Shown one piece after another: positions 1 through 64,000 of a DNA stretch of 64,000 nucleotides. Source of the DNA: an uncultured Candidatus Rokubacteria bacterium (GTDB taxonomy: Bacteria > Methylomirabilota > Methylomirabilia > Rokubacteriales > CSP1-6); assembly GCA_963789955.1 (NCBI GenBank), contig CAWBMV010000034.1, positions 192,001 to 256,000 on the forward strand, in the 5' to 3' direction. The notes under the pieces were generated by a model, which saw only the letters and a program-made list of their open reading frames with translations, did not search any database and had not been told where the DNA came from. Each line of letters begins with the position of its first letter. The first letter of the stretch is position 1. A program made the translations under genes and the position numbers.

Positions 1-3000
1 GTGAGCGCAGGAGCACCCTCGTCCGGCCGTCTGAGACGGCCGCTCACGTGACGCACCCACGCGGCCGCCGAGTGCGGGCCGCGGGCGCTGTCGGCGGGTC
101 TCGTGTACACGGCAAACGTTCCGTGGTCCTCCGTGGACATCGAGATGACGACCTGGCTTCTCAGCGCGCCCGCGTTGATCAGCAGTGGCACTTCGTACGC
201 GACGTCCGTCAGCACGCAGGGCCTGTCGCCGAACAGCTCGCTGGCGGCTGCGACGACCATCTCCGTGTACGCCGCGGCTGGAAACACGACGGCGCCCTGG
301 ATGCGGTGATCGTCGAGATACGGCAGGCGAGTGCGATCGAGTACCCCCTCCCAGACGTGTGTGGCGTCGAGTGACGCGACCTCGAGTCGACGGCCCAGCA
401 GTGGGTGGCCGCCGACGCCGTGTCCTTCCCCCGGCCGGGCCGCTGGCTCATCGTCCGGCGCGAGCCAAAACGGCTCTCGCTGGAACGGGTAGGTCGGCAG
501 CGATATCCGTCTCCGGGGCCGATCCTCCCGGTGGACGCCCGCCCAGTCGACGTCGACTCCGCCGACGTAGGCGGCCGCAAGGCCATCGAGCATCTGCTGA
601 GCGTCATCGCGTCCGGGCCGGAGCGACGCCACCCAGGCCCCGGCGAAGTCGGGCACGGATTGCCGCCCGATGCCGAGCAAGGTCGTGGCGGGACCGATCT
701 CGATGAACATCGAGGCGCTCTGGGTTTGCAGCGTTCGCATCACCGCGGCGAATCGGACGGGCTCCCTGACGTGCCGACGCCAGTACTGAGCTCGCGTCAG
801 CTCCATCCCGGCGAGGCGTCCATCGATATCGGAGACGACGGTGATGCGCGGCGCCGCGAATTGGACCTGTGCAGCCACGCGCTCGAAGTCGTCCAGCATC
901 GGCTCCATGAGCGGCGAGTGGAAGGCGTGCGAGACGGTCAGCTGCCTGGATTCGGATTCCAGCCGCCTGCAGAGCCTCGTCGCCGATCCCACCGCGTCGT
1001 GCGGTCCCCGAGATGACGACGTGCTCGGGGCCGTTGACGGCCGCGATCGACAGGTGATCGCTCACGGCCGACCACGTCGGCCGACGCGGTCCTCGTCGGC
1101 GAACACGGCCGCCATCGCGCCGCCGCGGGCAGCGCCTGCATCAGCCGACCGCGCGCCGCGATCAGGCGCAGGCCGTCCTCGACGGCTGAAGACGCCGGCG
1201 ACGCAGGCGGCGACGTACTCGCCGACGCTGTGGCCCAGCGACCAGCGCCGGCTCGACGCCCCACGAGCGCCACAGCTCGGCCAGCGCGTACTCGAGGGCG
1301 AACAGAGCCGGCTGCGCGTACGTCGGTCTCGTCGAGAGTCGAGGACTGTGCCCGGCTCCGGGAACAGGACCGACAGCAGCGGCACCGGCAGCGTGCCGCG
1401 CAGGATCTCGTCGCACTGATCGAGCGCGTTCCGGAACGTCGGGCTGCGTCTCGTAGAGGCGCCGCCCCATGCCCTCGTACTGGGAGCCCTGGCCGGTGAA
1501 GAGGAAGGCGACCTTGAGGCGCGCCGCTCGCCAGCGCGCCCGACGCGCAGACCGGGCACCGTACCGCCGTCGCGCGAAGGCGGCCAGCGCTCGCCGGCCT
1601 GGTGCCGGTGGACGCGACACGGCCAGCCGGTGACGCGAAGTGCGAGCGACCCGACGCTCGCGGTGAAGCAGACGTCGGCGAGGGCGTCGTCCGGGTTCGG
1701 CGTCCAGGTGGCGCTCCGTACGGCGTGCAAGCTCTCGCAGCGCGCGGCTCGGTCCGAGCGGACACCGGGAGCAGTGCAGCGGCCGCTCGGTCCGCGCTCG
1801 GGGCGATCGCCGCCGGCTCGGGCGGCTCTTCCACGACGACGTGCGCATTCGTCCCGCTGAAGCCGAAGGAGCTGACCCCCGCCAGCCGCGGTCCGCGTGC
1901 CGGCGGCCAGGGCATGCGGCCGGTCGGGACGAGCACCGGGCAGCTCGTCGGCGGCCACGTGCGGGTTCGGCGTGTTGAAGTGGAGGTGCGGCGGAATCTC
2001 GCCGTGCTGCAGCGCCAGGACGACCTTGATCAGGCCGGCGATGCCCGCCGCGGCCTCGAGGTGCCCGATGTTGGTCTTGACCGAGCCGACGGACCAGGCG
2101 CTCGGCGTCCCCACGGTCGCGGCCGAGTGCGCCCCGAGGGCCGCCAGCTCGATCGGGATCGCCCAGCGCCGTGCCCGTGCCGTGCGCCTCCACGTAGTCC
2201 ATCTGGTGCGGCTCGACCGCGGCGTTCGCGAGCGCGTCGCGGATGAGCGTCTTGCTGCGCCGGTCCGTTGGGCACCGTCAGGCCGCCGCTGCGGCCGTCC
2301 TGATTGACCGCCGAGCCCCGGATCAGCGCCAGGACGCTGTCACCGTCGCGCGTCGCGTCGGACAGGCGCTTCAGCACCACGACGCCGCAGCCTTCCCCGC
2401 GGCCGTAGCCGTCGGCGGCGGCGTCGAAGGTTTTGCACCGGCCGTCGGGGGCAATCGCGCGCAGCCTGCGACAGGTAGATCGACACGTCCGGCGCCAGCA
2501 TCAGATTGACGCCGCCGGCGAGCGCGAGATCGCACTCGCCAGTGCGCAGGCTCTGACAGGCCAGATGCACGGCCACCAGCGACGACGAGCAGGCGGTGTC
2601 GACCGCCAGGCTGGGACCGTGCGAGCCCCAGAACGTACGAGAGCCGGCCGGCGGCGACGCAGAGGCCCCCTCCGGTCCCGATGTAGGCGTCGATGCGCGT
2701 CCGGTCGCCGCCCTTGAGCTGAAGCTGCGCGTAGTCGTGCTTCCGATGCCGATGAAGACGCCGGTGCGGGTGCCGACGAGCCGGTCGGCGGCGATGGCCG
2801 GCGTGCTCGAGCGCTTCCCAGGCGACCTCCAGCAGCAGGCGCTGCTGCGGGTCCAGGGTGATCGCCTCTCGCGGCGAGATGCCGAAGAACTGCGCGTCGA
2901 AGCCGCGGACGTCCTTCAGGAAGCCGCCGTAGCGGGTGTACATCTTGCCCGGTACCTCGGGGTCCGGATCGTAGTAGGCATCGACGTCCCAGCGGTCGGC

Positions 3001-3231
3001 CGGAATCTCGGTGACCGTGTCGACGCCGTCGTGCAGCACCGCCAGAAGGCCTCGGGGTCGTCGGCGCCCCGGGAATCGACAGCCCATGCCGATGACCGCG
3101 ATGGGCTCGGAATGCGCGCGCTCGCTCGCTTCCAGCCGTCCCTGCATCTGACCGAGCGCCGTCAGCGCCTGGCTCAAAAGCGCTCGGCGATCTTTGCTGT
3201 TCGCGTCCGGGGTCGCGAGGGGCTCGCTCAT
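1..3231 (-). CDS. Type I PKS module 5 (docking helix-KS-AT-DH...), truncated at window edge, several apparent frameshifts
   Basis: Start MSEPLATPD...[14 protein letters not shown] at 3231. KS motifs [15 protein letters not shown] and [14 protein letters not shown] motifs GHSVG and VSHAFHS (~915-935). LPTYPFQRE linker, then DH motifs HPLLG and [14 protein letters not shown] (~280-410). Reconstructed across frames. Confidence 0.9.
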
Positions 3232-6200
3232 CCGATCTGCCTCAGCTTCTCGGCCAGCATCGACGTCAGCTCGTCTTCCGATGAGATTCGACATGTCGGC
3301 CGCGGCCCCGCTCGTGTCCTCAGGCCCCGTCGGGGTGACCGGCGACGCAGTCGGAGCGAGCCGGAGGATCTGCAGGGCGAGGTACGTCGTCAGCGATTCC
3401 ACCGTCGGGTAGTCGAAGACGAGCGTCGACGGCAACGACCGCTTCATGACGGCCTGCAGGCGATTTTTCAGCTCCACGGCGGTGAGCGAGTCCATGCCGA
3501 TCTCGAAGAACCGCTGCTGCAGACCCAGCGCGAAGCCGGCGTCAAACCCGAGCACGCGAATCACGTGCTCCGTGACCAGCGCCGTGACCAGGGCCCGCCC
3601 ATCGGCGGCCGTGGCGCCCTCGAGCCGTCGGTGGAAGTCCGAGTCCTGCGTGGTGGATCGAACCGACTCGGCGCGGAGCCGGTCCTCGCGCACGAGGTCA
3701 CTGAACATCCGCGGCTCGCGTCCCGAGGCGAAGCTGGCCACGTAGCGTGACCACTCGGCGGGCAGGACGCCGACCTGCGTCACGTCTTGTTGAAGCAGGT
3801 CGCCGAGCACGTCGAGGGCATCGGCCACCGCCATAGTTCCGAAGCCCCCCGCGGTCCACTGGCTCTGTCGCACGGCGCCTACGGCCTCGGCCATCCCGAC
3901 CTGGTGCCATGGTCCCCAGTCGATGCTGAGCGCCGGGAGTCCGGCTCTCCGGCGTTGATGCGCGAGGGCATCGAGGAAGACGTTCGCGGCGGTGTAGTTG
4001 GCGAGTCCGACGGGCCCCATGAAGGAGGCGGCCGACGAGAACAAGACGAAGAAGTCGAGCGGCATCCCGCGGGTGAGACGGTGCAGTTCCAGGCGCCGTT
4101 GAGCTTGGGCTTGAGCACCCGGGCGAATCGGTCCCAGTCGTGGCGCAGAAGCACGCGGTCGTCGAAGATGCCTGCCGCGTGGATGATGCCGCGGATCGGC
4201 GGCATAGAGGCCGCGATGTCAGCGAGGACCCTGACGAGATCAGGTTCGCTTGCGACGTCGGCCTGCTCGATGAGGAACCGGGTCCCGAGCCGTTCGATTT
4301 CATGCAGTGCGACGCGCGCAGCGTCCGTCGGCGCGCGACGTGCCAGGAGAGCGAGGTGGCGAGCACCACGCTCAGCCATCCACCGCGCGACCTGGAGTCC
4401 CATGCCACCCACTCCGCCGGTCAGCAGATACGTCGCATCGTCGCGGAAGCTCGCTGGCTCACGTGCCGGCTGGTACGGTCGCAAACGGGCCAGGCGGGCG
4501 ACGTGACGAACGTGCTGCCGGAGAGCGACCTGATCCTCGTGGTCTGCGCCGAGCAGCTCCGCGATCAATGCTTCGATCTCGTCGCGGGTCGGCATCGGGT
4601 CGAGGTCGACGAGTCCACCCCAGATCTCTGGGTGCTCCATGGCCGCGACGCGCCCGAGACCCCACAGCGGCGATTGGGACAGCTCGAGATGGCCGTCGGC
4701 CGGCCCTATCGCCTGAGCCCCGCGGGTCACGAGCCAGAGCCGTGGGCGCACATGGCCCGTCCCCTTCGCCAACGCCTGCACGGCAAAGAGGGCGCTTCGA
4801 GTAGTCCGCGTCGCCGCCGCTTCGAGCTCGGCTGTGGGCGTGTGCTCGGTCGAAGCGGCGTCGAGGCCGAGCAGATGCACGACCCCGTGTAGCGCATCGC
4901 GACCGCCGTGAGTCGCCGACTGGATCAGCCGCTCGAGGCCCTCGAGCGAGGCCAGGTCGGCCTCGTTCCCGGCCCGCACGACGACGGAGGAGTGCCCCCT
5001 CGCCGCCAGCGCATCCCTCAGGCGCTCGCCGACACCACCGCGGTCGGCCAGGATCAGCCACGCGCCCCCCGGCGCCGGTGTCGCCGCGCTCACGGTCGCC
5101 GGCGCGTCGGGGTTGCGCGCCATGACGATGGCCTGCCGAGCGAGCCCCGTCTTCCGTCTTCGGCATCGCCAATCGCCGCGGGACCCACGAACTCCGCGTC
5201 CGCGAGCAGGCCCAGCCACTTCGACGTCGAGAGCAAGGGGTGCGCGGGTCGCCGGGCGTGATCGCTGAACTTCCACCAGCCCGCCGTGAGTCCGTACGTG
5301 AGATCGACCCACCGCTGGGATGCCGTGCCCTCGAGCAGGACGAGGAGACCTCCGGGCGCCATGATCTGCCGAACGTGGGCGATCGTCCGTTCGAGATCGG
5401 CCGTGGCGTGCAGGACGTTTGCCGCGAGGACGATATCGAATCGCCGACCGTCGAAACCTTGCTGGGCCGGATCGACCTCGATATCGAGCATCTCGTATCG
5501 CACGAAGGGATAGCGGGCGTACTTGTCGCGGGCCCGGGCCAGGAAGAGCTGCGAGATGTCGGAGAAGACGTACTCCGCCTGGTGTGATGCCAGGGCCGGC
5601 AACACGGCTGTGGTGGTGCCCCCCGTCCCGGCGCCGATCTCCAGGATGCGAACGGGACAGTTCGCGGGAACCTCGGTGAGCGCGGCCGTGAAGGCCGAGT
5701 GGACCAGGCTGTTGTAGGCGAGCGCGGGCGGAGAATCCTGTGCCAGCCGTTCGGCCACGGTCGTTGACCCGTCGGGGAACAGCAGCTGGAGCGGATCGCA
5801 CACGCCGGCGAGGACATCGGCGAGGCGCTCACCGCATCGACTGACGAGGGTCAGCTCGGCGTCATAGGAGGGAAACCGTTCCCGAAGCGCGGCCGCGTGC
5901 TCGTCGGGTGACGGCCCGTCACCGTGTTTCGCCACGACCCATTCGACGCCGCTTCGCCTCAGCACGCCGTCGTGCTCGAGCATGTCGACGATGCGCCGAA
6001 GCACGCGGGGCAGATGGCCGCGCCCCGAGAACGTCGGCTCGTCCAGCGTGACGCGCGCGCCCACCGTCCAGTCGCGGATGAGGCGCTGCATTGCGTGCAG
6101 CGCATACCTGGTGGCCAAGGCGTCGAGCTCGCGCACCAGCTCTCCGTAGTCGTCGAGGCCGAATCGTGATCGTAGCTCGGGGACCCCCGGCTCGACGCGG

Positions 6201-9200
6201 GCGGCGATCGCCGTCGGTTCGGCGAGGCGTCGTGAGGCCCAGGTCTCCTCTCCGGTGTGCTCCTGCGCTCGCCACTCCACGCGGTAGAGCCAGTCCCCGA
6301 AGCGGCGACGGTCTCCGAAGGCGATGTCGGCGGAGGCGCGCCGGAGTCTCACTCCTTCGAGCTCGACCACCATGCGCCCGGCCTGGTCGAGGAGATGCAG
6401 ATCGGCTGTCAGCATGTCGGCCGGAGAGCCCGTGCCGGGCCGGAGCGTCGCATGGGCCCAGACCTCCGTGCATCCGGCGGTGAGGACGCGAAGGCGCTCG
6501 ACGCCGATCATGAGGAAGGGCACTTGATCTCCATCGGTCAGGAGACCATGCAGGCCGGCACCCAGAGTCTGGAACCCCGCGTCGAGCACCGCGGGGTGCA
6601 GCGCGTAAGCGCCCGCGCCGGCGACGAGCGACTCGGCGAGGACGACATGGCTGAGCGCCTCGCCGTCACGCCGCCAGAGTTGGCGCACGCCCTGGAAGCC
6701 CGGACCAAAATCGATGCCGTGGGCGCGGAGATTTGCGTAGTAGTCCGCCACGGGTATCTCGTCCGCACAACGGGCCCGGACAAGGTCGAGGTCAGTGGCC
6801 GTGTCGCCGACCGCTCGCGAGCTCACGCGGCGAGCGCGGCCGCTGGCGTGCATGGTCCATGTCGGCTCGCCCGCCGACCCGTCGGTCAGACCGTGGAGCT
6901 CGAACGAAACGGTGTTCGCGTCCTCGCGTCGGCCGATCCACTGCACGGTCCGCTCTTCGTTGTCCCGCAACTCGAGCGGAGCCAGGACCGTCACGTCGGA
7001 CAACTCCACCGCGTCCTCCCCCAGCGTCGCGGCGCTCCCGGCGCGAGCCATCTCGAGGTACCACGGTCCCGGCACGATGACCCGGCCCTGGATGCGGTGA
7101 TCCTTGAGGAACGCGTGCGTTTCCAGCCCGAGCTGCGTCTCGAACACAGCATCGGCCGCCGCGGTCGAAACTCGGCGCCCGATGACCGGATGATCTGGAC
7201 GCTCGTCGCGCCGCGCGGGCACCAGGTCCTGCGTTAGCTGCGTTGACGGCCAGTACCGCTGCCGCTGGAAGGGGTAGTACGGCAGCGGGACGCGTCGACG
7301 CGAATACGCGGCGTCGAAGCCGCCCCAGTCGATCAGCGCGCCGGCCGTATAGAGGACGGCGAGGCTGCGGAGCAGCTCTGTCCAATCGTTGCGCCCGCGC
7401 CGGATCGAAGGCAACCACCGCGCGACAGAGTCCGGCAGGCACTGGCGCGCCATATCTGAAAGGACTGGGCTTGGGCCAACCTCCACGAAAAGTCGAAGGC
7501 CGGGGCGATCCATCGTGCGCACGGTGGTCTCGAAGCGCACGGGTGCGCGCGCGTGCCGACGCCAGTACGACGCGCACGCGATCTCGGCCGGTTCCACGAA
7601 GCCGCCGGTGATATTCGAGATGATGGCGAGACGCGGTGGCGCATAGTCGATTTCGTTCGCCACGCGCTCGAATTCATCGAGCATCGGGTCCATCAACGGC
7701 GAGTGGAAGGCATGCGACACCGTGAGCTCCCGGCTGCCCACTCCCTCGGCCCTCAGCACACCGACGATCGCCTGGACGGCATCGCGGCGCCCGGAGATCA
7801 CGACGTTGGTGGGACCGTTGACGGCGGCCAGCGAAACGTCGTCCTCGTGACCCGCGATCGCGCGGGCCACCCGCGCTTCGGGGGCGAAGGCGACGACCAT
7901 CGCGCCGTTGCGCGGGAGGGCCTGCATGAGTCGGCCGCGCGCCGCAACGAGCTTGATCGCGTCCTCGAGCCCGAACACGCCGGCCACGCACGCGGCGGCG
8001 TACTCTCCGACGCTGTGCCCTGCCACCACGGTGGGCGTGACTCCCCACGACCGCCAGAGCTCGGCGAGCGCGTACTCGATGGCGAAGAGGGCCGGCTGAG
8101 TGTACGAGGTCTCGTCGATCAACGACGTAGCGCCAACCTCGGGATAGATCGTCGCCAGCAGCGGGCGATCGACATACCGGCGCGCGATCGCGTCGCAGCG
8201 GTCCAGCGCAGCCCGGAACGTCGGGTGCGTGTCGTACAGCAGCCGCGCCATGCCCGCGTACTGCGAGCCCTGACCGGTGAACAGGAATGCGACCTCCGGG
8301 GGATCCGCGACGGTGAGCGATCCCCTCGCGGCGCCCGCCGGCGTCTGGCCCGCAGCGACCGCCGCGAGATCGGCGGCCAAGGTCGCCGCGCTGTCGCCCA
8401 CGAGAGTCAGACGCTCGGCGAAATGCTGCCGCCCGGAATTGGCGGTGAAGCAGATGTTCGCAAGCGCGTCCGGCGACGCGTCGGCGACGATCGGGTGATA
8501 GAGAGCAGCGAGCTTGCGCAGGGCTTCCTGGTTCTTCGCCGACAGCGCGAGCAGATGGCAGGGACGGTCGGCGCCTGACGGCGTCGCCGGTGCCGCCGCC
8601 GGTGGACCCTCGACGACGGCATGCGCGTTCGTCCCGCTGAACCCGAACGAGCTCACGCCGGCGAGTCGGGGCCGGCCCTCGGCCGGCCACGGGGTGAGTT
8701 CAGTCACGACCCGGAGCGGCAGCTCGTTCCACTCGATGTGAGGATTCAGTGTGTGGACGTGCAGTGTCGCGGGAATGGCCTCGTGCTCTAGGGCCAGCAC
8801 GACCTTCAACAGCCCCGCCAGTGCCCGCGGTCGCTTCCAGGTGTCCGAGGTTCGTCTTCACCGAGCCGATGAGCAGAGGCGCGGACGGTCGCCGCCCTTC
8901 GCTGAACACCGCGCCGAGCGCTCGCACCTCGATCGGATCGCCGAGAGCCGTCCCGGTCCCATGAGCCTCGATGTAGTCGACGTCGCGAGGCTGCAGCGCG
9001 CGCGCGGGCGAGCGCGTGCCGGATGACCGCCTTCCTGAGCAGGGCCGTTCGGTGCCGTCAGTCCGCTGCTGCGGCCGTCCTGGTTGACGGCGGTGCCGCG
9101 GATGACGGCGTGGATCGCGATCACCGTCGGCGAGGGCGTCGGCCAGTTTCTTCAGTACGATCACCGCGCAGCCCTCCGCCCGTACAAAGCCGTTCGGCGG

Positions 9201-9993
9201 AGGCGTCGAAGGCCTTGCAGCGGCCGTCCGGCGCCATCATGTGCGCCTTGGAGAGCGCGATGGTGGAATCGGCCGAGAGCATGACGTTGACCGCCGCCCG
9301 CCAGAGCGACGCGGCAGTCTCCGGTGAGCAGGCTCTGGCAGGCGAGGTGGACCGCGACCAGCGACGACGAGCATGCTGTGTCGAGCGAAACGCTGGGGCC
9401 CTGCAGCCCGAGCAGGTATGACAGGCGCCCCGACGCGACGCTGTGCGAGTTCCCGGTGGCCAGATAGGCGTCGATCGCGCCGCGACCCTGCCGCAGGAGC
9501 ATGTTGAAGTAGTCGCTGTTGCACAGCGCCGATGAAGACGCCGGTCGCGCTCCCGGCGAGCGCGTCCGGCGGCTTGCCGGCGTCCTCCAGCGCCTCCCAG
9601 GCCACCTCCAGCAGCAGGCGCTGCTGGGGGTCCATGCTCACCGCCTCGCGCGGGGCGATGCCGAAGAATTGCGCGTCGAAGTGGTCGACGTCGGCGAAGG
9701 AAGCCGCCCCACCGCGTCGACATCTTGCCCGGCGCGTCGGGATCCGGATCGTAGAGCGCGTCGACGTCCCAGCGGTCCGTCGGAGCCTCGGTGATGGCGT
9801 CCCCGCCGTCGCGAAGCAGGTCCCAGAACTGAGCGGGCGTATCGGCGCCCGGGAATCGGCAGGCCATCCCGACGATCGCGATGGGCTCCGCGGCGGCCTG
9901 CTCGGCGGCATCGAGCCTGGCCTTCAAGTCCATCGCCAGCAGAGCTAGGCGCTCTGGGGATAGCCTGGTGATCCGCTCGGCGAAATCGGTCAT
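3228..9993 (-). CDS. Type I PKS module 4: KS-AT(malonyl-type)-DH-cMT-KR-ACP; apparent frameshifts
   Basis: Start [20 protein letters not shown] (9993). [34 protein letters not shown] and [10 protein letters not shown]; c[12 protein letters not shown] and [23 protein letters not shown] and NYTAAN; ACP GMDSL. TGA at 3228 overlaps the next ATG. Confidence 0.92.
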
Positions 9994-10000
9994 GGTGCGA

Positions 10001-22235
<12,235 letters not shown>

Positions 22236-22239
<4 letters not shown>

Positions 22240-25200
22240 TGCCGCTCGCGACGTCGCTAGAGCTCGTCCAGAGCTCGTCGATCAGCCAGGTCGTCGGCTT
22301 CATCGTCGGCATCGCTTCCAGCTCGCCGCCGGCATCGCGGCGATCGGCGCGGACGCCGCCGACGCTCGCGCCCGCCTCCGTCGAGCGGCAGCACGTCGCC
22401 AGCAGGTAGTCGGCGAGCGCCTGGAGGGTCGGGTAGTCGAAGAGCAGGGTGGCCGGCAAGCTCCGCTCGAGCCGAGCTGCCTTGCCGAGCGCGTTGCGCA
22501 GCTCCACCGCCATGCAGGGAGTCGAGACCGAGCTCATCGAGGACGGCTGCGGCTCGATCCACGGTGGCGGCGTCGAGCCCGAGGCCTCTGGCGATCTGCT
22601 CTCGCACCTCTCCGAGCACGATCGCGCCGGCGATGTCCGGCGGGAACGCCTCGGCAGACGATCTCGCAGGTCGTGGCGGGAGGCCGCGTCGCGGGCGTCT
22701 GCGCGCAGCTCGACCTCCCGCGCACGGACGCGCCAGATCGGACAGGCGTCGAGGAACGCCGCGCCGGACAGGCCACCGATATACCGGCGGCCAGTCGATC
22801 GGGAAGACGCCGACCTGGCGGCGGGGCCTGCATCATCAGGCGCTGCCAGCGCTTCCAGACCAGCTACGCGGCGGGATCGGTCGACATGCCGCGGGCCTCG
22901 AGACGCGCGATCACGTCGCGGTCGGCGGCGGCGCCGATTTCGCCCCACGGTCCCCAGTTGATGCTGAGCGCCGGGCAGCCCCTGCGCAGCGCGGTCGTGC
23001 GCGAGCGCGTCGAGGAACGCGTTGGCCGCCGGCGTGATTCGCCTGTCCCGGCGAGCCCAGGAGCGAGGCGACGGAAGAGAAGAGCACGAAGAAGTCGAGC
23101 GGCAGCAGCGCGCGTTCGCTCGTGCAGCAGCCAGGCTCCGTCCACCTTGGGCCCGAAGACCGTCGCGAAACGCTCCCAGGCTTGCTGGAGCAGGACACCA
23201 TCGTCCAGGACTCCGGCGCCGTGGATGATGCCGCGCAGCGCTGGGCCCGAGGCGTCGATGTCGCGCAGGATTTTCTCGACGTCGGCCGCGCGCGAGACAT
23301 CTCCCTGAACTACCGTGATGCGCGCACCGTCGGCCTCGAGCGCACGCAGCATCGCGCGGACGGCGTCGGTGGCCGGTCGCCGGCCCACGAGCGTGAGGTG
23401 CCGCGCACCCCGCTCCACCATCCACGCCGCGAGGCGCACGCCGAGCCCGCCGAGGCCGCCCGTCAGAAGATAGGACGCGTCGGCGCGGAACCGCAGGCCG
23501 TCGGCCGCCGCGGGGGCGACAGGAGGCTGGCTCACCACGATCTTGCCGATGTGACGGCCGTGCGCCATGTACTGGAACGCGCTCGCAGCCCGATCCATGG
23601 CGAACGTCCGGAACGGCAGGGGCGCGAGGCGCCCGGCCCGGACCTCGTCCATCAGGCTGGCGAGCATGGAGCCGATGAGGGCCGGTTCCTCGCGCGCGGC
23701 TTCGCCGATGTCGATCGCGAAGTACGCTCGGCCTTCGCCGAGCCTCGCGCGTTCGTGGTCGGAAAGCACAGCGGCCTTGCCGATCTCGAGGAAGCGGCCG
23801 CCGTCGGCGAGTACAGAAAGACTGGCCGCGGCCATTTCGCCCGCCAGAGAGTTGAGGACGACGTCAACGCCTCGACCACCCGTGCGGCTCATCACCTCGC
23901 CGGCGAAGTCGGTGGACCGGGAGCTCATCACGTGCCGGACGCCGATCGACTCCAGATAGCGACGCTTCTCCGGCGTTCCCGCGGTCGCGAAGATCTCGGC
24001 ACCGCGCTGGCGGGCGATCTGCACCGCGGCCAGACCGACGCCGCCGGCGGCGGAATGGATGAGCACGGTCTCGCGGGCGCGCAGCCGACCCAGGTGGACC
24101 AGGGCGTAGTTCGCGGTCAAGAAGGCCACCGGCACGGTCACCGCAGCCTCGAATCGAAGCGCGGCAGGCTTGGCGACGACGAGCTCCGCCCGCGTCGTTG
24201 CGTAGCGCGCGAAGCTCGTTGGTACGAGGCCGACGACCTCGTCGCCGCGCCGCAACGTGGTCACGCCGGCGCCGACGCTCGCGACGACACCAGCGCCCTC
24301 GCTGCCGAGCGGACCCGCATCACCAGGGTAGAGGCCGAGCGCGTTCAGCACGTCTTTGAAGTTCAGACCGGTCGCGCGCAGTTCGATCTCCACCTCGCCG
24401 GGTCCGGGGGCGCGGCGGGTCCCTGAGCGGCGGACCAGCGTGTCGAGGGCGCCGCGCTCGCCGATCTCCAGATGGAAAGGCATCGCGGCCTCGGTGGCGT
24501 CGCGCCGTGCGAGCAAAAGCTGCGGACGGCGCACCAGTCGAGCGACGTGCCGGCGGCCGCTCCGGAAGCCGACGCGATCGTCCAGGCCGTCGAGACGGAT
24601 GGTGTGGTGCAGGCGCTCGATCTCGTCGGGAGCCGCCTCCGGATCGAGGTCGATGCACGTACATCTGAGCTCCGGATGCTCCTGCGCGATGACGTTCCCG
24701 ATGCCCCAGAGCGGCGCCTGGGCGCTTGTGAGCTCACCGGGCTCGACCGGCTGCGCGCCGCGAGTCACGACCCACAGCCGCACCGGCCCACCGGGTGTCG
24801 CCTTCGCGAGAGCCTGGACCAGGCTGACGAGGCTGCCGCAGGCGCGTCGCTCGAAGGCCTGGAGCTGGTCCAGGGTCATCGTGTCGGCGGGCGGCATCTC
24901 GAGCGCGGCCAGGTGGACCACATGGCGGCAGGGCGGCAGCCGCCAATCGCCGACCGGGGCCGAGCTCACGACCACCGCGTGGTCGCCCGCGGAGCGAACG
25001 CGGTCGGCGAGTCGCGTCGCCTCGGCGTCCGCTCCGACGATGAGCCAGGTCTCGGCGGTCGAGGCCGGCACGGCGGAGGGCGCGCGGCCGAAGATCACCG
25101 TCTGCCATCCATCGCCCTCGCCGTGCTCGGGCTCGGGCACCGCGCCTGCGTCGACGAACCCGAGCTCGCTGAGCAGCGCGAGCCATCGCGGCCGCGAAAG

Positions 25201-28200
25201 CAGCGGGTACGCAGGGCGCAGGGCGGTGTCTGTGAATCGCCACCATCCGTCGGTCAGCCCGAACGTCAGGTCGACCCACCGCAGGGGCTTGGTGCCCTCG
25301 AGCATGACCAGCAGGCCGTCGTCGGCGAGAAGCTCGCGCACGTGGGTCAGCGTCTGACGCAGGTCGCGGGTCGCATGGATCACGTTGGCCGCCAGGACGA
25401 TGTCGAAGCGGCGCCCCTCGAAGCCCTGCGCGCGAGGAGTGTTCTCGATGTTCAGGGTCTCGTACCGGAGGAACGGATATCGCGCGAAGGTGCGGCGGGC
25501 CCGCGCCGTGAACGCCGCCGACACGTCGGTGAACACGTAGTCGGTCCGGTCGCCCGGCAAGACCGGAAGCACCCACGTCGTCGTCGATCCGGTGCCGGCT
25601 CCGATCTCCAGCACGCGCAGCGGACGGTTCCCGGGGAACCGTGCGACCGCCGAGGCGATGATGTCCCGCGTCACGCCGTTGTTGAACTGCGTGAACGGCG
25701 CCTCGCGGTACAGACGCTCGACCGGCTCGAACGAGCCGTCAGGGAACAGCAGCTGAAGGGGATCGGACGCACCGCGCAGCACGGCGGCGAGACTCTCGGC
25801 GCACCGAGCCGTGATCTCGATCTGCGCGACAGACTCGGGGAACGCCGCCATCAGCGACGCGACGGACACCGCGCCATCCGGCTCGAGCGTGCGCTCGACC
25901 ACCCAGTCTCCATCGCGACGCGTCAGGTACTGCGCCTCGGCCAGGATCTCGAGCAGCCGGCCGAAGAGGCGACGGTGCTGCGGCACGACCCCGAGCGTCT
26001 CGGCGAGGGCTGTTGCGGTCACGTGCTGACCCGGACGCGGCTGCCATCCGAGCTGGGCGAACGCGCGAACCACGTAGGAGACCGCCAGCGCTTCCAGGCG
26101 GGCCAGGAAGCGCCGGAAGCCCTCGAGGCCATGGCGTGCGGCCAGGGCCTCGAGACCCGGTCGCACGGCGATACCGACACCGTCGCCGCGTGGCCCTGCG
26201 GTGTCGCCGGCTTCCGCCGCGTCCGCCACCCACATGGTCTCGTAGAACCAGTCCGGTGAGGCTCCGGTCGTTCGCCGAAACGCCTCCGCCGTCACGGCGC
26301 GGAGACGGAGGTCGATCACCTCGGCGACCGGCACGTCGTGCTCGTCCAGGATGCGTACGTCGGCTCGCAGCGTGTGGTCCCGGACCTCTCCGTGCACCCG
26401 GGCGCGAGCGCGGAGACGCGGCGTGAGTCTTCCCAGCAGACGGAAGCTGGCCATGGACAGGGGAAGATGGACGCGAGGCTCTGACGGCTTGCTGCCTGGT
26501 GCGATCGCGGCAACGACCTGCAGGCACGCGTCGAGGAGAGCCGGGTGCACGAGATAGGTCGCGTCGTCGTTGGCCAGGACCTGGGGCCGCTGGACCTCGC
26601 CGAGCGCTTCGCCGTTCCCGACCCACAAGCGGGTGAGGCCACGGAACGACGGCCCGTACTCGAGTCCGGTGTTGGTGTAGCGCGCGTACTGGGGTTCGAC
26701 GGCGACCTCGGTCAACCCATGCGGCGTCGGCGTGCCGTCCGGCGAGACGGCCGTCTCCGGCGCGAGGACGGGATTGCGGACGACGCGGCCCGTCGCGTGA
26801 AGCACCCAGGTGACCGACGCGCCCGTCTGGTCGTTCCTCGACACGAGCCGGAACGGCGCCGACGCCGAGCCGGTCGGCTCGACGAGAAGCTGCACGATCC
26901 GCGCGCCCTCGCCGGGAACACGCAGCGCGTCGACGATCGCGAGATCCTCGATCTGGACCGCGGCCGTGCCGAACACATGCTGGGCCGCGGCGAGCGCCAT
27001 CTCGACATACGCGGTCGCCGGCAGCACGACCTCGCCGAAGACTCGGTGGTCCGACAGGAAGGGCGCGCTGTCGACGGAGAGGCGCTGTTCGAACACGACT
27101 TCCGTGAGGGCCGGCGAGTGCAGGCGAGCCCCGAGTAACGGATGCGTGCCCTCTGTCGCGCCTGCCTTCGCCGCGACGATCTCTCGCGGGGTCGAGGCGG
27201 TCGGCGTCACCCAGTACCGCTTCCGCTGGAACGAGTAACCCGGAAGCTCCACGCGCCGACGGCGGCCGCCCGCCACACGCTCCCAGTCCAGCTCGGCTCC
27301 GTGGGCGTACAGCGCCGCGGCACTCTCCAGCATCTGCCGCCACTCGTCGCGACCGGGTCTCAGCGACGCGACCCAGAGCCCGTCGCCCGCGCGCGACCCG
27401 AGTGCGGTCAACGTCACGCCTGGCCCGACTTCTACGCAGGCCGAGCAGCCCTGGGCAAGGAGCGATTGCACCGCCGCCTGGTACTGGACCGTCGCGCGGG
27501 CCTGGCGGCGCCAGTACGTCGCGTCGACCGCCGACGTCACGGCGGTGCCGGTGAGCGTCGAGATCCAACCCAGACGCGGCGGCCGATTCTTCACCGTCGC
27601 GGCGACTTGCTCGAGCTCATCGAGGACGGGATCCATCAGCGGCGAGTGGAACCCGTAGCCGGTTTTCAGGCGTCGAGCCCGTCTCCCCGCTGCCTCCAGC
27701 TCGCCGATCACGGCGGCCACCGCGTCATCCGTTCCGGCGATGACCACCTGCTCATGTCCGTTGACCGCGGCGATGGAGACCGCATCGGCTCGCGCTGCCA
27801 CGGCGTTCGCCACCTCCTCGAGCGGAGCGAAGACGGCGGCCATCTCGCCGCCGGCGGCGCGCTCCTCCATGAGCCGCCCACGCGCTGCGATCAGCCGCAT
27901 CGCGTCGCCGACCTCCAGGGCGCCCGCGACACACGCGGCGGCGTACTCGCCGACGCTGTGCCCCAGCACCCACGCCGGCTCGATCCCCCATCCGCGCCAG
28001 ACCGATGCCACGGCGTATTCGACGGCGAACAGCGCCGGCTGGGCCTCTGCCGTACCCGCGAGCGCCTGACTCTGTCCGCGCAATACCGCGGCCACGCCCG
28101 GCGCGAGTGTCGATCCCAGCGCTGCCGCGCACTCTTCGAGTGCCGCCCGAAACGCCGGCTCGTGCGCGATGAGGTCGGCGCCCATCCCGGCGTACTGAGC

Positions 28201-29847
28201 GCCCTGTCCGGGGAACAGAAACGCCACCGGCAAACGGCCCTTCGCCACACCCTCGAAGGTGCCCGGCACGGCTTGCCCATCGCCGTACGCGCCGAGTGCC
28301 GTGGCCGCCTCGTCCCGCGTTCGCACGACCCACGCGACCCGCCGCGCCATTCCGCTGCGCGCGGTCGTGGCCGTGAAGCACACGTCACCGAGATCGTCCG
28401 CTGTGGATGTCGTTAGGTGCGTCGACCACCGAGCGGCCAGCTCGCGCAGCGCCGTGTCGTCCTTGGCGCTCACCGCTAATAGGTGACCAGGTCTCTTGGC
28501 CGCCGCTCGATGTTCGACGGCGGGTGCCTCCTCGAGGACGACGTGCGCGTTCGTGCCGCCCATGCCGAACGAGCTCACGCCGGCGCGACGGGGCGTGAGC
28601 CCGCGCGGCCACTGGGTGAGCCGGGTGTTGACGAAGAACGGGCTGGTGGCGAAGTCGATCTGCGGATTGGGGGACTGGAAGTTCAGGCTGGGCGGGAGCA
28701 TCCCGTGCTCGAGCATGAGCACGGTCTTGATGAGCCCGGCCACCCCGGACGCGACGTCGAGGTGCCCGAAGTTCGACTTGGCCGTCCCGAGCGCGCAGAA
28801 GCCGGTGCGTTGCGTGTGCGCGCGAAACACCTGGGTGAGCGCGGCGATCTCGATCGGATCGCCCTGCCGCGTTCCGGTGCCGTGGGCCTCGACGTAGCCG
28901 ATCGTCTCCGGGCGGACGCCGGCGTTGGCGAGCGCCTCGGCGATTACGGCCGCCTGACCCTTCACGCTGGGCGCCGTGTAGCCGACCTTCAGCGCGCCGT
29001 CGTTGTTGATGGCCGAGCCCTTCAAGACAGCCCGGATCCGATCGCCGTCGGCGAGCGCGTTCGCCAGAGGCTTGAGCACGACGACCCCGACCCCGCGTCC
29101 GAACACCGTGCCGTTCGCCGCCGCGTCGAACGGCCGGCAATGGCCGTCTGGCGAGAGCATCATGCCCTCGTCGTACAGATAGCCCACGCGTTGGGGCAGG
29201 TAGATCGAAACGCCGCCGGCGAGCGCCACGTCGCACTCACCGCTGAGCAGCGCCTGGCGAGCGAGGTGGACGGCGACCAGCGAGCTCGAGCACGCCGATT
29301 GCACCGTGAGACTCGGGCCGCGAAGGTTCAGCTTGTACGACACGCGGGTGGAGAGGAAGTCGCTGTTGTTCGCGACGATCAAGGGAAGGTTGCCGCCCGC
29401 GAGGACGAAGCTTTCCAGGTTCATATCGGAGCGGAGGTGGCGCATGAAGTACGTGCCCAACGACTCCGTCGCGTAGACGCCGACCGATCCCGGGCATGCG
29501 TACGGCGGATAGCCCGCGCCCTCGAGCGCCGCCCAGGCGCACTCCATGAATACGCGTGCCTGCGGGTCGATCGTCTCGGCTTCCTTGGGGCTGTAGCCGA
29601 ACAGGCCGGCGTCGAACATCTCGACGCCGTCGAGCATCGAACAGGCCTTGACATACCGCGGATCCCGGATCAGCTGAGGATCGACGCCCTCGGCGAGCAG
29701 CACGGCATCCGAGAGGATCGTGATCGATTCGACGCCGTCCCGGAGGTTGTCCCAGTACGTGCGTAGATCGGGCGCGCCCGGGAAGCGGCCGGCCATCCCG
29801 ATGACGGCGACGTCGAGCTCGTCCTCGCGCCGCTCGTCACTCGACAT
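22236..29847 (-). CDS. Type I PKS module 1 with NRPS/PKS hybrid-type KS: KS-AT-DH-cMT-ER-KR-ACP; frameshifts only near the 3' end
   Basis: Start MSSDERREDELDVAVIG at 29847 with GAGGAG RBS, inside the 2377-aa ORF. KS VQSACSSSL and NNDG..KVGYTAPS (typical of KSs downstream of NRPS modules); AT GHSVG/GYGFHS; DH DHRVFGEVVLP; c[37 protein letters not shown]. The 3' end is approximate. Confidence 0.93.
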
Positions 29848-32800
29848 CGTGAGCCTGCTCCTCGCGGTCGCGGCCGGACGCGGGCCGGGCGCGACGCGTC
29901 GCCCGCGAGCGGCGAGCCGCTCCGCGGCGATCGGCCTCGTCCGTCTCGGCCGGCCGAGGCTCGGCGCCGGCGCCGAGGCGGGCCGCCAAGGTCGCAACCG
30001 TCGGATGCTCGTAGAGGTCGGTGAGCGCCACGTCCCGGTTGAGCGTCTCGCTCAGTCGGCGACCCAGCTGTGCGATACGCAGCGAATCGCCGCCGAGGTC
30101 GAAGAAGTTGTCGTCGACGCCGATCGTGGCCAGCTCCAGCACCTCGCGCCAGATCGAAGCCACGACACGCTCCAGCTCCGTCCGCGGTGCGATCGAAGCC
30201 TCCGGCTTGCCCACCTTGCGCAGCGCATCGCGATCGAGCTCGCCGGCGGGCGTTCGCGGGACGTGACCGATCTTGACGCCGGGACACGTGGTCGCGGTGC
30301 CGAAGTCGTCCGGCAGCGTGTCCGGTGACGGAAGCTCCATGGGCTGGACCGTCGGCCCCCCGAGGTATGCGCGGAGTGTGCAGGCCCCGGCCCGGCCGCC
30401 CTGCAGATACGAGCGGATGTGCCGGCTGCCCTCGTCGAGGCCCACGAGCACGTGTCCCGGCGGCTGCGCCAGGCTGACCTCGAGGGCACGCAGCGCGTCT
30501 TGCGCCGTGAGAGCCCGGTAGCCCCGAGCCCGGGCCAGATCCTTCTTCTTGTAGCCGCGACTCATTCCGCGCTCGTCCCAGAGACTCCAGGCAACGCTGT
30601 AGCTGTTCATCGAGCCCGCCGCGCGCTGGTATTGCGCGAAGCTGTCGAGAAAGGCGTTGGCCGCCGCGTACGCCCCGACGCCAAAGCCGCCGAACTGCCC
30701 GTTCACCGAGGACGACCCGATGAAGATGGCGCGGGGTCGCTCGGCGAGTAGCTCGTGGACCGCCCAGGTGCCGCCGACCTTCGCGCGCCCCAGCTCCTTC
30801 AGACTCTCGCGGGTCTCGTCGACCAGCGGACGCTCGGCGTACGCGCCCGCCTGGTGGATGACTCCGTCCAGCTCGCGGCCCCATTCGCGGCACGTGCGCT
30901 CGACTGCCGCTTTCAGCGCGGACGCATCGCACACGTCGACTGCCTCGTATCGAAGCCGGGTACCCAGTGCCTCGAGGCTCCGGTACGTCGCGATCCGATC
31001 CGCCACCGAGTCGTCGAGAGTCTGCGGCGACAGGGTGTGTGGTTGCGGCAGCGCCGTCCGACCCACGAGAAGGACGCTGGCCTCGTACTCCTCGATCAGG
31101 TGCCGGGCGATCACGGCACTCACGCCGCCGAGGCCGCCCGTCAAGACGTACAGGCCGCGGTGCTTGAACGGTCGCGCTCCCGGGGGCGCGACCGCGACGC
31201 GCTCGAGACGGCCAACGTGGCGGTCACCGCCGCGATAGGCCACTTCGGGATCAGACGATCCTGCTCCCATCTCGAACAGGACTCGGGCCGCATCCTCGAT
31301 CGACGCCGGTATCGGCAGATCGAGGTGTCGCACGGTGAGCGAAGGAATCTCCTGACGCGCGGTTCTGAGCAGCCCCAGCAGTGCGCCCGATTCGGGCGCG
31401 ACGACCTCGTCGGCGGCCACGGCCTGCGAGTGGCTCGACACGACCAGCAGCCGCGCCGCCATCCGACGCCGCGCGAGCGCTTGCACCATGAAGAGCGCGC
31501 TCGTGGTCGCCCGGTCCACCGCCTCCTCGAGATCCCGTACACTCGTGAAGCGCCGAGCGGATGCCGGGTACGTCCAGAGATGCACGACGTCGTACGCCTC
31601 GGTGTCGGATGCCGGCAGCTCCTCTAGAAGGCGGTCGTAGTCTCGAGGATTCTCGGCATCGATCCGATAGCCGTCCGTGTCGCGCGCGAAGCGCGCGCCC
31701 CGGACCACCCGTATGGGGGCCTTGTCGATGGACGCGAGCTCGGCGCAGAGGCGATCGCCGAGTCCGGCCTCGTCGACGAGAACGAGCGGTCGCGGGCCGA
31801 TCGATTGGTCCCGGCGCGTCGCGGCCCGTCTGCGCCACACGAGCCGATGCACGGAGGACGCGGAGTCGGTCGCGGCGTCGGCGGGAGAGCCGGCGCGCAG
31901 CTCGCCGCGCTCGAAGCGCTGGCGCAGCTCGGCACGCTGGATCTTTCCGATCGATGTCTTGGGGATGTCGGCTCGGCTCACGGGAACGAGATGCTGCGGG
32001 TTCACCCCGACCGTTTTCATCACGGCCGCGCGGATCCGCCGGGCAAGATCGGGGACGCCGCTCTCGGGAGTCGTGACGGCGAAGAAAATCGCCAGCTGAT
32101 CGGTGGCGCCGCCCGCCGCGCGGACCGCGCAGGCGGCCACGTACGAGACGTCGATGCCCTCGACCGTCTCGGCGACGGCCTCGATCTCGTGACTGTAGTA
32201 GTTTGCGCCATTGATGATGATCACGTCCTTCTCGCGGCCCGTGATCGTCAATCGGCCGTCGTCGATTCGGCCGAGATCGCCCGTTGTGAACCAGCGGTCC
32301 GCGGTGAAGACGTCGCGCGTGAGCTCGGCGTTCCGGTGGTAGCCGCCGGTCACCTGGGGTCCGGTCACTTGCAAGCGGCCGACGACACCCTCGTCGACCG
32401 TGCGGTCCTGGGCGTCGACGATGCGCATGGCGAACCCGGGAATCGGGGAGCCGACGCAGACGAACGCGTCGTCGTCCGAGGACGCCCCGCGGGTGAACCG
32501 GTCGGAATAGACCGCCCCCGACGACGTCTCGGACATGCCCCAGGCCGGCCGTATCGCGGTGGCCGGCAATCCATGCGGCGCGAGCAGCTCGAGAAATCGG
32601 CGAGCCGTGCGCGCCACGATCGCCTCACCACCGTTGATGATGAAGCGCATAGAGGACAGATCCCATCGACGGCGGAGAATCTCCTCGGCCCGGTCGTTCA
32701 CGAGGCTGAAGGCGAAATTCGGCGCCCAGGTGGCCGTCGCCCGGTACGCGGCGATCCAGTCGAGCCATCGCAGCGGCTCTTTGAGCACGAGCTCCGTCGG

Positions 32801-34039
32801 GCCATTGATCTGCTGACTGCCGGGGTACGTCTGGCAGAAATGCAGCATGACGATCGCGCCGACGTGATCGAGCGGAAGCCAGTTCAGTGACACGTCGTCG
32901 CTCGTGAAGCCGTTCATCTGACTACTGCCGGCGCAATGACCGAGCAGATTGCGGTGGCTCAGCATCACGGCCTTGGGGTTGCCGGTGCTGCCGGACGTGA
33001 GGAGCATGAGCGTGACGTCGTCGGGCTTTCCGACGTGAGCCCGGTGATCCGGAGCGTGCACGAGAAGCCGGTCCACCGCCTCCACGCGGAGCGGTTCCGT
33101 ATCGAAGATCGCGGCGACGGCGCCGATGGCCGCGACGAGGGCCGACTCCGTCAGGATCAGTGGGTGATCGAGCAGATGCCAGGCATGGTGCAGCTTCATG
33201 AGCGAGCCGTTCCGCTCGCGGTAGCTCGGAGCCACCGCAATCGGCACCGCCACGAAGCCGCCGAGCACGCATGCCCACAGCCCGACGAAGAACTCGGGTC
33301 CACGGTCGAGCTGCAAGATGACCGGGTCGCCGGGCACGAGTCCCTTGGCACGCAGGCCCGCCAGCACGCGTTCGGCGCGCTCGAGCAATTGCGGGTAGGG
33401 GAGGGCGACCGTGGACTCGTCCGGCTGGAGACAGACGAGCCCGTGTGACGGGTGGAGTCTCGCGGCGCGATGAAGCATGTCGCCGAGCACGATCGGCGCA
33501 TCAGGCTCTTCTCGCAGCGACTCGCCGCGACTGATCGCCGGTCGTGCCGTCGCCTGGTGGATGCCCGCGGCCGATGCCGGCTCGGCGATTGATTCGGTCG
33601 AGTGCGCACTCACCCCGAGCTCAGCACGCGGCGGCGGTTCGATGGCGTCCTCGATCGCGACGGCGACATCGTCGACCTCCGGGCACTGTCGCCAGCGATC
33701 CTCCCAGCGCCGCGCAACTGCCGGTTCGAGCACCGGTACCGCCTCGAGGGCGCGCTCGTCGATGTTCCCCGCGTCGGTGAGGGGGAGATAGGAAACGGGA
33801 ACGCATCGCAGCGACCTCCCGGCCGGGAGCATCTGCTGTAGCTCCGTCTGGAGGCGCTCGGGAATGACCGCCGTCGTCGTGACGACATACGCGACGAGCT
33901 CACGGGCGCCGTCGGTGCGCGACCGCCACACGACCGCGCAGTCACCGACGGAAGGGTGAGCCTGAATCGCCGCCGCCAACTGGCCGAGGTCGGGACTCGG
34001 CGGTTGCGTGAGAGCCGACGCTCGCGCGGGACGATTCAC
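29837..34039 (-). CDS. NRPS loading protein: alpha-keto-acid-activating adenylation domain-ketoreductase-carrier protein (A-KR-T)
   Basis: GTG at 34039 overlaps the PPTase TGA. A motifs LTSGSTGNPKAV, NWLPLDHVGAIV, AWGMSET, FTTGDLG and PKTSIGKIQR; KR TGGLGGV and YAAANAFLD; T domain FFDLGGDSL. No frameshift. Confidence 0.92.
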   Translation of the reverse strand: MNRPARASALTQPPSPDLGQLAAAIQAHPSVGDCAVVWRSRTDGARELVAYVVTTTAVIPERLQTELQQMLPAGRSLRCVPVSYLPLTDAGNIDERALEAVPVLEPAVARRWEDRWRQCPEVDDVAVAIEDAIEPPPRAELGVSAHSTESIAEPASAAGIHQATARPAISRGESLREEPDAPIVLGDMLHRAARLHPSHGLVCLQPDESTVALPYPQLLERAERVLAGLRAKGLVPGDPVILQLDRGPEFFVGLWACVLGGFVAVPIAVAPSYRERNGSLMKLHHAWHLLDHPLILTESALVAAIGAVAAIFDTEPLRVEAVDRLLVHAPDHRAHVGKPDDVTLMLLTSGSTGNPKAVMLSHRNLLGHCAGSSQMNGFTSDDVSLNWLPLDHVGAIVMLHFCQTYPGSQQINGPTELVLKEPLRWLDWIAAYRATATWAPNFAFSLVNDRAEEILRRRWDLSSMRFIINGGEAIVARTARRFLELLAPHGLPATAIRPAWGMSETSSGAVYSDRFTRGASSDDDAFVCVGSPIPGFAMRIVDAQDRTVDEGVVGRLQVTGPQVTGGYHRNAELTRDVFTADRWFTTGDLGRIDDGRLTITGREKDVIIINGANYYSHEIEAVAETVEGIDVSYVAACAVRAAGGATDQLAIFFAVTTPESGVPDLARRIRAAVMKTVGVNPQHLVPVSRADIPKTSIGKIQRAELRQRFERGELRAGSPADAATDSASSVHRLVWRRRAATRRDQSIGPRPLVLVDEAGLGDRLCAELASIDKAPIRVVRGARFARDTDGYRIDAENPRDYDRLLEELPASDTEAYDVVHLWTYPASARRFTSVRDLEEAVDRATTSALFMVQALARRRMAARLLVVSSHSQAVAADEVVAPESGALLGLLRTARQEIPSLTVRHLDLPIPASIEDAARVLFEMGAGSSDPEVAYRGGDRHVGRLERVAVAPPGARPFKHRGLYVLTGGLGGVSAVIARHLIEEYEASVLLVGRTALPQPHTLSPQTLDDSVADRIATYRSLEALGTRLRYEAVDVCDASALKAAVERTCREWGRELDGVIHQAGAYAERPLVDETRESLKELGRAKVGGTWAVHELLAERPRAIFIGSSSVNGQFGGFGVGAYAAANAFLDSFAQYQRAAGSMNSYSVAWSLWDERGMSRGYKKKDLARARGYRALTAQDALRALEVSLAQPPGHVLVGLDEGSRHIRSYLQGGRAGACTLRAYLGGPTVQPMELPSPDTLPDDFGTATTCPGVKIGHVPRTPAGELDRDALRKVGKPEASIAPRTELERVVASIWREVLELATIGVDDNFFDLGGDSLRIAQLGRRLSETLNRDVALTDLYEHPTVATLAARLGAGAEPRPAETDEADRRGAARRSRATRRARPASGRDREEQAHDVE

Positions 34040-34785
34040 GCCGTCCACGTCCGGCACGTCGGTGTTTGGATTTCGCCCTCGGCGACGAGCGCCGCCGCGT
34101 AGCCCATACATGTAGTGAGCGCATGGAGCGACCAGCCACAGGTGGCTCCGGGGCTGTCCCCGACCGCGACCAGCCGAGCTGGTGTCGCCGGGTCGAGCGA
34201 AACCACGAATGTATGGAGCGGGTGGCTCAGGCCGTCTCCCACGGCCTTGACGAAAGCCTCCTTCCGGGTCCAGCCGTTGAAGAACGCGCGGACGCGCTGA
34301 TCGGCGGCCAGTGACGCCAGCTCGGCGCGTTCCGCTGCCGCGAACACCTGCGCAGCGAGGCCCTGCAGATCGTCCACCTGGCGCATCAGCTCGACGTCCA
34401 CCCCCACGCGCCGATCCCAGGAGACGGCGTAGAGTGCGACGTCGCCTGAGTGCGACACGTTGAAAGCGAGCGGCTCACGAGGCCAGGCCAGCAGAGGCTT
34501 GCCCTGCGGTCCGTAGCTGAAGGCGATCCGTTCGGGCGTCACCGCGAGGTAGGCGCCCAGGATCTGGCGCAAGGTCGCCCGGCCGACGACGTACCGGACG
34601 GCATCGCGCTCGAAGACGAAGCGCGCGGCGCGTAGCCGCTCGTCCGTCGACAGGAGACCCGCGAGCTCTTCGTGTTTGTCGTCGTGAGCGAGGCGGCGGT
34701 GCCAGACATGGACCTCCGAGCGGCCCAGCGGCAATGCGTGGCGGGCTCGCCCGCTCGATGGCCCGGGAGAGACGCCCGCGGTCAT
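34036..34785 (-). CDS. Sfp-type 4'-phosphopantetheinyl transferase
   Basis: Motifs GPQGKP, FNVSHSG, VGVDVE and WTRKEAFVKAVG. Confidence 0.95.
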   Translation of the reverse strand: MTAGVSPGPSSGRARHALPLGRSEVHVWHRRLAHDDKHEELAGLLSTDERLRAARFVFERDAVRYVVGRATLRQILGAYLAVTPERIAFSYGPQGKPLLAWPREPLAFNVSHSGDVALYAVSWDRRVGVDVELMRQVDDLQGLAAQVFAAAERAELASLAADQRVRAFFNGWTRKEAFVKAVGDGLSHPLHTFVVSLDPATPARLVAVGDSPGATCGWSLHALTTCMGYAAALVAEGEIQTPTCRTWTA

Positions 34786-35561
34786 CTCGGGCGGATCGTG
34801 CTGACAACCGGTTCTACGACATCCGCCAGGTCACGACGAATCGCGAGCAGCAACTCAGTGCGCCGATTCCGGAGGTAGAAGTGAGTGCCCGGGAACCGTT
34901 CCATCCTGAATGGGCCCGAGGTCTGTGTTCGCCATGCCGCTAACTCGGTTTCGGTCGCCTCGGCGTCGTCGAGACCGCCGTAGACCGAGACGGGGCAGTC
35001 GAGGGGGGCTTCGTCGGTATGCCGATGTCCCTCGATGAGCGCCATGTCCGCCCGCAAACAAGGGAGGAGAAGGGCCATCAGCTCGGCGTGCGCGAGAACC
35101 TCGTCGGGAACGCCGCCGTAGCGCTGGCGAACCTCGGTGACGAACTCGGCGTCCGGAAGGTGTGCGATCGGAGGGTGAGGGCTCGGTAGTTGAGGCGCGC
35201 GGTGCCCCGAGGCGAGGAGCCGCACCGGCTGGGGGCCGCCCGCACGGCGGATGCGGCGAGCGAACTCGAACGCGAGCAAGGCGCCCATGCTGTGTCCGAA
35301 CAGAGCGAAGGGGACGTCGAGGTCGGGTGCTAGCGCTTCGTACGCGGCGTCCATGAGCTGCGTGAGGTCGCTGTACGCTTGCTCCCTCAAGCGACCCTCG
35401 CGCCCGGGCGGCTGGATGGCGCAGACCTCCGCGACGGGCGTCATCTCGCGTGCCCAGGGCACGTACAGAGACCCGCCACCGCCCGCGTACGGGAAACAGA
35501 ACAGGCGAAGCCCGACGCCACGGCCGGCAACCGGCCGAAGCAGCCACGAACTATGCGGCAC
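34782..35561 (-). CDS. Type II (editing) thioesterase
   Basis: Motifs LFCFPYAGG, QPPGREGR, GHSMG and FPGTHFY. GGGAGG RBS precedes the GTG start. Confidence 0.95.
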   Translation of the reverse strand: MPHSSWLLRPVAGRGVGLRLFCFPYAGGGGSLYVPWAREMTPVAEVCAIQPPGREGRLREQAYSDLTQLMDAAYEALAPDLDVPFALFGHSMGALLAFEFARRIRRAGGPQPVRLLASGHRAPQLPSPHPPIAHLPDAEFVTEVRQRYGGVPDEVLAHAELMALLLPCLRADMALIEGHRHTDEAPLDCPVSVYGGLDDAEATETELAAWRTQTSGPFRMERFPGTHFYLRNRRTELLLAIRRDLADVVEPVVSTIRPR

Positions 35562-35760
35562 TACTTGTTGTCCTCCCGGAGTGGAGCTGGTATCCGTCCT
35601 CAGACCGGGCTGGACGAGTGAAACCCCTTACGTACGGCTAAGGGAAATTTGCCGGACTAAGGCGATATTTATTAAGAATCTCCTAAGGAACCGAATAACT
35701 TCAACCGAAAAGTCACAATGTGAAAATATTGCGTTCCGGAAGTCGGCTGACGATCCCTTC
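35562..35760. promoter_or_regulatory. AT-rich upstream region of the NRPS/PKS operon with repeated CTAAGG motifs
   Basis: Sharp drop in GC. CTAAGG at 35638, 35657 and 35683; inverted repeat CCCTTA-N8-TAAGGG at 35625-35644. Confidence 0.5.
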
Positions 35761-35814
35761 TAGCTCAGAGCCTGGCGGCGTCATCGCGTCCCAGGGCCGG
35801 GCCGCCGACCGGGG

Positions 35815-36834
35815 TCATTTCAGGAGTTCGGTCAATTGCGACAGTAGGTTTCGCCGCGCCTGCGCCTCCGCGCCGGGGCTCCACGCGACGGTCGCGCCCT
35901 TCCGCAGACAGCGCGTGATCTCGTTGGCCGGCGGCGCCGGCCCCAGGATGCTGGCTACCGTCAGCGCGCAGCCGGCGCCATTGTCGACGTCCGGGAGGTA
36001 CTGGAAGGGGAGCCCGACGTTGTCGAAGCTATGGTGGGCTCCTGGATACACCGTGATCGCGGCATCCTGACCCGAGCGTCGGAGGAGCTCCACCAGCGCC
36101 TCGCACGGAGCGGCCGGCGTCCAATCATCGAGCTCGCCGGAGTGGATTCGCAGAGGGGCCGTGATGTGCTCGCGCTCCGGATAGGCCGCATCGCAGGATG
36201 GATAGAACGCGAAGAATGCGCGAAAGGTCGGCTGGTCGGGGACCGCATACGTGTCCCGGGCCCACTCTGTCGAGGCGATCGTCGTCAGGATCCCGCCGTG
36301 TGAGAAGCCCATCAATCCGATCCGTCGGCGATCGATCCTCGGATGGGTGGCCAGGATGCGGAGCGCGCCATAGGCGTCCGGGACACGTTGAGTCGCGATC
36401 AGCGCTCTCGGGTTCGTGCACACCTCGGTCAGGCCCCGAGCACGAAAGCTGTCGAGCATCAGCGTGGCGTAGCCCCAGCTGTGGAGAACCCGAGCCCAGC
36501 TCTTCTCGGTGTTCACGATTCCACTGCAGCCATGAGCCAGGACGACCGCAGGCCAGGGCCCGGCGCCGGACGGCAACGTGAGCTCGGCCGAGAGCACGAC
36601 CGGATCGCCCGCGATCAAGCGGGAGCCGTCGGGTGCGATGAGCAGACTTCCGGGGGTGGCGAACCAAATCGTGCCCGAGTCCGTGGCCGACAAGCTCGGC
36701 TTGAGGTCGGTCAGCGCGGGCGCACAGGCCGCGCACGTCGCGCTCAGTACGGCGACGATGAACAGTCGTGTCACGAAACCATCGAGGTCGTTGCGCCCGA
36801 AGGAGTTGCGGCGTCTGAGCTGGTGTGCTGTCAT
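35815..36834 (-). CDS. Dienelactone hydrolase-family alpha/beta hydrolase, probably exported or a lipoprotein (true start may be GTG 36774)
   Basis: Motifs HGCSG, GFSHGG nucleophile elbow, GELDDW and YPGAHHSFD. Hydrophobic N-terminus ends in a lipobox-like CAAC. Confidence 0.85.
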   Translation of the reverse strand: MTAHQLRRRNSFGRNDLDGFVTRLFIVAVLSATCAACAPALTDLKPSLSATDSGTIWFATPGSLLIAPDGSRLIAGDPVVLSAELTLPSGAGPWPAVVLAHGCSGIVNTEKSWARVLHSWGYATLMLDSFRARGLTEVCTNPRALIATQRVPDAYGALRILATHPRIDRRRIGLMGFSHGGILTTIASTEWARDTYAVPDQPTFRAFFAFYPSCDAAYPEREHITAPLRIHSGELDDWTPAAPCEALVELLRRSGQDAAITVYPGAHHSFDNVGLPFQYLPDVDNGAGCALTVASILGPAPPANEITRCLRKGATVAWSPGAEAQARRNLLSQLTELLK

Positions 36835-36875
36835 GTGTCCCTCCGGGGCACCGAGTATAGATCGAGGGGGTCTCC

Positions 36876-37673
36876 ATGCGGCTCGCCGGCAAGGTCGCGG
36901 TCGTGACAGGCGGAGGGAGCGGCATCGGCCGTGGCATCGTGCTGGCGCTGGCGCGCGAAGGCGCCGACGTCGCCATCCCCGACATCCAGGTGCTGAACGC
37001 GGAGAAGGTCGCCGGTGAGGTCAAGGGGCTGGGCCGCAAGGCCCTCGCGATGAAGACCGACGTCACCAGCGCCGCCGACGTGAAGACGATGGTCGACCGC
37101 ACGCGCGAGTCGTTCGGCAAGATCGACATCCTCGTCAACAACGCGGGCGCCGCGGGGCCTCCGGGGATGCCGTTCACCAACAACACTGAGGAAGACTGGG
37201 ACCGCACCTTCGCCGTCAACACGAAGTCGGTCTTTCTCACGTGCAAGGCGATCACGCCCCACTTCATCGAGCGGAAGGCGGGCCGCATCGTGAACATCGC
37301 TTCGATCGCGGGCCCCATCTCGGCGCCGACGATGCCGCCTTACAGTGTCGCGAAGATGGGTGTCATCACGCTCACCCGCATCATCGCCAAGGAGCTTGCG
37401 CCGCACGGCGTGACGGTGAACGCGATCTGCCCGGGCGTGCTCTGGACCGACTTCTGGCAGAAGCTCGCCGCTCATCTCGCGGAGACGAATCCCGTCTTCA
37501 AGGGCATGACGGCGCGCCAGGTATTCGACAAGCGCGTGGCCGACATCACGCCGATGAAGCGCGAGCAGACCCCCGAGGACATCGGCTGGGCCGCGGTCTT
37601 CCTCGCCTCCGACGAAGCCCGCAACATCACCGGCCAAGCCCTCAACGTCGACGGCGGCGTGGTGATGCAGTGA
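36876..37673 (+). CDS. Short-chain dehydrogenase/reductase (SDR)
   Basis: Motifs TGGGSGIG, NNAG, YSVAK and VNAICPG. Confidence 0.93.
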   Translation: MRLAGKVAVVTGGGSGIGRGIVLALAREGADVAIPDIQVLNAEKVAGEVKGLGRKALAMKTDVTSAADVKTMVDRTRESFGKIDILVNNAGAAGPPGMPFTNNTEEDWDRTFAVNTKSVFLTCKAITPHFIERKAGRIVNIASIAGPISAPTMPPYSVAKMGVITLTRIIAKELAPHGVTVNAICPGVLWTDFWQKLAAHLAETNPVFKGMTARQVFDKRVADITPMKREQTPEDIGWAAVFLASDEARNITGQALNVDGGVVMQ

Positions 37674-37738
37674 CGACCACGCGAACGACGAGCCGCCACG
37701 CATCTACGCAGCGGAGTCGACAACAGCCAATGCGCCGC

Positions 37739-37965
37739 CGCCAGGCGTGTACGCAGGGGAGTCGAGAGGGGGGCGGAGCCCCCTTCTCCGCCACAGAAGT
37801 GCAGTGCGCGGGCGCCAGGCGTGTACGCAGGGGAGTCGAGAGGGGGGCGGAGCCCCGCGTCGCCGCCAGGCGTGTACGCAGGGGAGTCGAGAGGGGGGCG
37901 GAGCCCGCGCGGGCGCCAGGCGTGTACGCAGGGGAGTCGAGAGGGGGGCGGAGCCCCCTTCTCCC
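37739..37965 (+). repeat. Four identical 43-bp direct repeats with a GC hairpin (REP-like), plus a degenerate copy at ~37695-37722
   Basis: CGCCAGGCGTGTACGCAGGGGAGTCGAGAGGGGGGCGGAGCCC at 37739, 37813, 37864 and 37914, with spacers of 31, 8 and 7 nt. Copies 1 and 4 complete the stem GAGAGGGGGGC-GGA-GCCCCCTTCTC. Confidence 0.9.
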
Positions 37966-37966
37966 A

Positions 37967-39145
37967 ATGAACTTCGACTTCAGCGACCGGGAAGAAGGAT
38001 TCCGCAAGGAGGTCCGCGGCTGGCTCGAGGCCAACCTGCCGGACGACCTGCGCGGCCGTGCGTTCGCGGCCTCGCGCGCCGGCCGCGACGAGGTCAAGAA
38101 GCTTCGCGCGTGGCAGAAGCGCATGTGCGAGGCAGGCTACGTCGGGCTCGACTGGCCGCGCGAGTTCGGCGGGCGGGGCGCGACCATCGTCGACATGGTC
38201 ATCCTCTACCAGGAGATGGCGCGCGCCGAGTCGCCGCAGCTGGTCAACCGCGGCGGCGTGTCGATGCTCGGCCCGACGCTCATGAAGCACGGCACGCCGG
38301 CGCAGCAGCAGCGCCACCTGTCGAAGATCCTCACGGCCGACGAGCTCTGGTGTCAGGGCTTCTCGGAGCCGAACGCGGGCTCCGATCTGGCCAACCTCCA
38401 GACGCGCGGCGTGCGTGACGGCGATCACTTCGTCGTGAACGGCCAGAAGGTGTGGACCAGCATGGCCCACGTCGCCGACTGGTGCTTCCTGCTCGTCCGC
38501 ACCGACCCGAGCGCCGCCAAGCACAAGGGCATCAGCTTCCTGCTCGTCGACATGAAGACGCCGGGCATCACGGTGCGGCCGCTGCGCCAGATCACCGGCG
38601 AGGCCGAGTTCAACGAGGTCTTCTTCGACAACGTGCGGGTCCCCGTCGAGAACCTGGTCGGCAAGCTCAACGAGGGATGGAGCGTCGCCCTCACCACCCT
38701 GGCCTACGAGCGCGATCTGCTGACCTTCATCCGGCACATCTCGCTGAGAAACGCGCTGCACCGCCTCGTCCGCTTGGCCCAGGAACGACGGAAGGGCGAC
38801 GATCCGGTCCTCCGGCAAAAACTGGCCGCGCTCTGGATCGGCGAGCAGGCGCTCCAGCTCAACGGCTATCGGAGCCTCACCAAGATCCTGCGCGGCGGCG
38901 CGCCCGGGCCCGAGGGCTCGACCTCGAAGCTCTTCTGGAGTCAGCTCGACCAGGAGCTGGCGCACGTCGCGACCGAGGTGATCGGCCCGTACTCGCAGAT
39001 CGCCCAGGGCTCGGAGTGGGCGCCCGACGACGGCCAGTGGGAGTTCTACGAGCTCCTGGCGCGGGGGAGCGGCATCCGTGCCGGCACCTCCGAGATTCTC
39101 CGCAACATCCTCTCCGAGCGTGTGCTCGGCCTGCCGAAGGACTGA
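37967..39145 (+). CDS. Acyl-CoA dehydrogenase family protein
   Basis: Start MNFDFSDREE. Motifs WCQGFSEPNAGSDL, NGQKVWTS, EFNEVFFDNV and GTSEILRNI. Confidence 0.93.
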   Translation: MNFDFSDREEGFRKEVRGWLEANLPDDLRGRAFAASRAGRDEVKKLRAWQKRMCEAGYVGLDWPREFGGRGATIVDMVILYQEMARAESPQLVNRGGVSMLGPTLMKHGTPAQQQRHLSKILTADELWCQGFSEPNAGSDLANLQTRGVRDGDHFVVNGQKVWTSMAHVADWCFLLVRTDPSAAKHKGISFLLVDMKTPGITVRPLRQITGEAEFNEVFFDNVRVPVENLVGKLNEGWSVALTTLAYERDLLTFIRHISLRNALHRLVRLAQERRKGDDPVLRQKLAALWIGEQALQLNGYRSLTKILRGGAPGPEGSTSKLFWSQLDQELAHVATEVIGPYSQIAQGSEWAPDDGQWEFYELLARGSGIRAGTSEILRNILSERVLGLPKD

Positions 39146-39162
39146 CGACGTCGCCGACGGCC

Positions 39163-40464
39163 ATGAAGCCCCAAACGCGCTACGCCCGTAGCGGCGACGT
39201 CAGCATCGCCTATCAGGTCGTCGGGGACGGTCCGCGGGATCTGGTGCTGGTGGCGGGCTGGGTGACGAATATCGAGGTGCTCTGGGAGGAGCCCTCGATG
39301 GCCCGGTTCCTCGAACGGCTCGCGGGCTTCTCGCGGCTGATCCTCTTCGACAAGCGTGGCACGGGTCTGTCCGATCGGGTCGCCGACATGCCGAACCTCG
39401 AAACGCGCATGGACGACGTCAGGGCCGTGATGGACGCGGTTCAATCGAAACGCGCGGCGCTGCTCGGCTATTCCGAGGGCGGGCCGATGTGCGTCTTGTT
39501 CGCCGCGACCTATCCCGACCGGACGGCAGCCCTCGTGACCGTGGGAAGTTTCCCCCGGCGGCTCTGGGCACCGGACTATCCGTGGGGCCCGCAGCGCGAT
39601 GATCGCGCGCGATGGATCGAGACGATCAAGGACGAGTGGGGCGGGGCGATCGCGCTGGACGATCGCGCGCCGAGCGTCGCGCAGGATCCGGCATTTCGCG
39701 ATTGGTGGGCTCGTCTCTTGCGCATGGGCGCGAGCCCGACGGCCGCCGCCGCGCTCCAGCACATGAACAGCGACATCGACATCCGCCACGTTCTCCCGGC
39801 CATCCGGGTGCCCACGCTGATCATTCACAACGCGGACGACCCACTGATCGCCAGCGGGGCCGGCCGCTACATGGCCGAGCGGATCCCCGATGCCAAGTTC
39901 GTGGAGCTTCCGGGCCGTGACCATCTGCCGTGGGTCGGCAACGCCGACGCCATCCTCGACGAGGTCGAGGATTTCTTGACCGGGATGCGCCGGGGCCCGG
40001 ACCCCGATCGTATCCTCGCGACCGTGCTGTTCACCGATATCGTCGAGTCCACTCGCAAGGCGGCCGAGCTGGGCGATCATCGCTGGCGCGACGTGCTGAC
40101 CGCGTTCCAGGACCTGACCCGCGATCACGTCACGCGATTTCGCGGACGTGAGATCGACACCGCCGGCGACGGGCTTCTGGCGGCCTTCGACGGGCCGGCC
40201 CGCGCGGTGCGCGCGGCCACCGCGGTCAGCGCCGACGTCCGCCGCCTCGGACTCGAGGTCCGGGCCGGGCTGCACACGGGCGAGTGCGAGATCATGGGCA
40301 CGAAGCTGGGCGGTGTCGCCGTGCACATCGGCGCCCGCATCGCGGGGCTGGCCAAGGGAGGCGAGGTCCTGGTGTCGAGCACCGTGCGCGACCTCGTCGC
40401 TGGGTCCGGGCTCAAGTTCGCGGACCGCGGCCAGCACGCGCTCAAAGGCGTCCCGGGCGACTGA
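39163..40464 (+). CDS. Alpha/beta hydrolase fused to class III adenylate/guanylate cyclase (LipJ/Rv1900c-like); TGA at a conserved Trp removes the last ~9 residues
   Basis: Hydrolase motifs FDKRGTGLSD and GYSEGG. Cyclase motifs LFTDIVEST, DTAGDG, GLHTGE and AVHIGARI. Ends LKGVPGD*RIFAVDMN*. Confidence 0.9.
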   Translation: MKPQTRYARSGDVSIAYQVVGDGPRDLVLVAGWVTNIEVLWEEPSMARFLERLAGFSRLILFDKRGTGLSDRVADMPNLETRMDDVRAVMDAVQSKRAALLGYSEGGPMCVLFAATYPDRTAALVTVGSFPRRLWAPDYPWGPQRDDRARWIETIKDEWGGAIALDDRAPSVAQDPAFRDWWARLLRMGASPTAAAALQHMNSDIDIRHVLPAIRVPTLIIHNADDPLIASGAGRYMAERIPDAKFVELPGRDHLPWVGNADAILDEVEDFLTGMRRGPDPDRILATVLFTDIVESTRKAAELGDHRWRDVLTAFQDLTRDHVTRFRGREIDTAGDGLLAAFDGPARAVRAATAVSADVRRLGLEVRAGLHTGECEIMGTKLGGVAVHIGARIAGLAKGGEVLVSSTVRDLVAGSGLKFADRGQHALKGVPGD

Positions 40465-40515
40465 CGCATTTTCGCCGTGGACATGAACTGACTTCCAAAC
40501 GCATGAGGATCCGCC

Positions 40516-41298
40516 ATGAGTGACCTGCTCTACGAGGTGAAGGACAAGATCGCGACGATCACCTTGAATCGTCCGGACAAGCTGAACGCGTTCACCCGCG
40601 ACATGATCGACGCGTGGGCGAAATCGCTGAGCGCGGCGCAGGCCGACGACAGCGTCAACGTCATCGTGGTCACCGGCTCCGGGCGCGCGTTCTGCTCGGG
40701 CGGTGACGTGGGGCGCATGCGCGAGGGTGAGCCGACCGCGCTGGATGGCAAGAACAGCCTCTGGGAAGGCGTTCACCGCGTGCCGAAGACGCTGGAGACC
40801 GTGGACAAACCGGTCATCGCCATGGTCAACGGGCTGGCGGTCGGCGCCGGCATGGGCATGTGCGTCATGTGCGATATGCGCGTGGCCGCCGAGTCGGCGC
40901 GCTTCTCGACGGGCTACGTGCGCGTGGGCCTGGTGCCGGGCGACGGCGACACGTACTTCCTGCCGCGCCTGGTCGGCGCCGCCAAGGCGCTCGAGCTCTT
41001 ATGGACCGCGGATTTCATCGAGGCGCCGGAAGCACACCGGCTCGGCATCGTGCAGCGGGTGGTGCCGGACGCTCAGCTGAAGGACGCCACCTACGCGATG
41101 GCGCGCCAGATCGCGGACGGGCCGCAGATCCCGATCCGCATGATCAAGCGGCTCGTCTATCAGAGCCTCAAGCTGGATCTTCGGACGCACCTCGATCTGG
41201 TCTCGTCGCACATGTCGATCGTGCGCCAGACGGCCGACCACAAAGAGGGTGTGACGGCGTTCAAGGAGAAGCGGCCCCCGCGGTTCGAGGGGCGCTGA
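40516..41298 (+). CDS. Enoyl-CoA hydratase/isomerase family protein
   Basis: Motifs ITLNRPDKLNA, AFCSGGD, KPVIAMVNG and EKRPPRFEGR. Confidence 0.93.
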   Translation: MSDLLYEVKDKIATITLNRPDKLNAFTRDMIDAWAKSLSAAQADDSVNVIVVTGSGRAFCSGGDVGRMREGEPTALDGKNSLWEGVHRVPKTLETVDKPVIAMVNGLAVGAGMGMCVMCDMRVAAESARFSTGYVRVGLVPGDGDTYFLPRLVGAAKALELLWTADFIEAPEAHRLGIVQRVVPDAQLKDATYAMARQIADGPQIPIRMIKRLVYQSLKLDLRTHLDLVSSHMSIVRQTADHKEGVTAFKEKRPPRFEGR

Positions 41299-41310
41299 CG
41301 GCGCCGGGCT

Positions 41311-42214
41311 TCAGCCCTTCCGCAGCTTGGGATCGAGTGCGTCCCGGAGCGAATCGCCGAAGAGGTTGAAGCCGAACACGCCGAGGCTGATCGCGATACC
41401 CGGGAACAGCGCGATCCACGGCGCCTTCTCGGCATACGAGGGGGCGGAGCCCGACAGCATCAATCCCCACGACGGTGTTGGCTCCGCCGCTCCCGAGCCC
41501 CAGGTAGGACAGCGCGGCCTCGGCCAGGATCGCGGCGCCGAGCTGCGCCGTGACCATGATGATGTACGGGGCCGTGACGTTGGGAATGATGTGCTGCAGG
41601 ATCACGCGCCGCCGGGACGCGCCGAGCGCCTGCACCGCCTCGACGTAGACGTTCTCCTTCACGGACATGGCGGCCGCCCGCACCACGCGCGCGACGCGCG
41701 GGATGACCGGAATCGAGATGGCGATCACGACGTTGTGAACCGCCGGGCCCAGGATCGACGCGATGGCCAGGGCCAGGATCAGCTGCGGGAACGCCAGCAA
41801 GATGTCCATCAGCCGTTCGAGCAGGAGATCGACGTGGCCGCCCCAGAAGGCGCTGACCACGCCGAGCAGCGCCCCGATCGTGCAGCCGATGAACGACGCG
41901 AAGAATCCGACGAACAGCGCGATGCGCGCGCCGTACATGATCCGGCTCAGGACGTCGCGGCCGAACTCGTCGGTGCCGAACCAGTGCTCCGCGCTCGGCC
42001 GCGCGAACTGCAGGCCGTAGTCGCCGATGTACGGATCGTACGGCGCCAGCAGCTCGGCGAACACCGCCAGCACCAGCATCCCGAGGATGATCACCGCGCC
42101 GGCGGCGCCGAGCGGCTTGGTGCGGACGAACCGCGCCACCACGCCGGCGACGGTGAGCTTCGGCGCCAGGGTCGCCGACGCGGTCGCGTGGGCCAGCTCG
42201 ATGTTCGTCGCCAT
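41311..42214 (-). CDS. Peptide/nickel ABC transporter permease (DppC/OppC-like); one apparent frameshift near 41490
   Basis: Motifs HWFGTDEFGRD and YVEAVQALGAS. The C-terminus SWGLML...FNLFGDSLRDALDPKLRKG* is in a shifted frame. Confidence 0.88.
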
Positions 42215-42219
42215 TGCCG

Positions 42220-43177
42220 TCAGCGGTATCGGATACGCGGATCGAACCACGCGTACGTGAGGTCGACGAGCAGGTTGATCACGACGAAGCCGAACGCGAT
42301 GAGGAAGATCAGCGCCTGCACGACCGGATAGTCGCGGTGCGCGACGGCGTCGACCACGAACCGCCCCACGCCGTTCAGGGTGAACACGGTCTCGGTGACG
42401 ACCAGCCCGCCGATCAAAAAGGCGAACTCGGTGCCGACGAGCGTGATCACCGGGAGCATCGAGTTCTTCAGGGCGTGACGGACGACGACGGCCCGCTCAC
42501 GCAGTCCCTTGGCCCACGCCGTGCGGATGTAGTCCTCGCGCAGCACCTCGAGGAGCGTCGAGCGCGTCATCCGCGTGGTGACGGCGGCGTAGCGATAGCC
42601 CACCGTGAGCACGGGCCAGATCATCATCTGAAAGTTCGCCCAGGGATCGATCCAGGGCGGGGTGAACTCGAGCGGCGGTCCCCACCCGAAGAAGATCACG
42701 AGCATCAGGATGCAGAGGATTCCCACCCAGAACGACGGGATCGCCAGTCCACCGATGCTGACGATGCGCACGAGGTAGTCCACCCAGGAGTCCTGACGGA
42801 CCGCCGCCAGCATGCCAAGCGGAATCGCGATGATCACCGAGACGAAGGTCGCCGCGATCGCCAGCTCGAGTGAGAGCGGCAGCCGCACCAGCATCTCCTC
42901 GATGACCGGACGCCCGGTCCAGAGCGAATTGCCGAAGTCGAAGCGGAGGACGCCCCAGAGCCACGTCCCGAACTGCACCAGCAGCGGCTGGTCCAGGCCC
43001 GAGACGATGGCGCATGTCGGCGAGCTGCTTGGCGTCGATCTGACCGCCCGCTTCGCCGCCGAAGATCAGGAGCGCCACGTCGCCGGGAATGACCCGCATG
43101 ATCACGAACACCAGCGCGGCGGCGCCGAGCAAGGTCGGAACGATCAGCAGGAGACGCTTGGCGACGTAGGTGCCCAT
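42220..43177 (-). CDS. Peptide/nickel ABC transporter permease (DppB/OppB-like); one apparent frameshift near 43000
   Basis: N-terminus MGTYVAKRLL. Motifs DYIRTAWAKGL, VTETVF and RDYPVVQ; ends DPRIRYR*. Confidence 0.88.
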
Positions 43178-43199
43178 ATCCGGCGCGCCGCGCGCTGGC

Positions 43200-44808
43200 T
43201 CAGTCTTCGGACAGCCAGACGTCCTGGAGCTTCTGGTTAGCGTAGTGATTCGGCGGCGCCACGTAGTTCTTCACTTTGGTCCAGTGGACGACGCTGCGAG
43301 TCCACCAGAGACCGGGCATATAGTAGACGTGCTCGAGCACGGTCTTCTGCAGCTGAAGGATCGCCTTGCGCCGTTCCGCGGGGTCGAGCGCGCGCGCCTG
43401 CCGTGAGAACAGGTCATCGACCGCCGGATCGGTGAAGCGGCCCCAGTTCTGCGGATCTCCGGTGGTGTAGCGCCGCAGGAAGATATCGGGGTCGTCACTG
43501 GCCTCGACCGTCGGCGCGACGATCAGCTCGAAGTTGCCGGTGTCTCGTCCGTCGGCGAACCAGGCCGCGGTCTCCTCCGGCCGTTGCTCGGCCTGGATGC
43601 CGATCTTGCGCCACTCCTGAACGGCGAACACCGCGAAGTCCTGATACGGCAGCTTCACGTTTCGGTTCTTGAGCACGACCTTGAAGCCGTTGGGATAGCC
43701 CGCCTCGGCCAGCAGCTTCTTCGCCTCGGCCCGGTTCTTCTCGATGTCCGTGCCGAACCCCGGGAAGCTTTTGCAGCTCGGCCTCCGGCATCGCGAACTC
43801 CGTCCCCGGACGCAGCAGGCCGCCGACGTCCTTCAGGCTCGTGAGCGGGAACAGCACTCGCCCCATCGTGTAGCGATCGAGCGAGAGCGTCAGCGCCTTG
43901 CGCACGCGCTCGTCGGAGAACGGCTTCGCGGTGTTGTTGATCGCGATCCCCCACTGACCGGTCATCGGCGTGTGCTGGACGGCCACCTTGTCGCCCAGCT
44001 GCTTCTTGATCGCCTCGACCTCCGCCAGGGGCAGGTCGCGGAACTCGATGTACGCGCGCCCGGAGCGGATCGCAGCCGCCCGCACCGACGTCTCGGTGCT
44101 GATGAAGAACTTGTAGCCGTTCAGGTAGGGCCGATCCTTGACGAAGTAGTCGGGGTTGCGCTCGCCCTCGAAGCTCGCGCCCGGCGTGTAGCTCTTGAAC
44201 TTGAAAGGACCGGAGCCCATCACGTTCTTCATGAAGTAGTTTGGGTCCTTGTCCAGGTACTTCTTCGGATAGATCACGTTCCACGGCGAGGCCAGATTCA
44301 GAAGCAGCGAGGCCGAGGGGAACTTGAGCTTGAACACGACGGTGCTCGCGTCCGGCGCCTCGATGCTTGTCACGGCCGAGTAGCTGTTCTTCCGGACGCT
44401 GCGTGTCCCTGGGGGCGGGAAGAGGAGCTTGTCGTACGTGGCCTTGACGTCGACGGCCGTCAACGGCGAGCCATCGTGAAACTTGATCCCGGGACGAATC
44501 TTGAACGTGTACGTCAGGGCGTCGGGCGAGATCTTCCATTCGCTCGCGGCGTCCCCGATGATCTTGGGATAGTCGTAGGGGTCCGTCTGAAGCAGGGTGC
44601 TGTAGAGCGGAGCCACGAGCTGGATCGTGGCGAATGTGCTCTCCTGGTGCGGATCGAGACTCGGCGGGTCGGCGCCGATCACGGCCAGCAGAACCCCGCC
44701 ACGACGCGGAGTTTCGGCGGCGTGAATCGCGGGAACCGCCAGCGCGAACGCAACCGTGAGAGCCACGACGAAGCACACCACACGTCGACCCTGGTCGCCT
44801 GCGGCCAT
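43200..44808 (-). CDS. ABC transporter substrate-binding protein, family 5; one apparent frameshift near 43760
   Basis: Signal peptide. Motifs PPSLDPH, KFHDGSPLTA, GSGPFK and ERNPDYF; C-terminus QDVWL in a second frame. Confidence 0.88.
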
Positions 44809-44941
44809 GCACCACCTCCGCGAGCGTGAGACGCTCGATTTGTTTCCTGTACTGATTAGTGGCGGACGGTACCGTGTGAGGCCGCACCTGTCAACCCGTG
44901 CTGCTTGTAACGTCGGCTGTCAGGTTCGATGACGACTGCTC

Positions 44942-45349
44942 TCAGCGAGGGGCGAGCACCATCTGTGTCTGGATCGTCTGGGCCAGCAACCGGCCCGACG
45001 CGTCGGTCACGCGCGTCTGCCACACCATCGTGGTGCGGCCGCGATGCAGCGGCGTGGCTTCGGCGCGCACGACGCCGTCGCGTCCGGCCGCGAAGAAGTT
45101 GGTCTTCGACTCGAGTGTCGTGGTCGAGGCGCCGGGCGGCAGGTTGAGGAACGTCGCGGTGGCGCCGACAGTGTCGGCGAGCGCCATGATCGCGCCGCCG
45201 TGGAGCGCGCCGCCGACCGTTCGGAGGTCGTCGCGGATCGTCAGCTCCGCGACGAGCCGGTCCTTGGAGGCTTCCGTGTAGCGCATGCCGATCAGCCCGG
45301 GCAGAAACGACCGCTGCAAGTCCATGAGCGCATCGAGGTCGATGGTCAC
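44942..45349 (-). CDS. PaaI-family hotdog-fold thioesterase
   Basis: Motifs LHGGAIMALAD, TTTLESKTNF and HRGRTTMVW. AAGGAG RBS. Confidence 0.9.
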   Translation of the reverse strand: MTIDLDALMDLQRSFLPGLIGMRYTEASKDRLVAELTIRDDLRTVGGALHGGAIMALADTVGATATFLNLPPGASTTTLESKTNFFAAGRDGVVRAEATPLHRGRTTMVWQTRVTDASGRLLAQTIQTQMVLAPR

Positions 45350-45402
45350 GAATGTCTCCTTGGATTGATGCGCGCCCAGAAGCGCCCCGAGGATCAGGCG
45401 GG

Positions 45403-45421
45403 CGAGTAGCCGCGGTACTCC
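45403..45421. repeat. att core, left copy: CGAGTAGCCGCGGTACTCC
   Basis: Exact match to 55703-55721. GAGTA/TACTC inverted arms surround a 7-bp spacer. Confidence 0.88.
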
Positions 45422-45466
45422 TCATCCGCCCTGATCCCTCTGATTCGATTGATGATGGCACTATTG

Positions 45467-45483
45467 GGTTGCGCCTGGGTTGC
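45467..45483. repeat. Putative integrase arm-type site, left: GGTTGCGCCTGGGTTGC
   Basis: Exact match to 55616-55632. It is a doublet of GGTTGC with an 11-bp period. Confidence 0.7.
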
Positions 45484-45665
45484 AGGATCTTGCACCAGGT
45501 CGGCCTGCGAGGGCATCCACTTCGCGTAGACGCGGAGCAGCACGCTCGCGTTCGACCAGCCACCCTGCTGCTGAACGTAGAGGAGCGGCGCGTTCCGAGA
45601 CGGCATGATCGAAGCCCACGACGCCTTGCCGATGTCGATCGCCACGAATGACGTACCCCCGGGAC

Positions 45666-45919
45666 GGCAAGCCGAACCAGAACGCCGACATCGAGAGCTT
45701 CAACGGCCGCCTCCGAGACGAGTGCCTCAACGAACACTGATTCACGAGCTTATCGTTTGCCCGTCAGACCCTCGAGGCGGGGCGCCTCGACTACAATGCC
45801 GTTCGACCGCACAGCAGCCTGAACCACGCGGCGCCCACGGAGTTCAAGCAACTCACCATGAAGTGGGCCGCCCACCCGATTTTCACATCCTGAGTGGCTC
45901 AGAGTCGGGGAGCCGGTCG
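45666..45919 (+). pseudogene. IS3-family (IS407-like) transposase C-terminal remnant with probable right end
   Basis: GKPNQNADIESFNGRLRDECLNEH*FTSL...DYNAVRPHSSL with an in-frame TGA at 45738. An IR-like GTGGCTCAGAGTCGGGGAGCCGGTC follows the stop. Confidence 0.85.
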
Positions 45920-46353
45920 GAGGAGCTGGCTCAGTTCAGCGTGGACTTGGCTCGTGTGGTGAGGGCATCGCGGGGAGGAACCTAAAGCCGGTTAGGTAGC
46001 CTCGTCAACGACTATGTAACGACTATGTTTTGATACGGCCACCGTCACCGCTAGCGGCAAAGGGACCTCGATTCGAGAATGGGTAGTGGGGCATCCAGCA
46101 GAAAAGGTAAGTGAGCTAATACTCACGCCCACCCAAGCCCTCCTGACGTGGGCGTGCCGGGTCGCGATCGTGGTGCCGCGTGGGGGGACCGGGGCGCGGG
46201 GTGCGATGGCGAAAGCGCGTTTGAAGTTCCTACGCTCGACCTCCGGCTCCCGCGCGCGCGGCACCCGGCGCGGCTTCGGGGTCGACCCCGCTGGCGGTCT
46301 CCCGCATGGCTCCGCGCACGGCCGTCCGACCCATCGCGTCGGTCACGTCGACG

Positions 46354-48138
46354 TCAGCCATCGATCGACAGGCGCTCGAGCTCGCGTCCCAGCATCGCGT
46401 GGACGGCGCGCTGGGCGACGATCGGGCGCACGGTGTGGTCGCGCCCGGGCAGCGTCTCCAGGACAGCGTTGGGCCACTCGTCCATCCGGGCGAGGATGCC
46501 CTCCGAGCGGAGCTCGTCGTAGACCGGCTCGTCGCCGGAGAACCCGAGGACGACCCGGGTCCCCCGATCGCGCAGCGCATCCATGAGGCGCGCCGTGGTG
46601 GGACCCGTCGCGTCCGACCGGGCCGCGGCTGTCAGGCGTCGCGGAGCCCGGACGGCGGCCTTGATGGCGCGCCCGGCCACGGCCCGCGAGACTGCGACCA
46701 TCCGCGAAGCACCCAGCTCGCCCCGGGCGACCCGCCGCCAGACCGAGGGCTGGAGCAGCCGTCCGATCTTCGCCGCCTCCCGGCGCTGGAGCAGCCCGGC
46801 GTCCCACACCATCGCCCCCGGGTTGACGACGAGCGCGGCGATCACCCGGCCGTCCGTCGCCGCCGTGTTCACCGCCCAGTAGGCCCCCGCGCAGAGGCCG
46901 ATCAAGACGAAGCGCGGACCGAGGCCGCGCGCTTGCAGGTCATCCAGGATCGCTCCGACCTCGGCGCCGTAGGCGGGGGTGTAGAAGTTAGCGACGTCAC
47001 GATAGCGGCCCGGGTCGCCGTCCGAGTCGCCGATCCCCTCGAGGTCGACCCGGAACGTGGGGACACCGCGCCGGGTCCAGTCCCGGGCGATCTCGGTCCA
47101 CAGCCGGTTCGGGCCCACCCGCCGGACCGCGCCGGCGTTGAGGAAGACGGCGCAGAGCGGCGTGGCCGGGGCGTCGACGGGCTCGGCGAGCAGGCCGAAG
47201 AGCTGGCCGAACGGCTGCGCGATATGGACGGGTGTTTCCCGGATCGGCCGGCCGTCCAGGCAGAGCTCGAGTCGATCGAGCGCCTCCGGCGCCTCGACCG
47301 CGACGGGGCGCGGCCGCCCGACGGGGGCGCCCGCCAGCCATCGGCCGACCCGGTCGAAGACCTCGGCCGGCGGCGTGTACTGCTCCGGATGGAAGACCAT
47401 GTCCGTCCAGCCCGGGCCGGGGGCCGCCGTGACGTCGACCCCCGCCTCCGCCAGGTGCGCCTCGAGCGCGGCGTCGCGAGCCAGGCCCTCGCGCTGGAGG
47501 AGCAGGGCGCGCTGGAGGCGGCCGAGGGGCAGCTGGTCGAGCTCGAGCGGCGCGATCGCCGCGATCGTCTCCGCCGCCAGGACGAACCCGCCCACCTCCA
47601 GCCAGCCGTCGGGCAGGACGGTCGGCTCGGGCTCGCCGCTCACGCTGTACCGATCGCTCTGGAGAGCGGCGAACGCTCGCTGCTCGCGCAGGAACGCCCG
47701 GCCCCGGGAGGGCGCCGCCCAGAGCACGAGGTCGTCGACCGGCGCACCGTCGGCGATGGCCTTGCCGGCCACGAGACCGCCCAGCCCCAGGCCGATCAGC
47801 GCGACGCGGTCCACGCCCGGGCGGGCGGCGAGCCAGGCAGCGGCGGCGCCGATGGCACTGGTCCAGGCGTCGAGCCGGGCCGGATCGCCCGGCGTGCCGG
47901 CGCTGTCGCCGATCCCCGGCAGGTCGATGCGGAGCGTCGGGTGTCCGTCGGCCGCCAGGCGTTCGGCCCAGGCCCGCCGGCTGGCGTACGACGTGATCTC
48001 GTCCCAGCCCCACGGCCCGACGATGAGGACCGCGGTCGCGGAGTCCGGGCCCGAGGCGGCGTCGTGGAACGTCCCGAAGACCGCGTCGGGCGACGCCCGC
48101 AGCCAGATCGAGCGCGCAGCCGGGGACGGGACGGTCAC
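46354..48138 (-). CDS. Tandem double alpha/beta-hydrolase-fold protein
   Basis: GTG at 48138 overlaps the GH2 TGA. Two repeats of RxDLxGIGDS; elbows GLGLGG and GLCAGA; also RRVGPNR and DHT. Confidence 0.8.
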   Translation of the reverse strand: MTVPSPAARSIWLRASPDAVFGTFHDAASGPDSATAVLIVGPWGWDEITSYASRRAWAERLAADGHPTLRIDLPGIGDSAGTPGDPARLDAWTSAIGAAAAWLAARPGVDRVALIGLGLGGLVAGKAIADGAPVDDLVLWAAPSRGRAFLREQRAFAALQSDRYSVSGEPEPTVLPDGWLEVGGFVLAAETIAAIAPLELDQLPLGRLQRALLLQREGLARDAALEAHLAEAGVDVTAAPGPGWTDMVFHPEQYTPPAEVFDRVGRWLAGAPVGRPRPVAVEAPEALDRLELCLDGRPIRETPVHIAQPFGQLFGLLAEPVDAPATPLCAVFLNAGAVRRVGPNRLWTEIARDWTRRGVPTFRVDLEGIGDSDGDPGRYRDVANFYTPAYGAEVGAILDDLQARGLGPRFVLIGLCAGAYWAVNTAATDGRVIAALVVNPGAMVWDAGLLQRREAAKIGRLLQPSVWRRVARGELGASRMVAVSRAVAGRAIKAAVRAPRRLTAAARSDATGPTTARLMDALRDRGTRVVLGFSGDEPVYDELRSEGILARMDEWPNAVLETLPGRDHTVRPIVAQRAVHAMLGRELERLSIDG

Positions 48139-50738
48139 GCCGGCCGCGCCGCGGTCGCGATGGCGACCCGTCCATCGAGGTTGAGCGCGGTGAGCGCGCC
48201 GCCCGCGAAGGCCCGCCCCGCCATGAGGGGCCGCAGCGCGATCGTGCGCGACCCGCCCGGCTCGACCGAGAAGGCGTCGTCGGACGGCGCGAAGCCGGCC
48301 ACGTGGATCCGGACGCCGTACGCCAGGCGCCGGGTGGCGACCGTCAGGCGGACGCTCCCGTTCGGCTCGGCGCAGGCGCTCGCGGCGAGCCCCAGGCGCT
48401 GCTCCGACTCGACCGCCCGGGGCCGTCCGGCGGGGAAGTGGAACGCCTGCGAGATGAGCTCGACGCCATCGGCGCCGTCGCGCTCCAGGCTCGCCACGAT
48501 CGCGTCCTGGGCGGGCGGGCCGAACCGGTATGCCCAGGCCGCGTCGACGAAGTGTCCGATGAGCACCTCGACATCGCGCTGCGCGGCGCCGTGGGCGGAC
48601 ACCTCGAGCCACTCTTCGCCGTGGCCCACCGGCCGCTCGAGGTCCGAGTACAGGGCGATCCGGACGCGCGCCCGCAGGGCCGCCGGGCCATCGTTCGCGA
48701 TGTGCGCGATGACGCCCCCGATGCCCTCGTCGACCAGCCAGATCGCGCTCGGGGCGAGGATCCGGCGCAGGTGGTGATAGGCGGTCTTCGGGCGGCCGCG
48801 GTCGTCCACGACGCCCCAGCCCGCGCCGGCGACGAGGTCGCGCAGCCACAGGATCAGGCCGCCGCCGCACGGCGACCCGGCCCGACGCCACTCCCCGTAG
48901 ACCTGCTCCATGACCTCTCCGGTCACCGCCCGGGACAGCTCGAGGTAACGGGCGACGTCGTCCCGGCGCAGCGCGGCGGGATCGACCCGGAACAGGAGCG
49001 CGAGGTAGTGGTCGCGCACGTCGTCGAAGTCCCAGCCGGCCCCCGGGTCACGGGCCACTCCGGCCTTCCAGCGCGGATCGTGGATGAACGCCTCGTCGGG
49101 GGATCCGGGGAAGATCGTCGCCAGGGTCTCTTCGTCGGGCACGTTCGCGAACGCGAGGGACTCGCCCGCGAAGCGGAGCCCGCTCGTGCGCGCGTCCGAG
49201 AGCGGTCCGCGATAGCCGCCCACCCCGTAGTAGTTGGTCACGCCCCGATCGGGCCGGATGGGCAGCTCGCCACCGAACGGGGAGGAGGGCACGTAGATGG
49301 CGTCGAGACCGGCCTCGCGCGCCGTCCCGGGGAGCCAGTGGTCGAAGAACGGGATGCGCGCCAGGGCCATGTCCAGGCCGAGCATCGCCACCTGCTGCTC
49401 GATCTCGCTGCTGCCGCACAGGACCGCGGTGCTGGGCCGGCCGGCGAGCCGCTCCACGACGTCCCGGGCCTCCGCCTCCGCCACCCACCGGAAGTCGTCA
49501 TCGGTGAACGGGTAATCCATGCTCGCGAACATGAGATCCTGCCAGACCATCACCCCGAGCTCGTCGCACAGCTCGTGGAAGGCGTCCTGCTCGTAGGGAC
49601 CGAAGCCGGACAGGCGGAGCATGTTCATGCCGGCCGCCCGGACGGTCTCGATGGCCGCCCGCAGCTCCGCCCTCGAGGGCGTCAGGCCGACGATGTCGAG
49701 CGGCATCCACAGGGCCCCCCGGGCGAACACCGGGACGCCATTGACGTGGATGGACAGGCCGTCGCGGTCGATGTCGTGATCCGGCGTGGGGCCCGGGGTC
49801 AGCGTCCGGAAGCCGACCCGCCCCAGGTCGATCGTCGTCGGCCGCACGTCCTCGCCGAGCAGGATCCGGACGTCGTGGAGGGCGGGCTCTCCGTGCGTGT
49901 GGGGCCACCAGCGGCGGACGGCCGGCACCCGCAGCCGGCCCTCCGCGATGAGCTCGTCGGCGGTCCCGTCGGCGGCCTCGACGATGCCGATCGCCGCGCG
50001 GTGGCGACCCGACGGGCCGTCCAGCTCCAAGGTCGTCCGCCCGGTCGGCGCCCCGCCGAGGTTCCGGAGGCGGAGGCGCACGGACAGGATCCCGTCGTCA
50101 CCGTCGAGGCGAGGGCGGAGCGTCGCTCCGAGCACGGCGACCCGCCGCCGGCGCTCGAGCCGCACCGGGCGCCACGGTCCGACCGCGACGGGACCGGGCG
50201 AGAACCCCGGGATCCGGCCGAGCAGCATCGTTCGGAACCAGCGCAGGTTGTTGTCCGGCACGAGCCGGGTCCGCCAGCGCGCCCGCGGCCGGCGCTGTGT
50301 GCCTAGGAGCGGGGCGAGCGCGCGACAGCGGATCGCGAGCTCGTTCGCGCCCCGCAGGAGCGCCCCGACATCGAGCGCGTGGCGCGCGAACATCGAGTCG
50401 CCCTGGAGCAGCAGGTGTCCGTTCAGCCAGACCTCGGCCACGGTCGCGATGCCGTCGAGGTGGAGCACGACCTCCTCGTCGGTCGCGGCGGGCGCGGCCT
50501 CGAACGTCGTCCGGAACCACCAGTCCTGGCTGTCCAGCGGGCCGGCCTCGCGACCCGCGTCGCGCAGGAGGCCGGCCGCCGTGCCGGGGACGCGGGCCGG
50601 GAGCCAGTCGAGGTCGTCGATCGCCTCCGGCGAGGGCCGTCGATCGGGCTCGGCCCAGGCGGCCTGCCAGCCCTGCTCGAGAGGGAGCTGTTCATACCCA
50701 TCGACGTGGGTGCGCGCAGGGGTCAGGCCGGCCGGCAT
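48135..50738 (-). CDS. Glycoside hydrolase family 2 (beta-mannosidase-like)
   Basis: Motifs LDGIATVAEVWLNG, WWPHTHGEP, NMLRLSG, CDELGVMVWQDLMFA, LCGSSE (acid/base position) and FAGE (nucleophile position). Confidence 0.88.
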   Translation of the reverse strand: MPAGLTPARTHVDGYEQLPLEQGWQAAWAEPDRRPSPEAIDDLDWLPARVPGTAAGLLRDAGREAGPLDSQDWWFRTTFEAAPAATDEEVVLHLDGIATVAEVWLNGHLLLQGDSMFARHALDVGALLRGANELAIRCRALAPLLGTQRRPRARWRTRLVPDNNLRWFRTMLLGRIPGFSPGPVAVGPWRPVRLERRRRVAVLGATLRPRLDGDDGILSVRLRLRNLGGAPTGRTTLELDGPSGRHRAAIGIVEAADGTADELIAEGRLRVPAVRRWWPHTHGEPALHDVRILLGEDVRPTTIDLGRVGFRTLTPGPTPDHDIDRDGLSIHVNGVPVFARGALWMPLDIVGLTPSRAELRAAIETVRAAGMNMLRLSGFGPYEQDAFHELCDELGVMVWQDLMFASMDYPFTDDDFRWVAEAEARDVVERLAGRPSTAVLCGSSEIEQQVAMLGLDMALARIPFFDHWLPGTAREAGLDAIYVPSSPFGGELPIRPDRGVTNYYGVGGYRGPLSDARTSGLRFAGESLAFANVPDEETLATIFPGSPDEAFIHDPRWKAGVARDPGAGWDFDDVRDHYLALLFRVDPAALRRDDVARYLELSRAVTGEVMEQVYGEWRRAGSPCGGGLILWLRDLVAGAGWGVVDDRGRPKTAYHHLRRILAPSAIWLVDEGIGGVIAHIANDGPAALRARVRIALYSDLERPVGHGEEWLEVSAHGAAQRDVEVLIGHFVDAAWAYRFGPPAQDAIVASLERDGADGVELISQAFHFPAGRPRAVESEQRLGLAASACAEPNGSVRLTVATRRLAYGVRIHVAGFAPSDDAFSVEPGGSRTIALRPLMAGRAFAGGALTALNLDGRVAIATAARPA

Positions 50739-50742
50739 GGTG

Positions 50743-52644
50743 TCAGCGTACGGCGTCGCGCAGCGAGCTCATCGCCTCGGTCCATGCGTCGCCCAGCGCA
50801 CCCATGGCATCCGTGGGATCGAAGGGCCGGCGTCGGGCCAGCTTGAAGCCGAGCAGCTTGCAGCCCTCGACGATCCGGGCCATCGCCGCGGTCGCCGGGG
50901 CGCCCTCGTCGCCGAGCAACCAATCCACGTGGGAAGCGAGGAGCTCGAAGCCGGCCCCGGCCATCCGGAACGTGGCGAACGTGAACGCGTGGTACAGCGC
51001 GTCGTCACCGGCGAGGAGGGCGGGCAGGTCGGCCGCCAGCCGCGCGCCGAACCGCTCGAACGGGTTGCCGGCGACCACCCGGTCGAGGTGGCCGCGGAGG
51101 ATCCCCCGGGCCGCCGCGCGCAGCGCATCGCCGCGCAGCGTGGGGCCGGCATCGAACCGGATGAGCTCCGTGTACGGCGGCAGCACGTCGTCGGACCAGC
51201 CCGGCCCCAGGCGGAAGGCGCCCCGGAAGTCGTGGTCGGCCAGCTCGTACAGCGACGTGTTGTGGAAATACCGGAACCGCTGCCCGGCCAGGTCGATCGC
51301 CTCGGCGATCACGCCGGTCTTGACGTGGCCCCGTCCGTAGGTCGTGGCGGCCGTGTCGGGCAGGTACCAGGCATCGAGCTCGATGGTCATCGTCCGCCCG
51401 AGCGCGATGAGCTCGGCGATCTGGTCCGGGATCGGGCGATACGGCTGCGTCTCGTGGATGTCCATCCCGTACAGCAGCTCGAGGTCGACCGCGAGCGGCT
51501 TGAAGAACACCCACTGGTCGTTCTCGAAGTCCATCCGGACGAACGATCCGAACGCCGCCAGCGGCTCGTCCCCGCGGGCGTGGAGCAGCTCGATGACGAT
51601 GTCCGTGAAGCAGTCCGTCTCGATGTACGTCCGCTCGCCCGCGTGGAGCGGATGCGGGCGGTACGTCGCCGGGTCGTGGCCGAACAGGCTGACCAGGCCG
51701 GTCGGCACGGCGTTCACGGCCAGCAGCTCCGCTCGCACCTCGTCGGGCCAGGCGTTCAGGTCGAGTCCGTTGGCCCGGAACATGGCCAGCGTGATCCGCT
51801 CCACGCCAAACCCGAGGCACCCGGTATGGGCGATCCCACCGCCCTCCAGGCCGAACCCGTACAGGAGCGTGAAGTGGTCGAGGTGGTAGTTGAACGAGGC
51901 GATCGCGGTGGGCTCCGGGCCGCCGATCTGGGCGACCAGCTCGAACTTCAGCTCCTGGGCGCGCTGGTTGGCGGCGAGCATCCGGCCCGCCCGCCCGAAG
52001 AACGGATCGGCCGCGACCTCCGACTCGGGGCGGATCCCGAGACGGCGGAAGAGCTCGATCGTGCGCTGCTGCCAGTCGTTGCGCCAGGCGGCGACGGTGT
52101 CGGGCGCGCCGATCCGCACGAGCTCGTGCATGTGGAAGATCTGCATCCGGGCCGGGTCGCCCGACGGCTCGTTGCGGAACACCCACGACGCGCCGGTGTC
52201 GACCGTCACGCCGTCCGCCGGCAGCGGCCCGCGCTTGGCGATCTCGGGGTACACCGGGTAGCAGGCGGCCGGCAGGACGACGAGGTCGGTCATCGACTGG
52301 AACCGGCTCCAGTCCTCGTGGCGGCCCGCGACGGCTTCCTGCTCCGCGGCCTCGGCCTCGGACCCATCGAACGAGAAGACCGTGCCGAGCAGGTGCGGGA
52401 ACGATCCCAGGTAACCGTTGGTCTCGAGCTGCTGGCGGGGCAGGAGCGGCGGGAAGCGCATCGGCTCGGCGCCGTCGGCTGCGCCCGCTCGGGACAGCGC
52501 GGCGCAGAACCCCAGCCGGGCCCGCTCGAAGTCGGATCCCTGCCCGTAGACGCCGGGCAGGACCGTCTCGACGAGGAGGCCGTGGTCGATGAGGGCGGCG
52601 AGGAACGCCGCCTGCTCAGCGGTCGCCGCCCGGAACTGGGTCAT
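50743..52644 (-). CDS. SerRS-like amino acid:[carrier protein] ligase (aa 1-~308) in frame with a DUF1839-family protein (from GTG 51717); possibly two genes joined by a 1-nt insertion
   Basis: Ligase motifs YLGSFPHL, PAACYPVYP, FRNEPS, FHMHELV, DPFFGR, SFNYHLDHF and HTGCLGFGVER. DUF1839-like motifs HPLH..ETDCFTD, DFENDQWVFFKP and YFHN. Confidence 0.85.
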   Translation of the reverse strand: MTQFRAATAEQAAFLAALIDHGLLVETVLPGVYGQGSDFERARLGFCAALSRAGAADGAEPMRFPPLLPRQQLETNGYLGSFPHLLGTVFSFDGSEAEAAEQEAVAGRHEDWSRFQSMTDLVVLPAACYPVYPEIAKRGPLPADGVTVDTGASWVFRNEPSGDPARMQIFHMHELVRIGAPDTVAAWRNDWQQRTIELFRRLGIRPESEVAADPFFGRAGRMLAANQRAQELKFELVAQIGGPEPTAIASFNYHLDHFTLLYGFGLEGGGIAHTGCLGFGVERITLAMFRANGLDLNAWPDEVRAELLAVNAVPTGLVSLFGHDPATYRPHPLHAGERTYIETDCFTDIVIELLHARGDEPLAAFGSFVRMDFENDQWVFFKPLAVDLELLYGMDIHETQPYRPIPDQIAELIALGRTMTIELDAWYLPDTAATTYGRGHVKTGVIAEAIDLAGQRFRYFHNTSLYELADHDFRGAFRLGPGWSDDVLPPYTELIRFDAGPTLRGDALRAAARGILRGHLDRVVAGNPFERFGARLAADLPALLAGDDALYHAFTFATFRMAGAGFELLASHVDWLLGDEGAPATAAMARIVEGCKLLGFKLARRRPFDPTDAMGALGDAWTEAMSSLRDAVR

Positions 52645-53827
52645 CAGACGTCCTTAGCGATCAGCAGCAGGCTGGCGTTCGTCTGGTGGATCCGGTCGTT
52701 GGCCACCATGAGGCTGGCCGACATCGTGTCCCGCAGGTGGCGTCCGACGCTGAACGGCGTGTCGTTCTTGTAGCCGACGATCCCGCACACCGCCATCGCC
52801 CCCTGGCAGACCCTCGGCGCCTGCTCGGACGCCGCGATCTTGAGGTTGTTGAAGCGCAGGATCATGGCCATTGTCGAGAGCTTCTCGCGGTCGTCGCCGA
52901 CGGACGAATCGGTGAAGTCGCGCATGGCCGAGCTGACCTCGGCCCGGAGCAGCGACAGCTCGCTCATCAGGTGCGAGAGCCGCGTGGCGGTCGGCGGCAC
53001 GATGTCGGGCCGGCCCTTCGCGGACGCCTTGACGAACGCCCGCGCCCGGTCGAACGCGTCGGTGGCGATGCCCAGCCACAGGTGCGACCACAGGATGTGC
53101 GAGATCGGCACCATCGATTCGATACCGGCACCGCGAGAACGGCGCCGGCAGCACCTGCTCGACGGGGAACTCGGCCCGGACGACGTAGCCCGGCGAGCAC
53201 GTGCCGCGCATGCCCAGCGGGTCCCAGGTTCCGGTCGGCTCGAGGGTGTACTGCTCCGGTGGGTCAGGACGAGGACCTGGTCGCCCGGCTCGGCGTCGGG
53301 AGCCCGGCGCAGGGTCGTGAGCAGGTCGTCCGCGTCGGCGCCGTAGGAGACCGTCGGCGCCTGCTTCTCGAAGGTGGCCCGGCCGTCGCCGGACGGGGTG
53401 ACCGCCGCGATCGAGCGCCCGAGGTCGCCGCCCGTGCCGACCTCCGAGGTGACCGAGGCAACGAGTCGCTGGTCGCGGGCGACCTCGCGCAGGTACGCCG
53501 CGAACCAGGCGTCGCCGTCCACATGGCGCACGATCGTCGCGATCATGGATCTGGTGCATCGCGAAGACCATCGCGCTGGCGCCACACCGGCGGCCGAGCT
53601 CGAAGCACGCCGCGGCGATCGCCGGGAACGAGACGCCGCCGCCGCCGTACTCCTCGGGGATGAGCGCCGACAGGGCTCGCTCGGCCCGCAGGGCATCGAT
53701 GGTCTCCGCCGGGAACCGCGCGTCGCGGTCGACTCGGTCGGCGTTGGGCGCCGCGAACTCGTCCGCGATGCGGCGGATCGGTCCGGGTGAACGCCTGGTC
53801 CCGGTCCAGCGCGGCCGCGGTGGTCAT
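52644..53827 (-). CDS. Acyl-CoA (probably acyl-carrier) dehydrogenase; several apparent frameshifts
   Basis: ATG at 53827 overlaps the ACP TGA. Motifs MVFAMHQI, SVTSEVGTGGD, WDPLGMRGTCS and GRHLRDTMSA. TGATG overlap with the ligase. Confidence 0.82.
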
Positions 53828-54069
53828 TCTGCGGACTTCCCCAGCTGCTGGAGCGCTTCCCGGATCGAGGAGACGCTCTGGAAGACGCTCCGCTTGAGCA
53901 TCGAGTCCGGGAACTCCACGTCGAACGCCGTCTCGAGGGCGAGCATGAGGTTCACGCTCGCATGGGAGGTCATGCCCGCCTGGTACAGGTCGGCCTGGTC
54001 GCCCAGGGTCTGGACGTCGACCGACAGGCGGCCGTGCTCCTGGATGATCTGTCGGATCTTGTCGCTCAT
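53824..54069 (-). CDS. Acyl/aminoacyl carrier protein cognate to the aa:CP ligase
   Basis: 81 aa, DLYQAGMTSHASVNLMLALE...FDVEFPD. Non-canonical TSH motif in place of DSL. Confidence 0.88.
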   Translation of the reverse strand: MSDKIRQIIQEHGRLSVDVQTLGDQADLYQAGMTSHASVNLMLALETAFDVEFPDSMLKRSVFQSVSSIREALQQLGKSAE

Positions 54070-54171
54070 GACCGTCGCCTCGTCCTCGCCTCGTGGTGCT
54101 ATTTCGCCGTGGGCCGCGACCGGGATTTTCGGCCCGGAGCAAGTGCAGTCGAGGCGTCAACGCCCACGGAA

Positions 54172-55050
54172 TCAGACAACGCCTGTGCCGGTTGGAGGAC
54201 CTCCGACCGTCCACGCTTCACCCATGATCTCGGCAAGACTTCTAAAATCACCCGTGTACGGGCTCACCGCCCACTGACACGGAACCGAGATCGTCACCGG
54301 AGTCTTGTCGTTGTAGTCCAGTTCCGTCCAATCCGATACGTCGATGACGTTCTCGTCGGCGTCGACGTCACCGAGCGTGAGGATCCAACCGAGCGGCCAG
54401 AAGGCGAATCCCGCTACGAGGTGACCCTTGCGCCGCTCAAGCTTCAGCGCGAACCCGGTCATCATTCCGCCAGGATTCGCTCTGAGGTAGAGCCAGAGGC
54501 GTAGTGGAGCGATGCGCCGTATTGCGGTGCGGTCAAGCAGCAATTCCCGGAGCACCGGGTACCTCGCCGTGATCCCGGGTTGGGACGACGCAGCGAATGA
54601 GGCGAGCGCTTCCTTCGCGACGCGCTGGCGGTGAGCGGTGACGTTCAGCGGGCAAGACCTCCCGGCGTTCTTCGGCTGGGCAAACGGCGAGGCGAGGCGC
54701 ACGAATCTGACGTATGCCGGGTTGTACCAGCTGCCGGTGTGGTTGTTGCAGGAGGCACACAGCGTCTCGAGCGTCGCGCCGTAGATGCGCTCACTCCGCC
54801 AGCGTACCGCTCCGGCGACTGCAGACGCGGCGTCATCGATCATTCCCCGGAACATCGGACCGACGTTTCCGGCCTTCTTCGAGGGCGCGTGCTCCGCGGT
54901 GAGCGCAGCTTGGGACCCGCAGATGCAACATGTAGAGGGGTTACCGAGCGCCTCGATCTCGGCAATCTCCGCCATGAGGCGAGCCGCCTCTGCCTCCATA
55001 CCAGGGAAATGGCGCTCGTCGCCCGGTCTGGTGACCCACATCTTCAGCAT
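54172..55050 (-). CDS. Hypothetical protein with an HNH-endonuclease-like zinc-finger N-terminal domain
   Basis: Pattern CCICG...EHAPSK...TLCASCNN. Visibly lower GC than neighbouring genes. Confidence 0.6.
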   Translation of the reverse strand: MLKMWVTRPGDERHFPGMEAEAARLMAEIAEIEALGNPSTCCICGSQAALTAEHAPSKKAGNVGPMFRGMIDDAASAVAGAVRWRSERIYGATLETLCASCNNHTGSWYNPAYVRFVRLASPFAQPKNAGRSCPLNVTAHRQRVAKEALASFAASSQPGITARYPVLRELLLDRTAIRRIAPLRLWLYLRANPGGMMTGFALKLERRKGHLVAGFAFWPLGWILTLGDVDADENVIDVSDWTELDYNDKTPVTISVPCQWAVSPYTGDFRSLAEIMGEAWTVGGPPTGTGVV

Positions 55051-55132
55051 GGTGTCGATTGTCTCACCCGGAGACGGTGCGTCGCACGAGCGGATCGCGG
55101 TGAGGCGCGAATGAACGAGGCCGCGGGACTCG

Positions 55133-55291
55133 CTACCGCGCTCGCCGGCGCTGTATCGGGCGTTGACGCTTTGGCTTGTCGCCGCGCGGTGACCTCCCGG
55201 TGTAGTCTCGCTTTGGCTCGGCCGCCTTGGTCACCTTCGGGCGTGCCAGGTCGGGCTCGTCGGCTGAGATTCCGTTTTGGTTGGTCTCCAT
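55133..55291 (-). CDS. Small basic hypothetical protein (52 aa)
   Basis: Strong RBS GAGGAGGT precedes METNQNG...; Arg/Lys-rich C-terminus. No family recognised. Confidence 0.35.
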   Translation of the reverse strand: METNQNGISADEPDLARPKVTKAAEPKRDYTGRSPRGDKPKRQRPIQRRRAR

Positions 55292-55615
55292 GCCTACCTC
55301 CTCTCCGTAATTGTGGCGAAGTTCCGGGGAGCACTTCAAGTCGATGACCTGGCGCTCTCCCTACTTCGACCTCGTCTCCGGCCTCTTCGTCCCGCGGCTC
55401 GTCACCCGGGATCCAGAGACCGGCGCCGGCGGGCCGCGGTGACGTCAGGTACGACGCACGGCCGCTTCGGACACGACTCATCGGCCTCGCGGCTGATCGG
55501 CGTGAGGCGCGGCAGGGAGGACGCAGGACAAGCGTTCTGTAGCGCGTGGCGCGCTCGAGATTCCCCGGAGACGAGCAGGCGCGCGTGACCCGGGCAGGGG
55601 AGGAAGAGAGAGCCC

Positions 55616-55632
55616 GGTTGCGCCTGGGTTGC
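55616..55632. repeat. Putative integrase arm-type site, right: GGTTGCGCCTGGGTTGC
   Basis: Exact match to 45467-45483. An extra inverted GCAACC lies at 55661. Confidence 0.7.
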
Positions 55633-55693
55633 GACTTCCTGCCGCGCTATGCCGCTTCTTGCAACCACCCGCTCTGGAACTACGCGGGGTTTC

Positions 55694-56278
55694 TCACTCC
55701 TTCGAGTAGCCGCGGTACTCCATCTGGTTGGCGATCCGGACGCGCGCGTCGGTGCCCCAGTACTTCTCGACGAGATAGAGTCCGAGATCGAGCGACGACG
55801 ACACGCCGCCGGCCGTCACGACGCGCCCCTCGTCGACCACGCGCCGATTCGTGACGACCTCGCGGCAGAGCGGCCGCAGCAGCTCCACCGCCAGATGATG
55901 CGTCGTCGCGCGCTTGTCGCGCAGATACCCCGCGCGTCCGAGCAGGAGCGCGCCGGAGCAGACCGAGGCCAGCGGCCGTTCGTCGCCCCACGTCTTCAGG
56001 TAGTCGATGGCGCGCCGGTTGTCCATCAGCGCGACGGTCCCGAGCCCACCCGCGACGTAGAGGAGGTCGAAGCCCGCGAGGTCTTCGTACACCGCGTCGG
56101 GTTTGAGCATCAGACCAGACTCGTCGACGATCTCGGCCTCGGTCCCGATGATCCGGTGGGTCACACTCGAATCGATGGACATCGCCGCGACGCGTCGCAG
56201 GGCGTCGTAGGCGCCGATCAGATCGAGGAGCGTCAGCCGCGGGAAGACGAAGAACGCGATGCGCTTCGGTGCCGCCAT
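55694..56278 (-). CDS. DJ-1/PfpI family protein (island integration target)
   Basis: Motifs LLDLIG, VAGGLG, SVCSGA, ATTH, TAGGVSSSLD and MEY. Confidence 0.9.
   Translation of the reverse strand: MAAPKRIAFFVFPRLTLLDLIGAYDALRRVAAMSIDSSVTHRIIGTEAEIVDESGLMLKPDAVYEDLAGFDLLYVAGGLGTVALMDNRRAIDYLKTWGDERPLASVCSGALLLGRAGYLRDKRATTHHLAVELLRPLCREVVTNRRVVDEGRVVTAGGVSSSLDLGLYLVEKYWGTDARVRIANQMEYRGYSKE
55703..55721. repeat. att core, right copy (inside the DJ-1/PfpI 3' end)
   Basis: Exact match to 45403-45421. Encodes EYRGYS on the minus strand. Confidence 0.88.
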
Positions 56279-56282
56279 GGCG

Positions 56283-56807
56283 TCAGCAGGGCTGGACCGA
56301 GGCCTTGTGGCGCTGCGCGAGCGCCTGGTAGCCTTCGGGATTGGCGCGCACCCAGCGCTCCGCCGGGGTGCCGGCGAGCGGACCGCGCACCTTGGCCGGC
56401 GCGCCGAGCGCGAGGGTGCCCTCGGGGATCTCGGTCTCGGGCGTCACGAGCGCGCCGGCGGCGATCATCGCGCGCGCGCCGATGCGCGCGCCGTCGAGCA
56501 CCGTCGCGCCGTTGCCGATCAGGCACTCTTCTCCGAGCCACGCCGCGTGAATCGTGCAGTTGTGGCCGACCGTCGCGCCGGCGCCGATCTCGGTCCCGCC
56601 ACGCGGCGTGACGTGCACGACCGCGCAGTCCTGGACGTTGGCGCCGCGGCGTACGACGATCGGATTGAAGTCGCCGCGGAGCACGGCGTTGTACCACACG
56701 GACGCGCGCTCCTCGATCGTCACGTCTCCGACGATCACGGCGGTGGGCGCAACGAACGCGGTGGGATGGACTCTCGGGCTCTTGCCCTCGAAGCTGAACA
56801 GTGGCAT
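56283..56807 (-). CDS. Gamma carbonic anhydrase family (YrdA/PaaY-like) hexapeptide-repeat protein
   Basis: MPLFSFEGKSP, VLRGD, NVQDCAVVH, TVGHNCTIH and LIGNGATVLDG. Confidence 0.9.
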   Translation of the reverse strand: MPLFSFEGKSPRVHPTAFVAPTAVIVGDVTIEERASVWYNAVLRGDFNPIVVRRGANVQDCAVVHVTPRGGTEIGAGATVGHNCTIHAAWLGEECLIGNGATVLDGARIGARAMIAAGALVTPETEIPEGTLALGAPAKVRGPLAGTPAERWVRANPEGYQALAQRHKASVQPC

Positions 56808-56876
56808 GGGCTGGACCCTCGCAGTATGCTCGGAGTGCCCACATCTTACTCCCACACGCCGCGACAGGAGGAGGGA

Positions 56877-57902
56877 ATGCCGTTCCCGAAGATCGCGGCC
56901 GTCGCCACTGCGACGCCGCCCCATCGCTACACGCAGTCGCAAGTCCTGACGCTCGCGGGGTATCGAGACGAGGAGCGGAGCGGGTTTTTTCGTCGCAGCG
57001 ACATCGACGGCCGCTATCTGTGGATCGATCCGGCGACGTTCCGGCCCAACGAGTCGGTCGACGAGCTCAACGACCGTTTTCGCGAGGGCGCGCTCGAGCT
57101 CGGCGAGTCGGCAGCTCGCCGGGCACTCGACCGAGCCGGCTGGAAGATCTCCGATGTGGATTTCATCGCGACGACGACGTGCACCGGGCGCCTCACGCCG
57201 AGTCTCGACGCCCGCCTGATCGCCCGGCTCGGCTGCCGCGCGGACATCCAGCGCGTCCACGTCGGCGACACCGGCTGCGCCTCCGCGATGGTGGCGCTCC
57301 AGCAAGCGTCGAACTACGTCACTGCGTTTCCCGGGCGCCGGGCGCTGGTCGTCGCGGTCGAGATCTGCTCGGCGACCTACTTCCTGGACGACCGGCTCGA
57401 GAGCGCGGTGGCCCACGCTATCTTCGCCGACGGCGCCGGCGCGCTCGCGGTGACGACCGACGGACCGGGGCCGTCGCTGGTCGCTCAGCGGACGCTGTTC
57501 CGCTCCGAGCATCTCGACGCGATGGGATTCGAGTATCCGGGCGGCCGGCCGCGCGTGGTGCTCTCCAAGGACGTGCGCCGCATCGGCGCGGTCATGATGG
57601 GCGAGATGGCGGCGATCCTGATGGGCACGCAAGGGCTCAAGCGCGAGGACATCGCGTACTGGGTCCTCCACTCCGCGGGACGACGCGTGATCGACCGCGC
57701 CCGAACCTTGCTCGAGCTCAGCGAGGAGCAAGTCAGCCACTCGCGCTCCGTGCTGCGACGCTTCGGCAACATGTCATCGGCCACGATCCTCTTCGTCCTG
57801 GAAGAAACGCTTCGCGACGAGTCTCCGGTTCCCGACGATTGGGGCGTCATGATCGGTCTGGGGCCCGGCTTCGCCGCCGAAGGAGCGCTGCTGCGGTGGT
57901 GA
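56877..57902 (+). CDS. Type III polyketide synthase (chalcone/stilbene synthase family)
   Basis: Catalytic triad Cys (TGCAS), His (LHSAG), Asn (GNMSS). Also EICS, FADGA and GLGPG. AGGAGGAGG RBS. Confidence 0.93.
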   Translation: MPFPKIAAVATATPPHRYTQSQVLTLAGYRDEERSGFFRRSDIDGRYLWIDPATFRPNESVDELNDRFREGALELGESAARRALDRAGWKISDVDFIATTTCTGRLTPSLDARLIARLGCRADIQRVHVGDTGCASAMVALQQASNYVTAFPGRRALVVAVEICSATYFLDDRLESAVAHAIFADGAGALAVTTDGPGPSLVAQRTLFRSEHLDAMGFEYPGGRPRVVLSKDVRRIGAVMMGEMAAILMGTQGLKREDIAYWVLHSAGRRVIDRARTLLELSEEQVSHSRSVLRRFGNMSSATILFVLEETLRDESPVPDDWGVMIGLGPGFAAEGALLRW

Positions 57903-57906
57903 TCCC

Positions 57907-58603
57907 GTGAAACGGGCTGACGGCGCGCGGGAGGTGCTCGACGGGGCGGTCGCGACACAAGAGCTCGCGGCCTCGCTGGCGGACATCGACCGCCTCAACA
58001 GCTGGTTCGGCGGCTACGCCCTCTCGCTGCGCGCGATCCGCCGTCTGGCGGCCGAGGTCCCGCGCGCTCGGCCGCTTCGAGTCATCGACGTCGGCGGCGG
58101 GACGGCGGCGTTCGCGGTGCGCGTGGTCCGGTGGGCGCGGCGCAGCGGTCGCGACCATCCGCGTCGTCGTCGTCGATCGCGACCCGACCTCGCTCCGGCT
58201 CGCGCGCGCGGCCGTCGCGGCGTACCCGGAGATCTCGCTGGTGTGCGGCGACGCGGCCGCGCTGCCGTGCCGCGAGCGGGCGGTCGACATCGTCACCAGC
58301 GCCCTCACGCTCCATCACCTCGAGCCGGCGCAGGCCGCCGCGGGGCTGCGCGAGATGACGGCGGCCGCGCGGATCGGGGTGGTCGTGAACGATCTGCTTC
58401 GGCGCCGGCTCTCGCTCGGCCTCGTGTGGCTCGTCACTCGTCTCCTGGGTTGCCACCCGATCTCGCGTCACGACGGCCCGCTCTCGGTGCGGCGCTCGTA
58501 TTCGCGCGACGAGCTGCGGGCGCTCGCCGAGAAGGCCGGCGCGCGGCGGCTGACGATCCGCGAGTACCCCGTGCTGGGTCGCCTGGTGGCGGTCCTGTCG
58601 TGA
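57907..58603 (+). CDS. SAM-dependent methyltransferase associated with the type III PKS; one apparent frameshift near 58155
   Basis: EVLD..LNSWFGG and IDVGGG, then in a second frame TLHHL, VNDL and HDGPLSVRRSY. Confidence 0.82.
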
Positions 58604-59802
58604 CGACCGACGTCATCGTCGTCGGCGCCGGCCCCGCGGGCGCGGCGACGGCCATTCTCATGGCCGAGCACGGGCTCTCCGTCGCGCTCCTCGATCGCGC
58701 GCGGTTTCCGCGACCGAAGATCTGCGGAGAGTACCTGAGCCCGGAAGCCCCGCGACTGCTGGATCGGCTCGGCGCGCTGAAGGCGGTCGATGCCGTCGCC
58801 AGCACCTTGAAGGGCATGCGGATCACCGCGCCCAACGGCAAGACCCTCGTCGGGACGTACCGGCCGATCGGAGCGTGGCGTCCGTATCGCGAGCACGCGA
58901 TGGCGATCACGCGCGAGGCCCTCGACGCGATCCTCGTCGACCGCGTCCGCGCGCTGCCCGTCGACTTCCGCGAGCAGACGCGCGTCACCGACCTCGTCGT
59001 GGCGGGCGGCCGCGTGCTCGGCGTCGAGGCGCTCGATGCGGACGCCCGTCGCCTGACCCTGCGCGCTCCGCTGACGATCGCCGCCGACGGCCGCGCGTCG
59101 GTCGTCGCCCAGCGACTCGGGCTTCGCCGGTCGCATCGCCTCCAGCGGATGGCGATGGTCACCTACGTCGAGGGCGTGAGCGGCCTCGGGCGTGTCGGCG
59201 AGATCTTCGTCGATCCGCCGGACTACGCGATCCTGAATCCGGTGGCGCCCGGACGCGCGAACCTCAGCGTCGTCGTGCCCCTGGCGCACGCCACGCCGTG
59301 GAGCGGCCGCCTCGACACCTTCTTCGACGCGCGCGTGAAGCATTTGCCGCACCTCGCGCGGCGCATCGCCGGGGGCCGCCGCGTCGCGCCGGTCCGCGCG
59401 ATGGGCCCGCTCGCGTACCGGGTCGACGCGCCGCGCACCGGCGGCGTGCTCATGGTCGGCGACGCCACGGGCTTCTACGATCCGTTCTCGGGCGAGGGGA
59501 TCTTCAACGGTCTGCGGAGCGCGGAGCTCGCGGTGGAGACGGCCGTGCAGGCGCTCGGTCGCGGCGACCTCTCGGTTCGCGGGCTGGCCGGATACGATCG
59601 CGCCCGCCGCCTGGCGACCCGCGACAAGGAGCGCGTGACGCACGCGCTCCAGTTCGTCATCAGCCACCGTCGGCTCGCCAACCTGGCCGCGCGGATTCTC
59701 GCGCGCCGCCCGCGTCTGCTCGACCTCCTGCTCGGTGTTCTCGGCGACTTCGTGCCGCCCCGCGCGCTCGTGAGCGGCCTGCTCGCGCGCTCGCGATTCT
59801 GA
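58600..59802 (+). CDS. FAD-dependent oxidoreductase (geranylgeranyl reductase-like)
   Basis: GTGA overlap with the methyltransferase. Motifs VVGAGPAG, RPKICGE, AADG and VGDATGFYDPFSGEG. Confidence 0.88.
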   Translation: MTTDVIVVGAGPAGAATAILMAEHGLSVALLDRARFPRPKICGEYLSPEAPRLLDRLGALKAVDAVASTLKGMRITAPNGKTLVGTYRPIGAWRPYREHAMAITREALDAILVDRVRALPVDFREQTRVTDLVVAGGRVLGVEALDADARRLTLRAPLTIAADGRASVVAQRLGLRRSHRLQRMAMVTYVEGVSGLGRVGEIFVDPPDYAILNPVAPGRANLSVVVPLAHATPWSGRLDTFFDARVKHLPHLARRIAGGRRVAPVRAMGPLAYRVDAPRTGGVLMVGDATGFYDPFSGEGIFNGLRSAELAVETAVQALGRGDLSVRGLAGYDRARRLATRDKERVTHALQFVISHRRLANLAARILARRPRLLDLLLGVLGDFVPPRALVSGLLARSRF

Positions 59803-59895
59803 CCATCCGTAGTGCGCGCTGCAGGACGTCGCGGGGCTGGGGCCCCGCCGGCCGAGGCGCGCCTCTAGACCGCCTCTAGACCAAGGAGACTCTCG

Positions 59896-60558
59896 ATGAG
59901 CCCGAGCGACAATCTGCCGCGCCGCTTCGCGCGAATCTACACGGCGGCCATCACCGACGTGATGGACGAGATGGGACTCAAGCGCCAGACCTTGCCCGCG
60001 TCCATCCAGCCGCTGTCCTCGGGAATGCGGACGGCGGGCTATGCGTTCACGGCGCGCGGGCGGTCGTACACGGGCTCACCGCGCGAGCGCGATCAGACCT
60101 TGCGGCGCTTCCTGGGCATGCTCGGCGCGGTGCCGGCGGAATCGGTGCTGGTGCTGGCCGCGCACGACAACGTCGCGGCGCACTTCGGCGAGCTCAGCGC
60201 GGCGTGGTTCCGCGCGCGCAAGGTGCGCGGCGCCGTGATCGACGGCGCGACGCGTGACGCCGCCGCGATCATGCGCATGGGGTTCCCGACCTTCGTGCGC
60301 TACCGGACGCCCCAGGATTCGGTGCCGCGCTGGCGCGTCGCCGACTGGGGCCAGCCGGTGACGATCGGCAGCGTGCGGGTGAGCCTCGGCGACGTCGTGG
60401 TGGCGGATCTGGACGGCGTCGTGATCGTCCCGCGGCGCGCCGCCCAGGAGGTGCTCCGGCGCTGCGAGAAGCTCGTGGGGACGGAGAACCGGGTGCGCTC
60501 CGCGGTGGCGCGCGGCATGACGCCGCTCGCGGCCTATCAGAAGTTCGGCAGCTTCTGA
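59896..60558 (+). CDS. RraA / HMG-CHA aldolase family protein
   Basis: Motifs FGEL, GAVIDGATRD and GDVVVADLDGVV. AAGGAG RBS. Confidence 0.88.
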   Translation: MSPSDNLPRRFARIYTAAITDVMDEMGLKRQTLPASIQPLSSGMRTAGYAFTARGRSYTGSPRERDQTLRRFLGMLGAVPAESVLVLAAHDNVAAHFGELSAAWFRARKVRGAVIDGATRDAAAIMRMGFPTFVRYRTPQDSVPRWRVADWGQPVTIGSVRVSLGDVVVADLDGVVIVPRRAAQEVLRRCEKLVGTENRVRSAVARGMTPLAAYQKFGSF

Positions 60559-60566
60559 CGCCGGGC

Positions 60567-61169
60567 TCAGCCCGAGGCGGCGACCGCGCGCGAGGCGTCG
60601 CGCACGACCTGCACCGCCGAGCGACCGAACACCGAGGCGACGAGCAGGCCGATGACGATATCGGGCCACGGCGAGCCCGTGACGGCGACCGCGCCGGCGG
60701 CGACCAGGACGGCCGCGTTGCCGATCACGTCGTTCCGCGAGCAGATCCACGCCGAGCGCATGTTGATGTCGTCGCCGCGCCGGCGCCAGAGAAGCGCCAG
60801 ACACCAGAGGTTCGCGGCGAAGGCGAGCGTGCCGACCACACCCATCACCTCGACGGTCGGCGTGACGCCGCTCGTGATCTTGAACGCCACCTGCACGAGC
60901 AGACCGATGCCGAACGCCGCCATGACGAGTCCCTTGAGCAGCGCGGCGCGCGCCTGCCAGGCGATGCCGCGACCGATGACGTAGAGACTGAAGCCGTAGA
61001 CGATGGCGTCGCCCAGCATGTCGAGGGAATCGGCGAACAGCGCCGTCGAGTGGGCCAGGACGCCGGCCACGGACTCGGTGAGGAACATCACGGCGTTGAT
61101 CAGCAGGACGATCTGGAGTGTTCGCCGCTGCTCACGCGGGATCTCTCGGACCTCACAGCACTCGTCCAT
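60567..61169 (-). CDS. Cation diffusion facilitator (CDF) family membrane transporter, short form
   Basis: N-terminal MDECC. Motifs ADSLDMLGD and NMRSAWICSRND; several TM helices. Confidence 0.85.
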   Translation of the reverse strand: MDECCEVREIPREQRRTLQIVLLINAVMFLTESVAGVLAHSTALFADSLDMLGDAIVYGFSLYVIGRGIAWQARAALLKGLVMAAFGIGLLVQVAFKITSGVTPTVEVMGVVGTLAFAANLWCLALLWRRRGDDINMRSAWICSRNDVIGNAAVLVAAGAVAVTGSPWPDIVIGLLVASVFGRSAVQVVRDASRAVAASG

Positions 61170-61194
61170 GATGTCTCGCGGTGCTTCGAGTGGG

Positions 61195-62616
61195 CTAGCG
61201 GCGACGGCGCGCGGACCGGGGGGCCGCCGCCGACTTCGCCGGCTCTTCCGGCTCGTCGCGCGCCTCGGCGCCGCTGATCTCGGGGAGCGAGGCTTCCTTC
61301 AGCGGCTTGCCGATGTGGTCGCGGATCCACTTCGCGTCCCACCACTCGAGCGGCGTGACCGACGTGCCGTTGACCAGCACCTCGTAGTGGAGGTGATCAC
61401 CCATCGCCAGACCGGTCGAGCCGGTCCGCGCGATCTCCTGACCTTTCTCGACGGCGTCGCCGACCTTCACGGTCGTGCTCGAGAGATGGGCGTAGAGCGT
61501 CTGCAGACCGAGCCCGTGGTCGATCACCACCGCGTTGCCGTAGATCGTGAGCGGCTCGGCGAACACGACCACGCCCTTGTTCGAGGCCGGCACCGGCGAC
61601 TGTCGCGTCGACGCCAGGTCGTACCCGAAATGGATCTGCCGGTCGATCTCTTTGCCGCCGTGCACGTAGCTGCGCGTCTCGGCGAAATTCGCGAACACCT
61701 TGGTGTTGCGCGCCTGCACGAACGGCCCGTGCCAGAGCGGCTTGTCGGCGGTGCTGGCGCCGATCTTCCGCTTGGTCTCCTCGGCCTGACGGCGCAGGTC
61801 GCGGTTGATCATCAAGAATCCGTCGACCAGCGAGTCGGTGGCCGGTCGCTGCGGCAGGAGCTCGGGGACCTTGGCCTGGAGGAACGCGTCCTTGATCTCG
61901 ATGGTGTCCTTCGGGAACTTGCGCGGGCGAATCTCCGCCGGGATCCCGCGCGAGGCGGCGTTGCCGGCCTCGTCGGTCGCGCGGATCTGGATCGGCGTCG
62001 CCGCGTCGTAGTCCCAGGGGAGCGCGATCAGGGCGATGCGCGCCCCCTTGTCGGCCGGGCCGAAGGCGAACGACGGGAAGGCCATCGCGCCAGCCGTGAC
62101 GTCCGTGCGCGAGGCGCCGGAGACGCGGAACGCGACCAGCCCGCTTCCGCCGGGCGAGAGGTAGTGCGTCGCGGCGAGCAGCTCGACCTTCGGCGGCGTG
62201 AGATCGATGGTGACCGGATACCCGGCGATCGCCCGGTCGTCGCGACGGATCGGCCGCCAGAAGGTGTCGCGCGCCCACACCTCGATGGTCGCGCTGCCCT
62301 CGCGGAGCCCGATCGCCGCGCTGTCGACCAGGACCGGGATCTCCACGCGGCGGCCCAGGCCGCTGTCCTTCGCGGCCACGGGCGTTGACTTGCCGGACTG
62401 TTCGATGCGGACCTCGACCCGCGCGACGTTGCCGCGCCGAGCTTCGACGACCACGGTGAACGCAGTCTTCTGGCCGATGAAGCGCGGGGCGGTCGTGAGG
62501 GACTGCACGCCGGGGACTGTCTGCCGCCAGATCAGATACGCGACGGATCCGACGACGGCCACCAGGAGGACCACGACGAGGAGCACCCAGGCCTTCGCGC
62601 GGGACCGCTTGGGCAC
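61195..62616 (-). CDS. M23 family metallopeptidase with an N-terminal membrane anchor
   Basis: Motifs HFGYD (HxxxD), [15 protein letters not shown] and HLHYE. Probable GTG start at 62616; the ORF is open to 62691. Confidence 0.88.
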
Positions 62617-62668
62617 GAAGCGGATGATACCATGCCGACCCGTCACGAACCTCGGAGGTGATCGCGCG

Positions 62669-63007
62669 ATGAGCCCTTTCCTGGTGGTCACGTCGGTGGC
62701 GCTGTTCGTGCTGGCGGGACTGTGCGAGATCGGCGGCGGATATCTCGTGTGGCTGTGGCTCCGCGAGGGGCGGAGCGCGCTCCTGGGGGTGCTCGGCGGC
62801 GCGATTCTCTTCGTCTACGGTGTGGTGCCGACGCTCCAGCCGGCACCGTTCGGCCGCGTCTACGCGGCATACGGCGGAGTGTTCGTCGTCCTCTCGCTTT
62901 TATGGGGCAGTGTCGTCGCGCGCGAGGCGCCCGATCGCTTCGATGTGATCGGCGGGCTCCTGTGTCTCGCGGGTGTCTCGGTCATCATGTACGCGCCGCG
63001 GAGCTGA
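62669..63007 (+). CDS. YnfA / UPF0060 family small membrane protein
   Basis: Motifs [22 protein letters not shown] and PDRFD. GGAGGTGA RBS. Confidence 0.92.
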
Positions 63008-63025
63008 CGTCGCGGACCACTGTTC

Positions 63026-63055
63026 TTGACACCCAAGGTGGGCGCTCGCTAGCAT
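63026..63055 (+). promoter_or_regulatory. Sigma70-type promoter TTGACA-N18-TAGCAT upstream of nuoL
   Basis: Perfect -35 at 63026-31 and TAnnnT -10 at 63050-55. Six nt separate it from the GTG start. Confidence 0.55.
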
Positions 63056-63061
63056 GACCCG

Positions 63062-64000
63062 GTGCCGACCTCCCTCTGGCTGATCCCCCTCTTTCCGCTC
63101 GTCGGCGCGCTGCTCAACATGATCTTCGGCCGGTTCATCGGCCGTCACGCGCACTGGATCGCGGTGCCGGCGCTGGCCGGCTCGTTCATCGCCTCGTGCG
63201 TGCTGTTCTCGCGCGTCACCTCCGGTGAGGCGTTCACCGCGACGCTTTTCCGCTGGGTCGGCGCGGGCGACTTCGAGACGTCGGTGGCCGCGTACGTCGA
63301 CCCGCTCACCGGCATCATGCTGCTGGTCGTGACGGGCGTCGGCATGCTCATTCATCTGTACTCGATCGGCTACATGCACGACGACCCGGGTTACCCGCGG
63401 TACTTCGCCTACCTGAACCTCTTCGTGTTCTCGATGACGATGCTGGTGCTCGCCGGCAACTTCCTGCTGCTCTACGTCTTCTGGGAGGCGGTCGGTCTCT
63501 GCTCGTACCTCCTGATCGGCTTCTGGTACACGCGGCCGGCGGCGTCGCAGGCGGGCAAGAAGGCGTTCATCGTCAACCGCGTCGGCGACTTCGGCTTCGG
63601 GCTCGGCATCATGTGGCTGTGGAGCGCGGTCGGCACGCTCGACTACGACGCGGCGTTCGCGGCGATCGGCGGCCTGCCGCCGAGCACCGCGACCGGCATC
63701 GCGCTGCTCCTGTTCATGGGCGCCTGCGGCAAGTCGGCGCAGCTGCCGCTGCACACGTGGCTGCCCGACGCGATGGAAGGACCGACGCCGGTGTCGGCGC
63801 TCATTCACGCGGCGACGATGGTGACGGCCGGGGTCTACATGGTCGCGCGCAGCCGCGTGATCTTCGAGCACTCGCCGGTCGCGCTCGAGGTGGTCGCGTG
63901 GATCGGCGTGGCCACCGCGCTCTTCGCGGCCTCGATCGGTCTCGTGCAGACCGACATCAAGCGCGTGCTCGCGTACTCCACGGTGAGCCAGCTCGGCTAC
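63062..64000 (+). CDS. nuoL: NADH-quinone oxidoreductase subunit L, truncated at window edge
   Basis: LWLIPLFPL, YSIGYMHDDPGYPRYFAYLNLF, WEAVGLCSYLLIGFW, KAFIVNRVGD, GKSAQLPLHTWLPDAMEGPTPVSALIHAATMV and DIKRVLAYST. Confidence 0.92.
   Translation, partial: MPTSLWLIPLFPLVGALLNMIFGRFIGRHAHWIAVPALAGSFIASCVLFSRVTSGEAFTATLFRWVGAGDFETSVAAYVDPLTGIMLLVVTGVGMLIHLYSIGYMHDDPGYPRYFAYLNLFVFSMTMLVLAGNFLLLYVFWEAVGLCSYLLIGFWYTRPAASQAGKKAFIVNRVGDFGFGLGIMWLWSAVGTLDYDAAFAAIGGLPPSTATGIALLLFMGACGKSAQLPLHTWLPDAMEGPTPVSALIHAATMVTAGVYMVARSRVIFEHSPVALEVVAWIGVATALFAASIGLVQTDIKRVLAYSTVSQLGY

Follow-up and report, generated by a model that had tools for sequence, protein, structure and literature searches.

The loading of a dedicated carrier protein by a ligase, with the residue ending on a surface glycopolymer, is familiar from DltA/DltC and AlmE/AlmF. 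Closer to the locus described here are the operons of amino acid:carrier protein (aa:CP) ligases, such as Bll0957 in Bradyrhizobium and Atu2573 in Agrobacterium. Ligases of this family acylate the phosphopantetheine of their own operon's carrier with glycine or alanine, without tRNA (PMC5370406). In 2010 it was predicted that the residue is passed on as an amide to an amino sugar of the cell surface, with the redox enzyme acting as a monooxygenase (PMC2922099, note in proof), and the neighbourhood of carrier, acyl-CoA dehydrogenase-like protein, DUF1839 and GH2 was described in 2023 (PMC10318531, supplement 3). A demonstrated product of such operons was not found in the literature searched, which mostly excluded subscription papers. 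The gene set and the main transfer idea are already published, so the discovery value is modest, and the window (the whole analysed stretch of 64,000 nucleotides, from a Methylomirabilota genome) holds one more member of a known system.

The six genes of the window are real and form an operon on the minus strand (46354–54069), all of them within a 10.3-kb genomic island (Table 1). The tight coupling claimed in an earlier note on this DNA is borne out by the overlaps it listed, namely ATGA between the carrier protein (ACP) and the acyl-CoA-dehydrogenase-fold flavoenzyme (ACAD), TGATG between ACAD and ligase, and GTGA between GH2 and hydrolase, while DUF1839 and GH2 are spaced by 4 nt. The genes also co-occur elsewhere as a conserved unit, as the note had expected: in all 16 close loci with full flanks the genes run, as in the window, from ACP through ACAD, ligase and DUF1839 to GH2. 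A hydropathy scan revealed no clear membrane segment in any cassette protein. The 292-aa passenger ORF of the island falls in unnamed Atlas clusters, in one of which 13% of the members carry HNH_5.

Table 1. Features of the island and its boundaries (positions in the window).
Feature	Position	Strand	Basis or remark
19-bp direct repeat, left copy, duplicating the 3' part of the DJ-1/PfpI gene	45403–45421		Island boundary
Insertion-sequence integrase-core (rve_3) remnant, stop-interrupted	45651–45893	+	Pfam rve_3, E 4.5e-9 and 1.1e-7, two pieces
Double alpha/beta hydrolase, 594 aa	46354–48138	-	Sub-cutoff TIGR03101/TIGR03100 matches; 20-homolog alignment
GH2 beta-mannosidase-like glycosidase, 867 aa	48135–50738	-	Pfam match; both catalytic Glu present
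DUF1839, papain-like domain and helical bundle	50743–51717	-	Pfam, 268 bits
Amino acid:[carrier protein] ligase, SerRS-like catalytic core	51714–52644	-	NF005479, above cutoff
ACAD-fold flavoenzyme, four probable assembly frameshifts	52644–53827	-	Three-frame translation
Carrier protein (ACP), 81 aa	53824–54069	-	NF005480, above cutoff
Passenger ORF, 292 aa	54172–55050	-	No Pfam or NCBIfam match
19-bp direct repeat, right copy	55703–55721		Within the 3' end of the intact DJ-1/PfpI gene (55694–56278, minus strand)

In two respects the operon differs from the earlier description: three-frame translation shows the ACAD gene interrupted by four frameshifts (53130, 53257, 53547 and 53778), and ligase and DUF1839 are read as a single 633-aa ORF. 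Both defects are most likely assembly errors, to judge from the sequences, because they are absent from independent, 99%-identical assemblies: the four indels are all missing from contigs of runs X1, X2 and X18, and the extra base at about 51724 that causes the in-frame fusion is missing from X1, X18, L003 and L004. Comparable single-base indels are carried by host genes outside the island. A genuine fusion was rejected, given the absence of the extra base elsewhere and the fact that ligase and DUF1839 are separate genes in every one of the 34 further locus records examined (32 distinct); G252 and G303 also show long open frames, which are not fusions of these two genes. A pseudogene status of ACAD is unlikely in view of the three indel-free runs, and a chimeric contig was rejected since two X1 contigs span both island ends (45029–49040 and 49011–56339).

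The island has the features of site-specific integration, a direct repeat that duplicates the end of the target gene and an empty site with a single repeat copy in four relatives (G006, G011, G012 and G014), and the repeat has two copies only in the whole genome. An intact integrase was not found in the island, the rve_3 core being the sole remnant, and a Pfam search of 45394–45645 gave no match. The mobile unit of the earlier note stands in that the cassette appears horizontally acquired, repeat-bounded and matched by empty sites, but with no intact integrase its mobility is history only. Within the host phylum, two of the 251 genomes carry DUF1839, and its distribution is patchy in the likely donor class too (8 of 251). 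In midpoint-rooted trees, of which that of the ligase is a quick version and which include L021 as a frameshifted long branch, the window DUF1839 copy clusters with Chloroflexota copies, and the G011 copy (48% identical) is placed elsewhere in both. Vertical inheritance within the phylum was rejected on this rarity and on the divergence and placement of the G011 copy. It is likely from these sequences that the Methylomirabilota host acquired the cassette horizontally, the putative donor being of Chloroflexota type. Two short contigs labelled Miltoncostaeaceae and Verrucomicrobiia (L003 and L004) share 99% DNA identity with the cassette. An identical cassette across three phyla was rejected, as both probably belong to the host lineage and were mis-binned: they are short and the own flank of L004 matches other G000 contigs at 95–99%. 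Near-identical copies, with at least half of the sampled words, are present in 17 soil and rhizosphere runs. The window also records a transfer between phyla whose two junctions are still intact, in a soil lineage that is widespread.

The copy could also be an inert passenger, some frameshifts being genuine or the host lacking an acceptor. The five indels, the decayed mobility genes, the lack of a glycan gene within or adjoining the island in the window and the lack of an RNA run holding the stretch among the 24 runs listed (a DNA-directed search) agree with this. It is nevertheless improbable, given the intact 99%-identical assemblies, the similar indels in host genes, the near-identical copies in the 17 runs and the retention of every catalytic residue.

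In NCBIfam, the carrier scores 113 bits against NF005480 (cutoff 72) and the ligase 366.6 bits against NF005479 (cutoff 357). Ser35 of the carrier is the predicted phosphopantetheine site, and the serine is invariant in both aligned sets (16 of 16 and 30 of 30). The ligase aligns full-length with the tRNA-domain-less Bll0957 (E 1.9e-69), matches SerRS over the catalytic core only and keeps the Cys/Glu/Cys positions of Bll0957, which we take to be zinc ligands; both the retained ligands and the missing tRNA-binding domain had been read correctly before, and the family scores and this alignment support the proposed loading of a dedicated carrier. Two residues past the third zinc Cys, the window ligase has Gly and Bll0957 has Ala, and Gly in place of Ala near this Cys may widen ligase specificity. 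The window ligase likely loads glycine or alanine on its own carrier.

The cassette was said to lack a phosphopantetheinyl transferase (PPTase), and indeed none was found in the island, but the dependence then proposed on the Sfp-type enzyme at 34036 is not supported. The Sfp gene has a PKS/NRPS protein on one side and a thioesterase on the other. It would not be needed, because the host has its own AcpS (one of four PPTases in the genome) and dedicated AcpS genes flank 4 of the 16 relatives, where any PPTase carried is of the AcpS type.

For the flavoenzyme, the intact L007 ortholog was modelled, and it has the ACAD fold. Dehydrogenases and monooxygenases tie in the fold search (Z 38.8–42.2), and sequence scores are likewise tied between dehydrogenases and the group D two-component flavin monooxygenases (KijD3, DnmZ and DszC); no flavin reductase gene was found in the island. 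The MCAD and IVD Glu positions are catalytic in canonical acyl-CoA dehydrogenases. The ACAD fold is shared with these and with acyl-ACP dehydrogenases, but the present family lacks the catalytic Glu at both positions: the MCAD position is occupied by Val or Ile in 103 of 120 homologs (the other 17 unmatched by the pattern), the IVD position by an invariant Ser. Oxidation as a simple dehydrogenation with a loss of 2 Da, as first suggested, is doubtful for this reason, and ordinary alpha,beta-desaturation is unlikely because there is no Glu base and glycine has no beta-carbon. The flavoenzyme more likely performs N-oxygenation or imine formation.

The DUF1839 model (pLDDT 96.6) matches CcbD best (Z 20.1, rmsd 3.2, 286 aligned), followed by AziU3/U2 (Z 18.8) and CtaG (17.2), after which scores drop to 8.1; Foldseek returns the same top matches. 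A sequence search of the DUF1839 profile against the PDB gave nothing meaningful, and no more than 6 of 94 members were matched by BtrH_N (best E 0.031). DUF6005, a remote homolog, is AsbE, which transfers acyl groups from a carrier to an amine; AziU3, with the same fold, forms aziridines. CcbD links an amino acid held on a carrier to an amino sugar through an amide bond (PMC12945683). The conserved residues of DUF1839 are C35, H130, T133 and H151, and the site has been read as Cys-Thr-His (PMC10318531). Its predicted complex with the carrier gives weak support for binding, scoring 0.53 against 0.01 for the best control. Of 157 solved pairs 116 attain the mark, as do 2 of 215 mismatched pairs, and those attaining it at or below 0.60 comprise only 18 of the 157 but both mismatches; at least 78% of contacts agree between runs, and partner pLDDT is at least 85. 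A comparable CcbD–carrier complex has already been solved. From these models, DUF1839 is predicted to be a carrier-dependent acyltransferase that works like CcbD, CtaG, AsbE and BtrH, though it is not claimed as a member of their family.

Both catalytic Glu of the GH2 protein align with those of Man2A from B. thetaiotaomicron, including the position changed in 2wbk, and the nucleophile motif is found in 24 of 26 aligned proteins. The acid/base Glu is preceded by Ser in all 26 proteins, and the substrate may differ from that of beta-mannosidases because this Ser replaces Asn. No signal peptide was seen in the hydropathy scan. In the double hydrolase, the N domain resembles exosortase-associated hydrolase 2 but its nucleophile is missing (GLGLGG), and the C domain resembles hydrolase 1 and has a nucleophile elbow with Cys (GLCAGA) as well as a late Asp-His. 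The exosortase-A-associated hydrolases are the best NCBIfam matches of the two domains, both far below cutoff (TIGR03100, 76.7 against 168.45; TIGR03101, 73.1 against 202.75); in the window the domains are fused, and the island has no exosortase or PEP-CTERM context. The C domain has weak matches only in the PDB.

The reading tentatively preferred here, at somewhat less than an even chance, is a cytoplasmic line in which glycine or alanine is held on the carrier, oxidised there and transferred by DUF1839 to an amino sugar of a cell-surface polysaccharide precursor. A host PPTase, more likely AcpS than the Sfp at 34036, would prime the carrier, the ligase would put glycine or alanine onto it and the flavoenzyme would oxidise the bound residue at nitrogen or the alpha-carbon. 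DUF1839 would take the acyl group onto Cys35 and pass it to an amine, ping-pong as in CcbD, the acceptor being the amino group of the sugar precursor. In the weakest step, the Cys domain of the hydrolase may unload or transfer carrier-bound acyl groups and GH2 may trim or recycle a sugar intermediate. The site of DUF1839, read as a rearranged Cys-Thr-His in place of the CcbD/CtaG triad, counts against this reading, as do the aziridine-forming activity of AziU3, the tied fold search of the flavoenzyme and the lack of glycan genes in or next to the island.

The neighbourhood check for glycan genes that the earlier note called for was positive at 10 of the 16 close loci, where a gene for a glycosyltransferase, Wzx, Wzy or a sugar transferase, or a full-length one of the CapD/PglF type, lies no more than about 10 kb away (the CapD/PglF type near 7 of the 10), counts that come from kindred loci without a background control and from 92 of 201 called flank ORFs. 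With the CcbD fold match, these neighbours support the suggested transfer to a glycan as likely. Against it, of the 13 plasmid records viewed (out of 65), only four lay near a polysaccharide cluster and four were without a nearby glycan-synthesis gene. In the host, a CapD/PglF-type gene flanked by two DegT aminotransferases lies on a separate contig.

The Burkholderia copies of the five core genes are bracketed by two Crp-type regulators and one sigma-54 regulator, inside the Wzx/Wzy cluster of the Bep/Bec exopolysaccharide locus. A becG insertion in B. pseudomallei gave a biofilm OD of 0.84 against 1.25 and smooth colonies (PMC5507470, Table 1), where becG corresponds to the ACAD of the matching cluster by position and annotation, not by sequence, and the insertion may be polar, no complementation having been seen. 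Locus tags Bcam1343–1348 are absent from the main text of PMC3584217, and no discussion of them was found in the accessible parts of PMC9684580 or PMC5552954. The published Bep structure has Gal, Glc and Man only, without an amino sugar, and was read in NaOD after extraction in 0.3 M NaOH (PMC7084887). Bep itself is at odds with the amide model, because it has no amino sugar and an amide would probably have survived that extraction. Alkali handling would strip esters, and the amino-acid-derived group could end as an alkali-labile ester on neutral exopolysaccharide hydroxyls, made by the Cys domain of the hydrolase together with, where there is one, a membrane acyltransferase of the AT3 type, while DUF1839 acts on a carrier-bound intermediate. 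In the bep operon, the TIGR03100-type hydrolase Bcam1334 adjoins the AT3 gene Bcam1333 (PMC3584217); the double hydrolase of L027 precedes GT4 and Wzx, and in Mycetohabitans an AT3 gene stands directly before the carrier gene. Such an ester is fairly unlikely, as all characterised acyl-transferring fold relatives of DUF1839 make amides, the hydrolase is missing beside 3 of the 16 close loci and the single AT3 of the host is on a separate contig. The wider idea that surface polysaccharides bear an N-oxidised or oxo-acid substituent (of the N-hydroxyglycyl, oximinoacetyl, glyoxylyl or pyruvoyl type), made through an ACAD-fold N-oxygenase and a Cys-Thr-His papain-like transferase, missed in Bep through alkali and carried by a module that moves between phyla and uses any host glycan pathway, is speculative and unlikely as a whole.

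The product might instead be a small molecule that diffuses freely, either an acylated glycoside or a conjugate of an amino sugar (a signal, protectant or antibiotic-like compound), whose sugar handle GH2 removes or exchanges, the glycan neighbours sharing precursors only. The unit is closed, with six genes and no glycan gene, in Azospirillum, Phyllobacterium and the window; CcbD, CtaG, AsbE and BtrH all act in small-molecule pathways, and the core includes a cytoplasmic glycosidase with both catalytic Glu. Yet the core genes have no conserved companion among transporters, resistance genes or glycosyltransferases, and the cassette is found inside polysaccharide clusters repeatedly, in three phyla, which leaves this possibility rather improbable. 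A catabolic direction, with GH2 and hydrolase freeing a group from an incoming glycoside for the carrier enzymes to process, draws on the presence of both hydrolytic enzymes in the core and on arabinose uptake and catabolism genes beside two Burkholderia copies; it is highly improbable, since ATP-dependent loading of a free amino acid on a dedicated carrier is a biosynthetic start and the core genes are not accompanied by a conserved uptake system.

The CcbD fold match, the missing Glu and the siting in Bep/Bec make the product question of aa:CP ligases assayable. If the N-oxidised substituent were real, it would be a surface-polysaccharide modification hitherto unseen, overlooked in Bep through alkali isolation.

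Compared with known systems, the cassette shares the ligase family, zinc ligands and gene order of the Bradyrhizobium (Bll0957) and Agrobacterium (Atu2573, with DUF1839 as Atu2574) clusters and differs from them in its Methylomirabilota host and its likely Chloroflexota-type donor. In Burkholderia bep/becA-R, regulators of the BerA and BerB types enclose the five core genes and the polymer operon contains the TIGR03100-type hydrolase, whereas the window copy has neither polymer genes nor regulators and its hydrolase is coupled directly behind GH2. DltA/DltC and AlmE/AlmF have unrelated ligase and transferase folds; beyond them, the cassette has a flavoenzyme and a glycosidase and no membrane transferase. 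With the CcbC/CcbZ/CcbD lincosamide system, CtaG, AsbE and BtrH, DUF1839 shares the papain-like domain and helical bundle. The lincosamide system has the carrier-bound donor and conserved Cys in common with the cassette, but identity is 10–11%, its site is Cys-His-Glu/Asp where that of DUF1839 is read as Cys-Thr-His, and its carrier is loaded by an adenylation domain, where the cassette uses a class II aaRS-like ligase.

The six genes of the cassette, for a carrier protein, an acyl-CoA dehydrogenase (ACAD)-like flavoenzyme, a ligase, DUF1839, GH2, and a double hydrolase, all lie on the minus strand. The ligase, like the carrier, scores above its NCBIfam cutoff, and Pfam matches cover DUF1839, GH2, and two alpha/beta-hydrolase domains. 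The tightly coupled operon of the earlier note was recovered in its genes and its ATGA, TGATG, and GTGA overlaps, with a DUF1839–GH2 gap of 4 nt, but not in intact frames: four frameshifts split the ACAD-like gene, and the ligase and DUF1839 form a single 633-aa frame. Contigs of independent runs lack these frameshift and fusion indels, and single-base indels of a like kind also hit host genes outside the island, so assembly error is the simplest reading. In each of 34 further locus records examined (32 distinct), the ligase and DUF1839 are separate genes. Two of the cassette contigs, L003 and L004, which also lack the extra base at the ligase/DUF1839 junction, are 99% identical to the window and probably mis-binned, their genomes being labelled Miltoncostaeaceae and Verrucomicrobiia. 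The window assembly is indel-prone; it has more one-base insertions that independent contigs lack, at 41310, 42996, 44830, 55668, and 58154, some breaking host genes. That the window copy is inert, as the broken frames taken at face value might suggest, is very unlikely.

Coordinates of features in and around the cassette (window positions)
Feature	Position	Strand	Remarks
PKS/NRPS-type cluster	29837-35561		1424-aa AMP-binding/KR/carrier protein, Sfp-type PPTase (34036), thioesterase
ABC substrate-binding gene	43200-44808		one gene; several same-genus genomes have tandem 3-4 paralogs before thioesterase gene
19-bp direct repeat	45403-45421 and 55703-55721		island ends; sole two copies in genome
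Carrier protein	53824-54069	-	above NCBIfam cutoff
292-aa island ORF	54172-55050		has two pairs of Cys; unnamed neighbours in the Atlas, with HNH_5 in 13% of the members of one cluster
Type III PKS-like gene, methyltransferase, FAD oxidoreductase (by eye)	56259-59802		directly right of island; DNA kept in same-genus genomes

The first five genes, the core, occur in the same order in each of the 16 close loci that have full flanks, which bears out the expected co-occurrence elsewhere, and the double hydrolase follows GH2 in 13 of them. Among 13 plasmid records viewed, of 65 containing DUF1839, 11 have the complete core, and in two it is damaged amid IS genes. The cassette usually, not always, comes without a PPTase as had been proposed, since an AcpS gene lies directly upstream in 4/16 close loci (genome G011 has a partial one, below the cutoff). 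The supposed dependence on the Sfp-type enzyme at 34036 was not supported: the host genome encodes four PPTases, one of them AcpS-type, and the Sfp gene sits between the PKS/NRPS protein and the thioesterase.

The repeat pair, a duplication of the 3' portion of a DJ-1/PfpI gene, encloses an island of 10.3 kb, and four same-genus genomes carry the empty site, with a single repeat copy and adjacent flanking genes. Two contigs of X1, a sequencing run with independent contigs, cross one junction each, so a chimeric contig was ruled out. Against the window (41001-59000), the X1 contigs show approximately 94% identity left of 45029 and approximately 99% from there to 59000, beyond where the island ends on the right; this may be a recombination tract. 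The stretch is partly present in 20 of the 24 sequencing runs listed, and the 17 that contain at least half of its words are from soil or rhizosphere. The host is placed in the phylum Methylomirabilota by the name borne by a 90%-cluster member of its DJ-1 protein. DUF1839 occurs in 2/251 genomes of this phylum, the host included; the second copy (G011) is 48% identical and falls elsewhere in the tree. All six genes are present in this copy (L022, 6690-16003), which is independent and comes from the same genus; upstream of it lie an IS481-type transposase and a partial AcpS. The window DUF1839 and ligase cluster with Chloroflexota copies (DUF1839 identity 74-80%), where the cassette is also patchy (8/251 genomes), so a Chloroflexota-type donor is likely rather than proven. 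The mobile unit of the earlier note thus stands as a horizontally acquired island, but its present-day mobility is unsupported because the island retains only an interrupted IS integrase core and no intact integrase.

The ligase aligns with Bll0957 (E 1.9e-69) and, as previously noted, retains the zinc ligands. At the second residue beyond the third zinc Cys, 16/30 ligases, including that of the window, have Gly and 14/30 have Ala. We take this position to set apart Gly-specific from broader ligases; were it such a switch, glycine would be a common substrate of both types. The family charges the operon's carrier with Gly or Ala without using tRNA (PMC5370406). The predicted DUF1839 model (pLDDT 96.6) matches the folds of CcbD (Z 20.1), AziU3/U2 (Z 18.8), and CtaG (Z 17.2), the next row being at 8.1. 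Via a Cys thioester, CcbD links an amino sugar with a carrier-bound amino acid (PMC12945683). CtaG, AsbE, and BtrH have the same architecture, while AziU3 chemistry differs (PMC12865890). DUF6005, which is AsbE (PMC11317620; PMC6836290), is a remote homolog of DUF1839 according to PMC10318531, which reads the DUF1839 active site as a rearranged Cys-Thr-His. Given this rearrangement, DUF1839 is said to work like a CcbD-type carrier-dependent acyltransferase, by structural analogy, rather than to be one. The predicted DUF1839–carrier complex scored 0.53 against 0.01 for the best control (runs sharing 78% or more of their contacts, partner pLDDT 85 or higher), a mark reached by 116/157 solved and 2/215 mismatched pairs, of which 18/157 and both mismatches lay at 0.60 or below; a like complex is already solved, and the model weakly supports carrier binding by DUF1839. 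The best explanation, with a chance somewhat short of even, is that DUF1839 passes the carrier-loaded and probably oxidised amino acid to an amino-sugar precursor of a cell-surface polysaccharide. Transfer of this kind, forming an amide on a surface amino sugar after monooxygenation by the redox enzyme, had already been predicted in 2010 (PMC2922099).

The flavoenzyme has an ACAD fold in a search with the model of the intact L007 ortholog, but where MCAD carries its Glu, 103/120 homologs have Val or Ile (17/120 unmatched by the pattern), and the IVD position is occupied by an invariant Ser. Fold and profile searches rank dehydrogenases and monooxygenases equally, and plain desaturation, the -2 Da oxidation envisaged earlier, is the less likely reaction. 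Installation of an N-oxidised substituent on surface polysaccharides by the cassette is an unlikely reading. L008 (15338-19213) and other Chloroflexota loci share, downstream of the cassette, a carboxylesterase, an HpaB-type monooxygenase, and a flavin reductase; the reductase could feed a monooxygenase, or this could be plain synteny. GH2 retains both catalytic Glu, with Ser preceding the acid/base Glu in 26/26, and the double hydrolase fuses a nucleophile-less hydrolase-2-like domain to a Cys-bearing hydrolase-1-like domain (20/20). A cassette running catabolically, with these hydrolases beside a carrier-charging ligase, is most improbable. A crude hydropathy scan found no clear membrane or signal segment in the cassette proteins.

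The proposed link to glycans is partly upheld by the neighbourhood. A glycosyltransferase, Wzx, Wzy, sugar transferase, or full-length CapD/PglF-type gene lies near 10/16 close loci, a raw count of kin loci without background control, with a CapD/PglF-type gene near seven; of the other six, five show nothing but weaker sugar genes, and a heavily frameshifted one lacks even these (92/201 called flank ORFs, picked by eye). On the other side, a polysaccharide cluster lies near only 4/13 plasmid loci viewed, and the window has none. That the cassette makes a small molecule instead is quite unlikely. The host has a CapD/PglF-type gene with two DegT aminotransferases on contig C16, genes of such type being common. 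In Rhizobium gallicum (L032, 9304-9477), the nif cluster ends with an 'exopolysaccharide production repressor' gene, and the cassette comes next.

In Burkholderia, the core lies inside a Wzx/Wzy cluster between Crp-type and sigma-54 regulators, in agreement with the six loci flanked by berB and berA (PMC9684580, Table 2), and the bep operon contains a TIGR03100-type hydrolase, Bcam1334 (PMC3584217). With an insertion in becG, annotated as acyl-CoA dehydrogenase in the matching cluster and matched to the cassette ACAD by position only, biofilm OD was 0.84 instead of 1.25 and colonies were smooth (PMC5507470). Bep is reported as a neutral Gal/Glc/Man polymer, which counts against an amide on an amino sugar; the polymer was extracted with 0.3 M NaOH and analysed in NaOD, and this alkali treatment would remove esters (PMC7084887). 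An amino-acid-derived ester on a neutral polymer, which such isolation would have stripped, is nevertheless rather unlikely, and transfer to an amino sugar stays the preferred reading. The cassette is real, conserved, and horizontally acquired, and belongs to a known system whose five-gene neighbourhood and papain-like DUF1839 fold are already described in PMC10318531, the only paper found naming DUF1839.
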